Shown here piece after piece: positions 1 through 64,000 of a stretch of DNA of 64,000 nucleotides. Location of the stretch: contig NC_091991.1 of the NCBI RefSeq assembly GCF_044704955.1, positions 50,530,001-50,594,000 of the forward strand. Direction: 5' to 3'. The notes beneath the pieces were generated by a model. That model saw only the letters and a list, made by a program, of their open reading frames with translations. It was not told the origin of the DNA and did not search any database. Source of the DNA: Pristiophorus japonicus (Eukaryota). Position 1 is the first letter of the stretch, and the number at the start of each line of letters is the position of its first letter. The position numbers and the translations under genes are program-made.

Positions 1-19
1 TCCCCCCCCCCCCCACTGC

Positions 20-132
20 ATGTGTGTCTCTCTCTCTCTCCTTCCCGTATCTCTCTCTCTCTCTCTCTCCCCCCCACTCCCATGTCTGTCTCTCTTTCTC
101 CCCCCAACCGCCACCTCTCTCTTCCACTACCT
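20..132. repeat. (CT)n / pyrimidine-rich low-complexity tract
   Basis: Runs of ctctctct and poly-C are directly visible. Confidence 0.85.
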
Positions 133-1080
133 CCGATGTTTTCTCTCCCACAGAAGGCCACGGAACTGTTCCAAATAATGCAAAGGCTGGAAGCAAATCC
201 AGCTCCAGGCTTCAGCGGCAGAAATTGTTTAAGCAGTGGACTCCATGAGGACCCGTCGGAAGATTGGGGCTCCACTTCCGGTTCCGGGTTCAAGGAGTCT
301 GCGCATGCGCGAGAGGCATTGGGGGCAGAGTCCAGAGGATGCAGGCACAGAAAAAACACAGTGCAAATAGTCACAGTGGTGAGTATTACATCGCACTCCC
401 AACTTAAGCCTTGTAGATGTTGGAGCAAATGGTGTCCACCGGTATGCTAGCGGCCTTCCACGAGAGGTGGGCACCAGAGGGACTGGAGTGCATCATCACC
501 CCCGGCAATCAAATTTTAATTTGATCCAACAATGTAAAAAGTTTAATTGGTTTAATTTGTTGGTTTTAATGTCCCTTTTAAGGGGGGAAGCACTTGATTT
601 ATAGTTTTCACTATAAAATAGTTGTAGATGTTGGAGAGGCATTGAGAGGTCAGGAGGTAAGCCACTTGTCACAGTGCACCGAGCCCTTAAAAAAAAAAGA
701 AAGGCACTTAAGTAGCACGTTTCACGATTTCAGGACTTTCCAAATCATTTACAATCAATGAAGTACTTTTGAAGTGTCATCACTATTGTAATAAATGAAA
801 TATGGCAGACAATTTGCACACAACAAGGTTCCACAAACAGCAATTAAATAAATGACCAGATTGCTTTCATCATTACGATGCTTGCGTGGGTACTGTGGAG
901 GTCACTGATGAAGGTGTCTCTGCCTTCTTGGGAACCACTACTCGATTGCCCCACAGAAGGCAGTCTGCCTATATCGACATTTCATCTTTGCGTCGCTGGA
1001 ACGGCTTTATCTCTTCCTGCATTTCCACTGGGACACTGGATCAGCTCCCGTGAAGCACACAGTTTTTGACTCGGGACAAT

Positions 1081-3309
1081 GGGCCCAAGTTTCCACACGC
1101 GCCTAGAACGGCGCAGTCCCGACCTGGACGCCCGTTTTTCGCGCCACAAAGTGTGCCTAAAAAAATCCTCGGTATTCTCCACCTCCCTGCAGGTCCTCTG
1201 GTCCTCAGCGCAGCGCAGCACAAGCTGTGGGGGGGCGGAGCCAGGTTCCTGCACTGAAAACAGTGCCGGGACCTCTGCACATGCGCGCTACAGTGGGCAC
1301 ACAAGTGCAGTAGCTCCAGGCGCCGAACTGTGTGAGAGGGGCCCCGAAGCACGCAGCCCCTAGCCCTGGCTGAATGGCCTCACTGGGGCTTCGTGAATAA
1401 GGCTCCTCCCACGGCCAGCTGCTGCTTTCCCCCCCCCCCCCCGCCCAGACCCGACACCCGCTCCCCCCTGCCTCCGGACCAGACCCGACACCCGCTCCCC
1501 CCCAGCCTCCGGACCAGACCCGACACCTGCTCCCCCCCTCCCCCCAACTGACCCGCGCTCCTGTTCCCGCTCCCCGCCTCACTGACTGGACCCGACCCGC
1601 ACTCCTGTTCCCGCTCCGCCCCCCCCCCCCCACCCGACTCGACCCGACCCGACTCGACCCGACCTGAGCTCCTGTTCCCGCTCCCCACCTCCCCGACTGG
1701 ACCCGACCCGACCCGACCCGACCCGCGCTCCTGTACCCGCTCCCCGCCCCCCCGACTGGACCCGACCCGACCCGCGCTCCTGTTCCCGCTCCCCACCTCC
1801 CCGACTGGACCCGACCCGACCCGACCCGACCCGCGCTCCTGTTCCCGCTCCCCACCTCCCCGACTGGACCCGACCCGACTCGACCCGACCCGCGCTCCTG
1901 TACCCGCTCCCCGCCCCCCCGACTGGACCCGACCCGACCCGCGCTCCTGTTCCCGCTCCCCACCTCCCCGACTGGACCCGACCCGACTCGACCCGACCCG
2001 CGCTCCTGTACCCGCTCCCCGCCCCCCCGACTGGACCCGACCCCACCCGCGCTCCTGTTCCCGCTCCCCACCTCCCCGACTGGACCCGACCCGACCCGAC
2101 CCGCGCTCCTGTACCCGCTCCCCGCCCCCCCGACTGGACCCGACCCGACCCGCGCTCCTGTACCCGCTCCCCACCTCCCCGACTGGACCCGACCCGACCC
2201 GCGCTCCTGTACCCGCTCCCCGCCCCCCCGACTGGACCCAACCCGACGCGCGCTCTCGCCCCCCGACCCGACCCCCCCCCCCCCACTGGACCCGACCCGA
2301 CCCAACTCCCGGAATGGATCCGACCTGACCTCCCCCCCCCTCNNNNNNNNNNNNNNNNNNNNNNNNNNNNNNNNNNNNNNNNNNNNNNNNNNNNNNNNNN
2401 NNNNNNNNNNNNNNNNNNNNNNNNNNNNNNNNNNNNNNNNNNNNNNNNNNNNNNNNNNNNNNNNNNNNNNNNNNNNNNNNNNNNNNNNNNNNNNNNNNNN
2501 NNNNNNNNNNNNNNNNNNNNNNNNNNNNNNNNNNNNNNNNNNNNNNNNNNNNNNNNNNNNNNNNNNNNNNNNNNNNNNNNNNNNNNNNNNNNNNNNNNNN
2601 NNNNNNNNNNNNNNNNNNNNNNNNNNNNNNNNNNNNNNNNNNNNNNNNNNNNNNNNNNNNNNNNNNNNNNNNNNNNNNNNNNNNNNNNNNNGACCCGACC
2701 CGAACCGAACCGAACCTCCCCGACCCGACCCAACCCAACGCCACCTACCTGTAAATCTGGTGCTGGGGATGGGCCCTGCCCGAGGTCTCGGGCCCGGCCC
2801 GTTCAGCCTTCGGTCCTGAAAGGCCTGCCTGAAGCATTTTCACACAGGTAGGAAGATGGTTTATTTAATCTTTTCTTTGCATATAAATGTTTATTCAGGT
2901 TGGATTTATTTGTATAATATTTGTATAAGTATAAATAAGGATTTATTATAGAATTTAATGACTTCCCTTCCCCCCACCCGCCCCCCCCCCACCTCGTTCT
3001 GGACGCCTAATTTGTAACCTGCGCCTGATTTTTTAATGTGTAGAACAGGTTTTTTCAGTTCTACAAAAATCTTCACTTGCTCCATTCTACTTTAGTTTGG
3101 AGTACGTTTTCACTGTGGAAACTTTCAAATCAGGCGTCAGTGGCCGGACACGCCCCCTTTTGAAGAAAAAATTCTGTTCCAAAGTAGAACTGTTCTACCT
3201 GACTAGAACTGCAGAAAAAAAAATGTGGAGAATTGCGATTTCTAAGATAGTCCGTTCTCCACCAGTTGCTCCTAAAAATCAGGCGCAAATTATGTGGAAA
3301 CTTGGGCCC
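1081..3309. mobile_element. Non-autonomous TIR DNA transposon (PIF/Harbinger-like MITE) inserted in Gypsy A pol
   Basis: Perfect 17-bp TIRs: GGGCCCAAGTTTCCACA (1081-1097) and TGTGGAAACTTGGGCCC (3293-3309), with AT on both flanks. The Gypsy coding sequence (SQDP...LSRVKNC) is split across it. The superfamily is inferred from the GGGCCC ends. Confidence 0.85.
1445..2740. repeat. GC-rich minisatellite (CCCGA pentamers within roughly 50-60 bp units) inside the MITE, spanning an assembly gap (N at 2343-2691)
   Basis: Repeated units gactggacccgacccgacccgcgctcctgt[at]cccgctcccc; 349 Ns. Confidence 0.95.
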
Positions 3310-6085
3310 ATAAAGGGGTCCTGGCTCATCCAGGTTTTGATCTGCCGGGCAGTGACTAGTGATTGTTCACTCTCAAATGTTTCCATAACCATGGCTAAAT
3401 CTGCGGGCTGCGCCATTTCCACCCCCATGGTGGGCAATGGCAGCCTACTGAGAGCATCAGCGCAGTTTTCTGTGCCTGTCCTGTGGCGGATGGCGTAGTT
3501 GTATGCAAACAATGTGAGGGCCCATCTCTGGATGTGGGCCGATGCATTGGTATTTATCTCTTTACTCTCGGAAAACAGGGATATGAGTGGCTTATGGTCA
3601 GTTTCCAATTAGAATTTTAGCCCAAACAGATGTTGATGCATTTTCTTTATCCCACAGACACACGCTAACGCTTTGTTTTCAATCATGCTGTCGGCTCTCT
3701 CAGCCTTAGACAGACTCCTGGATGCGTAAGCAACCAGTTGCAATTTCCCCAAATCATTCGCTTGTTGCAATACACACCCGACGCCATATGATGACGCATC
3801 ACATGCTAGTACCAAACACTTACATGGATCATACAACATAAGCAATTTGTTTGAGCATAACAATTTTCTTGGCTTTTGCCCCATGCCCATTCATCCCCTT
3901 TATGCAATAAGACATGAGTGGTTCTAACAGTGTGCTGAGACCTGGTAAGATGTTACCAGAGTACTTCAGGAGTCCTAGAAACGACCGCAGCTCTGTCACG
4001 TTCTGTGACCTCGGTGCGTTCTCGATTGCCTCTGTCTTTGAGTTGGTGGACCTGATGCTGTCCGCTGCTATCCTCCTTCTCAAGAACGCCACTTCAGGTG
4101 CCAGGATAACGCACTTCGAGCGTTTTAACCTGAGCCCCACGTGGTTGAGTCGACTAAGAACCTCCTCCAGGTTCTACAGATGCTCGACTGTGTCCCGACC
4201 TGTGACCAAGATATTGTCCTGGAAGACCACGGTGCGCGAGACTGACTTCAGTAAGCTTTCCATGTTTCTCTGGAATATTGCTGCCACTGATCAAATTCCA
4301 AACGGGCATCTGTTATAAATAAAAAGATCTTTGTGCATGTTGATGCATGTGAGGCCCTTCGATGATTCCTCCAGTTCCTGTGTCATGTAGGCTGAAGTCA
4401 AATCCAGGTTCGTGAACATCTTTCCTCCTGCCAGCATTGCAAAGAGGTCGTCGGTCTTTGGTAGTGGATATTGGTCCTGCAGGGAGAAACGATTGATAAT
4501 TACTTTGTAATCGCCACAGATTCTGACGGTGTTGTCTCCTTTGAGGACTGGGACAATAGGACTGGCCCACTCGTTGAACTCGATGGGTGAAATTATGCCC
4601 TCTCTTTGCAGCCAGTCTAGCTCGATCTCTATCCTTTCTCTCATCATGTACGGTACTGCTCTCGCCTTGTGATGGATGGGTCGCGCCCCTGGAATTAGGT
4701 GGATCTGCACTTTTGCTCCTTGGTATTTCCCGATGCCTGGTTCGAACAGCAAAAGGAATTTATTTAAGACCTGGGCACACAAAGTGTCATCAGCAGGCGA
4801 TAGCTCTCAGATGTCATCCCAGTTCCAGCGTATCTTTCCCAGCCAGCTCCTGCCAAGCAGTGTGGGACCATCGCCCGGTACCACCCAGAGTGGTAGTTTG
4901 TGCACCGCTCCATCGTAGGAGACCTTTACGGTAGCACTGCTGATTACGGGAATCAGTTCTTTTGTGTAAGTTCTTAGTTTCTTGTGAACTGGATTTAAGA
5001 CTGTCCTTTGAGGCCTTGTTGCACCACAATCTTTCGAATGTCTTTTTGCCCATGATGGACTGGCTCACGCCTGTGTCCAGCTCCATTGACACTGGGAGTC
5101 CATTTAGTTCAACATTCAGCATTATCGGAGGACACTTTGTGGTGAATGTGTGCACCCCATGTACCTCTGCCTCCTCGGTCTGAGGCTCTGGTTCATTGTG
5201 ATCCTCCGTGGATCTATCCTCCTCTGCAACATGGTGGTTTGCAGGACTAACAGGATTTGCAGCTCGCCTGTACATACATTGGAGTTGTCCCATTGTTCCA
5301 CAGCCCTTGCAAACATACCCTTTGAATCGGCATGAATGGAAATGATGATCACCCCCGCAGCGCCAACAAGGTGTTAATGGCCTTGCATTCATCACCCTTG
5401 ATGGTGTACTCTGAGACATCTGTGGATGTGCAGCTGCAGGCATGTGTGACCTGCCCTGTATGTTGTGAGTCGAAAACAACATCACTTTGTTCACAGTACT
5501 TGTAGTAGCACTTCTGTGCTGAGAGATTTGCTTCGTATTGTCACTGGTGGCAATGAATGCCTGGGCTATCGCTATAGCCTTACTCAAGATTATGGTCTCT
5601 ACAGTCAAAAGTTTGCGAAGTATGGTTTCGTGGCCAATGCCAAGTACAAATAAGTCTCTGAGCATGTGCTCCAAATGTCCTTCAAATTCGCAATATTCTG
5701 CAAGGCGTCTTAGCTCGGCGACATAACTCACCACTTCCTGGCTTTCAGATCTTTTGTAGGTGTAGAACCGGTAACTCACCATCAGAACACTTTCCCTCAG
5801 TTTCAAATGCTCCCGGACCAGTGTACACAAATTATCGTATGATTTCTCCGTGGGTTTCGCTGGAATCAGCAGATTTTTCATGAGGCCATACGTTGGTGCC
5901 CCACAGATTGTGAAGAGAATCGCCCTTCGTTTGGCAGCATTCTCTTCTCCATCCAGCTCGTTGGCTACGAAGTATTGGTCGAGTCGCTCCACAAAGGTTT
6001 CCCAATCATTTCCCTCTGAGAAGTTCTCCAGGATGTCCACTGTTCTCTGCATCTTTGGGTTTGTTATCTGTATCTTGTCGCCCGT

Positions 6086-6295
6086 TGTTATGTAGAGAAA
6101 GAGTCAGACTGAACACTGTGAGCTCAAAGTAAAGTGTGACCTTGGTCTTTTATTGCAGGTCTCCAGAGTGCCTCTCCAACCTATGAGGCCTCCTTAAATA
6201 CCTGTGCTCCCAAGGGATTATGGGATCCCTTGGGACTCCATGGGATGAGCCCGCTGGTGGCTGAAAAGAGTATATACAAGCTTACATATATAACA
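6086..6295 (-). repeat. 5' LTR of Gypsy A (210 bp)
   Basis: TGTTA...TAACA inverted termini, with a degenerate PBS (GGGCGACAAGA on -) directly before the gag ATG at 6052. Confidence 0.8.
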
Positions 6296-9200
6296 GACAC
6301 AACCACAGACTTGGTGGCGATTCCGCTGGTGCTTTACTAAGCTGCATGCAAGCGTTGCATTGATGCACACATGATTCCAGATCAGTCAATTCCAGGCCAC
6401 CATACATGAGACCTGGTAATGGCTTTCATCATGACAATACCAGGATGCATGCTATGTAGATCATGCACAAATTTCTCTCTGCCTTTCTTGGGTATAACAA
6501 CACGATTACCCCAAAGTATACAATCTGATTGAATGGATGGTTCGTCATTGCGACGGATGTAAGGTTTGGTCTCCTCACACATTTGCTTGAGTATGGCAGA
6601 CCAACCACCACTAAGGACACAATGTTTCACAACCAATAATATCGGGTCCTGGCTGGTCCAGGTCTTAACTTGTTGAGCCGTGACAGGGGTTCCTTCACTT
6701 TCAAAAGCATCCATGACTAACAGTAGGTCTGCCGGTTGTGGCGTTTCCACCTCCGGTGTGGGCAATGGCAGATGGCTCAATGCATCGGCACAATTCTCAG
6801 TGCCAGGTCTATGGCGAATGACATAATCATAGGCAGATAATGTCAGCGCCCACTTCTGGATGCGGGACGACGCATTGGTATAGATACCTATGTTTTCCGA
6901 AAACAATGAAATGAGTGGCTTGTGATCTGTTTCCAGTTCAAACCGAAGACCAAACAGGTACTGATGCATCTTTTTAACCCCATACACACAGACTAGTGCT
7001 TCTTTCTTGATCATACTGTAGGCTCTTTCCGCCTTTGACAAACTTTTTGAAACATACGCAACAGGTTGTAATTTGCCCGACTCATTAGCTTGTTGGAGCA
7101 TGCAATCCTTTTGGCTAAGATCATGCGTAACTGACCTGACAGGGGAGTAACCATGACCAGAAAGTGGTTCTCCCTGGATCAGGAAGGTGGTTCTCCTATG
7201 CTTTTTGGAAATAGGAGGTGGGTGGGGGGCTTGACCCATCCCCTCCATGGCACGAACCTGGTATTGCAGTACTTCCAGGAACGGTGCTTGGGCTCTAGGC
7301 CTTTTGGCTAAGAGCATTGGCGCAGAGTGATCCTTGACAGGTGCAAGGTGACCTCTGGCGTTTGTGATCTGACAAAGAATTGGAACGATTGGCAATGAAT
7401 AAATAAAAAAATAAAAAAAATTAGCTTGTTGGAGCACGCAACCAACTCCATATGACGAAGCATCACAACTAGACGTTTACTCGGATCATAATGTACCGGC
7501 AGCTTGTTAGAGCAAAGCAGATTAGTAGCTTTCTCAAAAGGTCTATCTTGAGATGCACCCCAAACCCAGTTGTCGCCTTTTCTTAGCAGCATGTGCAGTG
7601 GCTCTAATAAGGTGCTCAATCTAGGTAAGAAATTACTGAAGTAGTTGAGTAGACCAAGGAACGAACGCAGCTCCATCACATTCTGAGACTTGGGTGGCCT
7701 TGGTTTTTGAGTCCGTGGGCCTGATACCATCAGCAGCAATTTTCCTCCCCAGGAATTTGACTTCCAGTGCCATGAAGACGCACTTCGAGCATTTCAGTCT
7801 GAGTCCCACTTTGTCCAGATGATGTAGAACCGCTTCCAGGTTGTTCAGATGTTCGACGGAGTCATGACCTGTGACCAGTATGTTATCTTGGAACACGACG
7901 GTTCTGGGGACAGACTTCAGTAGACTCTCCATGTTCCTCTGAAATATGGCTGCAGCCGAGCGAATTCCAAAAGGGCACCTGTTATAGATAAACAGTCTTT
8001 TATGAGTGTTGATGCACGTAAGTTTTTTCGACGTATCGACCAGCTCCTGTGTCATGTAGGCCGACGTCAGATCCAGTTTGGTGAACAACTTACCGCCCCC
8101 CCCCCCCCCGCCCCACCGGCCAGCGTTGCAAACAGGTCATCAGCCTTCGGTAACAGGTATTGATCCTGTTTCAAAACTTGGTTGATCGTAACCTTGTAGT
8201 TTCCACAAATCCTGACAGTGCCATCACTTTTCAATACTGGAACAATGGGGCTGGCCCATTCGTTAAATTCAACCGGTGATATGATCCCTTCACGCTGGAG
8301 TCTCTCCAGTTCGATTTCAATCTTCTCCCTCATCAGGTACGAAACTGCTCGAGCTTTATGATGGACGGGTCTTGCATCCGAGTCCACGCGGATCTGCACC
8401 TTGGCTCCCGTGAAGTTGCCGATGCCTGGTTCAAACAGCAAGGGTACTTGCTCTGAACCTGAGCACATGGAATATCCTCCGACGACGATGCTTTAATCTC
8501 GTTCCAGTTCCATTTGATTTTTTCTAACCAGTTCCTGCCAAACAGCATTGGACCATTGCCTGGAACAATCCATAATGGTAAATCGTGAACCGCACCATCA
8601 TACGACACCTTGATTAGTGCACTGCCAATCATCGTTATGAGTTCTTTAGTGTACGTACGCAACTTGGCATTGACTGGACTCAGCTTAGGCCTCACATCCT
8701 TAGTATCTCACAGCCTGTCGAATGTCCTCTGGCTCATCATTGATTGACTTGCACCCGTGTCCAATTCCATCGATACTGGCACACCATTAAGTTTTACATT
8801 AATCATTATCGGTTGGCTCTTTGTTAGAAATGAATACAGTCTATACACTTCCTCCTCTGGTATCTCGGATTGTATATCTGGATTCGCGCTAGACTAGTCA
8901 TCATCCTTCACATTGTGTGTCGCAGCACGCTTGCTCACTTGCGGACTCATGCACTGGAGATGCCCCATTCTCGAACAGCCTTTACAAATATACTGTTTAA
9001 ACCAACACTGATGATGCCGATGATTTCCCCCACAACGCCAACACGGTGATATCGGATTAATTCCCGTTGGCAGAGTTTGAGCAGCCACAGGCTTCGCGTA
9101 TGCAGTCGGGTAGGTCCTGCCATATGCAGCTCTGCCAAACGATGATACTATTTTCTTTACAGTACTTGCCGAGTTCTGATTTTTCAATGATAATCTGCTT

Positions 9201-9944
9201 TAAGCTTTTGTCCGTCGTCATGCATGATTGGGCAATCGTGATGGCCTTGCTCAAATCCAGCATCTCCACCGCCAGTAGCTTACATATATCACCTCGTGGT
9301 TGATGCCGATTACAAAGAAGTCCCACAGCATGTCTGCCAGCATAGTTTCGGACTTACACGGTCCAGCTAGACGTCATGGGTTGGCAATGAATTCTGATAC
9401 CTCCTGGCCCTCAGAACGAACGTGCATATAGAATCGATATCTTGAGATGATGATGCCTTCATCTGGTTTAAGATGGTCACGTACCAGAGCACACAATGTT
9501 TCATAGTCCTTGTCCGTTGGACTTAAAGGAGAGAAGAGATTCTTTGAGTCCATAGATTTTAGGACCGCAAACAGTGAGGAGGACTGCCCGGCGCCGAACT
9601 GCGTCTGCCTCTTTCTCCATTTTGTTGGCCACGAAGTACTGGTCCAAGCGGGCTGCAAAGTCTGCCCAATCTTCTCTCTCCAGAATTCCAATTGTGCTAA
9701 TTTTTGCATGCGAAGGTTCTTGTTACCTCGTTGCTAAATGTTGTGTATGCAATAACTCAATAGACTGAATACTGCAAACTCCGAACAGGTACAAACCTGG
9801 CTGTACTTTATTAGGGCCCAAAGTGATTACATTACAAGATGGCTGGCCTTTTATACCTGGGCCGCACACGTGTGCACACAGCCCAATGACCTCTGACAGT
9901 GGTGCCACCTGGTGGCTAGTAAACCCAAGCATACATACATGACA
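6296..9944 (-). mobile_element. Gypsy LTR retrotransposon B, decayed and cut in integrase where the Gypsy A LTR begins
   Basis: Gag (RDHLKP, CWRCGGNH), RT (LDLTSAY, VVFQDNILV), RNase H and integrase zinc finger (LHSMHPGIVMMKA..HVWWPGID). 5' LTR at 9739-9944 (TGT...ACA) with a degenerate PBS. Confidence 0.92.
7106..7419 (+). mobile_element. U2/U1 snRNA-derived chimeric poly(A) retroposon (SINEU-like) inserted in Gypsy B RNase H
   Basis: 22-bp TSD ATTAGCTTGTTGGAGCA[T/C]GCAA at 7084-7105 and 7420-7441. U2 5' piece 7107-7123, U1 5' pieces 7128-7174 and 7177-7196, U2 3' half 7200-7287, second U2 5' piece 7293-7316, then AATAAA and an A-rich tail at 7398-7420. Confidence 0.88.
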
Positions 9945-12600
9945 GAAGTCTTGCTACAACTGTACAGAGCCTTGGTGAGATCACACCTGGAGTACTGTGC
10001 ACAGTTTTGTTCTCTTTTTCTAAGGAAGAATATACCTGCCTTAGAAGCGGTACAATGAAGGTTCATTAGATTGATTCCTGGGATGAGAGGGTTGTCTTAT
10101 CTTGTATTGCTCTCCACCCACATCCCTCTTCCCCAATCCAACCCTACTTTCTTCTGCATCCACCTCTGGAAAAAACTCTCTCCAAACTCTCTTACAACAG
10201 CACTTATCCACTCCAAACTGTCCAACCTTTGGCCCTCTTTTCACCATGATATTTCTGCAGCCACCAATATGCTCAACCACACCCTCACCACCATCTTTGA
10301 AGCCCTAGTCCCTATTAAAACCATTACTCTCTCTCTCCCTGGCCAGTCCCCCTGGTATAGCCCTTATCTTCGTTCGCTCAAGACTTGAACGGATGTGGCG
10401 GACAACTGCTTTAGCCATTCACGGCTAGATCTGGCTCGACCACATAAAGCATTATCGGATCCTACTCTTGTCTACAAAAACTGCTCACTATTCCAGGATC
10501 ATTCTGGAATGCAAAGATAACCCCCCCGGCTACTATTCTCTACTGCTAACCGTCTTCTTAAACCCCTCTCTCCTATCTCCACCACACTCACCTCCAACAA
10601 GAAGTTTGAGGAGCTCATGGACTTCTTTGTCTCAAAGATTATGACCATCTGATCAGCTGCCTCTGCGAGTTCCCTTCTTTCCCCTAGCCCACCGGGCCAA
10701 ACTTCCTCTGAGGCTCCTCCCTGCCCGAGCCCTAAACTTGCATCTTTCTCCAGTTTCTCTCTGATCTCCCCTGACTTCACCATGCTCATCTTATCTGTGA
10801 GACCCATTTCCTGCTCTCTTGACCCTATTCCCACTAAACTGCTGACCACCCAACTTCCTTTTCTGGCTCCCATGTTAGCCGACATTGTTAACGGTTCTCT
10901 CTCCAAAGATACTGTTTCTCTCTCTTTCAAATCTGCTGTCATCACCCCTCTCCTCAAAACACCAACCCTTGACCCCACTGTGCTTGTTAGCTACCGCCCC
11001 ATCTCTAACCTCTCTTTCCTCTCCAAAATCTGTGAACGTGTTGTCGCTCCTCAAATCCGTGACCATCTATCCCAGAACTCCATGTTTGAATCCCTCCAAT
11101 CTGGTTTCTGCCCCTGCCACAGTATTGAAATGGTTCTCATCAAAGTCACAAATGACATCCTTTGTGACTGTGACAAAGGTAAAATATCAATCCTCGTCCT
11201 CCTGGACCTGTGTGCAGCCTTTGACACAGTTGGCCACTCCATCCTCCTCCAATGCCTCTCCACCATCGTCCAGCTGGGTGGGACTGCACTCGCCTGGTTC
11301 CATTCTTATCTATCTAATCATAGCCAGAAAATCTCCTGCAATGGCTTCTCTTCCCACTCCCGCATCATTACCTGTGGTGTCCCCCAAGGATCTATCCTTG
11401 GCCCCCTCCTATTTCTCATCTATATGCTGGCCCTTGGCGATATCATCCGAAAACATGGAGTCAATTTCCACTCATACACTGACGACACCCAGCGCTACCT
11501 CTCCACCACTTTTCTCAACACCTCCACGGTCTCTAAATTGTCAGACTGCTTGTCCGACATCCAGTACTGGATGAGCAGAAATTTTCTCCAATTAAATATT
11601 GTCTGCATTCCCTAACCACTGACTCCATTCCTCTTCCTAGCATCTATCTGAGGCTAAACCTGACAGTTCGCAACCTAGGCATCATATTTGACCCTGAAAT
11701 TAGGTTCTGGCCACATATCCGTGGCATAACTAAAACCGCCTATTTCTACCTCCGTAAGATTGCTTGCCTCAGCTCTTCTGCTGCTGAAACCCTCATCCAT
11801 GCCTTTGTTACCTGTAGACTTGACTACTCCAGCACACTCCTGGCTGGCCTCCCACAATCTACACTATGTAAACTTGAGGTCATCTAAAACTTGGCAGCCC
11901 ATGTTCTAACTCGTACCAAGTCCCGATCACCCATCACCCTTGTACTCGCTGACCTATATTGGCTCCCAGTTAAGCAACGTCTCAATTTCAAAATTCTCAT
12001 CCTTGTTTGCAAATCCCTGCTTGACCTCGCCCCTCCCTAACTCTCGAATCTCTTTGAGCCTCACAACTCCATGAGATGTCTGCACTCCTCAAATTCTGTC
12101 CTCTTGAACATCGGTGACTGAGCCTTCAGGTGTTTGGGACGTCCCTAAACTTCTTTGCCTCTCTTCCCTCCTTTAAGACACTCCCTAAAATGTACCTCTT
12201 TAACCAAGCTTTTGGTTATCTGCCATAATTTCTTCTTATTTGGCTCGGTGTCAAATTTATCTGTTATAACGCTTCAGTGAAGCGCCTTGGAACGTTTTAC
12301 TATATTAAAGACACTATATAAATAAAAGTTGTTGTTGAGAGATTGTGTTGAATCCGCTTATAATCTCTGGAGTTTAGAAGAATGCGATGATGATCCCTCG
12401 TTGCCTGAAGGTATTAAAGAATCAGCCACATGAAATGGGACTGGAGTCACATATACACCACATCAGAGGTGATCTTACTGAAACATACAAAGTTCTGAAG
12501 GGGATTGACAGGGTAGATGCTGAGAAGTTGTTTCTCCTTTGGAGTGTCTAGAACTAGGGGGCACAGTCTCAGGATACAAGGTAGGCCATTAAAGATAAAG
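9945..12600 (+). mobile_element. Old CR1 LINE 3' fragment split by an L2 insertion (10099-12337) and a 78-bp insertion (12388-12465)
   Basis: EVLLQLYRALVRSHLEYC-like coding sequence at 9945-10098 resumes at 12338 (..SLEFRRM..GDLTETYKVLKGIDRVD). Confidence 0.8.
10099..12337 (+). mobile_element. L2-clade LINE, 5'-truncated and decayed
   Basis: RT ORF 10782-11615 (YRPISNL, LLDLCAAFDTV, GVPQGSILGPLLF, YTDDTQ); 3' tail AATAAAAGTTGTTGTTG. Confidence 0.9.
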
Positions 12601-13349
12601 ATGAAGTTGACATTTAAGACAATCCAGCAGCTTTCAATGTTATTTTTTCCAGGTGCAACAAGCCCATGCGTTACCAAATTTATTGATTAAAATTACACAA
12701 CTTGCCTTGGTGGGATTTGAAATTGCAACTTCTGGCTTACTACTTCAATATCAAAACCACTAGACTACCATACCCTAGTTATGGAAAAGCCCCAGACGTT
12801 TTTTTTGGATGTTGGCAAGAAGCTGCAGCTAATATGAAGAGTGACGTCAGCAATCTGGTTCTACCTGTCCTCAACTGGTTTGGCAAATGAGCAGCTAAAT
12901 CATAGTAGAATAGGAAGTTCACATGTTCAATTGCCAGTCAGTGCTGAGTTAATTGGTCTCAACTGCAATAGTAATTGGGGTTTTACACTTGGCCTCCATC
13001 TCTTGGGCAAGAGATGGAACAACATCAAGCAAGATTACCACTCCTGATTAATATCTACTAGTTCCTGCTGGAAAGTGCATGCATATAAAATCAGGCAAAG
13101 ATAGGATCAGACCAGCTATGATGCCTTCAAATTTGAATAGCCTTCTGACATTCATTGTCTGGGCTCACACTTGAAAATTGGTCACCAGGATGATGCCTAT
13201 GGAAGCATATCACTCCATTCAGGAAGGGAGGAAGTTTAAAATAAATACCACAGATAAACTGAGGGGACTTTTATTTTATACACACCTAAATAAAATATTA
13301 AAAGGCGTGAGTGATTTATTTGGCAGATCACACAAGTACACCTTTGGGT

Positions 13350-13806
13350 GTTGAGTCCCATTAAATAAAATCTTGTTAATTTTAATGTTGTAAATAATTT
13401 GAGTGCTATAAACTCATTCTATGGAACAGTTTTACCCAGTCTGTTCATGCTGAGTAGAATGATACCCGACTTACTAAACTTTATATGACCATTGAATTTA
13501 TTTCTTCAATGGGCTACAATTACTCAGTAGCACCTGATGTTGAGATCATCAGACTAATGTCATGTGATTTGCTTTTATCTAAACACCTGTATCACCTTAG
13601 GTGAAAACAGGTCTAATGTGGCTTTGCTGTAATCAACCGAGATGAATAAAATTGTACTGCATCAATAACAAGGCAGTTAGTGAGGAATACAACCCAATAC
13701 CCTCTTATTCTTCAAAGAGCATGTAACTGGGTAAAACTGTTCCATACAATTTGAGAAATTATTTACAACATTGATAAACTAGATCATATTCAATGGGTCA
13801 CAAAAC
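13350..13806. mobile_element. Old MITE-like element with imperfect inverted arms of about 100 bp
   Basis: TATGGAACAGTTTTACCCAGT (~13420-13440) pairs with ACTGGGTAAAACTGTTCCATA (~13726-13746); AATGTTGTAAATAATTT pairs with AAATTATTTACAACATT. Confidence 0.6.
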
Positions 13807-16490
13807 TGACATTGAATATGAAGTTCCTGTTTCTTTTTGTTATTTTAGTTCCTTGTTCTATAGCATTGGCTTAGTCCTAAATTTGTCTTTAGTATGTTCC
13901 TAAAAGTTTTTTGTAATTGTATTTTGGCACTACATGTGACTTTATGGGTTCAAGGTGTGGGCATTATTATGTAATTGGATCAGTGTATGTCAGTAAACAT
14001 TACAACTATATGCCCCAGTGCCTGATATAGCCTTAACAGTTATGAGGAAATTCCCAGTGTGATGTGGAATTTTTTCAATATATTTCTCCATTTTTCCAGG
14101 ATGTTTCACCAGCTCACTCAAATGGACTCCCTTCACCTTTAAGCCTTTGCCTACAAAATAGCTGCGATTAAAAATAATTCATTCAATCTGAAGCACTTTG
14201 GGATGTCCTGCAGACACGAGAGAGTGCTACATAAGTGCAAATTCTTTTTTGACCTTGAGTATTTTCTGGCTATTTGATTGTGTTTGGGGGAGGGGATCAA
14301 AGGCCAAGTCCAAGCCCAATACTGTCCTCATGTGGTGTCCACACAATCATTTTTCAGCGGAGATCATTTTATAGTAATCAGAATAGGGAAGCTGAGATGT
14401 TTTCTCTACTTCCTGTAGCACTGTGGTAGTTGGCGACATGGTGGATTAGCACACTGTTGTTTCTTCAGGAACTGGCTTAGAATTCAGCCCAAGTTGATGG
14501 GATAAAAGTATCCTTTCTCTGCTGGCTGTAAAAGTCACTCTATCCAGTTCTTAATGAACATAAATCCACAGCACAACCCTCTCAATTGTTCAGTACAAAT
14601 TAGCACAAAACACAAAGATGACTGGTTTAAGAAATGGAAATTTCACAGTGCCTTCCTACAGCAATAGGGTTGCGGTTGAGACTTGATTGTGAAATAGCAC
14701 AAGTGTGAACCGGTGTCCTGGCTTTGCACTGTGCCTTGCCTGTTGATTGCTTTAGAAAAGCATTTGTGACAAACCTGCACTACCACAATGATTGTGGGTA
14801 CTGCAGATTGGTGGTTATTCAAATCTGAATTTATTCCCTGAAATTGAATGTGTAATGACTTACAGTTTGTAAAACTAGATGTTTGGTTGTTAGACCAGTT
14901 CAAGCGATCTGTAAATTAAAACAGAAAGCTGGAAATTCTCAGCAGGTCAGGCAGCAACTGTGGGGAAACAGAAGTTAGTTGATGTTTCAGGTTAATCTGA
15001 AAGCTGCTCTGTTTAATTGTTGCAGATTATTTAAGCACAAAGAGATAATGAGAAGGAGGAAACATTGTCACAACGATTCCACTTGTGCAGAATTATTTGC
15101 AGAAAAAAGTGTTAATGAGAAGCGATTTTAATGAGAAAAAATGCTGGCAATATAGAGCAATCAATATTTGAAAGAGAAAGATAAGATTAATGTTTTGTGT
15201 GTAACTCTCAATCAGAAGATTAATTCCCAAAGATAATGGGATTTGAAAAATGAGTACGCATGTGATCATAGTCAACAGTAAAATGCAAAGAAAACTACGA
15301 TGTAATCAGCAACAATAATTCATAAGGGATTTGAGTCATTTCCTTATACTTTTCACAGATGGACTCTAAAAATAACATTGATTGCTGTTTGTTTTAACAT
15401 TATCTCTGAATTTGCTTTTACACATTAATTACAGATTAATTTTTATTTATTTGTGATTAAAATCTCATTTCAAAATTGAAAATCACCCAAAAGAGGATTT
15501 TTTTTTAATGTGTCGGATTCCTATTGGGACATTCTCTTACAAATGTTATGCTGCTTACAGGAGCAGATTGGAACAAGTAGGCAACAATTTACTCACATCC
15601 TGCTTATTATACTGGACATGATTCAAAATTCAGAAGAAAACTGGACTCTCTGCAGACTCAGGCTGGTAGTGAGTTTGACTGGCCTCCATTTGCATTATGT
15701 ACAGTACATACAATACACTATACAATGAAAATGTTTCAAAAAATATATACAGCATTACAAATGTAACAAAGTAGTGTGAACTTTCACTCAAACATAATTT
15801 TCATGACAATGTGATCAGGGTTGCATCATCCTCCAGAAATATGCCTGTTTTTCAAATGGTCCCAGAGTGTTGATTGGAGGAAAATGAAAGGAGAAGGCCT
15901 ACTATCACATTTTCCACCCCTTCCCCATTTGTAATCATGCCAGCCGCTGCCCATTGCCTGCTTTGTTGCAAAATTACAACACGAAGCAGACTATTTTACT
16001 GCAGCAAATTCCCTTGTCAAAAAAGGATGAATTCACAGATGTTTCTATGAAGGACTTAATATTCCAGATCCCGAACTACATCTTGAAGGGTGGAAAATGC
16101 CTGTGCATGAATTTTTTTAATGTATGGTGGCTGTTGCACACCAGCCACCTCACGGGTTTGACAGAGCTAGGTCTTGGTCCAGTGGCAAAATTAACCGAGA
16201 TGACTGGAGACCTGCTCTGCTGCACGGACCGAGCGCACACATATCGCAGTGTGGGCTGGCCCGTGCTGTCCCAGGGCCCTCGCCTCTTCTGAGCCCCAAA
16301 CTCGCATCTCCCTGAGCCCCTGTTACTTCCATCTACAAACTCTTGCCTCTCCTTCGTCACTCCTGCTGTGCCTGCCCGCACTGCAGTCAGCGACCTGGCT
16401 TCACAGCCGTCGCCCTCCTGCAGCAGCACGCGCTGCTCCCTGCAGTGACATGCCGCCACACGCTGCTCCCTCAATTCCCTGTAACACAAT

Positions 16491-16738
16491 TGTCATGTAT
16501 CTTACATTATTATGCATAACTGTATCCTAACATGCTATACATGACTGTAATAAGATATGACCTGTAACAACCAGCAGACCTTACCACCAGGGGTGCACTT
16601 GCAAGAGACAGGTATATAAGGGCAGGTCTCAGGCAAGTACAGCATTTCAGAGCTGTGAAATAAAGGTGCAGGTCCAGAGTGACCTTGACTTCACTACATG
16701 CCTCGTGTGAATCTGTACTGAGGGGACAGGACTTTACA
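16491..16738 (+). repeat. 5' LTR of Gypsy C
   Basis: Direct repeat of 25527-25774; contains TATATAA and AATAAA. Confidence 0.95.
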
Positions 16739-19700
16739 GTGGCGACGGATTACGGGATTACAGAATCCACAGAATGGCGAACAACGGATCAGATGAAAAG
16801 TACAATGCGGGAGACAATTGGGAGGACTTTATAGAAAGGCTCCAGCAAAGCTTTGTAACCAAAGACTGGTTAGGCGACGATAAGGCAGACAAGAGAAGAG
16901 CCCATCTCATGACCAGCTGTGGCTCGAAAACATACGCTTTAATGAAGGATCTGTTGGCACCTGAGAAACCAGCAAGCAAGTCGTTTGAAGAATTGAGCAC
17001 ACTGGTAAGAGACCACCTGAAGCCAGCGAGCAGCCTACACATGGCCAGACATAGGTTCTACAACTACAGACGCTGTGTGGGCCAGAGCATACCCGACTTC
17101 GTGGCGGAACTTCGGAGGTTGGCTAGTTTATGTGAGTTCTCCGATGAACTGAGGAGAGAAATGCTGAGAGACTTTTTCATTGAAGGAATAGGCCATGCAG
17201 GCATATTCCGAAAGCTCATAGAGACCAAGAACCTGACCTTAGAGGCAGCAGCACTGGTTGCACAGACATTCTTGGTAGGGAAAGAAGAAACGAGGTTGAT
17301 TTACAATGCAGGTACGACAACTAACGAAATATCGGAACAAGAAGTTCACAGCACTAAACAAGCTGCTATCCCCACACACAGACAAAACCGGGAGAATAGG
17401 TTCTCGACAGCAGGCAGAAGCCATCAAGGGCCACAGGAACAGCCGTTCACACCTCATCAACCCACAATGTGAGCAATCAACTACAAACTGAGAGAAGCTC
17501 AAGAGAGATCAGCCAGACGCAGCTCATTCTTTGGAAACTCTTTGAACAATGGAACAGGTCTGTGCTGGAGGTGTGGGGGTGGGCACTCGGCAAGGGGATG
17601 TCGATTTCAGCAGGCTGTTTGCAGAAATTGTGAATATACAGGGCATTTGGCCCGCATGTGCAAAAAAACGGCAGCTCGGCTGGTATTCGAATCGGATGGG
17701 TCGGAAAGCGGACCAGAAGATGGTGGGGACAGTACCCGGGACACCGGTGTACAGCGGGTCAACACGATCAATGGCCGCTGCTCCTACAACAGGACGCCTC
17801 CTATAATGATGAGGGTCCTACTCAAAAGGATATCTGTCAACATGGAGCTGGATATGGGAGCGAGTCAATCTCTCATGGGCGCTCAACAATTTGAACAACT
17901 GTGGCTGCATAAAAGAGACAGACCAAAACTCACAAGGGTCGACACCACACTAAGGACCTATACCAAAGAAATCGTACCAGTCCTCGGCAGTGCCATGCTC
18001 TCTGTCACACACAAAGGGACAGTGAACCGACTTCCCCTGTGGATTGTCCCCGGAGACCCCCCAGCACTGCTGGGGAGAAGCTGGCTGGCAAAACTAAACT
18101 GGAAATGGGATGATGTCCATGCCATGTCATTAGAGGAACGGACCTCCTGCTCAACAGTTATAAAGCGATTTGAACATCTCTTTCAGCCAGGTGTGGGCAC
18201 TTTCAAAGGGGCCAAAGTCAAAATCTACATCACACAGGATGCTAGACCGGTCCATCACAAGGCCAGAGCTGTACCCTATGTGATGAGGGAAAAGATTGAA
18301 CACGAACTAGACAGGCTTCTGCGGGAAGGCATTATATCACCTGTGGAATTTAGCAACTGGGCAAGTCCCATCGTCCCAATCATGTAGCCTGATGGATCCG
18401 TATGAATCTGTGGGGACGACAAATCTACCATAAACAGAGTCTCCCTACAGGACCAGTACCCGCTGTCCAGAGCGGAAGACTTATTTGCCACATTGGCTGG
18501 AGGTAAACTTTTCTCAAAATTAGACCTCACATCTGCGTATATGACGCAAGAATTGACCGAGGAATCCAAGCTACTCACCACCATCAACACACATCGAGGC
18601 CTTTTCATGTACAATCGATGCCCATTCGGCATCAGGTCGGCAGCTGTCATATTCCAGCGCAACATGGAGAGTCTGCTCAAGTCCATCCCGGTTGGATCGG
18701 GTAGGCCTACGAGTCAAGAAATCCAAGTGCCTGTTTCTCGCACCCGAGGTTGAATTTTTGGGAAGAAGGATTGCCGATGATGGAATCCGCCCAACAGAGT
18801 CCAAAACAGAAGCAATTCACCTGGCACCCAGGCCCCGGAATGTCTCAGAACTGCGCGCCTTTCTCAGGCTACTCAATTACTTTGGGAACTTTATGCAGAA
18901 CTTAAGCACGCTGCTGGAGCCTCTCCACGTGCTACTCAGAAAGGGGTGCGATTGGTTTTGGGGGGACATAAGAACATAACATAAGAATTAGGAACAGGAG
19001 TAGGCCATCTAGCTCCTCGAGCCTGCTCCACCATTCAATAAGATCATGGCTGATCTGGTCGTGGACTCAGTTCCACTTACCCGCCCGCTCCCCGTAACCC
19101 TTAATTCCCTTATTGGTTAAAAATCTATCTAACTGTGACTTGAATACATTCAATGAGCTAGCCTCAACTGCTTCCTTGGGCAGAGAATTCCACAGATTCA
19201 CAACCCTCTGGGAGAAGAAATTCCTTCTCAACTCGGTTTTAAATTGGCTCCCCCCGTATTTTGAGGCTGTTCCCCCTAGTTCTAGTCTCCCCGACCATTG
19301 GAAACAACCTCTCCGCCTCTATCTTATCGATCCCTTTCATGATTTTAAATGTTTCTATAAGATCACCCCTCATCCTTCTGAACTCCAACGAGTAAAGACC
19401 CAGTCTACTCAATCTATCATCATAAGGTAACCCCCTCACCTCCGGAATCAGCCTAGTGAATCGTCTCTGTACCCCCTCCAAAGCCAGTATATCCTTCCTT
19501 AAGTAAGGTGACCAAAACTGCATGCAGTACTCCAGGTGCGGCCTTACCAATACCCTATACAATTGCAGCAGGACCTCCCTGCTTTTGTACTCCATCCCTC
19601 TCGCAATGAAGGCCAACATTCCATTCGCCTTCCTGATTACCTGCTGTACCTGCAAACTAACTTTTTGGGATTCATGCACAAGGACCCCCAAGTCCCTCTG

Positions 19701-22039
19701 CATCTCAGCATGTTGTAATTTCTATCCATTTAAATAATATTCCCTTTTACTGTTTTTTTTCCCAAGGTGGATGACCTCACACTTTCCGACATTGTATTCC
19801 ATCTGCCAAACCTTCGCCCATTTGCTTAACCTATCCAAATCTCTTTGCAGCCTCTCTGTGTCCTCTACACAACCCGCTTTCCCACTAATCTTAGTGTCAT
19901 CTGCAAATTTTGTTACACTACACTCTGTCCCCTCTTCCAGGTCATCTATGTATATTGTAAACAGTTGTGGTCTCAGCACCGGTCCCTGTGGCACACCACT
20001 AACCACCGATTTCCAACCCGAAAAGGACCCATTTATCCCGACTCTCTGCTTTCTGTTAGCCAGCCAGTTCTCTATCCATGTTAATACATTTCCTCTGACT
20101 CCGCGTACCTCTATCTTCTGCAGTAACCTTTTGTGTGGCACCTTATCGAATGCCTTTTGGAAATCCAAATGCACCATATCCATCGGTACACCTCTATCCA
20201 CCATGCTCGTTATATCCTCAAAGAATTCTAGTAAATTAGTTAAGCATGATTTCCCCTTCATGAATCCATGCTGCGTCTGCTTGATTGCACTATTCCTATC
20301 TAGATGTCCCGCTATTTCTTCCTTAATGATAGTTTCAAGCATTTTCCCCACTACAGATGTTAAACTAACCGGCCTATAGTCACCTGCCTTTTGTCTGCCC
20401 CCTTTTTTAAACAGAGGCGTTACATTAGCTGCTTTCCAATCCGCTGGTACCCCCCCAGAGTCCAGAGAATTTTGGTAGATTATAACGAATGCATCTGCTA
20501 TAACTTCCGCCATCTCTTTTAATACCCTAGGATGCATTTCATCAGGACCAGGGGACTTGTCTACCTTGAGCCCCATTAGCCTGTCCAGCACTACCCCCCT
20601 AGTGATAGTGATTGTCTCAAGGTCCTCTCTTCCCACATTCCCGTGACCAGCAATCTTTGGCATGGTTTTTGTGTCTTCCACTGTGAAGACCGAAGCAAAA
20701 TAATTGTTTAAGGTCTCAGCCATTTCCACATTTCTCATTATTAAATCCCCCTTCTCATCTTCTAAGGGACCAACATTTACTTTAGTCACTCTTTTCCATT
20801 TTATATATCTGTAAAAGCTTTTACTATCTGTCTTTATGTTTTGCGCAAGTTTACCTTCGACATCTATCTTTTCTTTCTTTATTGCTTTTTTAGTCATTCT
20901 TTGCTGTTGTTTAAAATTTTCCTAATCCTCTAGCTTCCCACTAACCTTGGCTACCTTATACGCATTGGTCTTTAATTTGATACTCTCCTTTATTTCCTTG
21001 GTTATCCATGGCTGGTTATCCCTTCTCTTACTGCCTTTCTTTTTCACTGGAATATATTTTTGTTGCGCACTATGAAAGAGCTCCTTAAAAGTCCTCCACT
21101 GTTCCTCAATTGTGCCACCGTTTAGTCTATGTTTCCAGTCTACTTTAGCCAACTCTGCCCTCATCCCACTGTAGTCCCCTTTGTTTAAGCATAGTACGCT
21201 CGTTTCTGACACAACTTCCTCACCCTCAATCTGTATTACAAATTCAACCATACTGTGATCACTCATTCCGAGAGGATCTTTTACTAGGAGATCGTGTATT
21301 TTTCCTGTCTCATTACACAGGACCAGATCTAAGATAGCTTGCTCCCTTGTAGGTTCTGTTACATACTGTTCTAAGAAACAATCCCGTATGCATTCTATGA
21401 ATTCCTCCTCCAGGCTACCCCGTGCGATTTGAGTTGACCAATCGATATGTAGGTTAAAATCCCCCATGACTACTGCCGTTCCTTTTTCACATGCCTCCAT
21501 TATTCCCTTGATTATTGCCCGCCCTACCGTGAAGTTATTATTTGGGGGCCTATAAACTCCGCCCACCAGTGACTTTTTCCCCTTACTATCTCTAATCTCC
21601 ACCCACAATGATTCAACATTTTGTTCATTAGAGCCAATATCGTCTCTCACAACTGCCCAGAAATCATCCTTTATTAACAGAGCTACCCCACCTCCTTTCC
21701 CTTCTTGTCTATCTTTCCGAATCGTCAGATACCCTTGTATGTTTAATTCCCAGTCTTGGCCACCCGGCAACCATGTTTCTGTAATGGCCACCAAATCATA
21801 CCCATTTGTAATGATTTGTGCCGTCAACTCATTTACTTTATTTCGAATGCTGCGTGCATTTAGGTAGAGTGTTTTAATCCTAGTTTTTAAACCATGCAGC
21901 CCCTTTATAGTCAGTGCCCTTTTTGTTCTTTGCCTTGGGTTTCTCTGCCCTCCACTTTTACTCATCTCTTTTCTGTCTTTTGCTTTTGTCTCCTTTTTGT
22001 TTCCCTCTCTCCCTGCATTGGTTCCCATCCCCTGCCATA

Positions 22040-22987
22040 TTAGTTTAACTCCTCCCCAACAGCACTAGCAAACACTCCCCCTGGGACATTGGTTCTGGTC
22101 CTGCCCAGGTGCAGACCGTCTAGTTTGTACTGGTCCCACCTCCCCCAGAACCTGTTCCAATGCCCCAGGAATTTGAATCCCTCCCTGCTGCACCACTGCT
22201 CAAGCCACGTATTCATCTGCGCTATCCTGCGATTCCTACTCTGACTAGCACGTGGCACTGGTAGCAATCCCGAGATTACTACTTTTGAGGTCCTACTTTT
22301 TAATTTAGCTTCTAGCTCCTTAAATTCGTCTCGTAGGACCTCATCCCTTTTTTTACCTATGTCGTTGGTACCAATGTGCACCACGACAACTGGCTGTTCT
22401 CCCTCCATTTTTAGAATGTCCTGCATCTGCTCTGAGACATCCTTGACCCTTGCACCAGGGAGGCAACATACCATTCTGAAGTCTCGGTTGCGGCCGCAGA
22501 AACGCCAATCTATTCCCCTTACAATTGAATCCCCTATCACTATCGCGCTCCCACTCTTTTTCCTGCCCTCTTGTGCAACAGAGCCAGCCACGGTGCCATG
22601 AACTTGGCTGCTGCTGCCCTCCCCTGATGAGTCATCCCCCTCAACAGTACTCAAAGCAGTGTATCTGTTTTGCAGGAGGATGACCGCAGGGAACCCCTGC
22701 ATTACCTTCCTTGCACTGCTCTTCCTGCTGGTCTTCCATTTCCTAGCTGGCTGTGGACCCTTCACCTGCGGTAAGACCAACTCGCTACACGTGCTACTCA
22801 CGTCATTCTCAGCATCGTGGATGCTCCAGAGTGAATCCACCCTCAGCTCCAATTCCGCAACGCGGTCCGTCAGGAGCTGGAGCCGGATACACTTCCCGCA
22901 CACATAGTCGTCAGGGACACTGGAAGTGTCCCTGAGTTCCCACATGGTACAGGAGGAGCATATCACTTGACCGAGCTCTCCTGCCAT
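22040..22987 (-). CDS. CR1 ORF1p (N-terminal zinc finger/leucine zipper plus SGNH esterase-like domain), 315 aa
   Basis: CSSCTMW...CGKC, heptad LQLLTDRVAELELRVDSL, IGDSIVR, HIGTND, DGLHL; uninterrupted ORF. Confidence 0.85.
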   Translation of the reverse strand: MAGELGQVICSSCTMWELRDTSSVPDDYVCGKCIRLQLLTDRVAELELRVDSLWSIHDAENDVSSTCSELVLPQVKGPQPARKWKTSRKSSARKVMQGFPAVILLQNRYTALSTVEGDDSSGEGSSSQVHGTVAGSVAQEGRKKSGSAIVIGDSIVRGIDWRFCGRNRDFRMVCCLPGARVKDVSEQMQDILKMEGEQPVVVVHIGTNDIGKKRDEVLRDEFKELEAKLKSRTSKVVISGLLPVPRASQSRNRRIAQMNTWLEQWCSREGFKFLGHWNRFWGRWDQYKLDGLHLGRTRTNVPGGVFASAVGEELN

Positions 22988-23175
22988 GACTTAACCCTTA
23001 GATATCCTTAAATTGGCAACAACAATGTTAAACGGTTCCTTACTGATATAAAAAATAAAAAGAATAGCTACTCACCAATCACCAGCCAATCACTTACCCC
23101 CTTGGCTGTGACGTCACCTTTTTATTTATTTCTACTTCTTTTTTGCCTTCTCTCCCCGCTGCAGCTGCATAAGTA

Positions 23176-23578
23176 CGCCTCTCGCTGCCGCTGGGCCTTT
23201 ATAGGCCTCACCAACCACGCACTCCCGCCTCTCGGACTGCCGCCGCCTCTCGCTGCCGCTGGGCCTTTATAGGCCTCACCAACCACGCACTCCCGCCTCT
23301 CGGACTGCCGCCGCCTCTCGCTGCCGCTGGGCCTTTATAGGCCTCACCAACCACGCACTCCCGCCTCTCGGACTGCCTCCGCATCTCGCTGCCGCTGGGC
23401 CTTTATAGGCATCACCAACCACGCACTCCCGCCTCTCGGACTGCCGCCGCCTCTCGCTGCCGCTGGGCCTTTATAGGCCTCACCAACCACGCACCCTCGC
23501 CTCTCGGACTGCCGCTGCCTCTCGCTGCCGCTGGGCCTTTATAGGCCTCACCAACCACGCACTCCCGCCTCTCGGACT
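23176..23578 (-). repeat. About 6 x 68-bp tandem repeat in the CR1 5'UTR
   Basis: CTCGCTGCCG recurs at 23181, 23249, 23317, 23385, 23453 and 23521. Confidence 0.95.
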
Positions 23579-25526
23579 CCAGGACGCCCAGGAACGCGCC
23601 TTCAATAAGGCACACAACCTTCTGTGTTCCAACTGTGTTTTGACTTTCTTTGACCCACGTAAAAAGCTAGTTCTCACATGCGATGCGTCAGCCTATGGGG
23701 TCGGGTGCGTTTTGCAACATGTCAATAGTGCGGCAAATTACAACCCATAGCTTATGCCTCCAGGTCACTTTCGCAGGCGGAGCACGGGTACAGAATGGTA
23801 GAGAAGGAGGCGTTTGCGTGCGTGTACGGTGTCAAAAAGATGCACCAATACCTTTTCGGGGCCAAGTTCGTGTTAGAAACCGACCACAAGCCCCTCACGT
23901 CCCTCCTATCCGAGAGCAGGGCAATAAACGGCAACGCCTCGGCGCGAATTCAACGGTGGGCACTCATGCTGGCGTCCTACGACTATACCATAAGGCACAG
24001 ACCAGGCACAGACAACTGTGCCGACACGTTCAGCGGGCTACCCCTGGTGACCAGGGAAGGGTCTGACGAACAGGACTGTGAGATAGTCATGGCAATCAAT
24101 GCCTTTGAGTCCACAGGTTTGCCCATGACGGCTCGCCAAATCAGAGTCTGGACGGCCAGCGACCCCACGTTATCCTTAGTAAAAAGATGAGTCCTAACCG
24201 GTGACTGGGCAGAGGCTCGCGATTCCTGCCCCGAGGAATTAAAACCCTTTCACAGGCGCATGCATGAGCTATCACTACAAGCAGACTGCCTGATGTGGGG
24301 CAGCCGAGTAGTCATGCCTCTGCGAGGCAGAGAGGCATTTGTCCGGGAGCTCCACCACGAGCACCAGGGGATCGTTCTCATGAAGGCCATAGCCAGATTC
24401 CACGTCTGGTGGCCTGGTATTGATGCGGACCTGGAGCTCTGCGTCCGAAGGTGCACCATTTGTGCCCAACTCAGCAATGCCCCCAGGGAGGCTCCACTGA
24501 GCCCCTGGCCCTGGCCTACCAAACCGTGGTCGCGGGTGCACGTAGACTATGCGGGCCCATTCATGGGCAAAATGTTCCTCGTAGTTGTAGATACATTTTC
24601 AAAGTGGATCGAATGCACCATTTTAAACTCGAGCACAACCTCCACCACTGTGGAGAACCTCGCAACCATGTTTGCAACGCACGGAATCCCTGACATATTG
24701 GTCAGTGACAATGGTCCGTGCTTCACCAGCGCAGAATTCCAAGACTTTATAATTGACCACGGCATAAATCACGTCAAGACGGCACCGTTCAAGCCGGCCT
24801 CCAACAGCCAGGCGGAGAGAGCAGTGCAAATCATTAAACAAGGCATGCTTAAAATCCAAAGTCCCACGCTGCAGGGTCGCCTGTCGCGACTGCTGCTGGC
24901 ATACAGATCTCGTCCGCACTCATTGACTGGGATCCCCCCCGTTGATGAAACTGTTGATGAAAAGGACTTTAAAAACAAGGCTCTCATTAATCCTCCCAGA
25001 CATGCACGAAATCGTTGAGGCAAAGCGCCGTAAGCTGACTGAGTACCATGACAGAAATTCGAGGGGGAGATGGAATGAGATAGGAGACAAAATGTTTGTA
25101 CTAAACTATGGCAGGGGTCCCAAATGGCTTGCAGGGACAGTAACGGGCAAGGAAGGAAACAGGCTACTGGTAGTACAAATGGACAATGGCAAAACCTGCC
25201 GGAGGCATGTCGACCAAGTCAAAAGCAGATTTACCAACAACATTGCGGAACCAGAGGCAGACTACAATGTGGAACTCGCACCACACCTGGTGGACAGACA
25301 GAGGGAACAACCTGAGGAAAGGGCAATCCCAACAGACAGCCCAGGCGAGTCAACAACAATCACACCAATTGAAACAGACAGCCCAGGGGAGATATCAGCA
25401 ACCACACCCAAAGAAAAACAGACACCAAGGCCAACAACTGAACCACAACTCAGACGCTCCACGCGAGAGCGTAGACCACCTGAGAGACTGAACCTATAAA
25501 GACAATAAGACCTTGTGGGAGGATGA

Positions 25527-25774
25527 TGTCATGTATCTTACATTATTATAAATAACTGTATCCTAACATGCTATACATGACTGTTATAAGATATGACCTG
25601 TAACCACCAGCATATCTTACCACCAGGGTTGCACTTGCAAGAGACAGGTATATAAGGGCAGGTCTCAGGCAAGTGCAGCATTGCAGAGCTGTGAAATAAA
25701 GGTGCAGGTCCAGAGTGACCTTGACTTCACTACATGCCTCGTGTGAATCTGTACTGAGGGGACAGGACTTTACA
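25527..25774 (+). repeat. 3' LTR of Gypsy C
   Basis: Direct repeat of 16491-16738, preceded by a PPT and followed by the TSD. Confidence 0.95.
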
Positions 25775-25904
25775 ACAATAATGACTGCAGCATTATATGG
25801 CTGATGTGACTGAGGTTTGGTGTTCATTATTTGTGAGGTAATGGAGCATTTCTTGAAACTTAAAGTTGAGGATGTTGATCCTGTTAAAAGAGCAAGTAGA
25901 GTCG

Positions 25905-26130
25905 GGTGAAAGAAAAATAGGAAATACAATCCCTCCAACTTGAACTCGAGATTCACATTTACTGGTTCTGACGAAAATCGTCCACCGCAATGTGTTGTTT
26001 GTGGTGAAGTATTTCCTCACGTTAGCACGCAACCAAGCAAACTAAAGTGCCACTTGGAGGACTAACCAGCCTGCCCTCAAAGATAAACCATGAGATCTTT
26101 TCAAACAAAAGCTGTTTCAATTGAGAGGAT
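25905..26130 (+). pseudogene. hAT (Charlie/Buster, ZBED5-like) transposase N-terminal BED-finger fossil
   Basis: Manual translation RKYNPSNLNSRFTFTGSDENRPPQCVVCGEVFPHVSTQPSKLKCHLE..PALKDKP resembles the Buster-type RKY..YL.FGFT...PQCV.C...L.N..L.PSKL.RHLE motif; frameshifted. Confidence 0.7.
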
Positions 26131-27434
26131 AGATGAAGGTAATCGAAGTTCGATGGATGTCTCATAAATAGTATAAAAGGCTCACTAATGCAGCCGTCAC
26201 TATAGTTTAACAGAGATAGAACCAGCTAAATTGTGGATTATTTTACTGAAACATACACACAATGTTGGCACACTACTGCGTGGAAGTGAAGAGCTGTCCT
26301 ACAGGGTAGGAAAATTATGCTGAAGATAATTTCACACACTTCCTTGCACATAGTTTTAAAGCAGCAATGTTGGATGCCGTCTGTTCTGTGTCGGATTCTC
26401 ATGCATATCTGTATTTGGATGTACATAGGGCAAAAGTTTGAAATGTTCATCTTATCTATTTTTATGACACTAGCAGATCTCCCATAGTATTGCTCACATT
26501 GAATCAGAGGATACGCGATTTTATACAAGGCGTATTATGCCATGTAAAAGACATTGCATTATCAAGGCCACAGATTCATGGTGATGACATATGTGAAGTT
26601 ATGGACAGGAATTTCCTCCGAAATACTCAAACTCCGGTTGCTAAACTTCACTGGATGTGCGGAAGACATGTTTTACGTGGAGTTACGGCAATGGAGCGGG
26701 AGCAACTCCTAGCGAATTCCCAGCTTAAGTTTCTATTAAGTTACTCAGGGGTCACAGCAGTATTCTGGGATCAAATTTGGCAACTTTTGACTTTTTTCTA
26801 TGAAAACTGATTATTATATTTCCTACCTTATGTGTTTAGTGTTCAACCTTTGTTTTAAAGTTTATGATACACAGGAAGCTGGTGGAAAGAGGTTTGCAGT
26901 TCTAGGTAAATAGAAGGTGTCGAGGAAAAGTGGAGTAGGATTATGGAGTTTAGCAGTAGCGGGAGGGTCTTGGGACAGGGATTTATAGGGGTGTGATGCT
27001 GGATTTGGTACAGGAAACAAAGAACGTACATTTACATAGCGGCTTTCTTGTTCTCGGGACATCCAAAAGTGCTTCATAACCAATTAATTACTTTTCTGAA
27101 GTGTAGTTATTGTTATTTTGTAGACAACTGGTTGGAGGTACTAGGTTTAGCACTCTTAAGGTTATTGCTGGCAATACTGTGGTGGGGCGCAATAGGTGTT
27201 CAGGGTAGGAAAAAAACCTTGCATTTATGTAGCGCCTTTCATGGCTCAGGATGTCTCAAAGCGCTTGACAGCCAGTAAACTGGAGACCATTTCAATAACG
27301 ATAAATTAAATGTTATTAACATTAATAATAACTTTCATGCACCCCACCGACCTCGATAAGCACCGCCTCTCTATGCACTGATTGGTTGGAAAGCTCCAGA
27401 TAGGATCAGAGATTCACAATTTATTGTAATAAGA

Positions 27435-27625
27435 ACAGAAACTGCTGGAAATACTTAGCAGGTCAATCAGCATCTATGGAGAGAGAGCCTTCCCAGTTCT
27501 GACAAAAGATCATTGACCTGAAATGTTAACTCTCTCTGCACAGATGCTACCTGACCCGCTGAGTATTTCCAGCATTTTCTGTTTTTATTTCAAATTTCCA
27601 GCATCCACAATATTTTGCTTTTGTT
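27435..27625. mobile_element. Palindromic Penelope-terminal-repeat-derived element with a degenerate hammerhead core
   Basis: GCTGGAAATACTTAGCAGGTCA..CAGCATCT is inverted to AGATGCT..TGACCCGCTGAGTATTTCCAGC. The same sequence ends the Penelope at 40480-40610; partial copies occur at ~14920 and ~55670. Confidence 0.7.
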
Positions 27626-28030
27626 TCACTATTTATTAGTTCTTTGACATGTCAGTCATACAACACACTAACATCCAGTTTGTGGAGATAAATAGATAGA
27701 ATTGTACTTTTAAAAACTAGGCTTAGGTTGTAATCAATGGAGTGCATCTATCTCTAATTATTTTTTAATTATTGTAATATACAAACTCACACAAAAAAAT
27801 ATCGTTTTTTTTTAACAATTCCATAAAATGATCCCACCCATTTTTTGATTGGTGAGACCAATTGTTGGAGAGCATTGATTGGATCAAGAAGCTGTCAATC
27901 ATTTACGAGTGTCATTGTCAAATATCACACCAAGGATTGATATCTGTAAGTAAATAAATACCTGTTTTCTTAAAAACATTATTGAAACACTCTTTACTTC
28001 CATATTATGTGTGTTATAATTTAGATGGGG

Positions 28031-30071
28031 TGGAATCCGTGATTATATACGAACATAAGAAATAGGAGGAGTAAGCCATTTGGCCCCTCGAGCCTGCTCC
28101 GCCATTTAATATCATGGCTGATCTGATCATGGACTCAGCTTCACTTCCATAATCCCTTATCGCTCAAAAATCTGTCTATCTCCGCCTTAAATATATTCAA
28201 TGACCCAGCCCCCACAGCTCTCTGGGGCACAGAATTCCACAGATTTACAACACTCAGAGAAGAATTCCTCCTCATCTCAGTTTTTAATGGGCGGCCCTTT
28301 ATTCTGAGACTATGCCCTCTAGTTTTAGTTTCCTTAGGAGTGGAAATATCCTCTCTGCATCCACCTTGTCGAGCCCCTCATTATCTTAAATGTTTTGATA
28401 AGATCACCCACTATTTTAAAAAAGGAGAGAGAAAAAATAGGGAACTACAGACCGGTTAGCCTAACATCAGTAGTAGGGAAAATGCTAGAGTCTATTATAA
28501 AGGATGTGATAACGGCACACTTAGATAATATCAACGGGATTAGACAAAGTCAACATGGATTTATGAAAGGAAAGTCGTGTATGACAAACCTACTGGAGTT
28601 TTTTGAAGATGTGACTGATAGAATAGATAAGGGAGAACCAGTGGATGTAGTGTATTTGGATTTTCAAACGGTCTTTGCTAAAGTCCCACATAATAGGTTA
28701 GTGTGCAAAATTAAAGCACAAAGAATTGGGCGTAATATACTGTCATGGATTGAAAATTGGTTAACTGACAGGAAACAGAGAGTAGGAATAAATGGGTCTT
28801 TTTCAGGTTGATGGGCAGTGACTAGTGGGATACCACAGGGATCAGTGCTTGGGCCCCAGCTATTCACAATATATATAAATGATTTGGATGAGGGAACCAA
28901 ATGTAATATTTCCAAGATTGCTGACGACACAAAACTAGGTGGGATTATGAATTGTGAGGAGGATGCAAAGACGCTGCAAGGTGATTTAGATAGGTTGAGT
29001 GAGTTAGCTTGGGAAATGTCGATGTACAAAGGGACCTGGGTGTCCTTGTACATTAGTCATTGAAAGCAAATATGCAGGTGCAGCAAGCAGTTAGGAAGGC
29101 AAATGGTATGTTGGCCTTCATTGCAAGAGGATTTGAGTACAGGAGCAAGGATGTCTTGCAGCAGTTATACAGGGCCTTGGTGAGACCACACCAGGAGTAT
29201 TGTGTGCAGTTTTGATCTCCTTACCTAAGAAATGATATAGAGGGAGTGCAGCGAAGGTTCACCAGATTGATTCCTGGGATGGCAGGACTGTCGTATGAGG
29301 AGAGATTGGGTCGACTCGGCCTGTATTCACTAGAGTTTAGAAGAATGAAAGGGGATTTCATTGAAACGTATAAAATTCTGACGGGGTTGGACAGACTGGA
29401 TGCGGGGAGGATGTTTCCCCTGGCTGGGAAGTCTAGAACAAGGGGTCAGTCTTACGATATGAGGTAGGAAATTTAGAATTGAGATTAGGAGAAATTTCTT
29501 TACTCAGAGGGTGGTGAACCTGTGGAATTCTCTACCACAGAAGGCTGTGGAGGCCAAGTCACTGAATATATTTAAGAAGGAGATAGATAGATTTCTAGGC
29601 ACAAAAGGCATCAAGAGGTATGGGGAGAAAGTGGGAATATGGTGTTGAGATAGAGGATCAGCCATGATCATATTGAATGGCGGTGCAGGCTCGAAGGGCT
29701 GAATGGCCTACTACTGCTCCTATTTCCTATGTTTCTATGTTTCACACCTCATTTTTCTGAACTCCAATGAGTATAGGCCCAACCTACTCAACCTATCTTC
29801 ATAAGTCAACCACCTAATCTCCAGAATCAACCTACTGAACCTTCTCTGAACAGCTTCCAATGCAAGTATATCCTTTCTTAAATACTGTACGCAGTACTTT
29901 AGGGGTGGCCTCACCAATACCCTGTACAGTTGTAACAGGACTTCCCTGATTTTATACTCTATCCCCCTTGCAATAAAGGTCAACATTCCATTTGCCTTCC
30001 TGATTACTTGCTGTAGATGCATACTAACTTTTTGTGTTTCATGCACAAGCACCCCCAGGTCCCTCTGCACT
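28031..30071 (-). mobile_element. CR1 3' fragment (-) split by a 5'-truncated CR1 (+) at ~28409-29742
   Basis: The minus-strand tail 28031-28408 continues at 29743 (..AGATCACC|CACCTCATT..). The plus copy has RT motifs ([24 protein letters not shown]) and a (TTTCTATG)n tail. Confidence 0.88.
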
Positions 30072-32820
30072 TTGCAAGTCCGATACGAGAACCACAGTCC
30101 CTGCCACAGGTGAGACAGATAGTCGATGAGGGAAGGGATGGGTGGGACTGGTTTGCCGCACGCTCTTTCCGCTGCCTGTGCTTGATTTCTGCATGCTCTC
30201 AGCGATGAGACTCGAGGTGCTCAGCGCCCTCCCGGATGCACTTCCTCCACTTAAGGCGGTCTTGGGCCAGGGACTCCCAGGTGTCAGTGGTGATGTTGCA
30301 CTTTATCAGGGAGGCTTTGAGGGTGTCCTTGTAACGTTTCCTCTGCCTACCTTTGGCTCGTTTGGCATGAGTAGAGCGCTTGCTTTGGCATGCCTGGCAT
30401 GCGAACAATGTGGCCTGCTCAGCGGAGCTGATCAAGTGTGATCAGTGCTTCAATGCTGGGGATGTTGGCCTGGTCGAGGACGCTAATGCTGGTGCATCTG
30501 TTCTCCCAGGGGATTTGTAGGATCTTGCGGCGGCATCGTTGGTGGTATTTCTCCAACGACTTAGTGACTACTATACATGGTCCATGTCTCTGAGCCATAC
30601 AGGAGGGCGGGTATTACTACAGCCCTGTAGACCATGAACTTGGTGGCAGATTTGAGGGCCAGATCTTCAAACACTCTTTTCCTCAGGTGGCCAAGGGCCG
30701 CACTGGAGGCGGTGTTGAATTTCATTGTCGGTGTTTGCTCTTGTTGATAGGCTCCTGAGGTATGGAAAATGGTCCACATTATCCAGGACCACACCATGGA
30801 TCTTGATGACTGGGGGCGGTGCTGTACGGCGAGGACAGGCTGGTGGAGGACCTTTGTCTTACGGATGTTTAGCGTAAGGCCTATGCTTTCGTACGTCTCA
30901 GTAAATACGTCGACTATGTCCTGGAGTTCAGCCTCTGTGCGCAGATGCAGGCGTCGTTCGCGTACTGTAGCTCGATGACAGAGGTTGGGGTGGTCTTAGA
31001 CCTGGCCTGGAGATGACCAGGTTCCCATTGGTTCTGTAGTTTAGTTCCACTCCAGCGGGGAGTTTATTGACTGTGAGTTGGAGTATGGCAGTGAGGAAGA
31101 TTGAGAAGAGGGCTGGGGCGATGACGCAGCCCTGTTTGACTCCGGTCCGGATGTGGATTGTGTCTATAATGGATCTGTAGGTAAGGATCACGGCCTGCAT
31201 GTCATCGTGGAGCAGACGAAAGATGGTGATGAACTTTTGGGGGCATCCAAAACAGAGGAGGATGCTCCATAGACCCTCGCGATTGACAATGTCAAAGGCC
31301 TTTGTAAGGTCAAAGAAGGCCATGTATAAGGGCTGGTGCTGTTTCCTGCATTTTTCCTGCAACTGTCACGCTGCAAAAATGATGTCCGTTGTGCCCCGTA
31401 AGGGAAGAAATCCGCACGAAATCTGGGAGGAGCTCCTCAGCCACAGGGAGAAGACGGTTGAAGAGGACTCTAGCGGCGGCTTTCCCAGTGGCTGATAACA
31501 GGGAGATTCCTCTGTAGTTGCCGCAGTCAGACTTGTCCCCTTTTTTTAAAGATGGTCACGATCACTGCATCTCTCAGATCTCCCGACATGCTCTCCTCCC
31601 TCCAGCTGAAAGAGATGAGGTCATGTATTCGCACCAACAGTGCCTCTCCACCATACTTCAGTGCCTCAGCAGGGATTCCATCTGTTCCCATGGTCTTGTT
31701 GTTCGTAAGCTGTCTTATGGCTTTTTCTACCTCGTGCAGTTTAGGGGTTTTACTGAGATGGTGGCGGGTAGCATGCTGCGGGATGGAGTCGAGAACACTC
31801 GAGTCAAAGGCAGAGTTTTGATTGAGGAGATCTTCGAAGTGCTCCTTCCAGCGGAACCTGACTGCCTCGGTGTCCTTGATGAGTGTTTCCCCGTTCTTGG
31901 CCAGCAGTGGGGTGGGGCCTTGGGTGTCTGGACCATAGGTGGCCTTGACTGCGATGAAGAATCCTCGCACATCATGGCTGTTGGCCAGCTGCTGTATCTC
32001 CTGTGCTTTCTCCATCCACCACCTGTTCTTTAGGTCTCGGGTTTTTTGTTGGACCTCAGCCTTAAGCCGTCTGTAATGCTGCTTCCGAGTTGGGTTGTTG
32101 TTTAAGGCTCAGAAATGCCCTGTGCTTGCAATCTATTAGCTCTTGGATCTCCTGATCATTCTCATCAAACCAATCCTGGTATTTCCTGGTTGAGTGACCG
32201 AGCGTCTCTTTGCAGGCACTGGTTATGGAGGCCTAGAGGGCAGACCAAGCGCTGTGGGCATTCTGCGTCTCGGGGTCACCAAGGCACCCAGGCGAGACCA
32301 AAGAGGGTTTTAACTCCAACCTCTCAAAATACCTGTCCCGCGTCCCTGCGGACGACAAACTGATCCTCCTCAGTGACATCATTGCCAGGGTCGGCAAGGA
32401 TACAGCCCTCTGGAGAGGCGTGATTGGCAGAGAGGGGGTAGGGAAAGCCAAGCAGTACCCTACTCCTGACAAAATGTCTAGAACGTGAACTTGTCATCAC
32501 CAACACATTGTTCCGCCAGAGGAACAAATACAAGGCATCGTGGCAACACTCTCGCTCCAAACACTGGAACCTGCTCGACCACGTCATCGTCCGAGCCAGG
32601 GATCGCAAGGATATGCGCATCATCCGCGCCATGACAGGAGCTGACGACTGCTGGACGGACCACCGTCTAATCCGATCCATCTTTGACATCAACATAGCCC
32701 CAAAGCGGAGGGGTAGCAGAAGCAGTGCTGCACAAAAGTCAATGCCAGGGCACTTAATGACCCAGCTAAGAGTCCTTTACAGTCAGCGCCTCACAGCTAA
32801 CTTGGCGTGCCTTGATAACC
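30072..32820 (-). mobile_element. RTE-clade LINE fragment with an inverted 5' segment (32290-32820 on +)
   Basis: RT motifs on - (AFFDLTKAFD, GVKQGCVIAP, LLYGSETW, DGIPAE); APE motifs on + (NTLFRQRNKYKASWQH, DCWTDHRLI). Confidence 0.88.
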
Positions 32821-33379
32821 AAAATGAGCAGCATCAGTGAAAAATAATCAGAATTTAAGCAGCAGCTTCTCCCCAGGTCACGGTTTACTATACACAAAAT
32901 ATGCTCATTTTCCAGCTCTTTTTAAAAGGAGATAATCAACATAGCATTAACTCCTTTTGGAGTGTCTATTAAAACAGGTTTTCACATCCATGTAGTAATC
33001 CCATGGGGTCCACAGTCATCAGATTACTGTCTATTGGTTTAGATGTGTGTATTTTTGCTTTTCTGACATATTACCCTGTTCCTGTATACTAATAAGTTTT
33101 GCTGCAGTGATAACACCGTTTCCCTTTGGGCAGCTGTTTACTGTTTTTCAGAGATAGCGATTGTGTTATCTCGGTAGAAAATGTTGGAAACCTGTTGTTC
33201 AATGGGGGTAAAAGATATCCTGAATTTAATGTCTAGTTCCGCCATTTCAGTTTAGATTAAGTAGCATTGTCCACGTGACTAGGGCCTTAAAAATGTGAAT
33301 CACTCTTTCACCATCTAGCTTACTTTCAGGATCTTTATTTCTTACTATAGACACACACATATATTATATATATATATTA

Positions 33380-34140
33380 GCCTTCTGATGGAATACTTCG
33401 GAAACCGATTGGCCTGCCTCCTGGATAACAGCTTTCGGCTGAGTTTCAGGAGCAGCGCTGAAAAGAGACAAGACTTGGATGAGGTCTCAATCGTGGCTTT
33501 CAAAGGGGAGCTGGCGAACACTGCGGGGGAGGGGAGAGGGGATGGTGGGACTAGTTTAAGTGCTCTTGCAGAGGCCCGACAGGCCGAATGACCTCCCTCT
33601 GTGCTGTAACCATTCTGTGATGTCGAAGACCTGGACTTTGCAGTGCCGAGGTTTTGCTGCCTGTGTGAAGGGGAAGCGAGGACAAGTTGCAACACGTTCC
33701 GCCCCAGTGTTGCAGTCTTGCCCGGGGTCACATGACCGGCCCGGCCCCGGGGCCACATTCGAACCTTTGTTCCCGATACAGTTTGGCGCCAAAGCCGCGG
33801 ACGCTGACACCTTGCAGCAAGATCCCAGCACAAGGGCAAAGATGTGTTGGTTTCCAACAGCTGCAGCCGCGCCGTGTTAAAGTGGATCAGGGGGCATGCT
33901 TTACCGTCGGTGCACGGTGTGAACAAGTTTCCTGTGCAGCGGAAAGGGGCGGGGAGAATTTTCTGCACTTCAGATTTCCCAGCAGCAGCGAGTCGGCGGG
34001 CCGTGGACATTGTACTCCGGCGATCAGGGTGAGTCACGGGAGCTCGCTGCCCGGTCGTATAGTCGCCTATTCGAGGACCAAATGAGCGAGCCCTTTTACT
34101 GGGCTTTAAACTTGCGGGAAGGCGCGGGCTGACAGTGGAA
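33380..34140 (+). promoter_or_regulatory. CpG island / putative BID promoter with GC box
   Basis: CpG-dense non-repeat stretch in an otherwise AT-rich background; GGGGCGGGG at 33946-33954 just upstream of the putative exon 1. Confidence 0.75.
33960..34028 (+). other. BID: Putative non-coding first exon of BID (5' end uncertain)
   Basis: Strong donor AGG|GTGAGT at 34028/34029, no ATG in the exon, and the next acceptor CTGCAG| at 34536. Confidence 0.6.
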
Positions 34141-34560
34141 GGAATAGATTTTTGTTTCGGCCAACTTCAGCTGCACCAGGTTCAACTGAAGCAAGGGGAT
34201 CATGCTGTAACTTCTGTGTATTGTCTGAATTAGAACAGCCGTAAAAGAACTTGCTTTGTTAATATTGGGAATGTTTTTTATATTTTTAGAAGAAACTTAA
34301 AACTATTTTGGCTTCCGGTCATTGCACTTCCTTATTATAAAAGAGCCAAGTTGTGCAGACCATGCATGAGTTTACTAATTTCTAATGTGTATATTACAAT
34401 AACCATCATTAACTATACTGTCAATTTGTATCGTTTAGGCCAAAAAAATCTTAGCGCAGCTAAGGTGGACTTGTTGCGTCTAATTGGTTTTTATTATACC
34501 TAACAGTTCCCATGTTCCTTTATGTTTAAACTGCAGGGCGAAAGAAGGGAGGTTGTAGAC

Positions 34561-34780
34561 ATGTCCCTGAACGTTGATGCTTCGTTTGACAAACAAACGC
34601 AATATATTTTGTTGAGATTTCTTCAGGAAAAGAAAGTTGAAAATGGTACCTACAAGCAAGAAATGCAGAAACTTGAGAAAGAAGTTACAAAGGGATCCAG
34701 TTTTGATGACGATATTCAGACAGATGGGCATTGCTCTCAGGAATCTGTTTTTCCTACAACCTTTGATGATTTGGAAGAAG
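34561..34780 (+). CDS. BID: BH3-interacting domain death agonist, coding exon 1 (exon starts at 34537)
   Basis: MSLNVDASFDKQTQYILLRFL...DDIQTDGHCS contains the caspase-8 site IQTD|G (mammalian LQTD|G); donor GAAG|GTATTT, phase 1. Confidence 0.88.
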
Positions 34781-34789
34781 GTATTTTAC

Positions 34790-36134
34790 TATAAGCCCAC
34801 TGACTCCCACGGCTACCTTGATTACACTTCCTTCCACCCAGTTTCCTGTATAGACACTATTCTATTCTCCCAGTGTCTCTGTCGCAACTGTTCTGACGAT
34901 GCCACCATCCACAGCAGTGCTTCTGATATGTCTTCCACTTTCCTCAACCCAGGATTCCACTCCACTGTGGTTGACCAGGTACTTGACTGTCTCATTTCAC
35001 ACACTTCTACTCTCACCCCTTCCCCTCCCTCCCAGAATCACAATAGGATTCCCATTGTTCAGAGTGGGGTGGATGGGTTGACTGCGCAGATGGCGGTTGG
35101 TGGATGTGGTGTGGTTGGCTTCGCGGGGGCGTGGCTCCGGGGTGGCCGGGGCTGGGGGCTCGACATCCGGGGGTGTTCGGCATTTGGGAAGGATTCTGAT
35201 GGGACGGGGCGGGTTGGGTGGGTCCGGAGCCGGGGCGGGGGGCACGCTCTTGGAATGGGGGGTGGGTTGTTTGGGGCTGGGATTGGGGGAGACTTCTTCA
35301 CTCGGGGAGTTGTTGGCCTGTGGGGTTCCCTGCCACGGAGAGTTGTTGATGCCAGTTCGTTGGATGTGTTCGGGACGGAGTTGGGATGTGGTCCTTGCGG
35401 CTGGGAGGTTGTGGGGGTGTGGAGGGGGGCGGGTGCTGGGGTGGGTGATCAGCCATGATCTTGTTGAATGGCGGTGCAGGCTCGAATGGCCTACTCCTAC
35501 ACCTATTTTCTATGTTTCTATGTCTTTACCTTTTACCCCACCAGCCTCCACATTCAAGGGAGCATCCTCCAGCGCGATGCCACCACCAAACTCATCATCC
35601 CCTCCCCTCTCCGCATTCTGAAAGGACCGTTCCCTCCGCGACACGCTGGTCCAGTCACCCGCTCCCCTCCCCACGGCACCTTCCCGTGCAAGCGCAGGAG
35701 ATGCAACACCTGCCCTTTCACCTCCTCCCTTCCCGTCGTCCAGGATTGCAAATACGCCATCCAGGTGAAACACTGATCAACTTTTACTTCTTTCAATCTT
35801 GTATACTGTATTCGCTGCTCACTATGTGGTCTCCTCTACATTGGGGAGACCAAACACAGATAGAAACATGGAAACATAGAAAATAGGTGCAGGAATAGGC
35901 CATTCGGCCCTTCGAGCCTGCACCACCATTCAATACGATCCTGGCTGATCATTCCCTCAGTACCCCTTTCCTGCTTTCTCTCCATACCCCTTGATCCTTT
36001 ATAGAATTGGGTGATCACATTGCTGAACGCCTCCCCTTCAGCCCACATGCGTGACCATGAGCTTCCGGTCGTTTACCATTTTAATTCTCCGTCCCACTCC
36101 CACTCTGACCTCTCTGTCCTCAGTCTCCTACACT
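34790..36134 (+). mobile_element. Penelope-like element (RT thumb plus GIY-YIG endonuclease), decayed and interrupted by CR1-derived inserts
   Basis: YKPTDSHGYLDYTSFHP; HGTFPCKRRRCNTCP; LVYCIRC..CGLLYIGETK (GIY-YIG). Inserts at ~35057-35523 and ~35859-36000. Confidence 0.88.
35057..35523 (+). mobile_element. Internally deleted CR1 derivative with dense A-to-G hypermutation
   Basis: Reverting G to A restores a CR1 APE N-terminus (NKVDELTAQI..NGYDV...TETWLQGDQGWELNIQGY..FRKD) fused to the CR1 3' end; it ends in the normal CCTATTTTCTATGTTTCTATG tail. Confidence 0.88.
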
Positions 36135-36139
36135 AGGAG

Positions 36140-37815
36140 TACATAGGATATACAGCACAGAAACCAGTCCATGCCAGCGTTTATGTTCCACTCGAGCCTC
36201 CTCCCGTCTTTCCTCATCTACCTCTATCAGCATAACCCTCTATTCCCTTTTCCCTCATATGCTCATCTAGCCTCCCCTCAAATGCATCTATTCTATTCGC
36301 TTCAACTGCTCCCTGTGGTAGTAAGTTCCACATTCTCACCACTCTCTGGGTAAATAAGTTTCTTCTGAATTCCCTATTTGATTTCTTGGTAATTATCTTA
36401 TATTGATGGCCTCTAGTTATGCTTTCTCCCCCCCCCCCCCCACAGTGGAAGCATTCTTTCTGTATCTACTCAATCAAAACCTTTCATAATTTTAAAGACC
36501 TCTATTAGGTCACCCCCTCAGCCTTTTTTCAAGAGAAGAGAGACCCAGCCTGTTCGTTCTTTCCTGATGGGCATACTCTCGCATTTCTGGTATCATAGAA
36601 AACAAAGACAGAAAATAGGTGCAGGAGTAGGCCATTCGGCCCTTCGAGCCTGCACTGCCATTCAATATGATCATGCAACTTCAGTACCCCATTCCTGCTT
36701 TCTCTCCATACCCCTTGATCCCTTTAGCCGTAAGGGCCACATCTAACTCCTTTTGAATATATTTAATGAACTGGCCTCAACAACTTTCTGTGGTAGAGAA
36801 TTCCACAGGTTCACAATTCTCTGAATGAAGAAGTTTTTCCTCATCTCAGTCCTAAATGGCTTACCCCTTATCCTTAGACTGTGATCCCTGGTTCTGGACT
36901 TCCCCAACACTGGGAACATTCTTCCTGCATCTAACCTGTCCAATCCCGTCAGAATTTTATATGTTTCTATGAGATTCCCTCCCTCATTCTTCTAAATTCC
37001 AGTGAATATAAGCCCAGTCGATCCAGTCTTTTGTCATGTGTCAGTCCTGCCATCCTGGGAATCAGTCTAGTGAACCTTCACTGCACTCCCTCAATAGCAA
37101 GGATGCCTCTGATTAGGAGACCAAAACTGTACACAATATTCAAGGTGTGGCCTCACCAAGGCCCTGTACAACTGCAGTAAGACCTCACTGCTCCTATACT
37201 CAAATTCTCTCGCTATGAAGGCCAACATGCCATTTGCCACCTCCACCGCCTGCTGTACCAGCATGCCAACTTTCAATGACTGATGTACCATGATGCCCAT
37301 GTCTCGTTGCACCTCCCCTTTTCCTAATCTGTCACCATTCAGATAATAATCTGCCTTCCTGTTTTTGCCACCAAAGTGGATAACCTCACATTTATCTACA
37401 TTATACTGCATCTGTCCTGCATTTGCCCACTCACCTAACCTGTCCAAGTCACCCTGCAGCCTCTTAGCATCCTTCTCACAGCTCACACTGCCACCCAGCT
37501 TGGTGTCATCTGCAAACTTGGAGATATTACATTCAATTCCGTCATCTAAATCATTAATGTATATTGTAAGTAGCTGGGATCCCACCATTGAACCTTGCGG
37601 TACCCCACTAGTCACTGCCTGCCATTCTGAAAAGGACCTTGTAAATCTTCTCTGCACCCTCTCTCGTCTTTTTATAGTATGGCGACCAGAATTGTACACA
37701 GTACTCCTTTATGGTCTAACCAAGGTTCAATACAGGTTTAGCATAACTTCACTATTTTTCAATTCTATCCCTCTAGAAATAAACCCAAGTACTTGGTTTG
37801 CTTTTTTATGGCCTT
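36140..37815 (-). mobile_element. Two nested CR1 3' fragments (younger copy ~36595-37640)
   Basis: RT ORF 37091-37699 ([28 protein letters not shown]); CR1 3' tails at ~36140 and ~36595. Confidence 0.85.
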
Positions 37816-39024
37816 GTTAAGGCAATTAATATTTTAATAGGGCAAGAATCATTAAGAACATCACTGAAAACGTGTGGAATTCTTTATTTCCTAATACCAG
37901 TCTTTTGTTCCAGAAAAGAGAATTGTGAGGAAAATAAATCAGATGAGTGTTTTTTAAAAAAAAAATTGAAGTCCATTGCACCAAATGGGAAATCTAACCA
38001 CAATTTATCTGTAATATTAAATCTAGACTCAAATCGATGCAGTACTGTAAAGCTAAATACATCATGATGGTGGAGCACGAGCTTATCTTCAACCTGAAAA
38101 GCCATTTCCGTTTTCAATTTATCACATCACTTTAAAAAAATTTTGCAATAGTTCTTTATCTGATTTTTAATTTATCAATGTTTGTTTAATTTCAAGCAAT
38201 GTACTTTTAAAAATTAGTTTGAAAGCAAGGAGGTGTAGGAGTATGTTTTCTCTTGTGAAGATATTGAGGCAATCTGACCAGTGAGATGGATGTACACATA
38301 ACCTTAAACTGCAGCTTTTGTGGAGTTAAGCTTGATGACCTTTAGTCAGGCTGTATTTTAAGCAAAGCCCTCACTCAGATTAAAGGGGTGGAGGTGAGTC
38401 CACGGTATGATAGATTGCACATGGTCTACAGAGAGAGCAGGTTAGCTGGGCCAAATATTTTTGGCCGTTCCATGCTTTATTTGATTCATTTATTATATCC
38501 AAATTTTTCCCCTTTAACCTGACCCTCTTTCAGCCCCTCACCTGATCAATTTCAGTTCCCATTTCTACCCCAAATCACCATACAGTCTACCTTCAGTCTA
38601 CACATTTCTCAACTGCGAACTCCATTCATCCTGAGTAAGCTGCAAATGGACCAAATGCTTTTTTACTTGATATTACTATTGAAGTAAAATTCCAATTTTT
38701 CAACAAATTTAATTTGAGAAGCATTTTTCCAAAAAAACCAAGTAAAAGTGTTTTAATATAGGCTGCTCAGATTCCGAACATCAAATTACTGATGTTTAGT
38801 TATTTTAATTAATGTATATACCACCTGAAATGCAAACCTGGCTTTCATGAGCACAGAAATTATATCTATACACATCACACAAGCACGAGTGGATTTCCCA
38901 CAGAAATTCAGGACAAAACAAAATTCTCTTAATGCATTAGTGATGTGTTTATAGGATGGAGATCTGCAGCTTCGAGAGCTTAAGGAGCTCCATCTGGTGG
39001 CAGAAGGGGGTTGCCGAACATATT

Positions 39025-39656
39025 GGCCCAGAATTTGCAGCCGGATGCCTCTGACTGCAAAAATTTCTACGGAAGTACCCGTTGTTCCTGGAGTTTTGGA
39101 GATTTTGGTCCAGGGCCTCTATGCGAAGGCCTGCATAGGGGTCCATGTATCCCAGCAACTTGTGCGCTGCGTACGCATCACTGGGATCACGTGGGCCGGC
39201 CCAACCTATCAGAGTACACACAGCACTTAAGATTAAAAACATTTAAAAAAAATGGAATTTAATTAATTATTTAAAACACAAATTTGATTTATTTGAAAAA
39301 TAAATTTACATGTTTTAAAGGATCTAAAAATAAACTTACCGTAATAGGATTTTAAATGTTTAAATTATTGAAAACATTTTATTCTGTGCTTTAAAAGTCT
39401 TGTGCTGATAAAAGCAGGCCTTATGCCTGTTTTTCAGTCGTAAGAATTTGAAGAACATTCACTGGGTAGGATTTGGGCAAATAGCCCAACTCTTTGCCCG
39501 CGGAGGCCTTTTAGTTTTGGAGGCATGTGATCTGTCCAGAGAATTCTTGATGGATCTTCCGGGTTTAGCCTTGCATGCCTAAACCCGGAACTTGAGGGGA
39601 CCCCATGGGCACGTGTGCACCTCGTACCCACCCACGGGGGAGTGCAAATTCAGGCC
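39025..39656. mobile_element. Harbinger-like MITE
   Basis: Imperfect TIRs GGCCCAGAATTTGC / GCAAATTCAGGCC; internal inverted motifs and an AT-rich core. Confidence 0.6.
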
Positions 39657-40134
39657 AACTAAATTTACTGCTTTAATGATTAGCAGATCTCCTTTGGTGT
39701 AATTCAGTGAGTTGGAGAATACTGTTTTATAACATTAGTTGGGTACTGCCAACGAATGTGGCAGTGTTACAGGAACTAATTGTAGCACTTCTAGATATAC
39801 ATTTATATATGTACGCAGGATAAAAGTATGTCTCGTAGCCAAATTTAGTAGTCTAATCAATAATTTGGTACACATTATAGCTATGGGTTATAAGAGGATT
39901 ATTTACAGCTTTAAAATCCCAAGTCTCAGCACTGATTAAATGTTAATTTGGATTCAAAAACTTTACCAATTATTTTATTTTCATTGAATACATTGATCTA
40001 GCTCTTTGACTAATTAAGATTTGTACCCGGAGAAGATGAGAGTCGTCATGCCATAATAAGAGAAAGCACCGGCTTCAAACTTCATTACTTCTTTTCTCGT
40101 TTCCATCTCCACTTTCCCCATGTCACACAAAGCT

Positions 40135-40612
40135 ACTGTTCTAATGCAGCTCAACGGAAGCTTGAAGAACAGCACCACATGTTTCAATTAGACACTTTAC
40201 AGCCTTCTGGACTCAACATTGAGTTCAACAATTTCAGATCATAACCATTGTTCCTATTTTTTTGGACAGCAGGTTCTGGTAAGGGTTCTGTTGTTGACAT
40301 TTATAGCTCCTCCAGACCCCTCTTTACTTGTCCTATTACCAGTCCCTTTTGCCTTGCACCATCATCCCTTTTGCTATTTAATCACTCCTGCCTTCCACCC
40401 TATCATAGACCTTCCTGTTTGTTCTTTCCTTTCCTTCCCTCCCCTTTCCCTGCTTGAAACCTGTTACCTCTCTAACTTCATCTAGTTCTGATGAAAGGTC
40501 ACTGACCTGAAATGTTAACTCAGTTTGTCTCTCTCCACAGATGCTGCCTGACCTGCTGAGTATTTCCAGCATTTTGTGTTTTTATTTCAGATTTCCAGTA
40601 TTTTGCTTTTAT
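40135..40612 (+). mobile_element. Penelope C-terminus and terminal repeat
   Basis: CSNAAQRKLEEQHHMFQLDTLQPSGLNIEFNNFRS*, followed by a pyrimidine-rich UTR and the terminal repeat with a hammerhead core. Confidence 0.85.
40484..40520 (+). ncRNA. Minimal type I hammerhead ribozyme motif (Penelope-associated)
   Basis: AGTT-CTGATGA-A-AGGTC-ACT-GACCT-GAAA-TGTT-AACT: conserved CUGANGA and GAAA boxes, stem II AGGTC/GACCT, stem I AGTT/AACT. Confidence 0.7.
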
Positions 40613-41149
40613 ACTATATATTTTACATTTAATTACTGTGATGACTGTAATATCCAAAGTTATATAGACATGGATCTGTTCTAGCACCACAAGTTTTGAA
40701 AAATATGCTGTAAATTAAAAATGAATCATCCCATTGGTAATTAAATGCACCGATTCCCTTCCCTTATTGTTTACTAGTTGCCAATGGTACTTGTTTCCGG
40801 GCTGGAGTTTAATTTTTGCAGGGCAGCAGTTCCATGGACAGTGGCTATCCTCTGGTACTTCGGCCAGTGCTTCCGTATATTCCCGATAACAGAAACGAAG
40901 TTTGCAGATAACAGACCGGCAGTATGTGACATGGCTTTTATTTAGAGAAAAAGATTACATCTTGATTTGTTTTAGGGCTAGGTTGTCTTGTGTCAAAATG
41001 ATCTCTGGTGATTTGACTGGGGACGGATCACAGCTGAGCATGATGTTCTTACCCAGCATCCACAGATGAATACTTCACAATTGGATAATGAGCAGGAATC
41101 TTGGCTTTTAACTCAGATGCTTTCCCTTTTTAAAAAAAAAAAGACCTCT

Positions 41150-42400
41150 TAAAACAGATAAATTCCCAGGTTAGATAGTATTTATTCCAGAACATTGAGA
41201 TAATACTGGGGAAGAGATTTGAGAAGCACTGATGATTATTATGAAGGTGTTAGTAAACACTGGGGAAGTATCAGTAGATTGGAAATGAGCTAAATGTAGT
41301 GCCCATATTTAGAAAACGTGACTAAATAGACATAGGCAGCCGCAGATTTATTTCTCTTTAGTTCAGTGTAAAATAATGGAATCCGGTATCAGAAGCATAT
41401 TTAAGGATCATCTAAACAACAACCTAGTAAACCGCAGTTGGCACAACTTTAGAACACATATGCTCCTTGATCAACCATCTTAACTTCTTTGAAGAAGTGA
41501 AATCCAAGTGGACTGTGGTAAATTATTTGACATTATGTACTTAGACTTCCTAAAGGCATTTGATAAAGATACAGATGAATGGGTACTGGTTAAGCTCAAG
41601 GGTGTAGAGATTCGTGGTAAAACTTGGCAATGGCTAATAAATTGCTGAAGGATAGAATATGGCGGGTTAGAGTTAATGTCGGGGTGAGGGGAAGTACTGA
41701 TGTAGTGTGCCAGAGTTCACTGATGGGGCCAGTACTGTTCCCAATTTACATCAGTGACTTGGACTCAGAAGCTCTCTGTTATTTGATCAATTTGCAGAAA
41801 ACACCAAACTAGTAAGGGCAGTGGAATCAAAGGAGGAAGTTCAAAAATTGCAGAATGAGTGAAACAAAATGAGGGCGATTAGACAAATGTCAAATATTGC
41901 ATCTAGGAAGAAAAATGGGTGACCTATATACTCTGTGAATAGCTAAGTTTGGAGTGGAAAGCGACAGAGTAAACTGTACACTTGACATGTCCAGTCAACA
42001 CAGAGCAGGAATGAACAAAGCCGAATGAATGTTGTATTCTATAGTTTCGGCTGTGTAGTTCAAGTCAAGGGATCTAACTGTTCAATCAGATCACACCTTA
42101 GTGTTGCATCCATTTCTGGTTGCCAAGAAACAAGGAAGATATTAAAGCATTACAGGAAAGAGCCACGAGGCTGACCCTTTTACGGGTCATATTCGAGGAA
42201 AGGATGGAGAAATTTAGGCTTTTCACTCTTAAAAGGAGGTGTTTGAGAGGTGATCTTGTAGAGATAGAGATAATTAAGGGAATGCAAAAGGTTAATCCAG
42301 AATTCTACTTTAAAATAAACCGGGAGTAAGACACGGATTCAAACTAGTAAAAGATAAACATAAGATTAATGTCAGGAAGATCTTTGCGCAAAGTAATTCT
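41150..42400 (+). mobile_element. Highly decayed ancient CR1 fragment
   Basis: Residual YLDF.KAFDK, LMGPVLF.IYISDLD and LFTLKRRCLRGDLVE motifs. Confidence 0.7.
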
Positions 42401-42902
42401 GGACCGAGTAGTACAGGTATAGCGTCCCGAATGCGGAACTCTGAAAACCGGACATTTTGCACGTAGCTGATGGAGTTGTCCAGAATTCGGAATTATTGTC
42501 CGAAAACCGGACATTTTTGAGACAAAACCCAAAATCCGACACTGATTCGGTCGAGGATTCCGGATTTCAGACTATTGATTTTCTTTTCTGAAATCCGGAA
42601 ACCCCCCTACTTGTAGTGACAAAATTCCTGAAACCATTTAACTCACAATTTGATGAAGCAATGGGGGGAGTGCAGGGTTGTTCTAGATGGGTGAATTAAG
42701 ATGGGTCAAATGGCTTTCTTCATCCGTAATTGTCTTGTCATCTCAACCGTGACATTTTCTTATTGAAAATAAGTGTTCTAAAAACCTGTGTGAAGATATC
42801 ATAAATGTGACAACTGATTTGACTAAAAAATATATCTTTTTTTGATATTCAGATGTTCGTAGCTGAGTTTAAAAACAAAATTCCATGTCACTTTATTTTC
42901 AG

Positions 42903-43039
42903 GAAATCCAGCTGCTGAAGAATTGTACAGAGAAATAGGTGCACATTTAGCTCAGCTGGGAGACAGGCTGGATCAAAGTATAAATCGTGCCTTGGTTGAC
43001 GAATTTATCGTTGAGAATGAAAGGATTCAATCCCAAGCG
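42903..43039 (+). CDS. BID: BID coding exon 2 (BH3 domain)
   Basis: Acceptor tttattttcAG|, phase 1. Reads (G)NPAAEELYREIGAHLAQLGDRLDQSINRALVDEF (human IARHLAQVGDSMD). Donor GCG|GTGAGA, phase 0. Confidence 0.93.
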
Positions 43040-43099
43040 GTGAGATGCCATAATCTATTTACTCAGTTTTTAGAAAAGTACAGATGCTACAAGAACACT

Positions 43100-43655
43100 G
43101 TTTCAAGAACACTGGGATAGTGATTCTTTCCTTTGGCTCTCTACTTCTCAGAACACTTCTGCAACTGTCGACTTGTTTAACCAATCCTTTGCCTCTATTT
43201 TCAATATTCTTGTTCCCAATAAAACCATCACAGTAATTCCCCCAGTACAGCCCCCAACTTCACACTCTTGAGTCTGAAAAGTGTAAACTTGAGTATACCA
43301 ACACACACCTGGTTTAGCCATTTGTTACCAGATCTGACTTGACCACATCAAGCGTTACCTTGCTTTGTCTTCCTGTGTTATAACTGTCCACTAATCCAAG
43401 ATCATCTTGGAGGACAAGGACAACCCTGAGCTCTTTTTCTTTCTACAATCAGCCCTTTCTCCTGCCCCCTTCGCCCTCCCCTCAAATGCAAAAAGTGTAA
43501 TGAACCCATGGATCATCCGTGAAGCTTCCTCTGCTGCATACTCCCCTTACCTTTGCTTCAAGTTCCTCACCTTCTCTAATCCCAAGTCCTCATCTCTCTG
43601 CAGTTTCTCCCCTATCTTCCCCTTCTCTGCCCTCTATTAGCTCATCTTGTCCATG
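43100..43655 (+). mobile_element. Decayed L2 fragment
   Basis: Collinear similarity to the L2 region at 10230-10800 of this window. Confidence 0.6.
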
Positions 43656-45504
43656 AGTGATATAAAAATGAGGGTGCAAATTTTAAATTTGCTGAGTTGG
43701 GGGATGCATTGCCAATTCAAGTCAGTGAGGATGGGTGAGTTGGATAGGATACAAGCAGCAGAGCTTTGGCCAAAGCTCTATCCTATGTCCACCACCCACT
43801 CTAGCCCTATATTTTCCCCCATTCCCCCTCCCCATACAAATCTTCTGTTGCTCTGACTGCGGCCTCTGTGCATGTGCCTAGTCACCTCACCATTTGCAGC
43901 ATAGTCGTCAGGTGATTTGATCCTACTCTCACTTGATTTCCCTACCTAAACATTTCTACTCTTGCTCTGTCTGTTGATTCAGTGTCTTGCCCATAGTCCA
44001 AATGTGGATTTTAATTTACATGTAGTTTGAAGTATGTTTTCAGCAGAGTCTAGCAACAGATTATAGGAACAAGAAGATGGGTAGGAAAGCATTGGCGGAT
44101 AAAAATATGAAGAAAACTATGTAGATCTTGAATGACAATGTGAATATGATAAAACCAAACAATTTAAGTTTCAAAGGTATGTCTCATCATGAAAATGAGC
44201 AAAAATAGATTCATAAACAATTTATTTAATTAATGCTACGAGTGAAGTAATCTGGCAGCATCTTTACATTTAAAGGCAGAAATGTGGCTATAATTTGCAA
44301 CATTGGTGGGAGATATCAGTCCTGTGTTTTCTCTATTCCTTCTAACTAACTGAAAATGTTACTCATAAACATAGTTTTAGCTGCAAAGGATATAATATGC
44401 TCTTAAATTAAAAGCGCATTCTGAGTCACTACTTGCCTTGTCTAAATGCAGGAGGCACCAGTTTAGTTTTGACTAATCAGAATTTCAGTGTGAAACCACC
44501 AGCTGTGTGCTTTCCCTTTTTTGCAGAGCACAAACAGCAGATGGTTTTACAAAGAAGTGGCATCCTAATCTCATATGAAAGTTTCAAATGATTTAGTACC
44601 TGAAAACAGTATAATGCGAAAATGCAACAGCATCAGGTGAGGGCAGATGTGCGATCAAACGTGGAAATACAAAAGTTGCTGTCCGAAATGCGCCGCTCTG
44701 CTCTGTCGTTAGCTTCGCAAAAATGGCATCTCTCTGCCTGGGTCACCATTGAAATATATTGAGCGGAATGAAGTTGTTGTACTTGCATGGTAGATACAAA
44801 CTAAATTTACCACAGAAATTTAGCGCTGGTATGAAGTGACGCAGGAGCCGATCTTTGGACCTATTTACGGTTCATGCATATTTAATTAAGCCTGCATTAG
44901 CTGTCACAGTTTTCATGGTGTGCTAACTGTTAATTACTGCCAATGAACATCTGGCATCGAATTGTAACTATTATTAGTATGGAGTCTCATTCCATCAGGT
45001 TTTAATTATTCTTGGATATTTAAAAAATGTGAAATTTAATTTTTCTTTTTCTCTTTGTACTTGATTTGACATTGAATTCACCCACTCTAATTTATACTTT
45101 TTAATCCTTGTACTGTTTATTTCACAATCCTTTAATCTGATTGGTTAAGGAGGTACACAGTTGCTTGCCCTGTTTCCCTCACTGCAACGTTATTAGCTCT
45201 TGCGCCACAAAATAACGTTGGTGGAACGGACAAGGGCAAGTCTACCTAATGGCAGACGTTGTTAGATTCAGTCCTACAGCAGATTATGACCCAGTGTGCT
45301 CTTTTATACTCGTGTGATTTAAAATGTAAAACTGCATTTGTATATACTGGAAAATTAAGGTATGTTTGTGAAAAGCAGACTTAAGCAATCAACATTATTA
45401 GAGAACCAAGTTAAAATAATCATTTCGCCCCCAGAGGCTGCGTTATGGTTCATTTTCCCCCTTTGCTTTCTGTAAAATCAAATAAAATTACAGTCATATA
45501 AATA

Positions 45505-47455
45505 TGAATAGCAGCGAACCTGGAGACTGGGAGAAATTTAGAACTCCGCAGAGGAGGACAAAGGGTTTGATTAGGGCAGGGAAAATGGAGTACGAGCAGA
45601 AGCTTGCAGGGAACATTAAGACGGATTGCAAAAGTTTCTATAGATATGTAAAGAGAAAAAGGTTAGTAAAGACAAACGTAGGTCCCCTGCAGTCAGAATC
45701 AGAGGAAGTCATAACGGGGAACAAAGAAATGGCGGATCAATTGAACAAGTACTTTGGTTCAGTATTCACTAAGGAGGACACTAACAACCTTCCGGATATA
45801 AAAGGGGTCAGAGGGTCTAGTAAGGGGGAGGAACTGAGGGAAATCCTTATTAGTCGGGAAATTGATGGGATTGAAGGCCGATAAATCCCCAGGGCCTGAT
45901 GGACTGCATCCCAGAGTACTTAAGGAGGTGGCCTTGGAAATAGCGGATGCATTGACAATCATTTTCCAACATTCCATTGACTCTGGATCAGTTCCTATCG
46001 AGTGGAGGGTAGCCAATGTAACCCCACCTTTTTTTTTAAAAAAGGAGGGAGAGAGAAAACAAGGAATTATAGACCAGTCAGCCTGACATCGGTAGTGGGT
46101 AAAACGATGGAATCAATTATTAAGGATGTCATAGCAGCGCATTTGGAAAGAGGTGACATGATAGGTCCAAGTCAGCATGGATTTGTGAAAGGGAAATCAT
46201 GCTTGACAAACCACCTGGAATTTTTTGAGGATGTTTCCAGTAGAGTGGACAAGGGAGAACCAGTTGATGTGGTATATTTGGACTTTCAGAAGGCTTTCGA
46301 CAAGGTCCCACACAAGAGATTAGTGTGCAAAGTTAAAGCACATGGGATTGGGGGTAGTGTGCTGACATGGATTGAGAACTGGTTGGCAGACAGGAAGCAA
46401 AGAGTAGGAGTAAATGGGTACTTTTCAGAATGGCAGGCGGTGACTAGTGGGGTACCGCAAGGTTCTGTGCTGGGGCCCCAGCTGTTTACATTGTACATTA
46501 ATGATTTGGACGAGGGGATTAAATGTAGTCTCTCCAAATTTGTGGGTGGCAGCGTGAGCTGTGAGGAGGATGCTATGAGGCTGCAGAACGATTTGGATAG
46601 GTTAGGCGAGTGGGCAAATGCATGGCAGATGAAGTATAATGTGGATAAATGTGAGGTTGTTCACTTTGGTGGTAAAAACAGAGAGACAGACTATTATCTG
46701 AATGGTGACAGATTAGGAAAAGGGGAGGTGCAACGAGACCTGGGTGTCATGGTACATCAGTCATTGAAGGTTGGCATGCAGGTACAGCAGGCAGTTAAGA
46801 AAGCAAATGGCATGTTGGCCTTCATAGCGAGGGGATTTGAGTACAGGGGCAGGGAGGTGTTGCTGCAGTTGTACAGGGCCTTGGTGAGGCCACACCTGGA
46901 GTATTGTGTACAGTTTTGGTCTCCTAACCTGAGGAAGGACATTCTTGCTATTGAGGGAGTGCAGCGAAGGTTCACCAGACTGATTCCCGTGATGGCGAGA
47001 CTGACCTATCAAGAAAGACTGGATCAACTGGGCTTGTATTCACTGGAGTTCAGAAGAATGAGAGGGGACCTCATAGAAACATTTAAAATTCTGATGGGTT
47101 TAGACAGGTTAGATGCAGGAAGAATGTTCCCAATGTTGGGGAAGTCCAGAACCAGGGGTCACAGTCTAAGGATAAGGGGTAAGCCATTTAGGACCGAGAT
47201 GAGGAGGAATTTCGTCACCCAGAGAGTGGTGAACCTGTGGAATTCTCTACCACAGAAAGTTGTTGAGGCCAATTCACTAAATATATTCAAAAAGGAGTTA
47301 GATGAAGTCCTTACTACTAGGGGGATCAAGGGGTATGGCGAGAAAGCAGGAATGGAGTACTGAAGTTGCATGTTCAGCCATGAACTCATTGAATGGCGGT
47401 ACAGGCTAGAAGGGCCGAATGGCCTACTCCTGCACCTATTTTCTATGTTTCTATG
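45505..47455 (+). mobile_element. 5'-truncated CR1 LINE in BID intron 3
   Basis: RT ORF 46002-47363 with the ADDTKL motif deleted (SLSKF|VGGSV); (TTTCTATG)n tail. Confidence 0.93.
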
Positions 47456-47816
47456 AATGAAATGAAAAAAGCACAAGAGCTGCTCTCTAATTTGACATTT
47501 TCAATCGTGATCTGGTGAGATAATGATTCAAAATAGCAAACTGAAACCGCCTGAAGAAACCAAGTTTAAGCAATACTGGAGATGCTGTGTTTTATCCTTT
47601 TGTTTTGATGAGATTTACTCTTCAGTTCAACCTGTGTTGGGTGCAGAGAGCAGTTCCAATTTCATTTTAGTAATTTATTGTTTAACACAGATTGTTGGTT
47701 TACATTTTTATAAATCTAGCCTATAAAACTGGTATTCACTAACTGCATGTAAATCTAGTCAGAATAATTGTTATCTAAATTTGATTTATCTTTGTGTTTC
47801 TTTTTAATAAAATCAG

Positions 47817-48038
47817 GACGGAACAACTATTATGTCTTCCATTATTACCCGATTGACCAATCAGAGAATTGCTGTTAATCGAGATATGCCCCAGGAGAAA
47901 GTCATCCTGCTACTGGCACTGATGCTGTGCAAAAAGACCGTATTAGAGCGACCTCAATTGCTTCCACGCATCTTCAGAACCACTGTACAGTACATAAGCA
48001 GTCAGCTCCAAAATTACATTCATCAAATAGGAGGATGG
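47817..48038 (+). CDS. BID: BID coding exon 3
   Basis: Acceptor aatcAG|. Reads DGTTIMSS...DMPQEKVILLLALMLCKKTVLERPQLLPRIFRTTVQYISSQLQNYIHQIGGW (human DMEKEKTMLVLALLLAKKV..PSLLRDVFHTTVNFI). Donor TGG|GTAGGT; 222 nt, phase 0-0. Confidence 0.93.
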
Positions 48039-48702
48039 GTAGGTTTCCTACTTTAAAAAAAAAACATTATGGTATCTAAGCTACAGCATGGATGGGTGAG
48101 GCAGTAAAATGGATATCACAAAACTGTTTTAAAATGTGTTTTATTTTACTGAATTTGTTTTTTAAAAAAAAGCTGCATACTTTTTAAGCACGTCATGCAC
48201 CTTTGTGTAGGCTGCAATATAATGCAAGAGTGAAGGACCAAAGGGGCCAAAAATGCATTCTGATTCTGGCAGCTACACTAGATTATCCAGTTTGAAATTG
48301 GGTGCCAGAGCATTTTTAGCTGGGGTGTTTGGGGAAGAGAGAAGGAGGACTATTGTTTGGTGCTGCTTAAATTTGTTTTATGCAAAGTCAAACTAATAAA
48401 CTGCCTGTGATGGCATTTGTGACTGGGCTGGCTGTCCTGTCAGTGCAAAATGGATGTAGATGGGGTTGAGGCGGCTTGGAGCATAGATAAACCAATGTAG
48501 ACAACTGAGTAGCAGAGCAGTCACAGCAGCTGAATTGGTGTAGTTCAGTAGAGTAGCTTAATCCTGATGATAGAGGAATCCAGAAGTTAAATTTGACCAA
48601 ACCCAGCCACTGAAAAAAAGAATAAAAACAGAACCATCAAGTTTGGGGGATGGGCAATGCAGCGTGCTCTGTTCTTATAGTTAAAGGGCACAGTGATAAG
48701 TT

Positions 48703-50550
48703 ACATAAGAAATATGAGCAGGAGTAGGTCATACGGCCCCTCGAGCCTGCTCCGCCATTTGATACGATCGTGGCTGATCCGATCATGGACTCGGGTCCAC
48801 TTCCCTGCCTGCTCTCCATAACCCCTTATTCCCTTTATTGTTTGAATAAATTTAAGACAGAAATAGAGAGTTTCTTAATGTCCCAGCTTCCACAGCTCTG
48901 AGGCAGCGAATTCCACAAGTCCAAAACCCTCAGAAGAAATTTCTCATCTCAGTTTTAAATGGGCGGCCCCTTATTCTAAAGGTTATGCCCTCTAGTTCTA
49001 GTCTCCCCTATCAGTAGAAACATCCTCTCTGCATCCACCTTGTCAAGCCCCCTTATAATCTCATACGTTTCGATAAGATCACCTCTCATTCTTCTGAACT
49101 CCAGTGAGTAGAGGCCCAACCTACTCAATCTTTCCTCATAAGTCAACCCCCTCAACTCTGGAATCAACCTAGTGAACCTTCTCTGAACTGCCTCCAAAGC
49201 AAGTATATCCTTTCTTAAATATGGAAACCAAAACTGCAGGCAGTATTCCAGGTGTGGCCTCACCAATACCCTATACAACTGTAGCAAGACTTCCCTGCTT
49301 TTATACTCCATCTCCTTTGCAATAAAGGCCAAGATTCCATTGGCCTTCCAGATCACTTGCTGTACCTGCATACTATCCTTTTGTGTTTCATGCACAAGTA
49401 CCTCCAGATCCTGCTGTACTGCAGCACTTTGCAATCTTTCTCCATTTAAATAACTTGCTCTTTGATTTTTCCTGCCAAAGTGCATGACCTCACACTTTCC
49501 AACATTATACTCCATCTGCCAAATTTTTGCCCACTCACTTAGCTTGTCTATGTCCTTTTGCAGATTTTGTTCTTCACACGTTGCTTTTCCTCCCATCTTT
49601 GTATCGTCGGCAAACTTGGCTACGTTACACTCAGCCCCTTCCTGCAAGTCATTAATATAGATTGTAAATAGTTGTGGTCCCAGCACTGATCCCTGCGGCA
49701 CCCCACTGGTTACTGATTGCCAACCCGAGAATGAACCATTTATCCCTACTCTGTTTACTGTTAGTTAGCCAATCCTCTATCCATGCTAATATATTACCCC
49801 CAATCCTGTGAACTTTTATATGACACCTTGTCAAATGCTTTCTGGAAGTCCAAATACACTACATCCACTGGTTCCCCTTTATCTACCCTGTTCGTTACAT
49901 CCTCAAAGATTTCTAGCACATTTGTCAAAACATGACTTCCCCTTCATAAATCCATGCTGACTCTGCCTGACCGAATTTTGCTTTTCCAAATGTCCTGCTA
50001 CAACTTCTTTAATGATGGACTCCCAACATTTTCCCAACCACAGATGTTAGGCTAACTGGTTATAGTTTCCTGCTTTTTGTCTGCCTCCTTTTTTAAATAG
50101 GGGTGTTACATTTTTCCAATCTGCTGGGACCACCCCAGAATCCAGGGAATTTTGGTAAATTACAACCAATGCATCCATTATCCCTGCCGCTACTTCTCAA
50201 GACCCAAGAATGCAAGTCATCAGGTCCAGGGGATTTACCCGTCTTTAGTCCCATTATCTTACTGAGTTCCACCTCCTTAGTGATTGTGTTTGTGTTAAGT
50301 TCTTCCCTCCCTATAGCCCCTTAACTAATATTCCAACAGAGGATAATGTCCTCTACCGTAAAGACTGATACAAAATATTTCTTCAGAGTTTCTGCCATCT
50401 CCATGTTCCCCATTACTAATTCCCCAGTCTCATCCTCTAAAGGACCAACATTTATTTTAGCCACTCTTTTCCTTTTTTATATACCTACAGAAACTCTTGC
50501 TATGTTTTTATATTTCGTGCTAGTTTACTTTCATAGTCTATCTTCCCCAA
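48703..50550 (-). mobile_element. 5'-truncated CR1 LINE in BID intron 4
   Basis: RT ORF 48976-49701 ([14 protein letters not shown]); tail at 48703. Confidence 0.92.
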
Positions 50551-50559
50551 AGCATTTTT

Positions 50560-51613
50560 TTTTGGCATACTTGAAGAGTTACGCCTGATTTTTTTTGGGG
50601 GGGAGGGGGCCAGTACACCAATACACCCCCAAAAAATTCTAAGTTTCCCCATTGGATTTCTTCATTTTGGCCTGACATAACCTGACCTTTAGTTTTGGGG
50701 GTGGAGCCTTGATCTGTGCCAGAAAGATCGGGCTGCCATGATAACCAGGGACACAATGCATGCTGAGGCTGCAAAGTGAAGCATACAGCCAGCTCCCAAC
50801 ACACTAAAAGAATTGAAAAACACACAACTTACCTCCAACTCTGCCGGAAGGGCTTGCTGGTCCGGTACTATTCTCTGTCTCTACTGGTTCGATTCTCCGA
50901 TCTTGATCTATCTGGCCGAAGGGCTTGCCGGTGCGCTCTCCCGCCCCTAGCCCTGGCCGAGTGGTCTCCCAGTCTGCTCTCCTGCCCCTCGGCAAGGCCG
51001 AGTCGTCTCCCGGTCCACTCCCCCGCCCCCTAGTCCAGGCCCAAGGACTTGCCGGTGCGCTCTCCTGCCCCCTAGCCCTAGCCGAAGGGCTTGCCAATGT
51101 GCACTCCCCAGACCCTAAGCCCAGGCTGACTGGCCTCCCTGTCCACTCCTCCGCCCCTAACCCAGGCCAATTGGCCTCCCGGTCCACTCCCCCACCCCAT
51201 CCCAGGCTGAATGGTCTCCTCCCTCCCAGACCCAGCACCTAACTACACCCAAAAGGCTCCCACCCCCCACCCACTCTCTTACCTTTCTTGCTGCTGCTGT
51301 CCGGGCATCTGCTGCACTTACCTGTGCCAATTTCCTTACCTGCGCCGATTTATTTGAACTCTCCAGAAGATTTTCTGCAGAGGCCACACACGCTGGCCTA
51401 AACAGAACTGGAGTAACTCTCAGCTGGCCAAACTTCCATAAATGACCAGAATTGGCACAGGTGGCTGGTTACACCCCCTTTGGCTAAAAAAAGTGACCTA
51501 AAAAAATCGTAACTAGTGCAAATTGATTGGGGAAACTCTGGTTTTTCAACTTAGGCCAAAAGTGCAGCCTGCTCCAAAAATACAGCGCAAATCACTGGGG
51601 GAAAATTGAGCCC
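50560..51613. mobile_element. Harbinger-like MITE remnant with GC-rich degenerate repeats
   Basis: The right end GCGCAAATCACTGGGGAAAATTGAGCCC resembles the right end of the 1081-3309 MITE; the left TIR was not found. Confidence 0.55.
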
Positions 51614-52702
51614 ATTATCTACTGTACTTTTTCTATTTGTACTCAAGTTCTCAGGAGCCTTTGTGCCAAATGTCTGCTGTTTCCTGTAGCATCAACTTGC
51701 ACAGTAGCCGGAAGTGCATGTACTTTTGCTTAGGTAGATAATCAGTGCATGCATAGGCTCCTATTCCCAAAGGGAAGGTTACAATGGCAGACCCAGAGGC
51801 ATACTGCAATGTTCACCATCATTCTCACAGGTTTAGAATAACAGCTCCACTTCAGCTAGGCATTGGGCTTTATGCCATTTGCCTGCAGAATCATGCTTCC
51901 ACATTAGGTTTATATTCCCTTTTTCAATTTAAGTAGTTGTCAAAGAACTTGCTTTTAGATAGCCTCTTTCATAGCCAAAGCAATGAAGTACTTTAAGTGT
52001 AGTCACAGTTGTCGGGAAACTGCAGCTAATTTGCACACAGCAAGGTCTTACAAATGAGAAATGACCACCAAATAATGGTTTAGTGGTATTGGTTGAAGGA
52101 TGCAAATGTAGGCCAGGAAACCAGAATTCCCCAACTCCTCTTCGTGTAGTGTCTTTGCATCTTTTACGGACATCCTGAAAGCAGACAGGACTTCCGTTTA
52201 ATGTTTCATCTGAAAGATGGCACCCCTGACAGGGCAGCACTGCACTGAAGTGGTAGCTCAGATTGTGCTCCTCTCTGGAATGGAGCTTGAACCCACAACC
52301 GTTTGTCTCTGGCTGACAATCAGTTGAAATAACTTGAGCTTTAAAAAAAAAAACTTGCAAGGAATTTATATCCCCCTATTCTACCACTATATAATTGTCC
52401 TCATTCCATAAAATTTTCACCGACTGACAACTTGCCTAGGTCATCTCCCTGCACTTGTTGACAGTTGCACATGGTACTATGAATAACTGAGCTGAGCCTA
52501 GAAAATTGCTTCTTAGCCAATTAGTTTTCTGACTAAATTTTCCCTAGTTCCTAACCATTCAGATCTGATTCATCTCCCCAAACAGCTGTTGAGATATATT
52601 TCTATTTTATGCCACCCAAGCCCTTCCTTTCTATGCATAAAGTATTAGATTCCTACCCAGATGCATATAAGTTACACTTAGCATTCAATTGTTATAGAAA
52701 AT

Positions 52703-54966
52703 GGTGTAATGAGGGGATTAATTAGCAATCTCGTTGTGAGAGACCCCTTGGGGAAGAGTGACCATAATATGGTGGAATTCTGCATTAGGATGGAGAATGA
52801 AACAGTTAATTCAGAGACCATGGTCCAGAACTTAAAGAAAGGTAACTTTGAAGGTATGAGGCGTGAATTGGCTAGGATAGATTGGCGAATGATACTGAAG
52901 GGGTTGACTGTGGATGGGCAATGGCAGACATTTAGAGACCGCATGGATGAACTACAACAATTGTACATTCCTGTCTGGTGTAAAAATAAAAAAGGGAAGG
53001 TGGCTCAACCGTGGCTATCAAGGGAAATCAGGGACAGTATTAAAGCCAAGGAAGTGGCATACAAATTGGCCAGAAATAGCAGCGAACCCAGGGACTGGGA
53101 GAAATTTAGAACTCAGCAGAGGAGGACAAAGGGTTTGATTAGGGCAGGGAAAATGGAGTACGAGAAGAAGCTTGCAGGGAACATTAAGACGGATTGCAAA
53201 AGTTTCTATAGATATGTAAAGAGAAAAAGGTTAGTCAAGACAAACGTAGGTCCCCTGCAGTCAGAATCAGGGGAAGTCATAACGGGGAACAAAGAAATGG
53301 CGGACCAATTGAACAAGTACTTTGGTTCGGTATTCACTGAGGAGGACACAAACAACCTCCCGGATATAAAAGGGGTCGGAGGGTCTAGTAAGGAGGAGGA
53401 ACTGAGGGAAATCCTTATTAGTTGGGAAATTGTGTTGGGGAAATTGATGGGATAGAAGGCCGATAAATCCCCAGGGCCTGATGGACTGCATCCCAGAGTA
53501 CTTAAGGAGGTGGCCTTGGAAATAGTGGATGCATTGAGTCATTTTCCAACATTCCATTGACGCTGGATCAGTTCCTATGGAGTGGAGGGTAGCCAATGTG
53601 ACCCCACTTTTTAAAAAAAGGAGGGAGAGATAACAGGAAATTATAGACCGGTCAGCCTGACATCGGTAGTGGGTAAAATGATGGAATCAATTATTAAGGA
53701 TGTCATAGCAGTGCATTTGGAAAGAGGTGATATGATAGGTCCAAGTCAGCATGGATTTGTGAAAGGGAAATCATGCTTGACAAATCTTCTGGAATTTTGA
53801 GGATGTTTCCAGTAAAGTGGACAAGGGAGAACCAGTTGATGTGGTATATTTGGACTTTCAGAAGGCGTTCGACAAGGTCCCACACAAGAGATTAATGTGC
53901 AAAGTTAAAGCACATGGGATTGGAGGTAGTGTGCTAACATGGATTGAGAACTGGTTGTCAGACAGGAAGCAAAGAGTAGGAGTAAATGGGGACTTTTCAG
54001 AATGGCAGGCAGTGACTAGTGGGGTACCACAAGGTTCTGTGCTGGGGCCCCAGCTGTTTACACTGTACATTAATGATTTAGACGAGGGGATTAAATGTAG
54101 TATCTCCAAATTTGCGGATGACACTAAGTTGGGTGGCAGTGTGAGCTTCGAGGAGGATGCTATGAGGCTGCAGAGCGACTTGGATAGGTTAGGTGAGTGG
54201 GCAAATGCATGGCAGATGAAGTATAATGTGGATAAATGTGAGGTTATCCACTTTGGTGGTAAAAACAGAGACAGACTATTATCTGAATGGTGACAGATTA
54301 GGAAAAGGGGAGGTGCAACGAGACCTGGGTGTCATGGTACATCAGTCATTGAAGGTTGGCATGCAGGTACAGCAGGCGGTTAAGAAAGCAAATGGCATGT
54401 TGGCCTTCATAGCGAGGGGACTTGAGTACAGGGGCAGGGAGGTGTTGCTACAGTTGTACAGGGCCTTGGTGAGGCCACACCTGGAGTATTGTGTACAGTT
54501 TTGGTCTCCTAACTTGAGGAAGGACATTCTTGCTATTGAGGGAGTGCAGCGAAGGTTCACCAGACTGATTCCCGGGATGGCGGGACTGACCTATCAAGCA
54601 AGACTGGATCAACTGGGCTTGTATTCACTGGAGTTCAGAATAATGAGAGGGGACCTCATAGAAACGTTTTAAATTCTGATGGGTTTAGACAGGTTAGATG
54701 CAGGAAGAATGTTCCCAATGTTGGGGAAGTCCAGGAGAAACTTCTTCACCCAGAGAGTGGTGAACCTGTGGAATTCTCTACCACAGAAAGTTGTTGAGGC
54801 CAATTCACTAAATATATTCAAAAAGGAGTTAGATGAAGTCCTTACTACTAGGGGAATCAAGGGGTATGGTGAGAAAGCAGGAATGGGGTACTGAGGTTGC
54901 ATGTTCAGCCATGAACTCATTGAATGGCGGTGCAAGCTAGAAGGGCCGATTTTCTATGTTTCTATG
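52703..54966 (+). mobile_element. 5'-truncated CR1 LINE, same subfamily as 45505-47455
   Basis: Near-identical over about 1.9 kb to 45505-47455; ORF2 fragments 52709-53455, 53817-54293 and 54226-54672. Confidence 0.93.
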
Positions 54967-55125
54967 GTGACAGAATTTTCTAATCAATGCTATAGCTGAA
55001 GTGTTTGGATTGTAGATAACTACTATTAACTATTTTATGTTAAAATAAATCTCCTTGGTAGCTGTTCATACTGTTGCAGCATTATAATTGTCTTAAAGCC
55101 TAATCAGTGTTTCTTTCCTTCACAG

Positions 55126-55137
55126 CGAAACATATAA
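55126..55137 (+). CDS. BID: BID putative terminal coding exon (RNI*)
   Basis: Strong acceptor tttctttccttcacAG| followed by CGA AAC ATA TAA gives 196 aa in total, similar to the short terminal exon of mammalian BID. AATAAA at ~55933. Confidence 0.7.
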   Translation, partial: RNI

Positions 55138-58100
55138 TAGCTACAAGCAAGCAACAGAATTACCTTTAATTCTACTTTGTTTACCTCATTTGATTTTTAG
55201 TGTTGTAAACCTTGGTTACACAGCAGCAGTATCCCTTAGTTTTTTGAGCTTTTACAAATTCATTTGCTTTAAATATATGAAATTAAATAACTGAAATCTG
55301 AGGTAAGTACCAGCAGCCTAGCTGAAAATTGAACAGATTTAAAAACATTAGATACAAGCTTGATTGGTCACTGAAAAGGATGCTCTTGGGTGCAAGTGAC
55401 GGCTGTTTGCTTTTAAGTGTATTCCTGTTTCTAAATTCATGCCATTGTTAAATGGTTACTTTTTTGTAGCATCTTACAGGATATATTACTAGTGGGAATC
55501 AATGTTGTCCCCATAAAAACTGAATTGTGAACAAGGAAATGTTAATGAGTTCACAGTGTAGTTTTTGAATTTATAGTTTACATGTTATGAGATAAGAAAA
55601 GGACACGTTTATTTGAAACACCTAAAGCCCAGATTGCAGACAACCCAGCAGTTTCTCTGGAATAAGAAAACAGAAAATGCTGGAAATCTCAGCAGGTTAG
55701 GCAGCATCTGTGGAGAGAAACCATTAACATGGAATGTGTAATTAGAACCGCCCAGTGACTTTGCAAAGTGTAATTTGAGGCATTTTAACTGCCAACTCTC
55801 GACAGGACAGGGTTCACTCTCACAGGTTAAGACCTTCTCGTACTGCGGATGGGCAGAAGGACACAAATGTTTGTCAGATAATCACTCCCTTAAGATAAAC
55901 CAAATGGTGTAAGAGTGCCTTGTGACTTTTATAATAAATGTATACACATTACTTTGTGGTCTGGTACTTTTGCATTGTTAAAATCAGCACAAAACATTTA
56001 CTACATAGATGGCAAAATAAGAAAAGTAGTAATTTAATGTCCTTAAGGGAACATGTGCAGAATTTAATTTTCCTCAATTAACAATCCTACTGTCTTAAAA
56101 AAAGATAACACATTGATGTATCACCTTCAAGACATCCCAAAGTGCTTTACAGCCAATGAAATACCTTTATTTCTGAAGTGTAGTCACTGTTGTAATGTAG
56201 AGTCTCTCAGTAACCATCACACAATGAAGATTTGATGTCCACAACTTTCTGTAGATTGAGGCAAGGTTGGTGGCAGAGGAGGGGTAGAGTTGGGTGTTGT
56301 TCGTGTGCAGAGGATAGGCATGGAGTTATGTTCTATGGATACCACCACCAAGGGGTAAAATATAAATGAGGAAAAGGATGGAAACTTAGGAGGGGTTACT
56401 CTGCAGAACTGGAGAAACCATATGCTGACTAATTCAGGACAAGAGTGGAATCATGCAAGGATGAAGGGCACAGCCAGGTCAAGCATAACAGATCAAAGAG
56501 GGATAAATGCACTGCTCACAATCACAAAAGGATGCCACTGACCAAGGTGGATTCTACTATGGGTAGGGTGGAAGCTATAATGAAGGGATTTAAAAAAAAA
56601 ATCAGGAATCATCATTCCTGCAGTGCAAGTAAAGGACCACAAATTTATGCTTCTCAAGCAAAATTAGTTCCACTTTCTACATTCAACTTCTAAGGTAAAG
56701 TTCTCTTCACTGCCCTAACTGAAACTGGAGCAGTATTTCATACAAGGAGCACAATGGATGATTTCTAGCATTAATGCAATTTTATCTAGCCCAGAGCTGA
56801 TTAGCTGCAAAATAACAAAAGTATTAAAATCTTAGCCTTAAATTCTAACTTTGATTTCTCTCCCCATCTTTTCTAAATCTTGTTGGGTACTATTCCATGG
56901 ACATTGATTGCTTTCTTATACATCATTCCAGTGGCATTCTCCATGGGTCAAGAGAATGTTAGGAAGCTATTAAGTGTTGGGGAAATCACAGCCAAACCTG
57001 ACCATCTAAAGTTTGGTACACTGACAATCACTAACCAGTAATCAGGACCAGGACCACTGGCTGACTGTCCCCTGCCGAATGGTTTTGGCAATGAGTGCTA
57101 CTAAACAGCCCAGGCACTCCAGAAGTGATTTCATCCAGATTTAGAAGACATTCATTTAGATTTAAATATTCAACATCAGGCCCTTAAGTATTGCCCAAGC
57201 AGAGATCAGCTAATTCAATACAGGAGCAAACTTAAGACCTTATGGTAATTTTTGTAACATTGGGAAGCAAATGGATTTGTTGTAATCCAACTATTGTCTT
57301 TCAACCAGCAGTTTACTTCCCTATCCACATGCTCAGCACAATAGGGAAAATATTTCAATCACTAATACACAAACGTGAAAGTTTAAGGAAAGAAATGCTT
57401 TTTTGTAACCAGGGGTACTCAGGTGAATGATCAGCCATGATCTTATGTTTGGTGGTGCAGGCTCAAAGGGCTGAATGGCCTACTCCTGCACCTATTTTCT
57501 ATTATACTAAATCTAAATGAGCACTAAATCTTTAAGTATTAAAATTAAAATTAAAATGTAATTTGAATTATAAGAGTACCTGTTGAAGCTTAATTCTGGA
57601 ATTATTCAACAGTATAATGTACCCAACATGCTGAGCAGAAAATAAGTTGAAACCAACTGCATGACATTAGTTCAATATGAATGGCAAGTTTGCTGATTAT
57701 TTGGCATTGGAACTAGCATGTCAGACATTGATCCAGATCACATGGGCTCCCCCCACTTGGCAGCACAGCATGATGCAATAACGACTGGAGTATCCAATAT
57801 TACTACAGCATAAATAGCTTTGAAATTTCATTGCGTGAATAAAAAACATTTTAAACCAGATTAAGCAGCATAATACCAAAGAAATACAATAGTTAGTACA
57901 AAACATTAAAATGTATTAACAGACATTAGTTACACAGGCATCATCTGCTTGCTCCCAAAAGAGATGGTGAGAAATTCATGAAGGACTGGTCTAGTGTATC
58001 AGTTTGTCTACTGAATAAACACCTATGTATTACACCAAGTGTGTTTAGAAAATTTGTATGCCTACACTACATTTCACTTTTACATTATAGTGCATTACAT

Positions 58101-59640
58101 AAATAAGGTACAGCCTGAGACAACTGAACAAGTCTTGCTGGTGGCTGCTAAGAGCACAAAGGAAAAAAAAAATGCAAATTCCACTAAAAATGCCTATAGG
58201 CAAATCAGATTTCCCACAGCTTAATGCAGGCAACAACAACCCAGTTGCAACCAGAAATAACTACATTTCCAAAGCAGAAGGTACATCCTACAATTACTGT
58301 AGGAAATAATGTTTTTAAATAAAAGAACTACTTGCTTACAGTGCCTTTCATGACCACCGGACGTCTCAAAGCGCTTTACAGCCAATGAATTTTTAAAAAA
58401 TCAGATAGCTACATTTAATTTATGGATGTGGCTATCGTACAAGTTGCTGGTTTCTTTAGGTAGCATGAAAGGAAAGTTTAAATATTGCAGCAGTTTTGGT
58501 TCTTTCAAAGGGTTATGGGAAGTGGAGCTGAGTCCATGACCAGATCAGCCATGATCTTATTAAATGGGGGAGCAGGCTCAAGGGGCAAGGTGGCCTACTC
58601 CTGCTATTATGTTCTTAAACCACAAATAAGACTTTCAACAATGCTGTGAATTCAGACAGTTTGGCATAAATAATCTTACACCCACAAAATAGTCCATGTT
58701 TTATTGTCATGACTCATTTATGAAATTCAGTACAAATTGCAAAGCTGGCACTTAGAAAACCACCTTTCAGTTGCTTTTGAAATCAATTTCTTTTGGTGTT
58801 GTCTCACATGGGAACACCTCTATTAGTATAATTAAGGTTACACGAGTGCTTTCAACTAAGTACAACCGAAATGAACTGCCAGATGAAGAAACGGACCACC
58901 ACATCCACTGTCTTGGCATCAGCAGCAGTAGTAATAGGAAATCAACAACTACATTAAATCTCACTTTTAACCTAATGCACCAACACATTCGATCAATGAA
59001 GTTTTTGCTTTATTAGTTAATGAAAAATGTTCCATTGTCTATGAAAAGAAATAAATCAAAGTAAATGCAAGTGGAGAAGGGGGAAAAAGTAAAATATACA
59101 AGCAAAGATAAACCTTATATAAATGGTCATGGTGCAACTGAATGAACTCAAACTATAGTCACATTGCTCAAGGCTAACATCTTAAAATTGGAAAACAGTG
59201 TTACAGCAAATAAGAATCAAGATGACAGCAAGAATGAATTAATTCAGTTTATAAAAGGAGGTCTTGGTTAACCTAGACCTGAATACTTAGTTCCCCAGAA
59301 AAGGAACTTTTAACAGTTCTTTTCCATATCAACCCTTCCAGTTTCACCAAAGGCTTCTTTCCTCTACAGTGATTTAACACTTTAGGTGTTATTTTGAAAT
59401 TTACCAGCATTTTCATTCTTAAAGATTCTATTGCATAATTTAGAACATCTCCTGCACTCCACAATCTCCTTAAACTGGCCAGTATGTGTTGATTATTTAC
59501 CCTTATTAACCATGGTTTTCCTCATTGATCACATGTTCTGCAATGCAACTGAATAAATAGGCTTAATTAGTGTCACAAAAATTAATTGTAGAACAGAAAG
59601 CCTTCCCAATTACTCTGCTCAATAGTGAACTGTTCACTTA

Positions 59641-60483
59641 TTAAAACCTTCTTCTCCAGGCTAGAGCCACTCCCACTGCTACAGCCAGCATTGCAAAAGC
59701 AGCAGCTCCACCATAAAACAAAACAGATGTGCTTGTTTTTGCAGGAACAATCGCTTCAGTATCCTCTGGCTCAGCCAGTGGAGTCATTTCAACTTTTCCC
59801 CCCTTTTCAATAACAACTTCTTCCAGTTTGGTTTTTGGGACATCTTCCCAGACACCTCTTTTAATCTCATCCAATTGCTTTCTTATTTCTTGCAGTGAGG
59901 TTGATTGATGCAGTTCGCTGGATTCAGAAGCCTTTTCTTCTGCTGGTTTTACAGTTTTTCCCTCTATTTCAGGGGTTGCTATTGGGCCCAGTACTGATAA
60001 AGGATCAGTTTTCTCTACTTCAGCAGAAGGCTGACCCACCAATGGTGCAGTCTGTTGCGCAGGTAGAGATTCTGACTCTATTGCCGCTCTAGACACTGGA
60101 GTCTTTAGCTCCACTTCCTGGCTCTCAACAGCTTCAGCAATCTCTTCCTTTTCCACATGGACAATATCAGAATTAGAAGAATTGTTTTCACTTCTCTCTT
60201 CGCCACCACCATTACTGTCCAAGCTCTTCATGTCCTCTGGGTCTATGGATAACTGTTGCCAAGACTCTGTTCCAATAGAAACAGGCAAGCCTTCAGTATG
60301 CCAGCTCTGGCTAGTAGTCAGTGAAGTTGGCAAGCTAGCTGCCTGCCAGGAACTGGTAACTGTTAGTGGTTCAGGAGGACTTACTTGACCGGAGTTGTCA
60401 CTAGTTAAGATGTAAATATCATTACTATCATCTACTGTTTCTCCTTGTTCTTCCTCTTCAGAGTCCAGACTGAAAACAGTCCC
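59641..60483 (-). CDS. BCL2L13: Bcl-2-like protein 13 (Bcl-rambo), terminal coding exon (BHNo region plus TM anchor); upstream exons lie outside the window
   Basis: Acceptor ttcttcctAG|, then GTVFSLDSEEEEQ..DSNDIYILTSDNSGQVSPPE..SQSWHTEGLPVS..ESWQQL..ENNSSNSDIVHVEKEE..VLFYGGAAAFAMLAVAVGVALAWRRRF*, matching recalled mammalian BCL2L13. 843 nt, in frame. Confidence 0.96.
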   Translation of the reverse strand, partial: GTVFSLDSEEEEQGETVDDSNDIYILTSDNSGQVSPPEPLTVTSSWQAASLPTSLTTSQSWHTEGLPVSIGTESWQQLSIDPEDMKSLDSNGGGEERSENNSSNSDIVHVEKEEIAEAVESQEVELKTPVSRAAIESESLPAQQTAPLVGQPSAEVEKTDPLSVLGPIATPEIEGKTVKPAEEKASESSELHQSTSLQEIRKQLDEIKRGVWEDVPKTKLEEVVIEKGGKVEMTPLAEPEDTEAIVPAKTSTSVLFYGGAAAFAMLAVAVGVALAWRRRF

Positions 60484-62049
60484 CTAGGAAGAACAAATGC
60501 AGATTGAAAACTAGCGCATTAAACACATTTTCTTTTCTACAAATCACATGCTTCTGTCAAACCTTAATCAGATTGGAGTTTTTTTGCATTGATAATCTGA
60601 CCTTGTAACCCAATGATAATGTATTGGGATAAATGCACTGGCCTATGAAGGATGCACATTTATATGTGCAATTCCCAATGTTGGTGGGTGGAAAAAAGGA
60701 AGGAAAACTGGAGTGCGCATCAATCCACATCGTTTGTGTGAAGCACAAGAAGTTGGAAAACAGTAATGCAATTGTTACATTGACAATATGATAGCCGTGG
60801 CGGTGGCTGGGGGGGGGGGGGGGGGGGGGAGGAATCCTGATCAAAGTCTACAGAACAATTTTAAGAGCTGCTACAATAGATGCACAATGTCGGAATATTT
60901 TGGTGCAAGCCTTATTTCGGTCACAATTTTTAATGTTGCAAATTAAAATCCGATTCCAATTTGTTCTCTCCCTGAACCAATTAAATCAATTTAGGCTAAC
61001 TGAAAGTAGAAAGCTATGAGAACTTTTTAAAAAAAAGGTAACTGCAGCATGACAAAGTGGCAGTTAAACTGGAGTCCAAATCTCCCTCCCATCAGGGAAC
61101 ACTGCTCAGTGATGTTCACAAAATGAAAGCTCCCAAATTGTACCACTGCTTCAGATATACATGCTAACAATTTATCTTATAGAAAAGGGCCACAGAATCA
61201 TCACACACATTTATACAGCCTATACCAAATCAAATGTTGGAACTTTTACTTCACTATATAAAACTTGCCCACTTAGCGCCATCTATATTTGTGAATTTGC
61301 TCCTGTACCACAAGTCTGGAACATGCAAACATCCACATCAGTACTGTTGGAAATAGAAGCAAATGGTGTGCTATTGTTTTTAATATTCTATCCCAAATGT
61401 TGCTGTTTACCAGCTCCAAGACTGCATTCCTCATTAAAAATAACAGCAGACAGAACGCTCTGACTGAAAATCTCGGCAATTATTCAATTGCTCCATGATC
61501 ACTCAACAAGAGGTACAATTTAATCAGGATCAATTAATTTAATAACTAATTCCAGAGGTTAATGCCTTCTTTTGGGCATCACAAGTGTTGAGGTGCTGGC
61601 TAATTTGCCCTCCCTAACCAGAACAAAAGACCAACTGTAATACTACTGCTGGCAACAGAGCAGAGATCAATTTGTTCAGTAAAGAACCAAGGATCTTTCC
61701 TTGGACCTTCTTGGTTTTGGGTGCTTGCCTGTTCACTGGATAAACTCTCAGCCACAGCTGTAAAAACTGAACAAAATGAGCATAGAAATAAATCCTATAT
61801 GGGGACACGAATGTGGGTTTTCAATTCAACATGATAAAAGTACTATTAAACAAGTGCATTTTCAGTTTTACAATGGTTTTAAATACTTCACTTTAGACTT
61901 ATGATGAAAATACTATTTGGTACAATGTACACCCCCTTGTGGACAGCATTATAGTCACAAGTCCTCAATAAAAAATTTTTTAACGTGTCATGCATGAATA
62001 AAAACATAATAAAATGGGACATATACTCTAATGATGTTTAGGACATGCA

Positions 62050-62430
62050 AGAACATAATAGGAGCAGGAGTAGCCCATACGGCCCCTCGAGCCTGCTCCG
62101 CCATTTAATACGATCATGGCTGATCCGATCATGGACTGATCCGATCATGGACTGAGGTCCACTTCCCTGCCCGCTCCCCATAACCTTTCCCCTTAAAATC
62201 GGTTAAGAAACAGTCTATCTATATCTTAAGTTTATTCAATGACCCAGCTACCACAGCTCTCCGAGGCAGCGAATTCCACAGATTTACAACCCTCAGAAGA
62301 AATTTCTCCTTATCTCAGTTTTATATGGGCGATCCCTTATTCTAAAATTATGCCCCCTACTTCTGGTCTCCCCCATCAGTGGAAACATCCTCTCTGCATC
62401 CACCTTGTCAAGCCTCCTCATCATCTTATA
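62050..62430 (-). mobile_element. CR1 3' end fragment in a BCL2L13 intron
   Basis: Same 3'UTR and tail as 48703-49070. Confidence 0.85.
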
Positions 62431-64000
62431 AGTTTAGATATTAAAAGTGACAGTAAGGTTCTCCCCCACCCCTGCTTAGTTACCCACGGTGGTCCAGAGA
62501 AAATGAGGAGAGCAGTTAGGAATATTAAGAGTTGCTGGAGTATGGAATACTCTGTACAGTGAATATCTGAGGCAGAGACCATTGCACCCTTCAAGGGAAA
62601 ATTGGATAAATATCTGAAGCAGAGGAAGATACAGGAGAAAAAGTGGGGGAGCGGGATTGGTTCTGGAAAGCTCTACAAAAAGCTGGAGAAAAATAGATCA
62701 AATAGCCTCTTCTGCAGTCCAAATTTGTATGGTATTTTCTACTATGTTTAAGCAACACAGGCCGGCTGACCTGCCCAGTTTTAAAAATATTATAAATGTA
62801 CGAGTTTTCAAGTTTCAGTGGTCACAAGTTTTTTGCTTTCTCGCTCATCTCTTGTACCAAAAGACTCAAGTCTAACTGCTCAGCATGGCTATCAGGAGGG
62901 CCAAGAGAACGGAAGTGTAGTAGCTCTGCCAGTATACTAATCAGGGAGAAATGCGTGCAACATCTGCAAGGGTGGAAGCTAGAAACTTATCCTGCAGGGC
63001 AACTCGTGACCTTGTACTTCTTTAGAGGATTACGGTACTATAAAAAGGAAGGAAAACCCAAGAGGCAATTTATTTAGGAAGGATTAATTGCAATAAAGTC
63101 TTCATTACAAGATAGTCCAGCTTTATACAAAATAGAATTTATAAGTGAAATCTCATTGGCTCTCTTCCCCTCAGCCACAAAAGTCAGAGTTAAACCTCCA
63201 CACAATTTGTGAGCCCATATAAAAATGAGGTTGTTAAAACAGCCACATAATAATATGGTTTACTGACATCACTATTGTGTGAACTAGAAATCTTAAATAT
63301 TCTAAATTCTTGCTAGAAAACAATTTGATTTTGCAAGGACTAATTCAATTTAGCATCATTGAAGTTGGATAAAAGCTTGTATAATAGTGCAGCAGGGCAG
63401 AAACATTCAACCTCAGGCAAAACATTTCCATTATAATTTAGGACTGGACAGCTTCATGGGTGACTGAACTGCAATTCCTATAACAGGATCATTCCTTGCA
63501 TTTAATTCCATTGTATGAAATTCAGTGGCATTTGGGTGCAGGATAATTACTGTAAGCATACAGGCTAAATCAATGTTTGCAAGTAGAAAATCCAATATTA
63601 AAACACTACCTAATTTCTCAGATTCAATAAATGCTACATTTTTAATTAGAGTAGGTTCCCAACTAATATTTACACAATTATGTAGCAAATTTTGTTATTT
63701 TAATACAGGTATCAACATACCTCATGTTTCTTCTTCCTCCTCCTCCTTCTCCCTCCTCCTCTACAGACACTTGCAACCCTGTAGCTCATCCATACCCATT
63801 CTTCATCTAGACAACCTTTGGGCACATCACTGATCCTGCCCTGAAGCTGTCCATAAATCTGCACTTTTCAGCACAAATTACTAGATAATGAGCAGGATCT
63901 TCGCTGATTTTTCTCTCGCTTAGTTGCAGGAACAAGAGGCCAATTGTATTGCATCCAATGTGGCTTCACTGGAGATCAGCCATCTTAGCAAAGACTGGGG

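What the first reader, a model, noticed from the sequence alone, without database searches (positions are those of the whole stretch)
7084..7441. U2-U1-U1-U2-U2 snRNA mosaic retroposon (SINEU-like) with a 22-bp TSD and poly(A) tail
Seen: a 314-bp insert between near-perfect 22-bp direct repeats interrupts Gypsy RNase H (CVLQQAN is duplicated). Against recalled vertebrate snRNAs it contains the U2 5' stem CCTTTTGGCTAAGATCA; a U1 5' end ACTGACCTGACAGGGGAGTAACCATGACCAGAAAGTGGTTCTCCC with the splice-site-pairing ACTTACCTG altered; a second U1 piece; a U2 Sm-site-like region through ACCTGGTATTGCAGTACTTCCAGGAACGGTGC; a second U2 5' piece; about 80 nt of unique tail; then AATAAA and an A-tract. The U2 branch-point-pairing region is replaced by U1 sequence. 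Established: U1/U2-headed SINEs (SINEU) are described from crocodilians, and a long TSD with poly(A) points to L1/Tx1-type mobilisation. Inference: an independent snRNA-derived SINE family, or the 3' end of a LINE carrying snRNA modules, in a probable cartilaginous fish. It may retain snRNP protein-binding stem-loops while lacking splicing function.
Basis: partly seen in the sequence, partly recalled or inferred. Interest (0 to 1): 0.85.

Follow-up and report, generated by a model that had tools for sequence, protein, structure and literature searches.

The report
Shark retroposon built from spliceosomal RNAs
A short mobile DNA insertion in a sawshark is stitched together from pieces of the U1 and U2 splicing RNAs, a design so far described in crocodilians, but only one copy was seen, so it is not yet shown to be a family.

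Summary
In the Japanese sawshark (Pristiophorus japonicus) a 314-bp insert at 7106-7419 sits antisense in a decayed Gypsy RNase H. It lies between 22-bp repeats (21 of 22 identical) that occur once in two paralogous Gypsy copies, so they are a true target-site duplication. The insert reads U2(13-35), U1(3-48), a partial U1 repeat, U2(101-185), U2(4-36), 72 unassigned bases, then a 22-nt A-rich tail. U2 and U1 were the only Rfam hits in 64 kb at E<=1, both below gathering score. It is a retroposon copy, probably inserted by a Tx1 LINE: the site is not L1-like and whale shark lacks full L1. Three clues favour a long-evolving family over a one-off chimera: modules more changed than the duplication (14 of 95 against 1 of 44, p 0.02-0.07), two changes shared by both U2 heads, and CpG loss. 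The design parallels crocodilian SINEU; I found no shark SINEU in 10 paper searches. The decisive test, copy number, could not be run: one copy in the window, proxy searches empty, Repbase and Dfam unchecked. It cannot act in splicing. Verdict: probable independent SINEU-like element, family status unproven.

The parts
7084..7105 (+). Left copy of the 22-bp target-site duplication (Gypsy RNase H coding sequence, antisense)
   Evidence: single copy in two paralogous Gypsy elements
7106..7129 (+). One unassigned T, then first U2 5' module (model about 13-35); lacks the 5' arm of stem-loop I and ends inside the branch-point pairing region
   Evidence: alignment; no U2 hit when searched alone; no fold alone; matches the second module
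7130..7174 (+). U1 5' module (model about 3-48): splice-site pairing region with one change, stem-loop I with an 11-pair stem and an altered loop
   Evidence: Rfam U1, E 5.7e-5; fold
7177..7196 (+). Second U1 piece (model about 28-47); alternatively U1 continues to about 57 and 35-47 is tandemly duplicated at a microhomology
   Evidence: internal repeat, 17 of 20 columns, 0 of 1000 shuffles
7197..7287 (+). Junction (7197-7201) and U2 3' domain (model 101-185): Sm-like U run lacking its A, stem-loop III re-paired as a 12-pair hairpin, stem-loop IV with consensus loop
   Evidence: Rfam U2, 32.9 bits, E 1.2e-5; hairpin z -2.54
7292..7325 (+). Second U2 5' module (model about 4-36), an extended hairpin; shares two changes with the first module
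   Evidence: Rfam U2 7-26, E 0.28; z -3.35; the part beyond model 26 was aligned by eye to the consensus printed
7326..7397 (+). 72-nt tail of unknown origin with a weak hairpin; candidate LINE-recognition tail
   Evidence: no Rfam hit; hairpin z -1.5; no match to the rest of the insert or the window
7398..7419 (+). A-rich tail, 19 A of 22, beginning with AATAAA
7420..7441 (+). Right copy of the target-site duplication
6303..9763 (-). Host: decayed Gypsy LTR retrotransposon (gag, RT, RNase H, start of integrase) broken into several reading frames; no LTR pair found

Best explanation
This is one copy of a non-autonomous, SINEU-like retroposon family that arose in sharks independently of crocodilians. 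SHOWN: an snRNA mosaic with an A tail was inserted with a 22-bp duplication into a Gypsy element. INFERRED: a polyadenylated RNA of about 330 nt was reverse-transcribed at a staggered cut by a Tx1-clade LINE (target-primed reverse transcription); this copy lost the first 12 nt of its U2 head. INFERRED history: an ancestral unit of U2 head, tail and A tail gained a U1 5'/U2 3' fusion upstream, then a second U2 head copied from its own lineage. INFERRED transcription: not by an internal Pol III promoter, but by Pol II from a promoter outside a master copy. The RNA is a structured passenger, not a working snRNA.
For: True duplication and empty sites. U1 and U2 are the only Rfam hits in the window. 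By-eye count on Rfam alignments: 14 of 95 upper-case consensus positions differ, against 1 change in 2 x 22 duplicated bases, p 0.02-0.03; p 0.06-0.07 on the most cautious count of 11. This suggests the modules had diverged before this copy inserted. Both U2 heads carry the same two changes, at consensus 30 and 32. CpG observed/expected is 6/18.9 in the insert against 0.57-0.71 in three Gypsy stretches. Whole-insert folding z -3.08, 0 of 100 shuffles as good. Three T runs of 4-5 and no A or B box match in the insert (box motifs recalled), as Kojima 2015 reports for SINEU. The same building steps are described for crocodilian SINEU-1, -2 and -3. The site is not L1-like; whale shark has Tx1 but no full L1; two crocodilian Tx1 families prefer LTR elements.
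Against: Only one copy seen in 64 kb. Searches with the translated insert found nothing real: 0 of 45 candidates, no candidate, 2 hits among 1.84 billion, both repetitive proteins matching at 35-38%; only 2 of 6 frames were tried. Rfam scores are below gathering. No shark U1 or U2 gene was available, so diverged snRNA variants or pseudogenes as direct templates are not excluded. One of the two shared changes needs a 2-nt gap. Without the A tail the folding z is -2.58, and 2 of 40 random window stretches scored lower. No Tx1 element was seen in the window, and the tail has no identified partner.
Confidence: 0.62

Rival explanations
1. One-off chimeric retrocopy: a LINE reverse transcriptase jumped between several snRNA or pseudogene transcripts in one event, or in a few events at a locus that never amplified.
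For: Single copy seen. U2 retrocopies are nearly all 3'-truncated, at single-stranded segments (57 of 58 human copies, Doucet 2015), as these heads are. snRNA chimeras with other RNAs are known.
Against: Needs four or more junctions. The modules look more diverged than the duplication, and the two U2 heads share changes, which two captures of canonical U2 would not give.
Confidence: 0.15
2. It is the 3' end, or an internal-deletion derivative, of a longer Tx1 LINE that carries U1/U2 modules.
For: Four crocodilian Tx1 families have U1 or U2 heads. 5' truncation is normal for LINEs. The 72-nt tail has no assigned source.
Against: The insert begins at U2 position 13, close to a natural RNA start. 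The described Tx1 snRNA modules are at 5' ends, not in 3' UTRs.
Confidence: 0.13
3. It is homologous to crocodilian SINEU, by ancient shared descent or horizontal transfer together with a Tx1.
For: Same module types and order. The U1 loop change at position 30 also appears in one SINEU-2 head variant quoted in Kojima 2015, and a TA at the U1/U2 junction is described there too (compared by eye).
Against: The rest of the quoted 26-nt head differs from the shark sequence. Kojima found no SINEU outside crocodilians. The target is Gypsy, not Mariner-N4_AMi.
Confidence: 0.06
4. Any further copies arose by hitchhiking: the insert was tolerated in frame in a still-mobile Gypsy and spread with it.
For: Insert plus one repeat is 336 bp (112 codons) and has no stop on the Gypsy frame; 115 of 5000 shuffles are open on that frame.
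Against: No protein of 171-2000 aa carrying this translation was found. The host is broken into several frames. The insertion falls inside the RNase H domain. The test was chosen after seeing the frame.
Confidence: 0.04

Closest known systems
Crocodilian SINEU-1 (C, D, G, H, J subfamilies; Kojima 2015, PMC4494074)
   Same: U2 and U1 heads added in series to a unit of short U2 head plus unrelated 3' part plus poly(A); partial duplication inside the U1 head; under 500 bp; T runs and no Pol III promoter.
   Different: Shark host; includes the U2 3' domain, as SINEU-2 and -3 do; 22-bp duplication against about 10 bp occasionally seen for SINEU-1; inserted in Gypsy. Homology of the 3' part was not testable.
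Crocodilian SINEU-2 and SINEU-3
   Same: SINEU-2 is a U1 5'/U2 3' fusion, like 7130-7287. SINEU-3 has a 32-bp U2 5' piece and an 83-bp U2 piece; here the pieces are 23-34 and 86 nt.
   Different: Here the fusion is embedded between two U2 heads and followed by a 72-nt tail; copy number unknown; no Mariner target.
snRNA processed pseudogenes and chimeras (Doucet 2015, PMC4476161)
   Same: 3'-truncated U2 pieces, target-site duplication, template switching.
   Different: Those are simple, made by L1 at TTTT/A sites; this has five snRNA pieces and a non-L1 site.
Keno and Utopia, U2-targeting LINEs (PMC4640811)
   Same: Utopia's downstream U2 flank starts at position 39 and Keno uses the same site; the two U2 heads here end at about 35 and 36.
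   Different: This copy is non-coding, is not in a U2 gene, and its heads end 2-3 nt short of 38.

Membership tests
SINEU | 5' head derived from U1 or U2 snRNA | tested here: met
   scores below gathering, and the first U2 head has no hit alone
SINEU | 3' poly(A) tail | tested here: met
   19 A of 22 at 7398-7419
SINEU | Short (under 500 bp) and non-coding | tested here: met
   314 bp; all three sense frames have stops; translated searches empty or spurious
SINEU | Retrotransposed by LINE machinery (target-site alteration) | tested here: met
   22-bp duplication with empty paralogous sites
SINEU | No internal Pol III promoter; internal T runs | tested here: met
   none of 6 A-box or 8 B-box matches in the window lies in the insert (motifs recalled); three T runs
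SINEU | Many dispersed copies sharing one structure (a family, not a single chimera) | not testable with these tools
   no genome-wide DNA search available; one copy in the window; proxies empty; indirect support only
SINEU | Mobilised by Tx1 (shared target preference or shared head) | tested here: inconclusive
   site not L1-like; Tx1 present in whale shark; no Tx1 partner seen; a single site cannot show preference
Crocodilian SINEU-1/2/3 families | Crocodilian host and preference for Mariner-N4_AMi | tested here: not met
   sawshark host; Gypsy target
Crocodilian SINEU-1/2/3 families | Sequence homology to the family consensus beyond the snRNA parts | not testable with these tools
   figures and supplement of PMC4494074 not available; no Repbase access
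Functional U2 snRNA gene | Full length, intact branch-point pairing region and Sm site, Rfam gathering score | tested here: not met
   38.9 bits against 46; branch-point region cut at about 35; C for A before the U run
Functional U1 snRNA gene | Free, intact 5' splice-site pairing end and four-stem body | tested here: not met
   25.4 bits against 69.5; pairing region internal and changed; only stem-loop I is clear
L1-made snRNA processed pseudogene | TTTT/A cleavage site | tested here: not met
   flank at 7070-7105 has no such site (consensus)

The most novel reading that the evidence does not exclude
Sharks carry a second, independently evolved multi-copy SINEU-type family whose master copies are transcribed by borrowing the U2 gene promoter. 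A copy landing in a U2 gene near the Keno site (position 38/39) is read from the U2 start and so gains a new U2 head of about 35 nt each round, which would explain the stacked heads and answer Kojima's open question of how promoterless SINEU are transcribed. The less bold part, an independent shark family by any transcription route, I put at about 0.55.
Probability: 0.15. Interest if true: 0.82.

Novelty: new variant of a known kind. Interest (0 to 1): 0.55.

Why it matters
In the papers I could read, SINEs with U1/U2 heads are reported only from crocodilians, and how they are transcribed without an internal promoter is stated as open (PMC4494074). A shark family would show that this class arose twice, as was reported for 7SL-derived SINEs in hagfish (PMC7245038). 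It would also give a second genome in which to test the source of the heads (template switching or promoter capture) and the partner LINE. If it is a single copy, it is an unusually complex chimeric retrocopy and of modest interest. It has no evident effect on the host: it lies in a decayed Gypsy about 27 kb upstream of the first detected BID coding exon.

Tried and rejected
Other copies by DNA: none in the window. An exact 24-mer from the second U2 head gave 0 matches in bacterial and archaeal genomes, which was expected and says nothing about sharks. The metagenome and viral contig collections were not searched, and no shark genome was available. Other copies by protein proxy: antisense frame, 0 of 45 candidates among longer proteins and 2 hits among 1.84 billion representatives, rejected as tandem-repeat proteins with 35-38% identity; one sense frame, no candidate; the other 4 frames were not searched. 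Origin of the tail: no Rfam hit and no internal match (398 of 1000 shuffles scored as well); a by-eye likeness of its hairpin base to U1 stem II in the consensus is unsupported. Likeness of the duplication to the U2 head: 173 of 1000 shuffles scored as well, rejected. The bacterial promoter scan and tRNA scan (0 genes) were uninformative. Other A-tailed insertions with a duplication in the window: my scan found only this one. Weak Rfam hits (RF_site5, U11, SNORD99, snR75 and others, E 0.14-9) were treated as chance. A 2019 review of transposable-element diversity, whose DOI I recalled, is not held.

Full report
Host and setting. The last exon of BCL2L13 at 59644-60483 (minus) is 100% identical over 280 aa to the Pristiophorus japonicus protein and 88% to the next shark. 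Three BID exons lie on the plus strand between 34.5 and 48 kb (which scanned 146 of 176 listed open frames). The rest of the window is mostly decayed Gypsy and CR1-like LINE sequence (the CR1 label is from my own knowledge of the esterase, endonuclease and RT order). The insert lies in a Gypsy copy on the minus strand at about 6303-9763 that is broken into several frames.

The insertion is real. The 22-bp repeats match at 21 of 22 positions. Comparable repeats appeared in 0 of 3 shuffled windows and in 11 of 320 bins of the real one, the other 10 being local arrays or transposon copies. Left and right flanks, compared separately with a paralogous Gypsy, overlap on a single copy of the site at 3756-3777. 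A second paralog also has it once. Both paralogs have C at the differing position, so the left copy probably changed after insertion. The insert splits the RNase H domain, antisense to it.

The snRNA pieces are real but degenerate. Across 64 kb, U2 and U1 were the only 2 of 4227 Rfam families at E<=1, both on the insert and both below gathering score. Sub-searches place U1 model 1-87 at 7128-7200 and U2 101-185 at 7202-7287. The second U2 head scores only E 0.28 and the first gives no hit alone, but they align with each other better than 1000 of 1000 shuffles, as do the two U1 pieces. The map is U2 13-35, U1 3-48, a partial U1 repeat, U2 101-185, U2 4-36, 72 unassigned bases and a 22-nt A-rich tail. 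The tail has no Rfam hit.

It cannot work in splicing. The U1 pairing end is internal and changed at position 6. The U2 branch-point region stops at about 35. The Sm-like U run has C in place of the consensus A. The first U1 loop differs from consensus, though its stem pairs well. The U2 stem-loop IV loop matches all 5 upper-case consensus positions, so binding of U2B'' there is possible (established knowledge; not tested).

Family or one-off? No direct test was possible. Indirect evidence leans to a family. First, I counted by eye 14 changes in 95 upper-case Rfam consensus positions, against 1 change in 44 duplicated site-lineages (p 0.02-0.03; 0.06-0.07 with the cautious count of 11, which corrects a miscount of one position). 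This uses a pan-eukaryote consensus, not shark genes. Second, both U2 heads differ from consensus in the same way at positions 30 and 32, which points to one diverged ancestor, although one match needs a 2-nt gap. Third, CpG is depleted (6 observed, 18.9 expected) relative to the host Gypsy stretches. Fourth, hairpins are kept or extended: z -3.08 for the whole insert and -3.35 for the second U2 head. Against this, without the A tail z is -2.58 and 2 of 40 random stretches scored lower. Only one copy is in the window, and protein-proxy searches in 2 of 6 frames found nothing real. Those proxies are weak, since a non-coding repeat is rarely predicted as protein.

Mechanism. The A tail and long duplication mark target-primed reverse transcription (shown in outline). 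The site lacks the L1 TTTT/A pattern. The whale shark paper reports no full L1 but Tx1 repeats (it cites PMC4350176, whose main text had 0 occurrences of the term). Crocodilian SINEU are attributed to Tx1, two families of which prefer LTR elements. So Tx1 is the likely driver (inferred). Three T runs and no A or B box argue against Pol III, so transcription probably starts outside a master copy (inferred). The heads could come from template switching, as Kojima proposes and as truncated U2 retrocopies suggest. They could also come from insertion into U2 genes near the Keno/Utopia site at 38/39; the heads end 2-3 nt short of it, so this stays a minority idea.

Comparison. Kojima 2015 describes the same building steps in crocodilians: serial U1 and U2 heads, a U1 5'/U2 3' fusion, 32-bp and 83-bp U2 pieces, a partial U1 duplication and a dimer. 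It works like a SINEU and meets the structural criteria. It is not filed as a member of the crocodilian families: host and target differ, homology is untested, and multi-copy status is unshown.

Literature seen. PMC4494074: parts 1-4 of 5, covering the main text; figures and supplement not seen, and they hold the sequences needed for a homology test. PMC4640811: passages and section 6. PMC4476161: passages and section 8. PMC8455134: passages, a search of 12 of 24 supplements, and file 17; its repeat library could not be read. Passages only: PMC5786205, PMC5381603, PMC7245038, PMC5499810, PMC8143547, PMC4350176, PMC12054243, PMC4455052, PMC4758252. Ten searches showed no report of SINEU in cartilaginous fish; a 2025 paper still cites crocodilians only. 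The library lacks most subscription journals, Repbase Reports and Dfam, so an existing entry is not excluded.

Verdict. Observation confirmed; interpretation partly supported. A probable independent SINEU-like retroposon in a shark, confidence 0.62, with copy number as the missing test. Novelty: new variant of a known kind. Interest 0.55.

Noticed in passing
window 7084-7441, minus strand: Insert plus one repeat is exactly 112 codons and has no stop on the Gypsy pol frame; 115 of 5000 shuffles are open on that frame. Probably chance, as the host is broken elsewhere.
   Followed up: partly
window 7084-7096: The start of the duplicated target resembles the first 12 positions of the Rfam U2 consensus by eye; a paralogous Gypsy has a similar stretch, so it is host sequence. 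A shuffle test against the second U2 head was not significant.
   Followed up: partly
window 34504-48053 (+) and 59644-60483 (-): BID exons tail-to-tail with the last BCL2L13 exon.
   Followed up: partly
window 40017-40187, minus strand: A 27-aa match to Pfam CNBH_CNNM2_C (E 3.4e-7) inside a BID intron; possibly a pseudogene fragment.
   Followed up: no
window 19722-22990, minus strand: Long LINE copy with GDSL-esterase ORF1, endonuclease and RT in three open stretches separated by stops.
   Followed up: no
window 16711-25499: A plus-strand Gypsy (gag-RT at 16711-18979, RNase H-integrase at 23671-25499) is interrupted by that LINE and by a 68-bp tandem array at 23176-23578.
   Followed up: no
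window 3316-9763: Two related Gypsy copies, 69-71% identical, lie head to tail on the minus strand; the host copy stops early in integrase where the next begins.
   Followed up: partly
window 1456-2691: GC-rich degenerate tandem array ending at a 349-base assembly gap (2343-2691).
   Followed up: no

Follow-up and report, generated by a model that had tools for sequence, protein, structure and literature searches.

A dispersed CR1-derived family, with a member in a BID intron, that very probably descends from one ADAR-edited RNA

A-to-I editing of RNA is normally treated as non-heritable. The closest described germline traces of host deaminases are the APOBEC-edited vertebrate retroelements (PMC4866542, PMC3880073), which resemble the elements reported here in carrying clusters of a single type of sense-strand change, attributed to a host deaminase acting in the course of retrotransposition and fixed in the germline. 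As described in the sections of those papers available to us, the changes are G>A, arising from C-to-U deamination of the cDNA, and occur mostly in LTR elements, whereas here they are A>G with the footprint of double-stranded RNA, the element is a LINE, and one product has been amplified. ADAR does not appear in the available text of either paper, and lizard CR1 is given as free of significant G>A editing.

At the RNA level, ADAR hyper-edited repeat transcripts (Porath et al., PMC5625713, PMC4365171) are described, in the excerpts available, as having dense A>G clusters, depletion of G immediately 5' of the edited base, and an association with inverted repeats, as do the copies discussed below; those sites are RNA changes on an unedited genome, whereas ours are in genomic DNA. 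The same excerpts name chicken CR1 as a major ADAR target, report 200,171 sites in elephant shark brain, and give upstream-G depletion as the ADAR motif across all animals studied, with a 3' preference that varies (PMC5625713). Zaranek et al. (PMC2873906), in the accessible part of their text, report that A>G changes were not in excess in DNA traces of high quality. For RAV-1 and avian leukosis virus (cited in PMC8586724), A>G hyper-editing linked to ADAR has been described as passing through reverse transcription; according to the portion available these are infectious retroviruses known from single clones, whereas the present case is a germline LINE-derived family. HE1/HER1 and other SINE-LINE pairs (Ohshima, PMC3747384, in the part available) are likewise mobilised in trans through the 3' end of a LINE. 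The present family differs from these pairs in that no tRNA head was found (ARAGORN, 0 tRNA genes in 7 of 7 loci, all of which stop short of the true 5' end of the primary master), and in that its body is an edited, deleted copy of the LINE itself. Thus APOBEC-edited fixed retroelements and ADAR-edited CR1 RNA are known, and what would be new, judging from sequence, is ADAR-type editing in a germline LINE family. No germline ADAR-edited LINE copy or family was found in the open-access literature that was searched; the supplements of PMC4866542 and PMC2873906 may list A>G clusters.

The copy from which this work started lies at 35057-35523 on the forward strand of the window, that is, the whole stretch of 64,000 nucleotides that was analysed. 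The initial annotation had placed it in BID, and this is borne out by matches to PF06393 on both sides, one of 25.8 bits at 42863-43117 (cut-off 25) and one of 17.2 bits, below the cut-off, at 34504-34791. The former is a frame containing the BH3 exon of BID, downstream of the insertion. The latter covers an upstream exon at 34536-34781, which has AG/GT ends and coincides exactly, with 0 differences, with a contig from sequencing run X5; a plausible splice donor is found further upstream, near 34029. Both exons are on the forward strand, so that the copy has the same orientation as BID. The insertion breaks another repeat (34790-35056 and 35524-35860), and contigs of paralogous copies of this repeat join across the site. 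We take the host repeat to resemble a Penelope-like element; Pfam gave no match to it.

The composition of the copy is as first described: the segment 35061-35450 holds 36 A, 0 TA and 2 AA in 390 nt, and the surviving As follow G (26), C (8) or A (2), and never T. The TA-free run, at 35044-35492 (448 nt), is the longest in the window except for one that crosses a masked N stretch. Three edited motifs, at 35220, 35315 and 35364, recur in unedited form among the other CR1 copies in the window. When the focal copy is set against the majority base of the parent CR1 copies, it shows 80 A>G changes and 44 As kept, against 6 G>A, 2 T>C and 9 C>T. The changed As are distributed by 5' neighbour as 22/22 after T, 18/22 after A, 18/24 after C and 20/40 after G (Fisher p=1.3e-4), which is the neighbour bias that had been predicted for ADAR.

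The alignment to CR1 had been understood only in part. The segment 35195-35523 does correspond to the CR1 3' end, but 35057-35194 comes from the beginning of the ORF2 endonuclease, likewise edited (31 A>G, 12 As kept, 0 T>C; PF03372 on the parent ORF). The two are joined at a deletion junction (35193-35194) with 2 nt of microhomology, at which ~2.35 kb of ORF2 is missing; by inspection, this is not a GT-AG splice junction. Downstream of it are the edited end of ORF2 and 3' UTR (35195-35446, with private deletions of 27 and 8 nt compared with the family described below), an essentially unedited CR1 3' hairpin zone (35447-35506, from which 8 nt are missing) and an unedited tail of 8-nt tandem repeats (35507-35523). 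The copy is thus a 5'-truncated member of a hyper-edited, internally deleted CR1-derived family.

In parent copies ~2.35 kb separates the two segments. The parent ORF2 encodes an apurinic-type endonuclease (PF03372, E 2.6e-11, on copy L064) and a reverse transcriptase (PF00078, E 1.7e-29, on copy L066), these being two different copies, neither of them intact, which is the organisation expected of a CR1 LINE. In the parent ORF1 a GDS motif is visible, and Pfam found no match to this frame. The 3' end forms a hairpin (z -2.58, in copy L002, and -2.25) followed by an 8-nt microsatellite, as in CR1; in the focal copy the hairpin z is +0.20. The 8-nt repeats are close to the amniote CR1 octamer quoted in the available part of PMC8665684.

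A search of the genome (5.9 Gb), whose repeats seem to resemble those of cartilaginous fish, with the focal copy gave 2,459 candidates, of which 40, including the focal copy, were scored as near full-length alignments. The focal copy is 84-90% identical to the other 39, and ~97% identical to the family majority outside indels. Thirty family loci were extracted, and they are A-poor to the same degree as the focal copy. A 19-nt motif across the junction has 1,173 exact matches in the genome (control, 0), and an edited 3' motif has 1,297 (control, 0). Since the 3' motif is kept exactly in 23 of 40 junction-bearing copies, the family is estimated at ~2,250 copies. The edits are common to these copies, and hence editing happened once, in a founder RNA, and not at BID. 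This is where the original proposal needs correction: between the focal copy and the family majority there are no more than 3 A>G, 4 G>A and 5 C>T changes, besides three deletions, and the Gs of the focal copy were therefore already present in the master. It is one daughter of that master, and no function is implied.

These numbers bear on whether the pattern could be an artefact of assembly or base-calling. The sequencing runs examined consist of contigs, from which strand and expression cannot be read. Contigs with edited sequence come from three runs, which belong to three studies and two organisms: X1 (organism A, and possibly the same sample as the assembly), X5 (another sample) and X8 (organism B). 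In X8 there are 99 nt of edited sequence with 4 differences, and two 60-nt pieces with 2-3 differences. Among the pieces listed for the three runs, X1 included, no contig spans the focal insertion and its flanks, so that the site itself is unconfirmed by reads, and this speaks for an artefact. Against it are the contigs of edited sequence, and the more than 1,100 exact junction matches at unrelated loci, where each copy carries its own CpG-type decay; an artefact can practically be discounted. X5 behaves like RNA, given that one of its contigs is exactly a BID exon, but is not on record as such. Run X9 (organism C) has no contig cover on 35105-35433, and hence has no bearing on absence.

The longer family copies have a constant anatomy. 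From 5' to 3' there is a minisatellite with a 37-38-nt unit (55 units in L125, 78 in L081), then an unedited spacer of ~165 nt, followed by an edited portion of inter-ORF and endonuclease sequence (335 nt). After the junction come ~290 nt of edited 3' sequence, and the element closes with an unedited hairpin and tail of 90 nt. Copies are truncated at many points on the 5' side and end in the CR1 tail, and all 23 minisatellite arrays inspected begin inside the minisatellite. The family thus has dispersed copies, a LINE 3' end in common, variable 5' truncation and no intact ORF, which is what is expected of a non-autonomous element mobilised by a LINE. SVA-like composites also have a minisatellite in their 5' part, and 5' transduction from a secondary source, as does this family. 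The mean non-CpG divergence from the family majority is 2.9% (94 copies), the G runs differ in length between copies, and a minor, older group retains several donor-like bases. Taken together, the sequences show that the family descends from one edited RNA, very probably edited by ADAR, its body being an edited, deleted LINE copy.

The spectrum of the family was obtained by comparing the majority of the 40 copies with that of the parents, of which 20 were extracted and 18 used for the 5' segment and 8 for the 3' segment. It comprises 145 A>G with 80 As kept, 7 G>A, 1 T>C and 6 C>T. The unedited parent motifs occur 16,151 and 161,401 times in the genome as exact matches, which sets the direction as A>G and not G>A. 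Sense-strand G>A clusters of the APOBEC type are absent (7 G>A against 145 A>G). Within the edited zone 142 of 205 As are changed, with the order of 5' neighbours T 29/30, A 53/67, C 30/42 and G 30/66 (p=7e-7), or fractions of 0.97, 0.79, 0.71 and 0.45; in RNA terms this is the U>A>C>G order of an ADAR product, on one strand. No 3' G preference is seen in the family (p=0.52). The minisatellite and spacer keep their As, and editing ends at the edge of the CR1 homology.

Two other ways of producing such a spectrum have to be weighed. Reverse-transcriptase misincorporation under a skewed nucleotide pool, or GC-biased drift of the master, might be considered, in that the copies arise by reverse transcription and vary in their G runs. 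They fail to predict the order of 5' neighbours, the near-lack of T>C, or the sparing of loop (see below), spacer, minisatellite and tail within one molecule, and we consider them most improbable. Only slightly less improbable is an adenine deaminase acting on DNA, either ADAR on an RNA:cDNA hybrid or a post-insertion process. A:T to G:C hypermutation of viral DNA with TA favoured has been described in Bigelowiella natans (bioRxiv 10.64898/2026.01.13.699255, as far as the part available describes it), where T/A>C/G changes fall at TpA; here too TA sites are the most edited (28/30 to TG), and antisense-edited CR1 pieces exist (L223, L224). Against this, deamination of first-strand cDNA should appear as sense-strand T>C, and a process acting on double-stranded DNA should leave changes on both strands, while only 1 of 30 TA sites became CA; this strand asymmetry already disfavours a DNA deaminase. 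The Bigelowiella changes are moreover in integrated DNA and at TpA only, according to the same portion of text, whereas here AA, CA and GA are edited as well, and the edits are strand-specific and confined to paired RNA segments.

This confinement is clearest at locus L224 (767-1677; G000:C15:11419329-11420239), an insertion inside another CR1. Read along one strand, it opens with ~850 nt free of edits, followed by an antisense CR1 arm (54 A>G), an unedited loop of 60 nt and a sense arm (58 A>G) that ends in an unedited tail. Upstream G is depleted in both arms, and the antisense arm is edited where it lies opposite the tail, while the tail itself is unedited. Editing of both arms on one strand with the loop spared fits a double-stranded-RNA deaminase followed by tail-primed reverse transcription, and is predicted neither by cDNA deamination nor by a double-stranded DNA process. 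Although it is one locus, it is the strongest evidence for a deaminase of double-stranded RNA, and together with the spectrum, strand and neighbour bias it strongly supports the original idea that a hyper-edited CR1 RNA was reverse-transcribed and integrated. The edited arms of L224 contrast with its loop and unpaired part, and the candidate donor considered below also has an inverted partner, so that editing is confined to what would be double-stranded in RNA. At locus L223 (1497-1848; G000:C9, near 13248150) an antisense CR1 piece of 350 nt carries 53 A>G and adjoins a sense CR1 that spans the same interval and is unedited. The antisense piece lacks 5'-G depletion (12/16), and the locus is unexplained.

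It had been asked whether further copies share edits from one master or are independent, and both are found. A motif containing three A>G changes has 43 matches in the genome, 9 of them family-like, against 6 for a control with three G>A and 4 for three T>C, all counts being set against the 161,401 unedited motifs. Twenty of the 34 non-family loci were extracted, none of which has the family junction. In 15 of the 20, A>G exceeds both T>C and G>A outside the motif (binomial tests, p<0.01), while 5 fail one or both tests, and none of 10 unedited controls is skewed. The patterns of edits differ between loci (median Jaccard 0.42, highest 0.75), which come from at least two CR1 subfamilies, and the pooled order of 5' neighbours in all 20 is again T>A>C>G (0.50, 0.46, 0.36, 0.24). 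We therefore think it likely that ADAR editing together with CR1 reverse transcription is a recurrent mutational route in the germline, which would have left hundreds of independent fossils, whole hairpin RNAs edited in both arms among them, and founded the family of ~2,250 copies; the total in the hundreds is an extrapolation, because one motif catches only some of the edited copies. Among 798 CR1 segments in 1.03 Mb, a set biased towards the family, no other edited lineage was flagged, and weak flags on L064 and L067 are tentatively attributed to decay in the reference copy. Two of four matches to the antisense motif (L222, L225) are background, and the antisense editing suspected in the L014 flank was dismissed, the spectrum there being balanced. 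Around L241 (G000:C13:194.21-194.28 Mb) one independently edited CR1 motif occurs in four neighbouring copies, probably through local duplication; L241 itself has 7 edits in the hairpin zone.

A donor for the family was sought through its unedited junction. This has 0 exact matches in the genome and 112 with two mismatches allowed; among those listed, 30 loci comprise 29 of the edited family and a single unedited one, a CR1 at G000:C18:40836886-40838582 (+) with the same breakpoints. A further candidate on C6 proved to be unrelated sequence. Relative to the C18 copy, the family shows A>G at 138 sites, G>A at 9 and T>C at 3. An inverted CR1, which starts after a further 250 nt on the downstream side, matches it at 85% across both segments, and in the predicted fold 334 of 369 nt of the 3' arm are paired, including 87 of 92 nt in the terminal zone. 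The C18 copy with its inverted partner is thus a probable donor hairpin. The positions of the edits show no relation to local mismatches in the duplex of donor and partner (p=0.74), and As opposite C are edited in 6/6 cases against 114/169 for others, with 7 confounded sites dropped.

It is possible, though a good deal less probable, that the chemistry was as proposed but the C18 copy was not the donor, being instead an ordinary CR1 that took its junction by repair templated on an edited copy 7.6 kb off, the real donor being lost or unassembled. Such a repair would account for the presence of an edited copy so close by. What the C18 copy has specifically in common with the family, the junction and a T>G change found in 2 of 43 copies, is contained in ~20 nt, and in overall closeness to the family the C18 copy ranks 18 of 43, no nearer than other copies of the subfamily. 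On the other side, the repair requires a templated tract of less than ~25 nt that removed 2.35 kb, because the As 10 nt before and 15 nt after the C18 junction are unedited. The C18 copy also belongs to the right subfamily (14 of 43), and its inverted partner covers both segments. We retain the C18 hairpin as the probable donor.

The edited neighbour (L163, G000:C18:40846205-40847134) lies on the strand opposite to the C18 candidate. It is a granddaughter of the family, produced by 5' transduction via a copy on C13 (G000:C13:148747652-148751400; L197, L198), and its nearness to the candidate donor, which has a probability of ~0.6% by chance, is unexplained. L163 was rejected as the master, as the C13 copy has a longer 5' flank in common and sits inside a low-copy hAT remnant with both terminal repeats present. 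The C13 copy gave rise to two 5' transductions, of 1.3 and 2.3 kb, which reached C18 and C4. On C4 the transduced copy is found in eight tandem segmental duplicates ~62 kb apart (132.27-132.71 Mb, L169-L176), each with a transduced family copy and differing in minisatellite length. Since the C13 copy begins in mid-minisatellite, it looks itself like a daughter and a secondary source. The primary master was not found among the loci examined.

The initial annotation had noted an unedited end of ~70 nt, and had suggested that only RNAs with such an end can still move. The end is indeed unedited, with 1 of 17 As changed in the last 90 nt of the family (p=2.7e-7), but its length is 90 nt in the family and ~77 nt in the focal copy, which has lost 8 nt of the hairpin. 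In the 20 independent copies, TA sites are edited at 160/265 in the body, 4/40 in the hairpin zone and 0/50 in the tail. The suggestion thus holds for the tail and only in part for the hairpin zone, where 4 of the 20 have 5-8 edits. With 87 of 92 terminal nucleotides of the candidate donor paired, lack of a partner fails to explain the unedited end. It may reflect selection by CR1 protein, or protection under it. Stringent 3' recognition by LINE machinery (PMC3747384, PMC8665684, in the sections available) is in line with a spared tail.

On the basis of these observations, we hypothesise the following sequence of events. A CR1 lacking ~2.35 kb of ORF2, probably that at C18:40836886-40838582 with its inverted neighbour 250 nt away, would have shared a transcript with an inverted CR1, and this RNA would have folded back into a long double strand. 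ADAR, the enzyme to which the signature points, would have deaminated ~70% of the As in the paired part. The reverse transcriptase of an intact CR1 may then have recognised the unedited 3' hairpin and tail, reading inosine as G, and a cDNA of 700 nt would have been inserted into germline DNA behind a minisatellite. As the copies show, this locus became a non-autonomous master, whose RNAs of minisatellite, spacer, edited CR1 and tail gave ~2,250 copies, truncated to different extents on the 5' side; one daughter at least (C13) turned into a secondary source. Many further CR1 RNAs, each edited independently, probably became fixed as single copies by the same route. We regard ADAR-type hyper-editing of a CR1 RNA, followed by reverse transcription, germline insertion and amplification of a master, as very likely the correct reading. 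A point against it is that human L1 RNA is reported, in the available part of PMC5224506, to be unedited by ADAR1 in cell culture.

If this is correct, the germline appears to have taken up A-to-I edits on many occasions, and in one case the product was amplified into a family; this provides direct natural examples for the old question of RNA edits flowing back into genomes. The fossils would record past germline ADAR activity and its motif, in a form that could be dated, and would amount to a mutagenesis screen, performed by nature, of the signal recognised at the CR1 3' end, revealing which 3' bases are needed. As the edited body is ~70% identical to its parent, repeat annotation would miss or misdate such copies; with a three-letter scan, the question can be put to any genome rich in repeats.

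Two further features of the window are worth recording. A C-rich tandem repeat with a period of ~100 nt, at ~1400-2340, adjoins the masked stretch. In addition, two unedited CR1 3' ends lie in inverted orientation less than 1.4 kb from the focal copy (35858-35965 and 36604-36921), and could pair with it in BID pre-mRNA.
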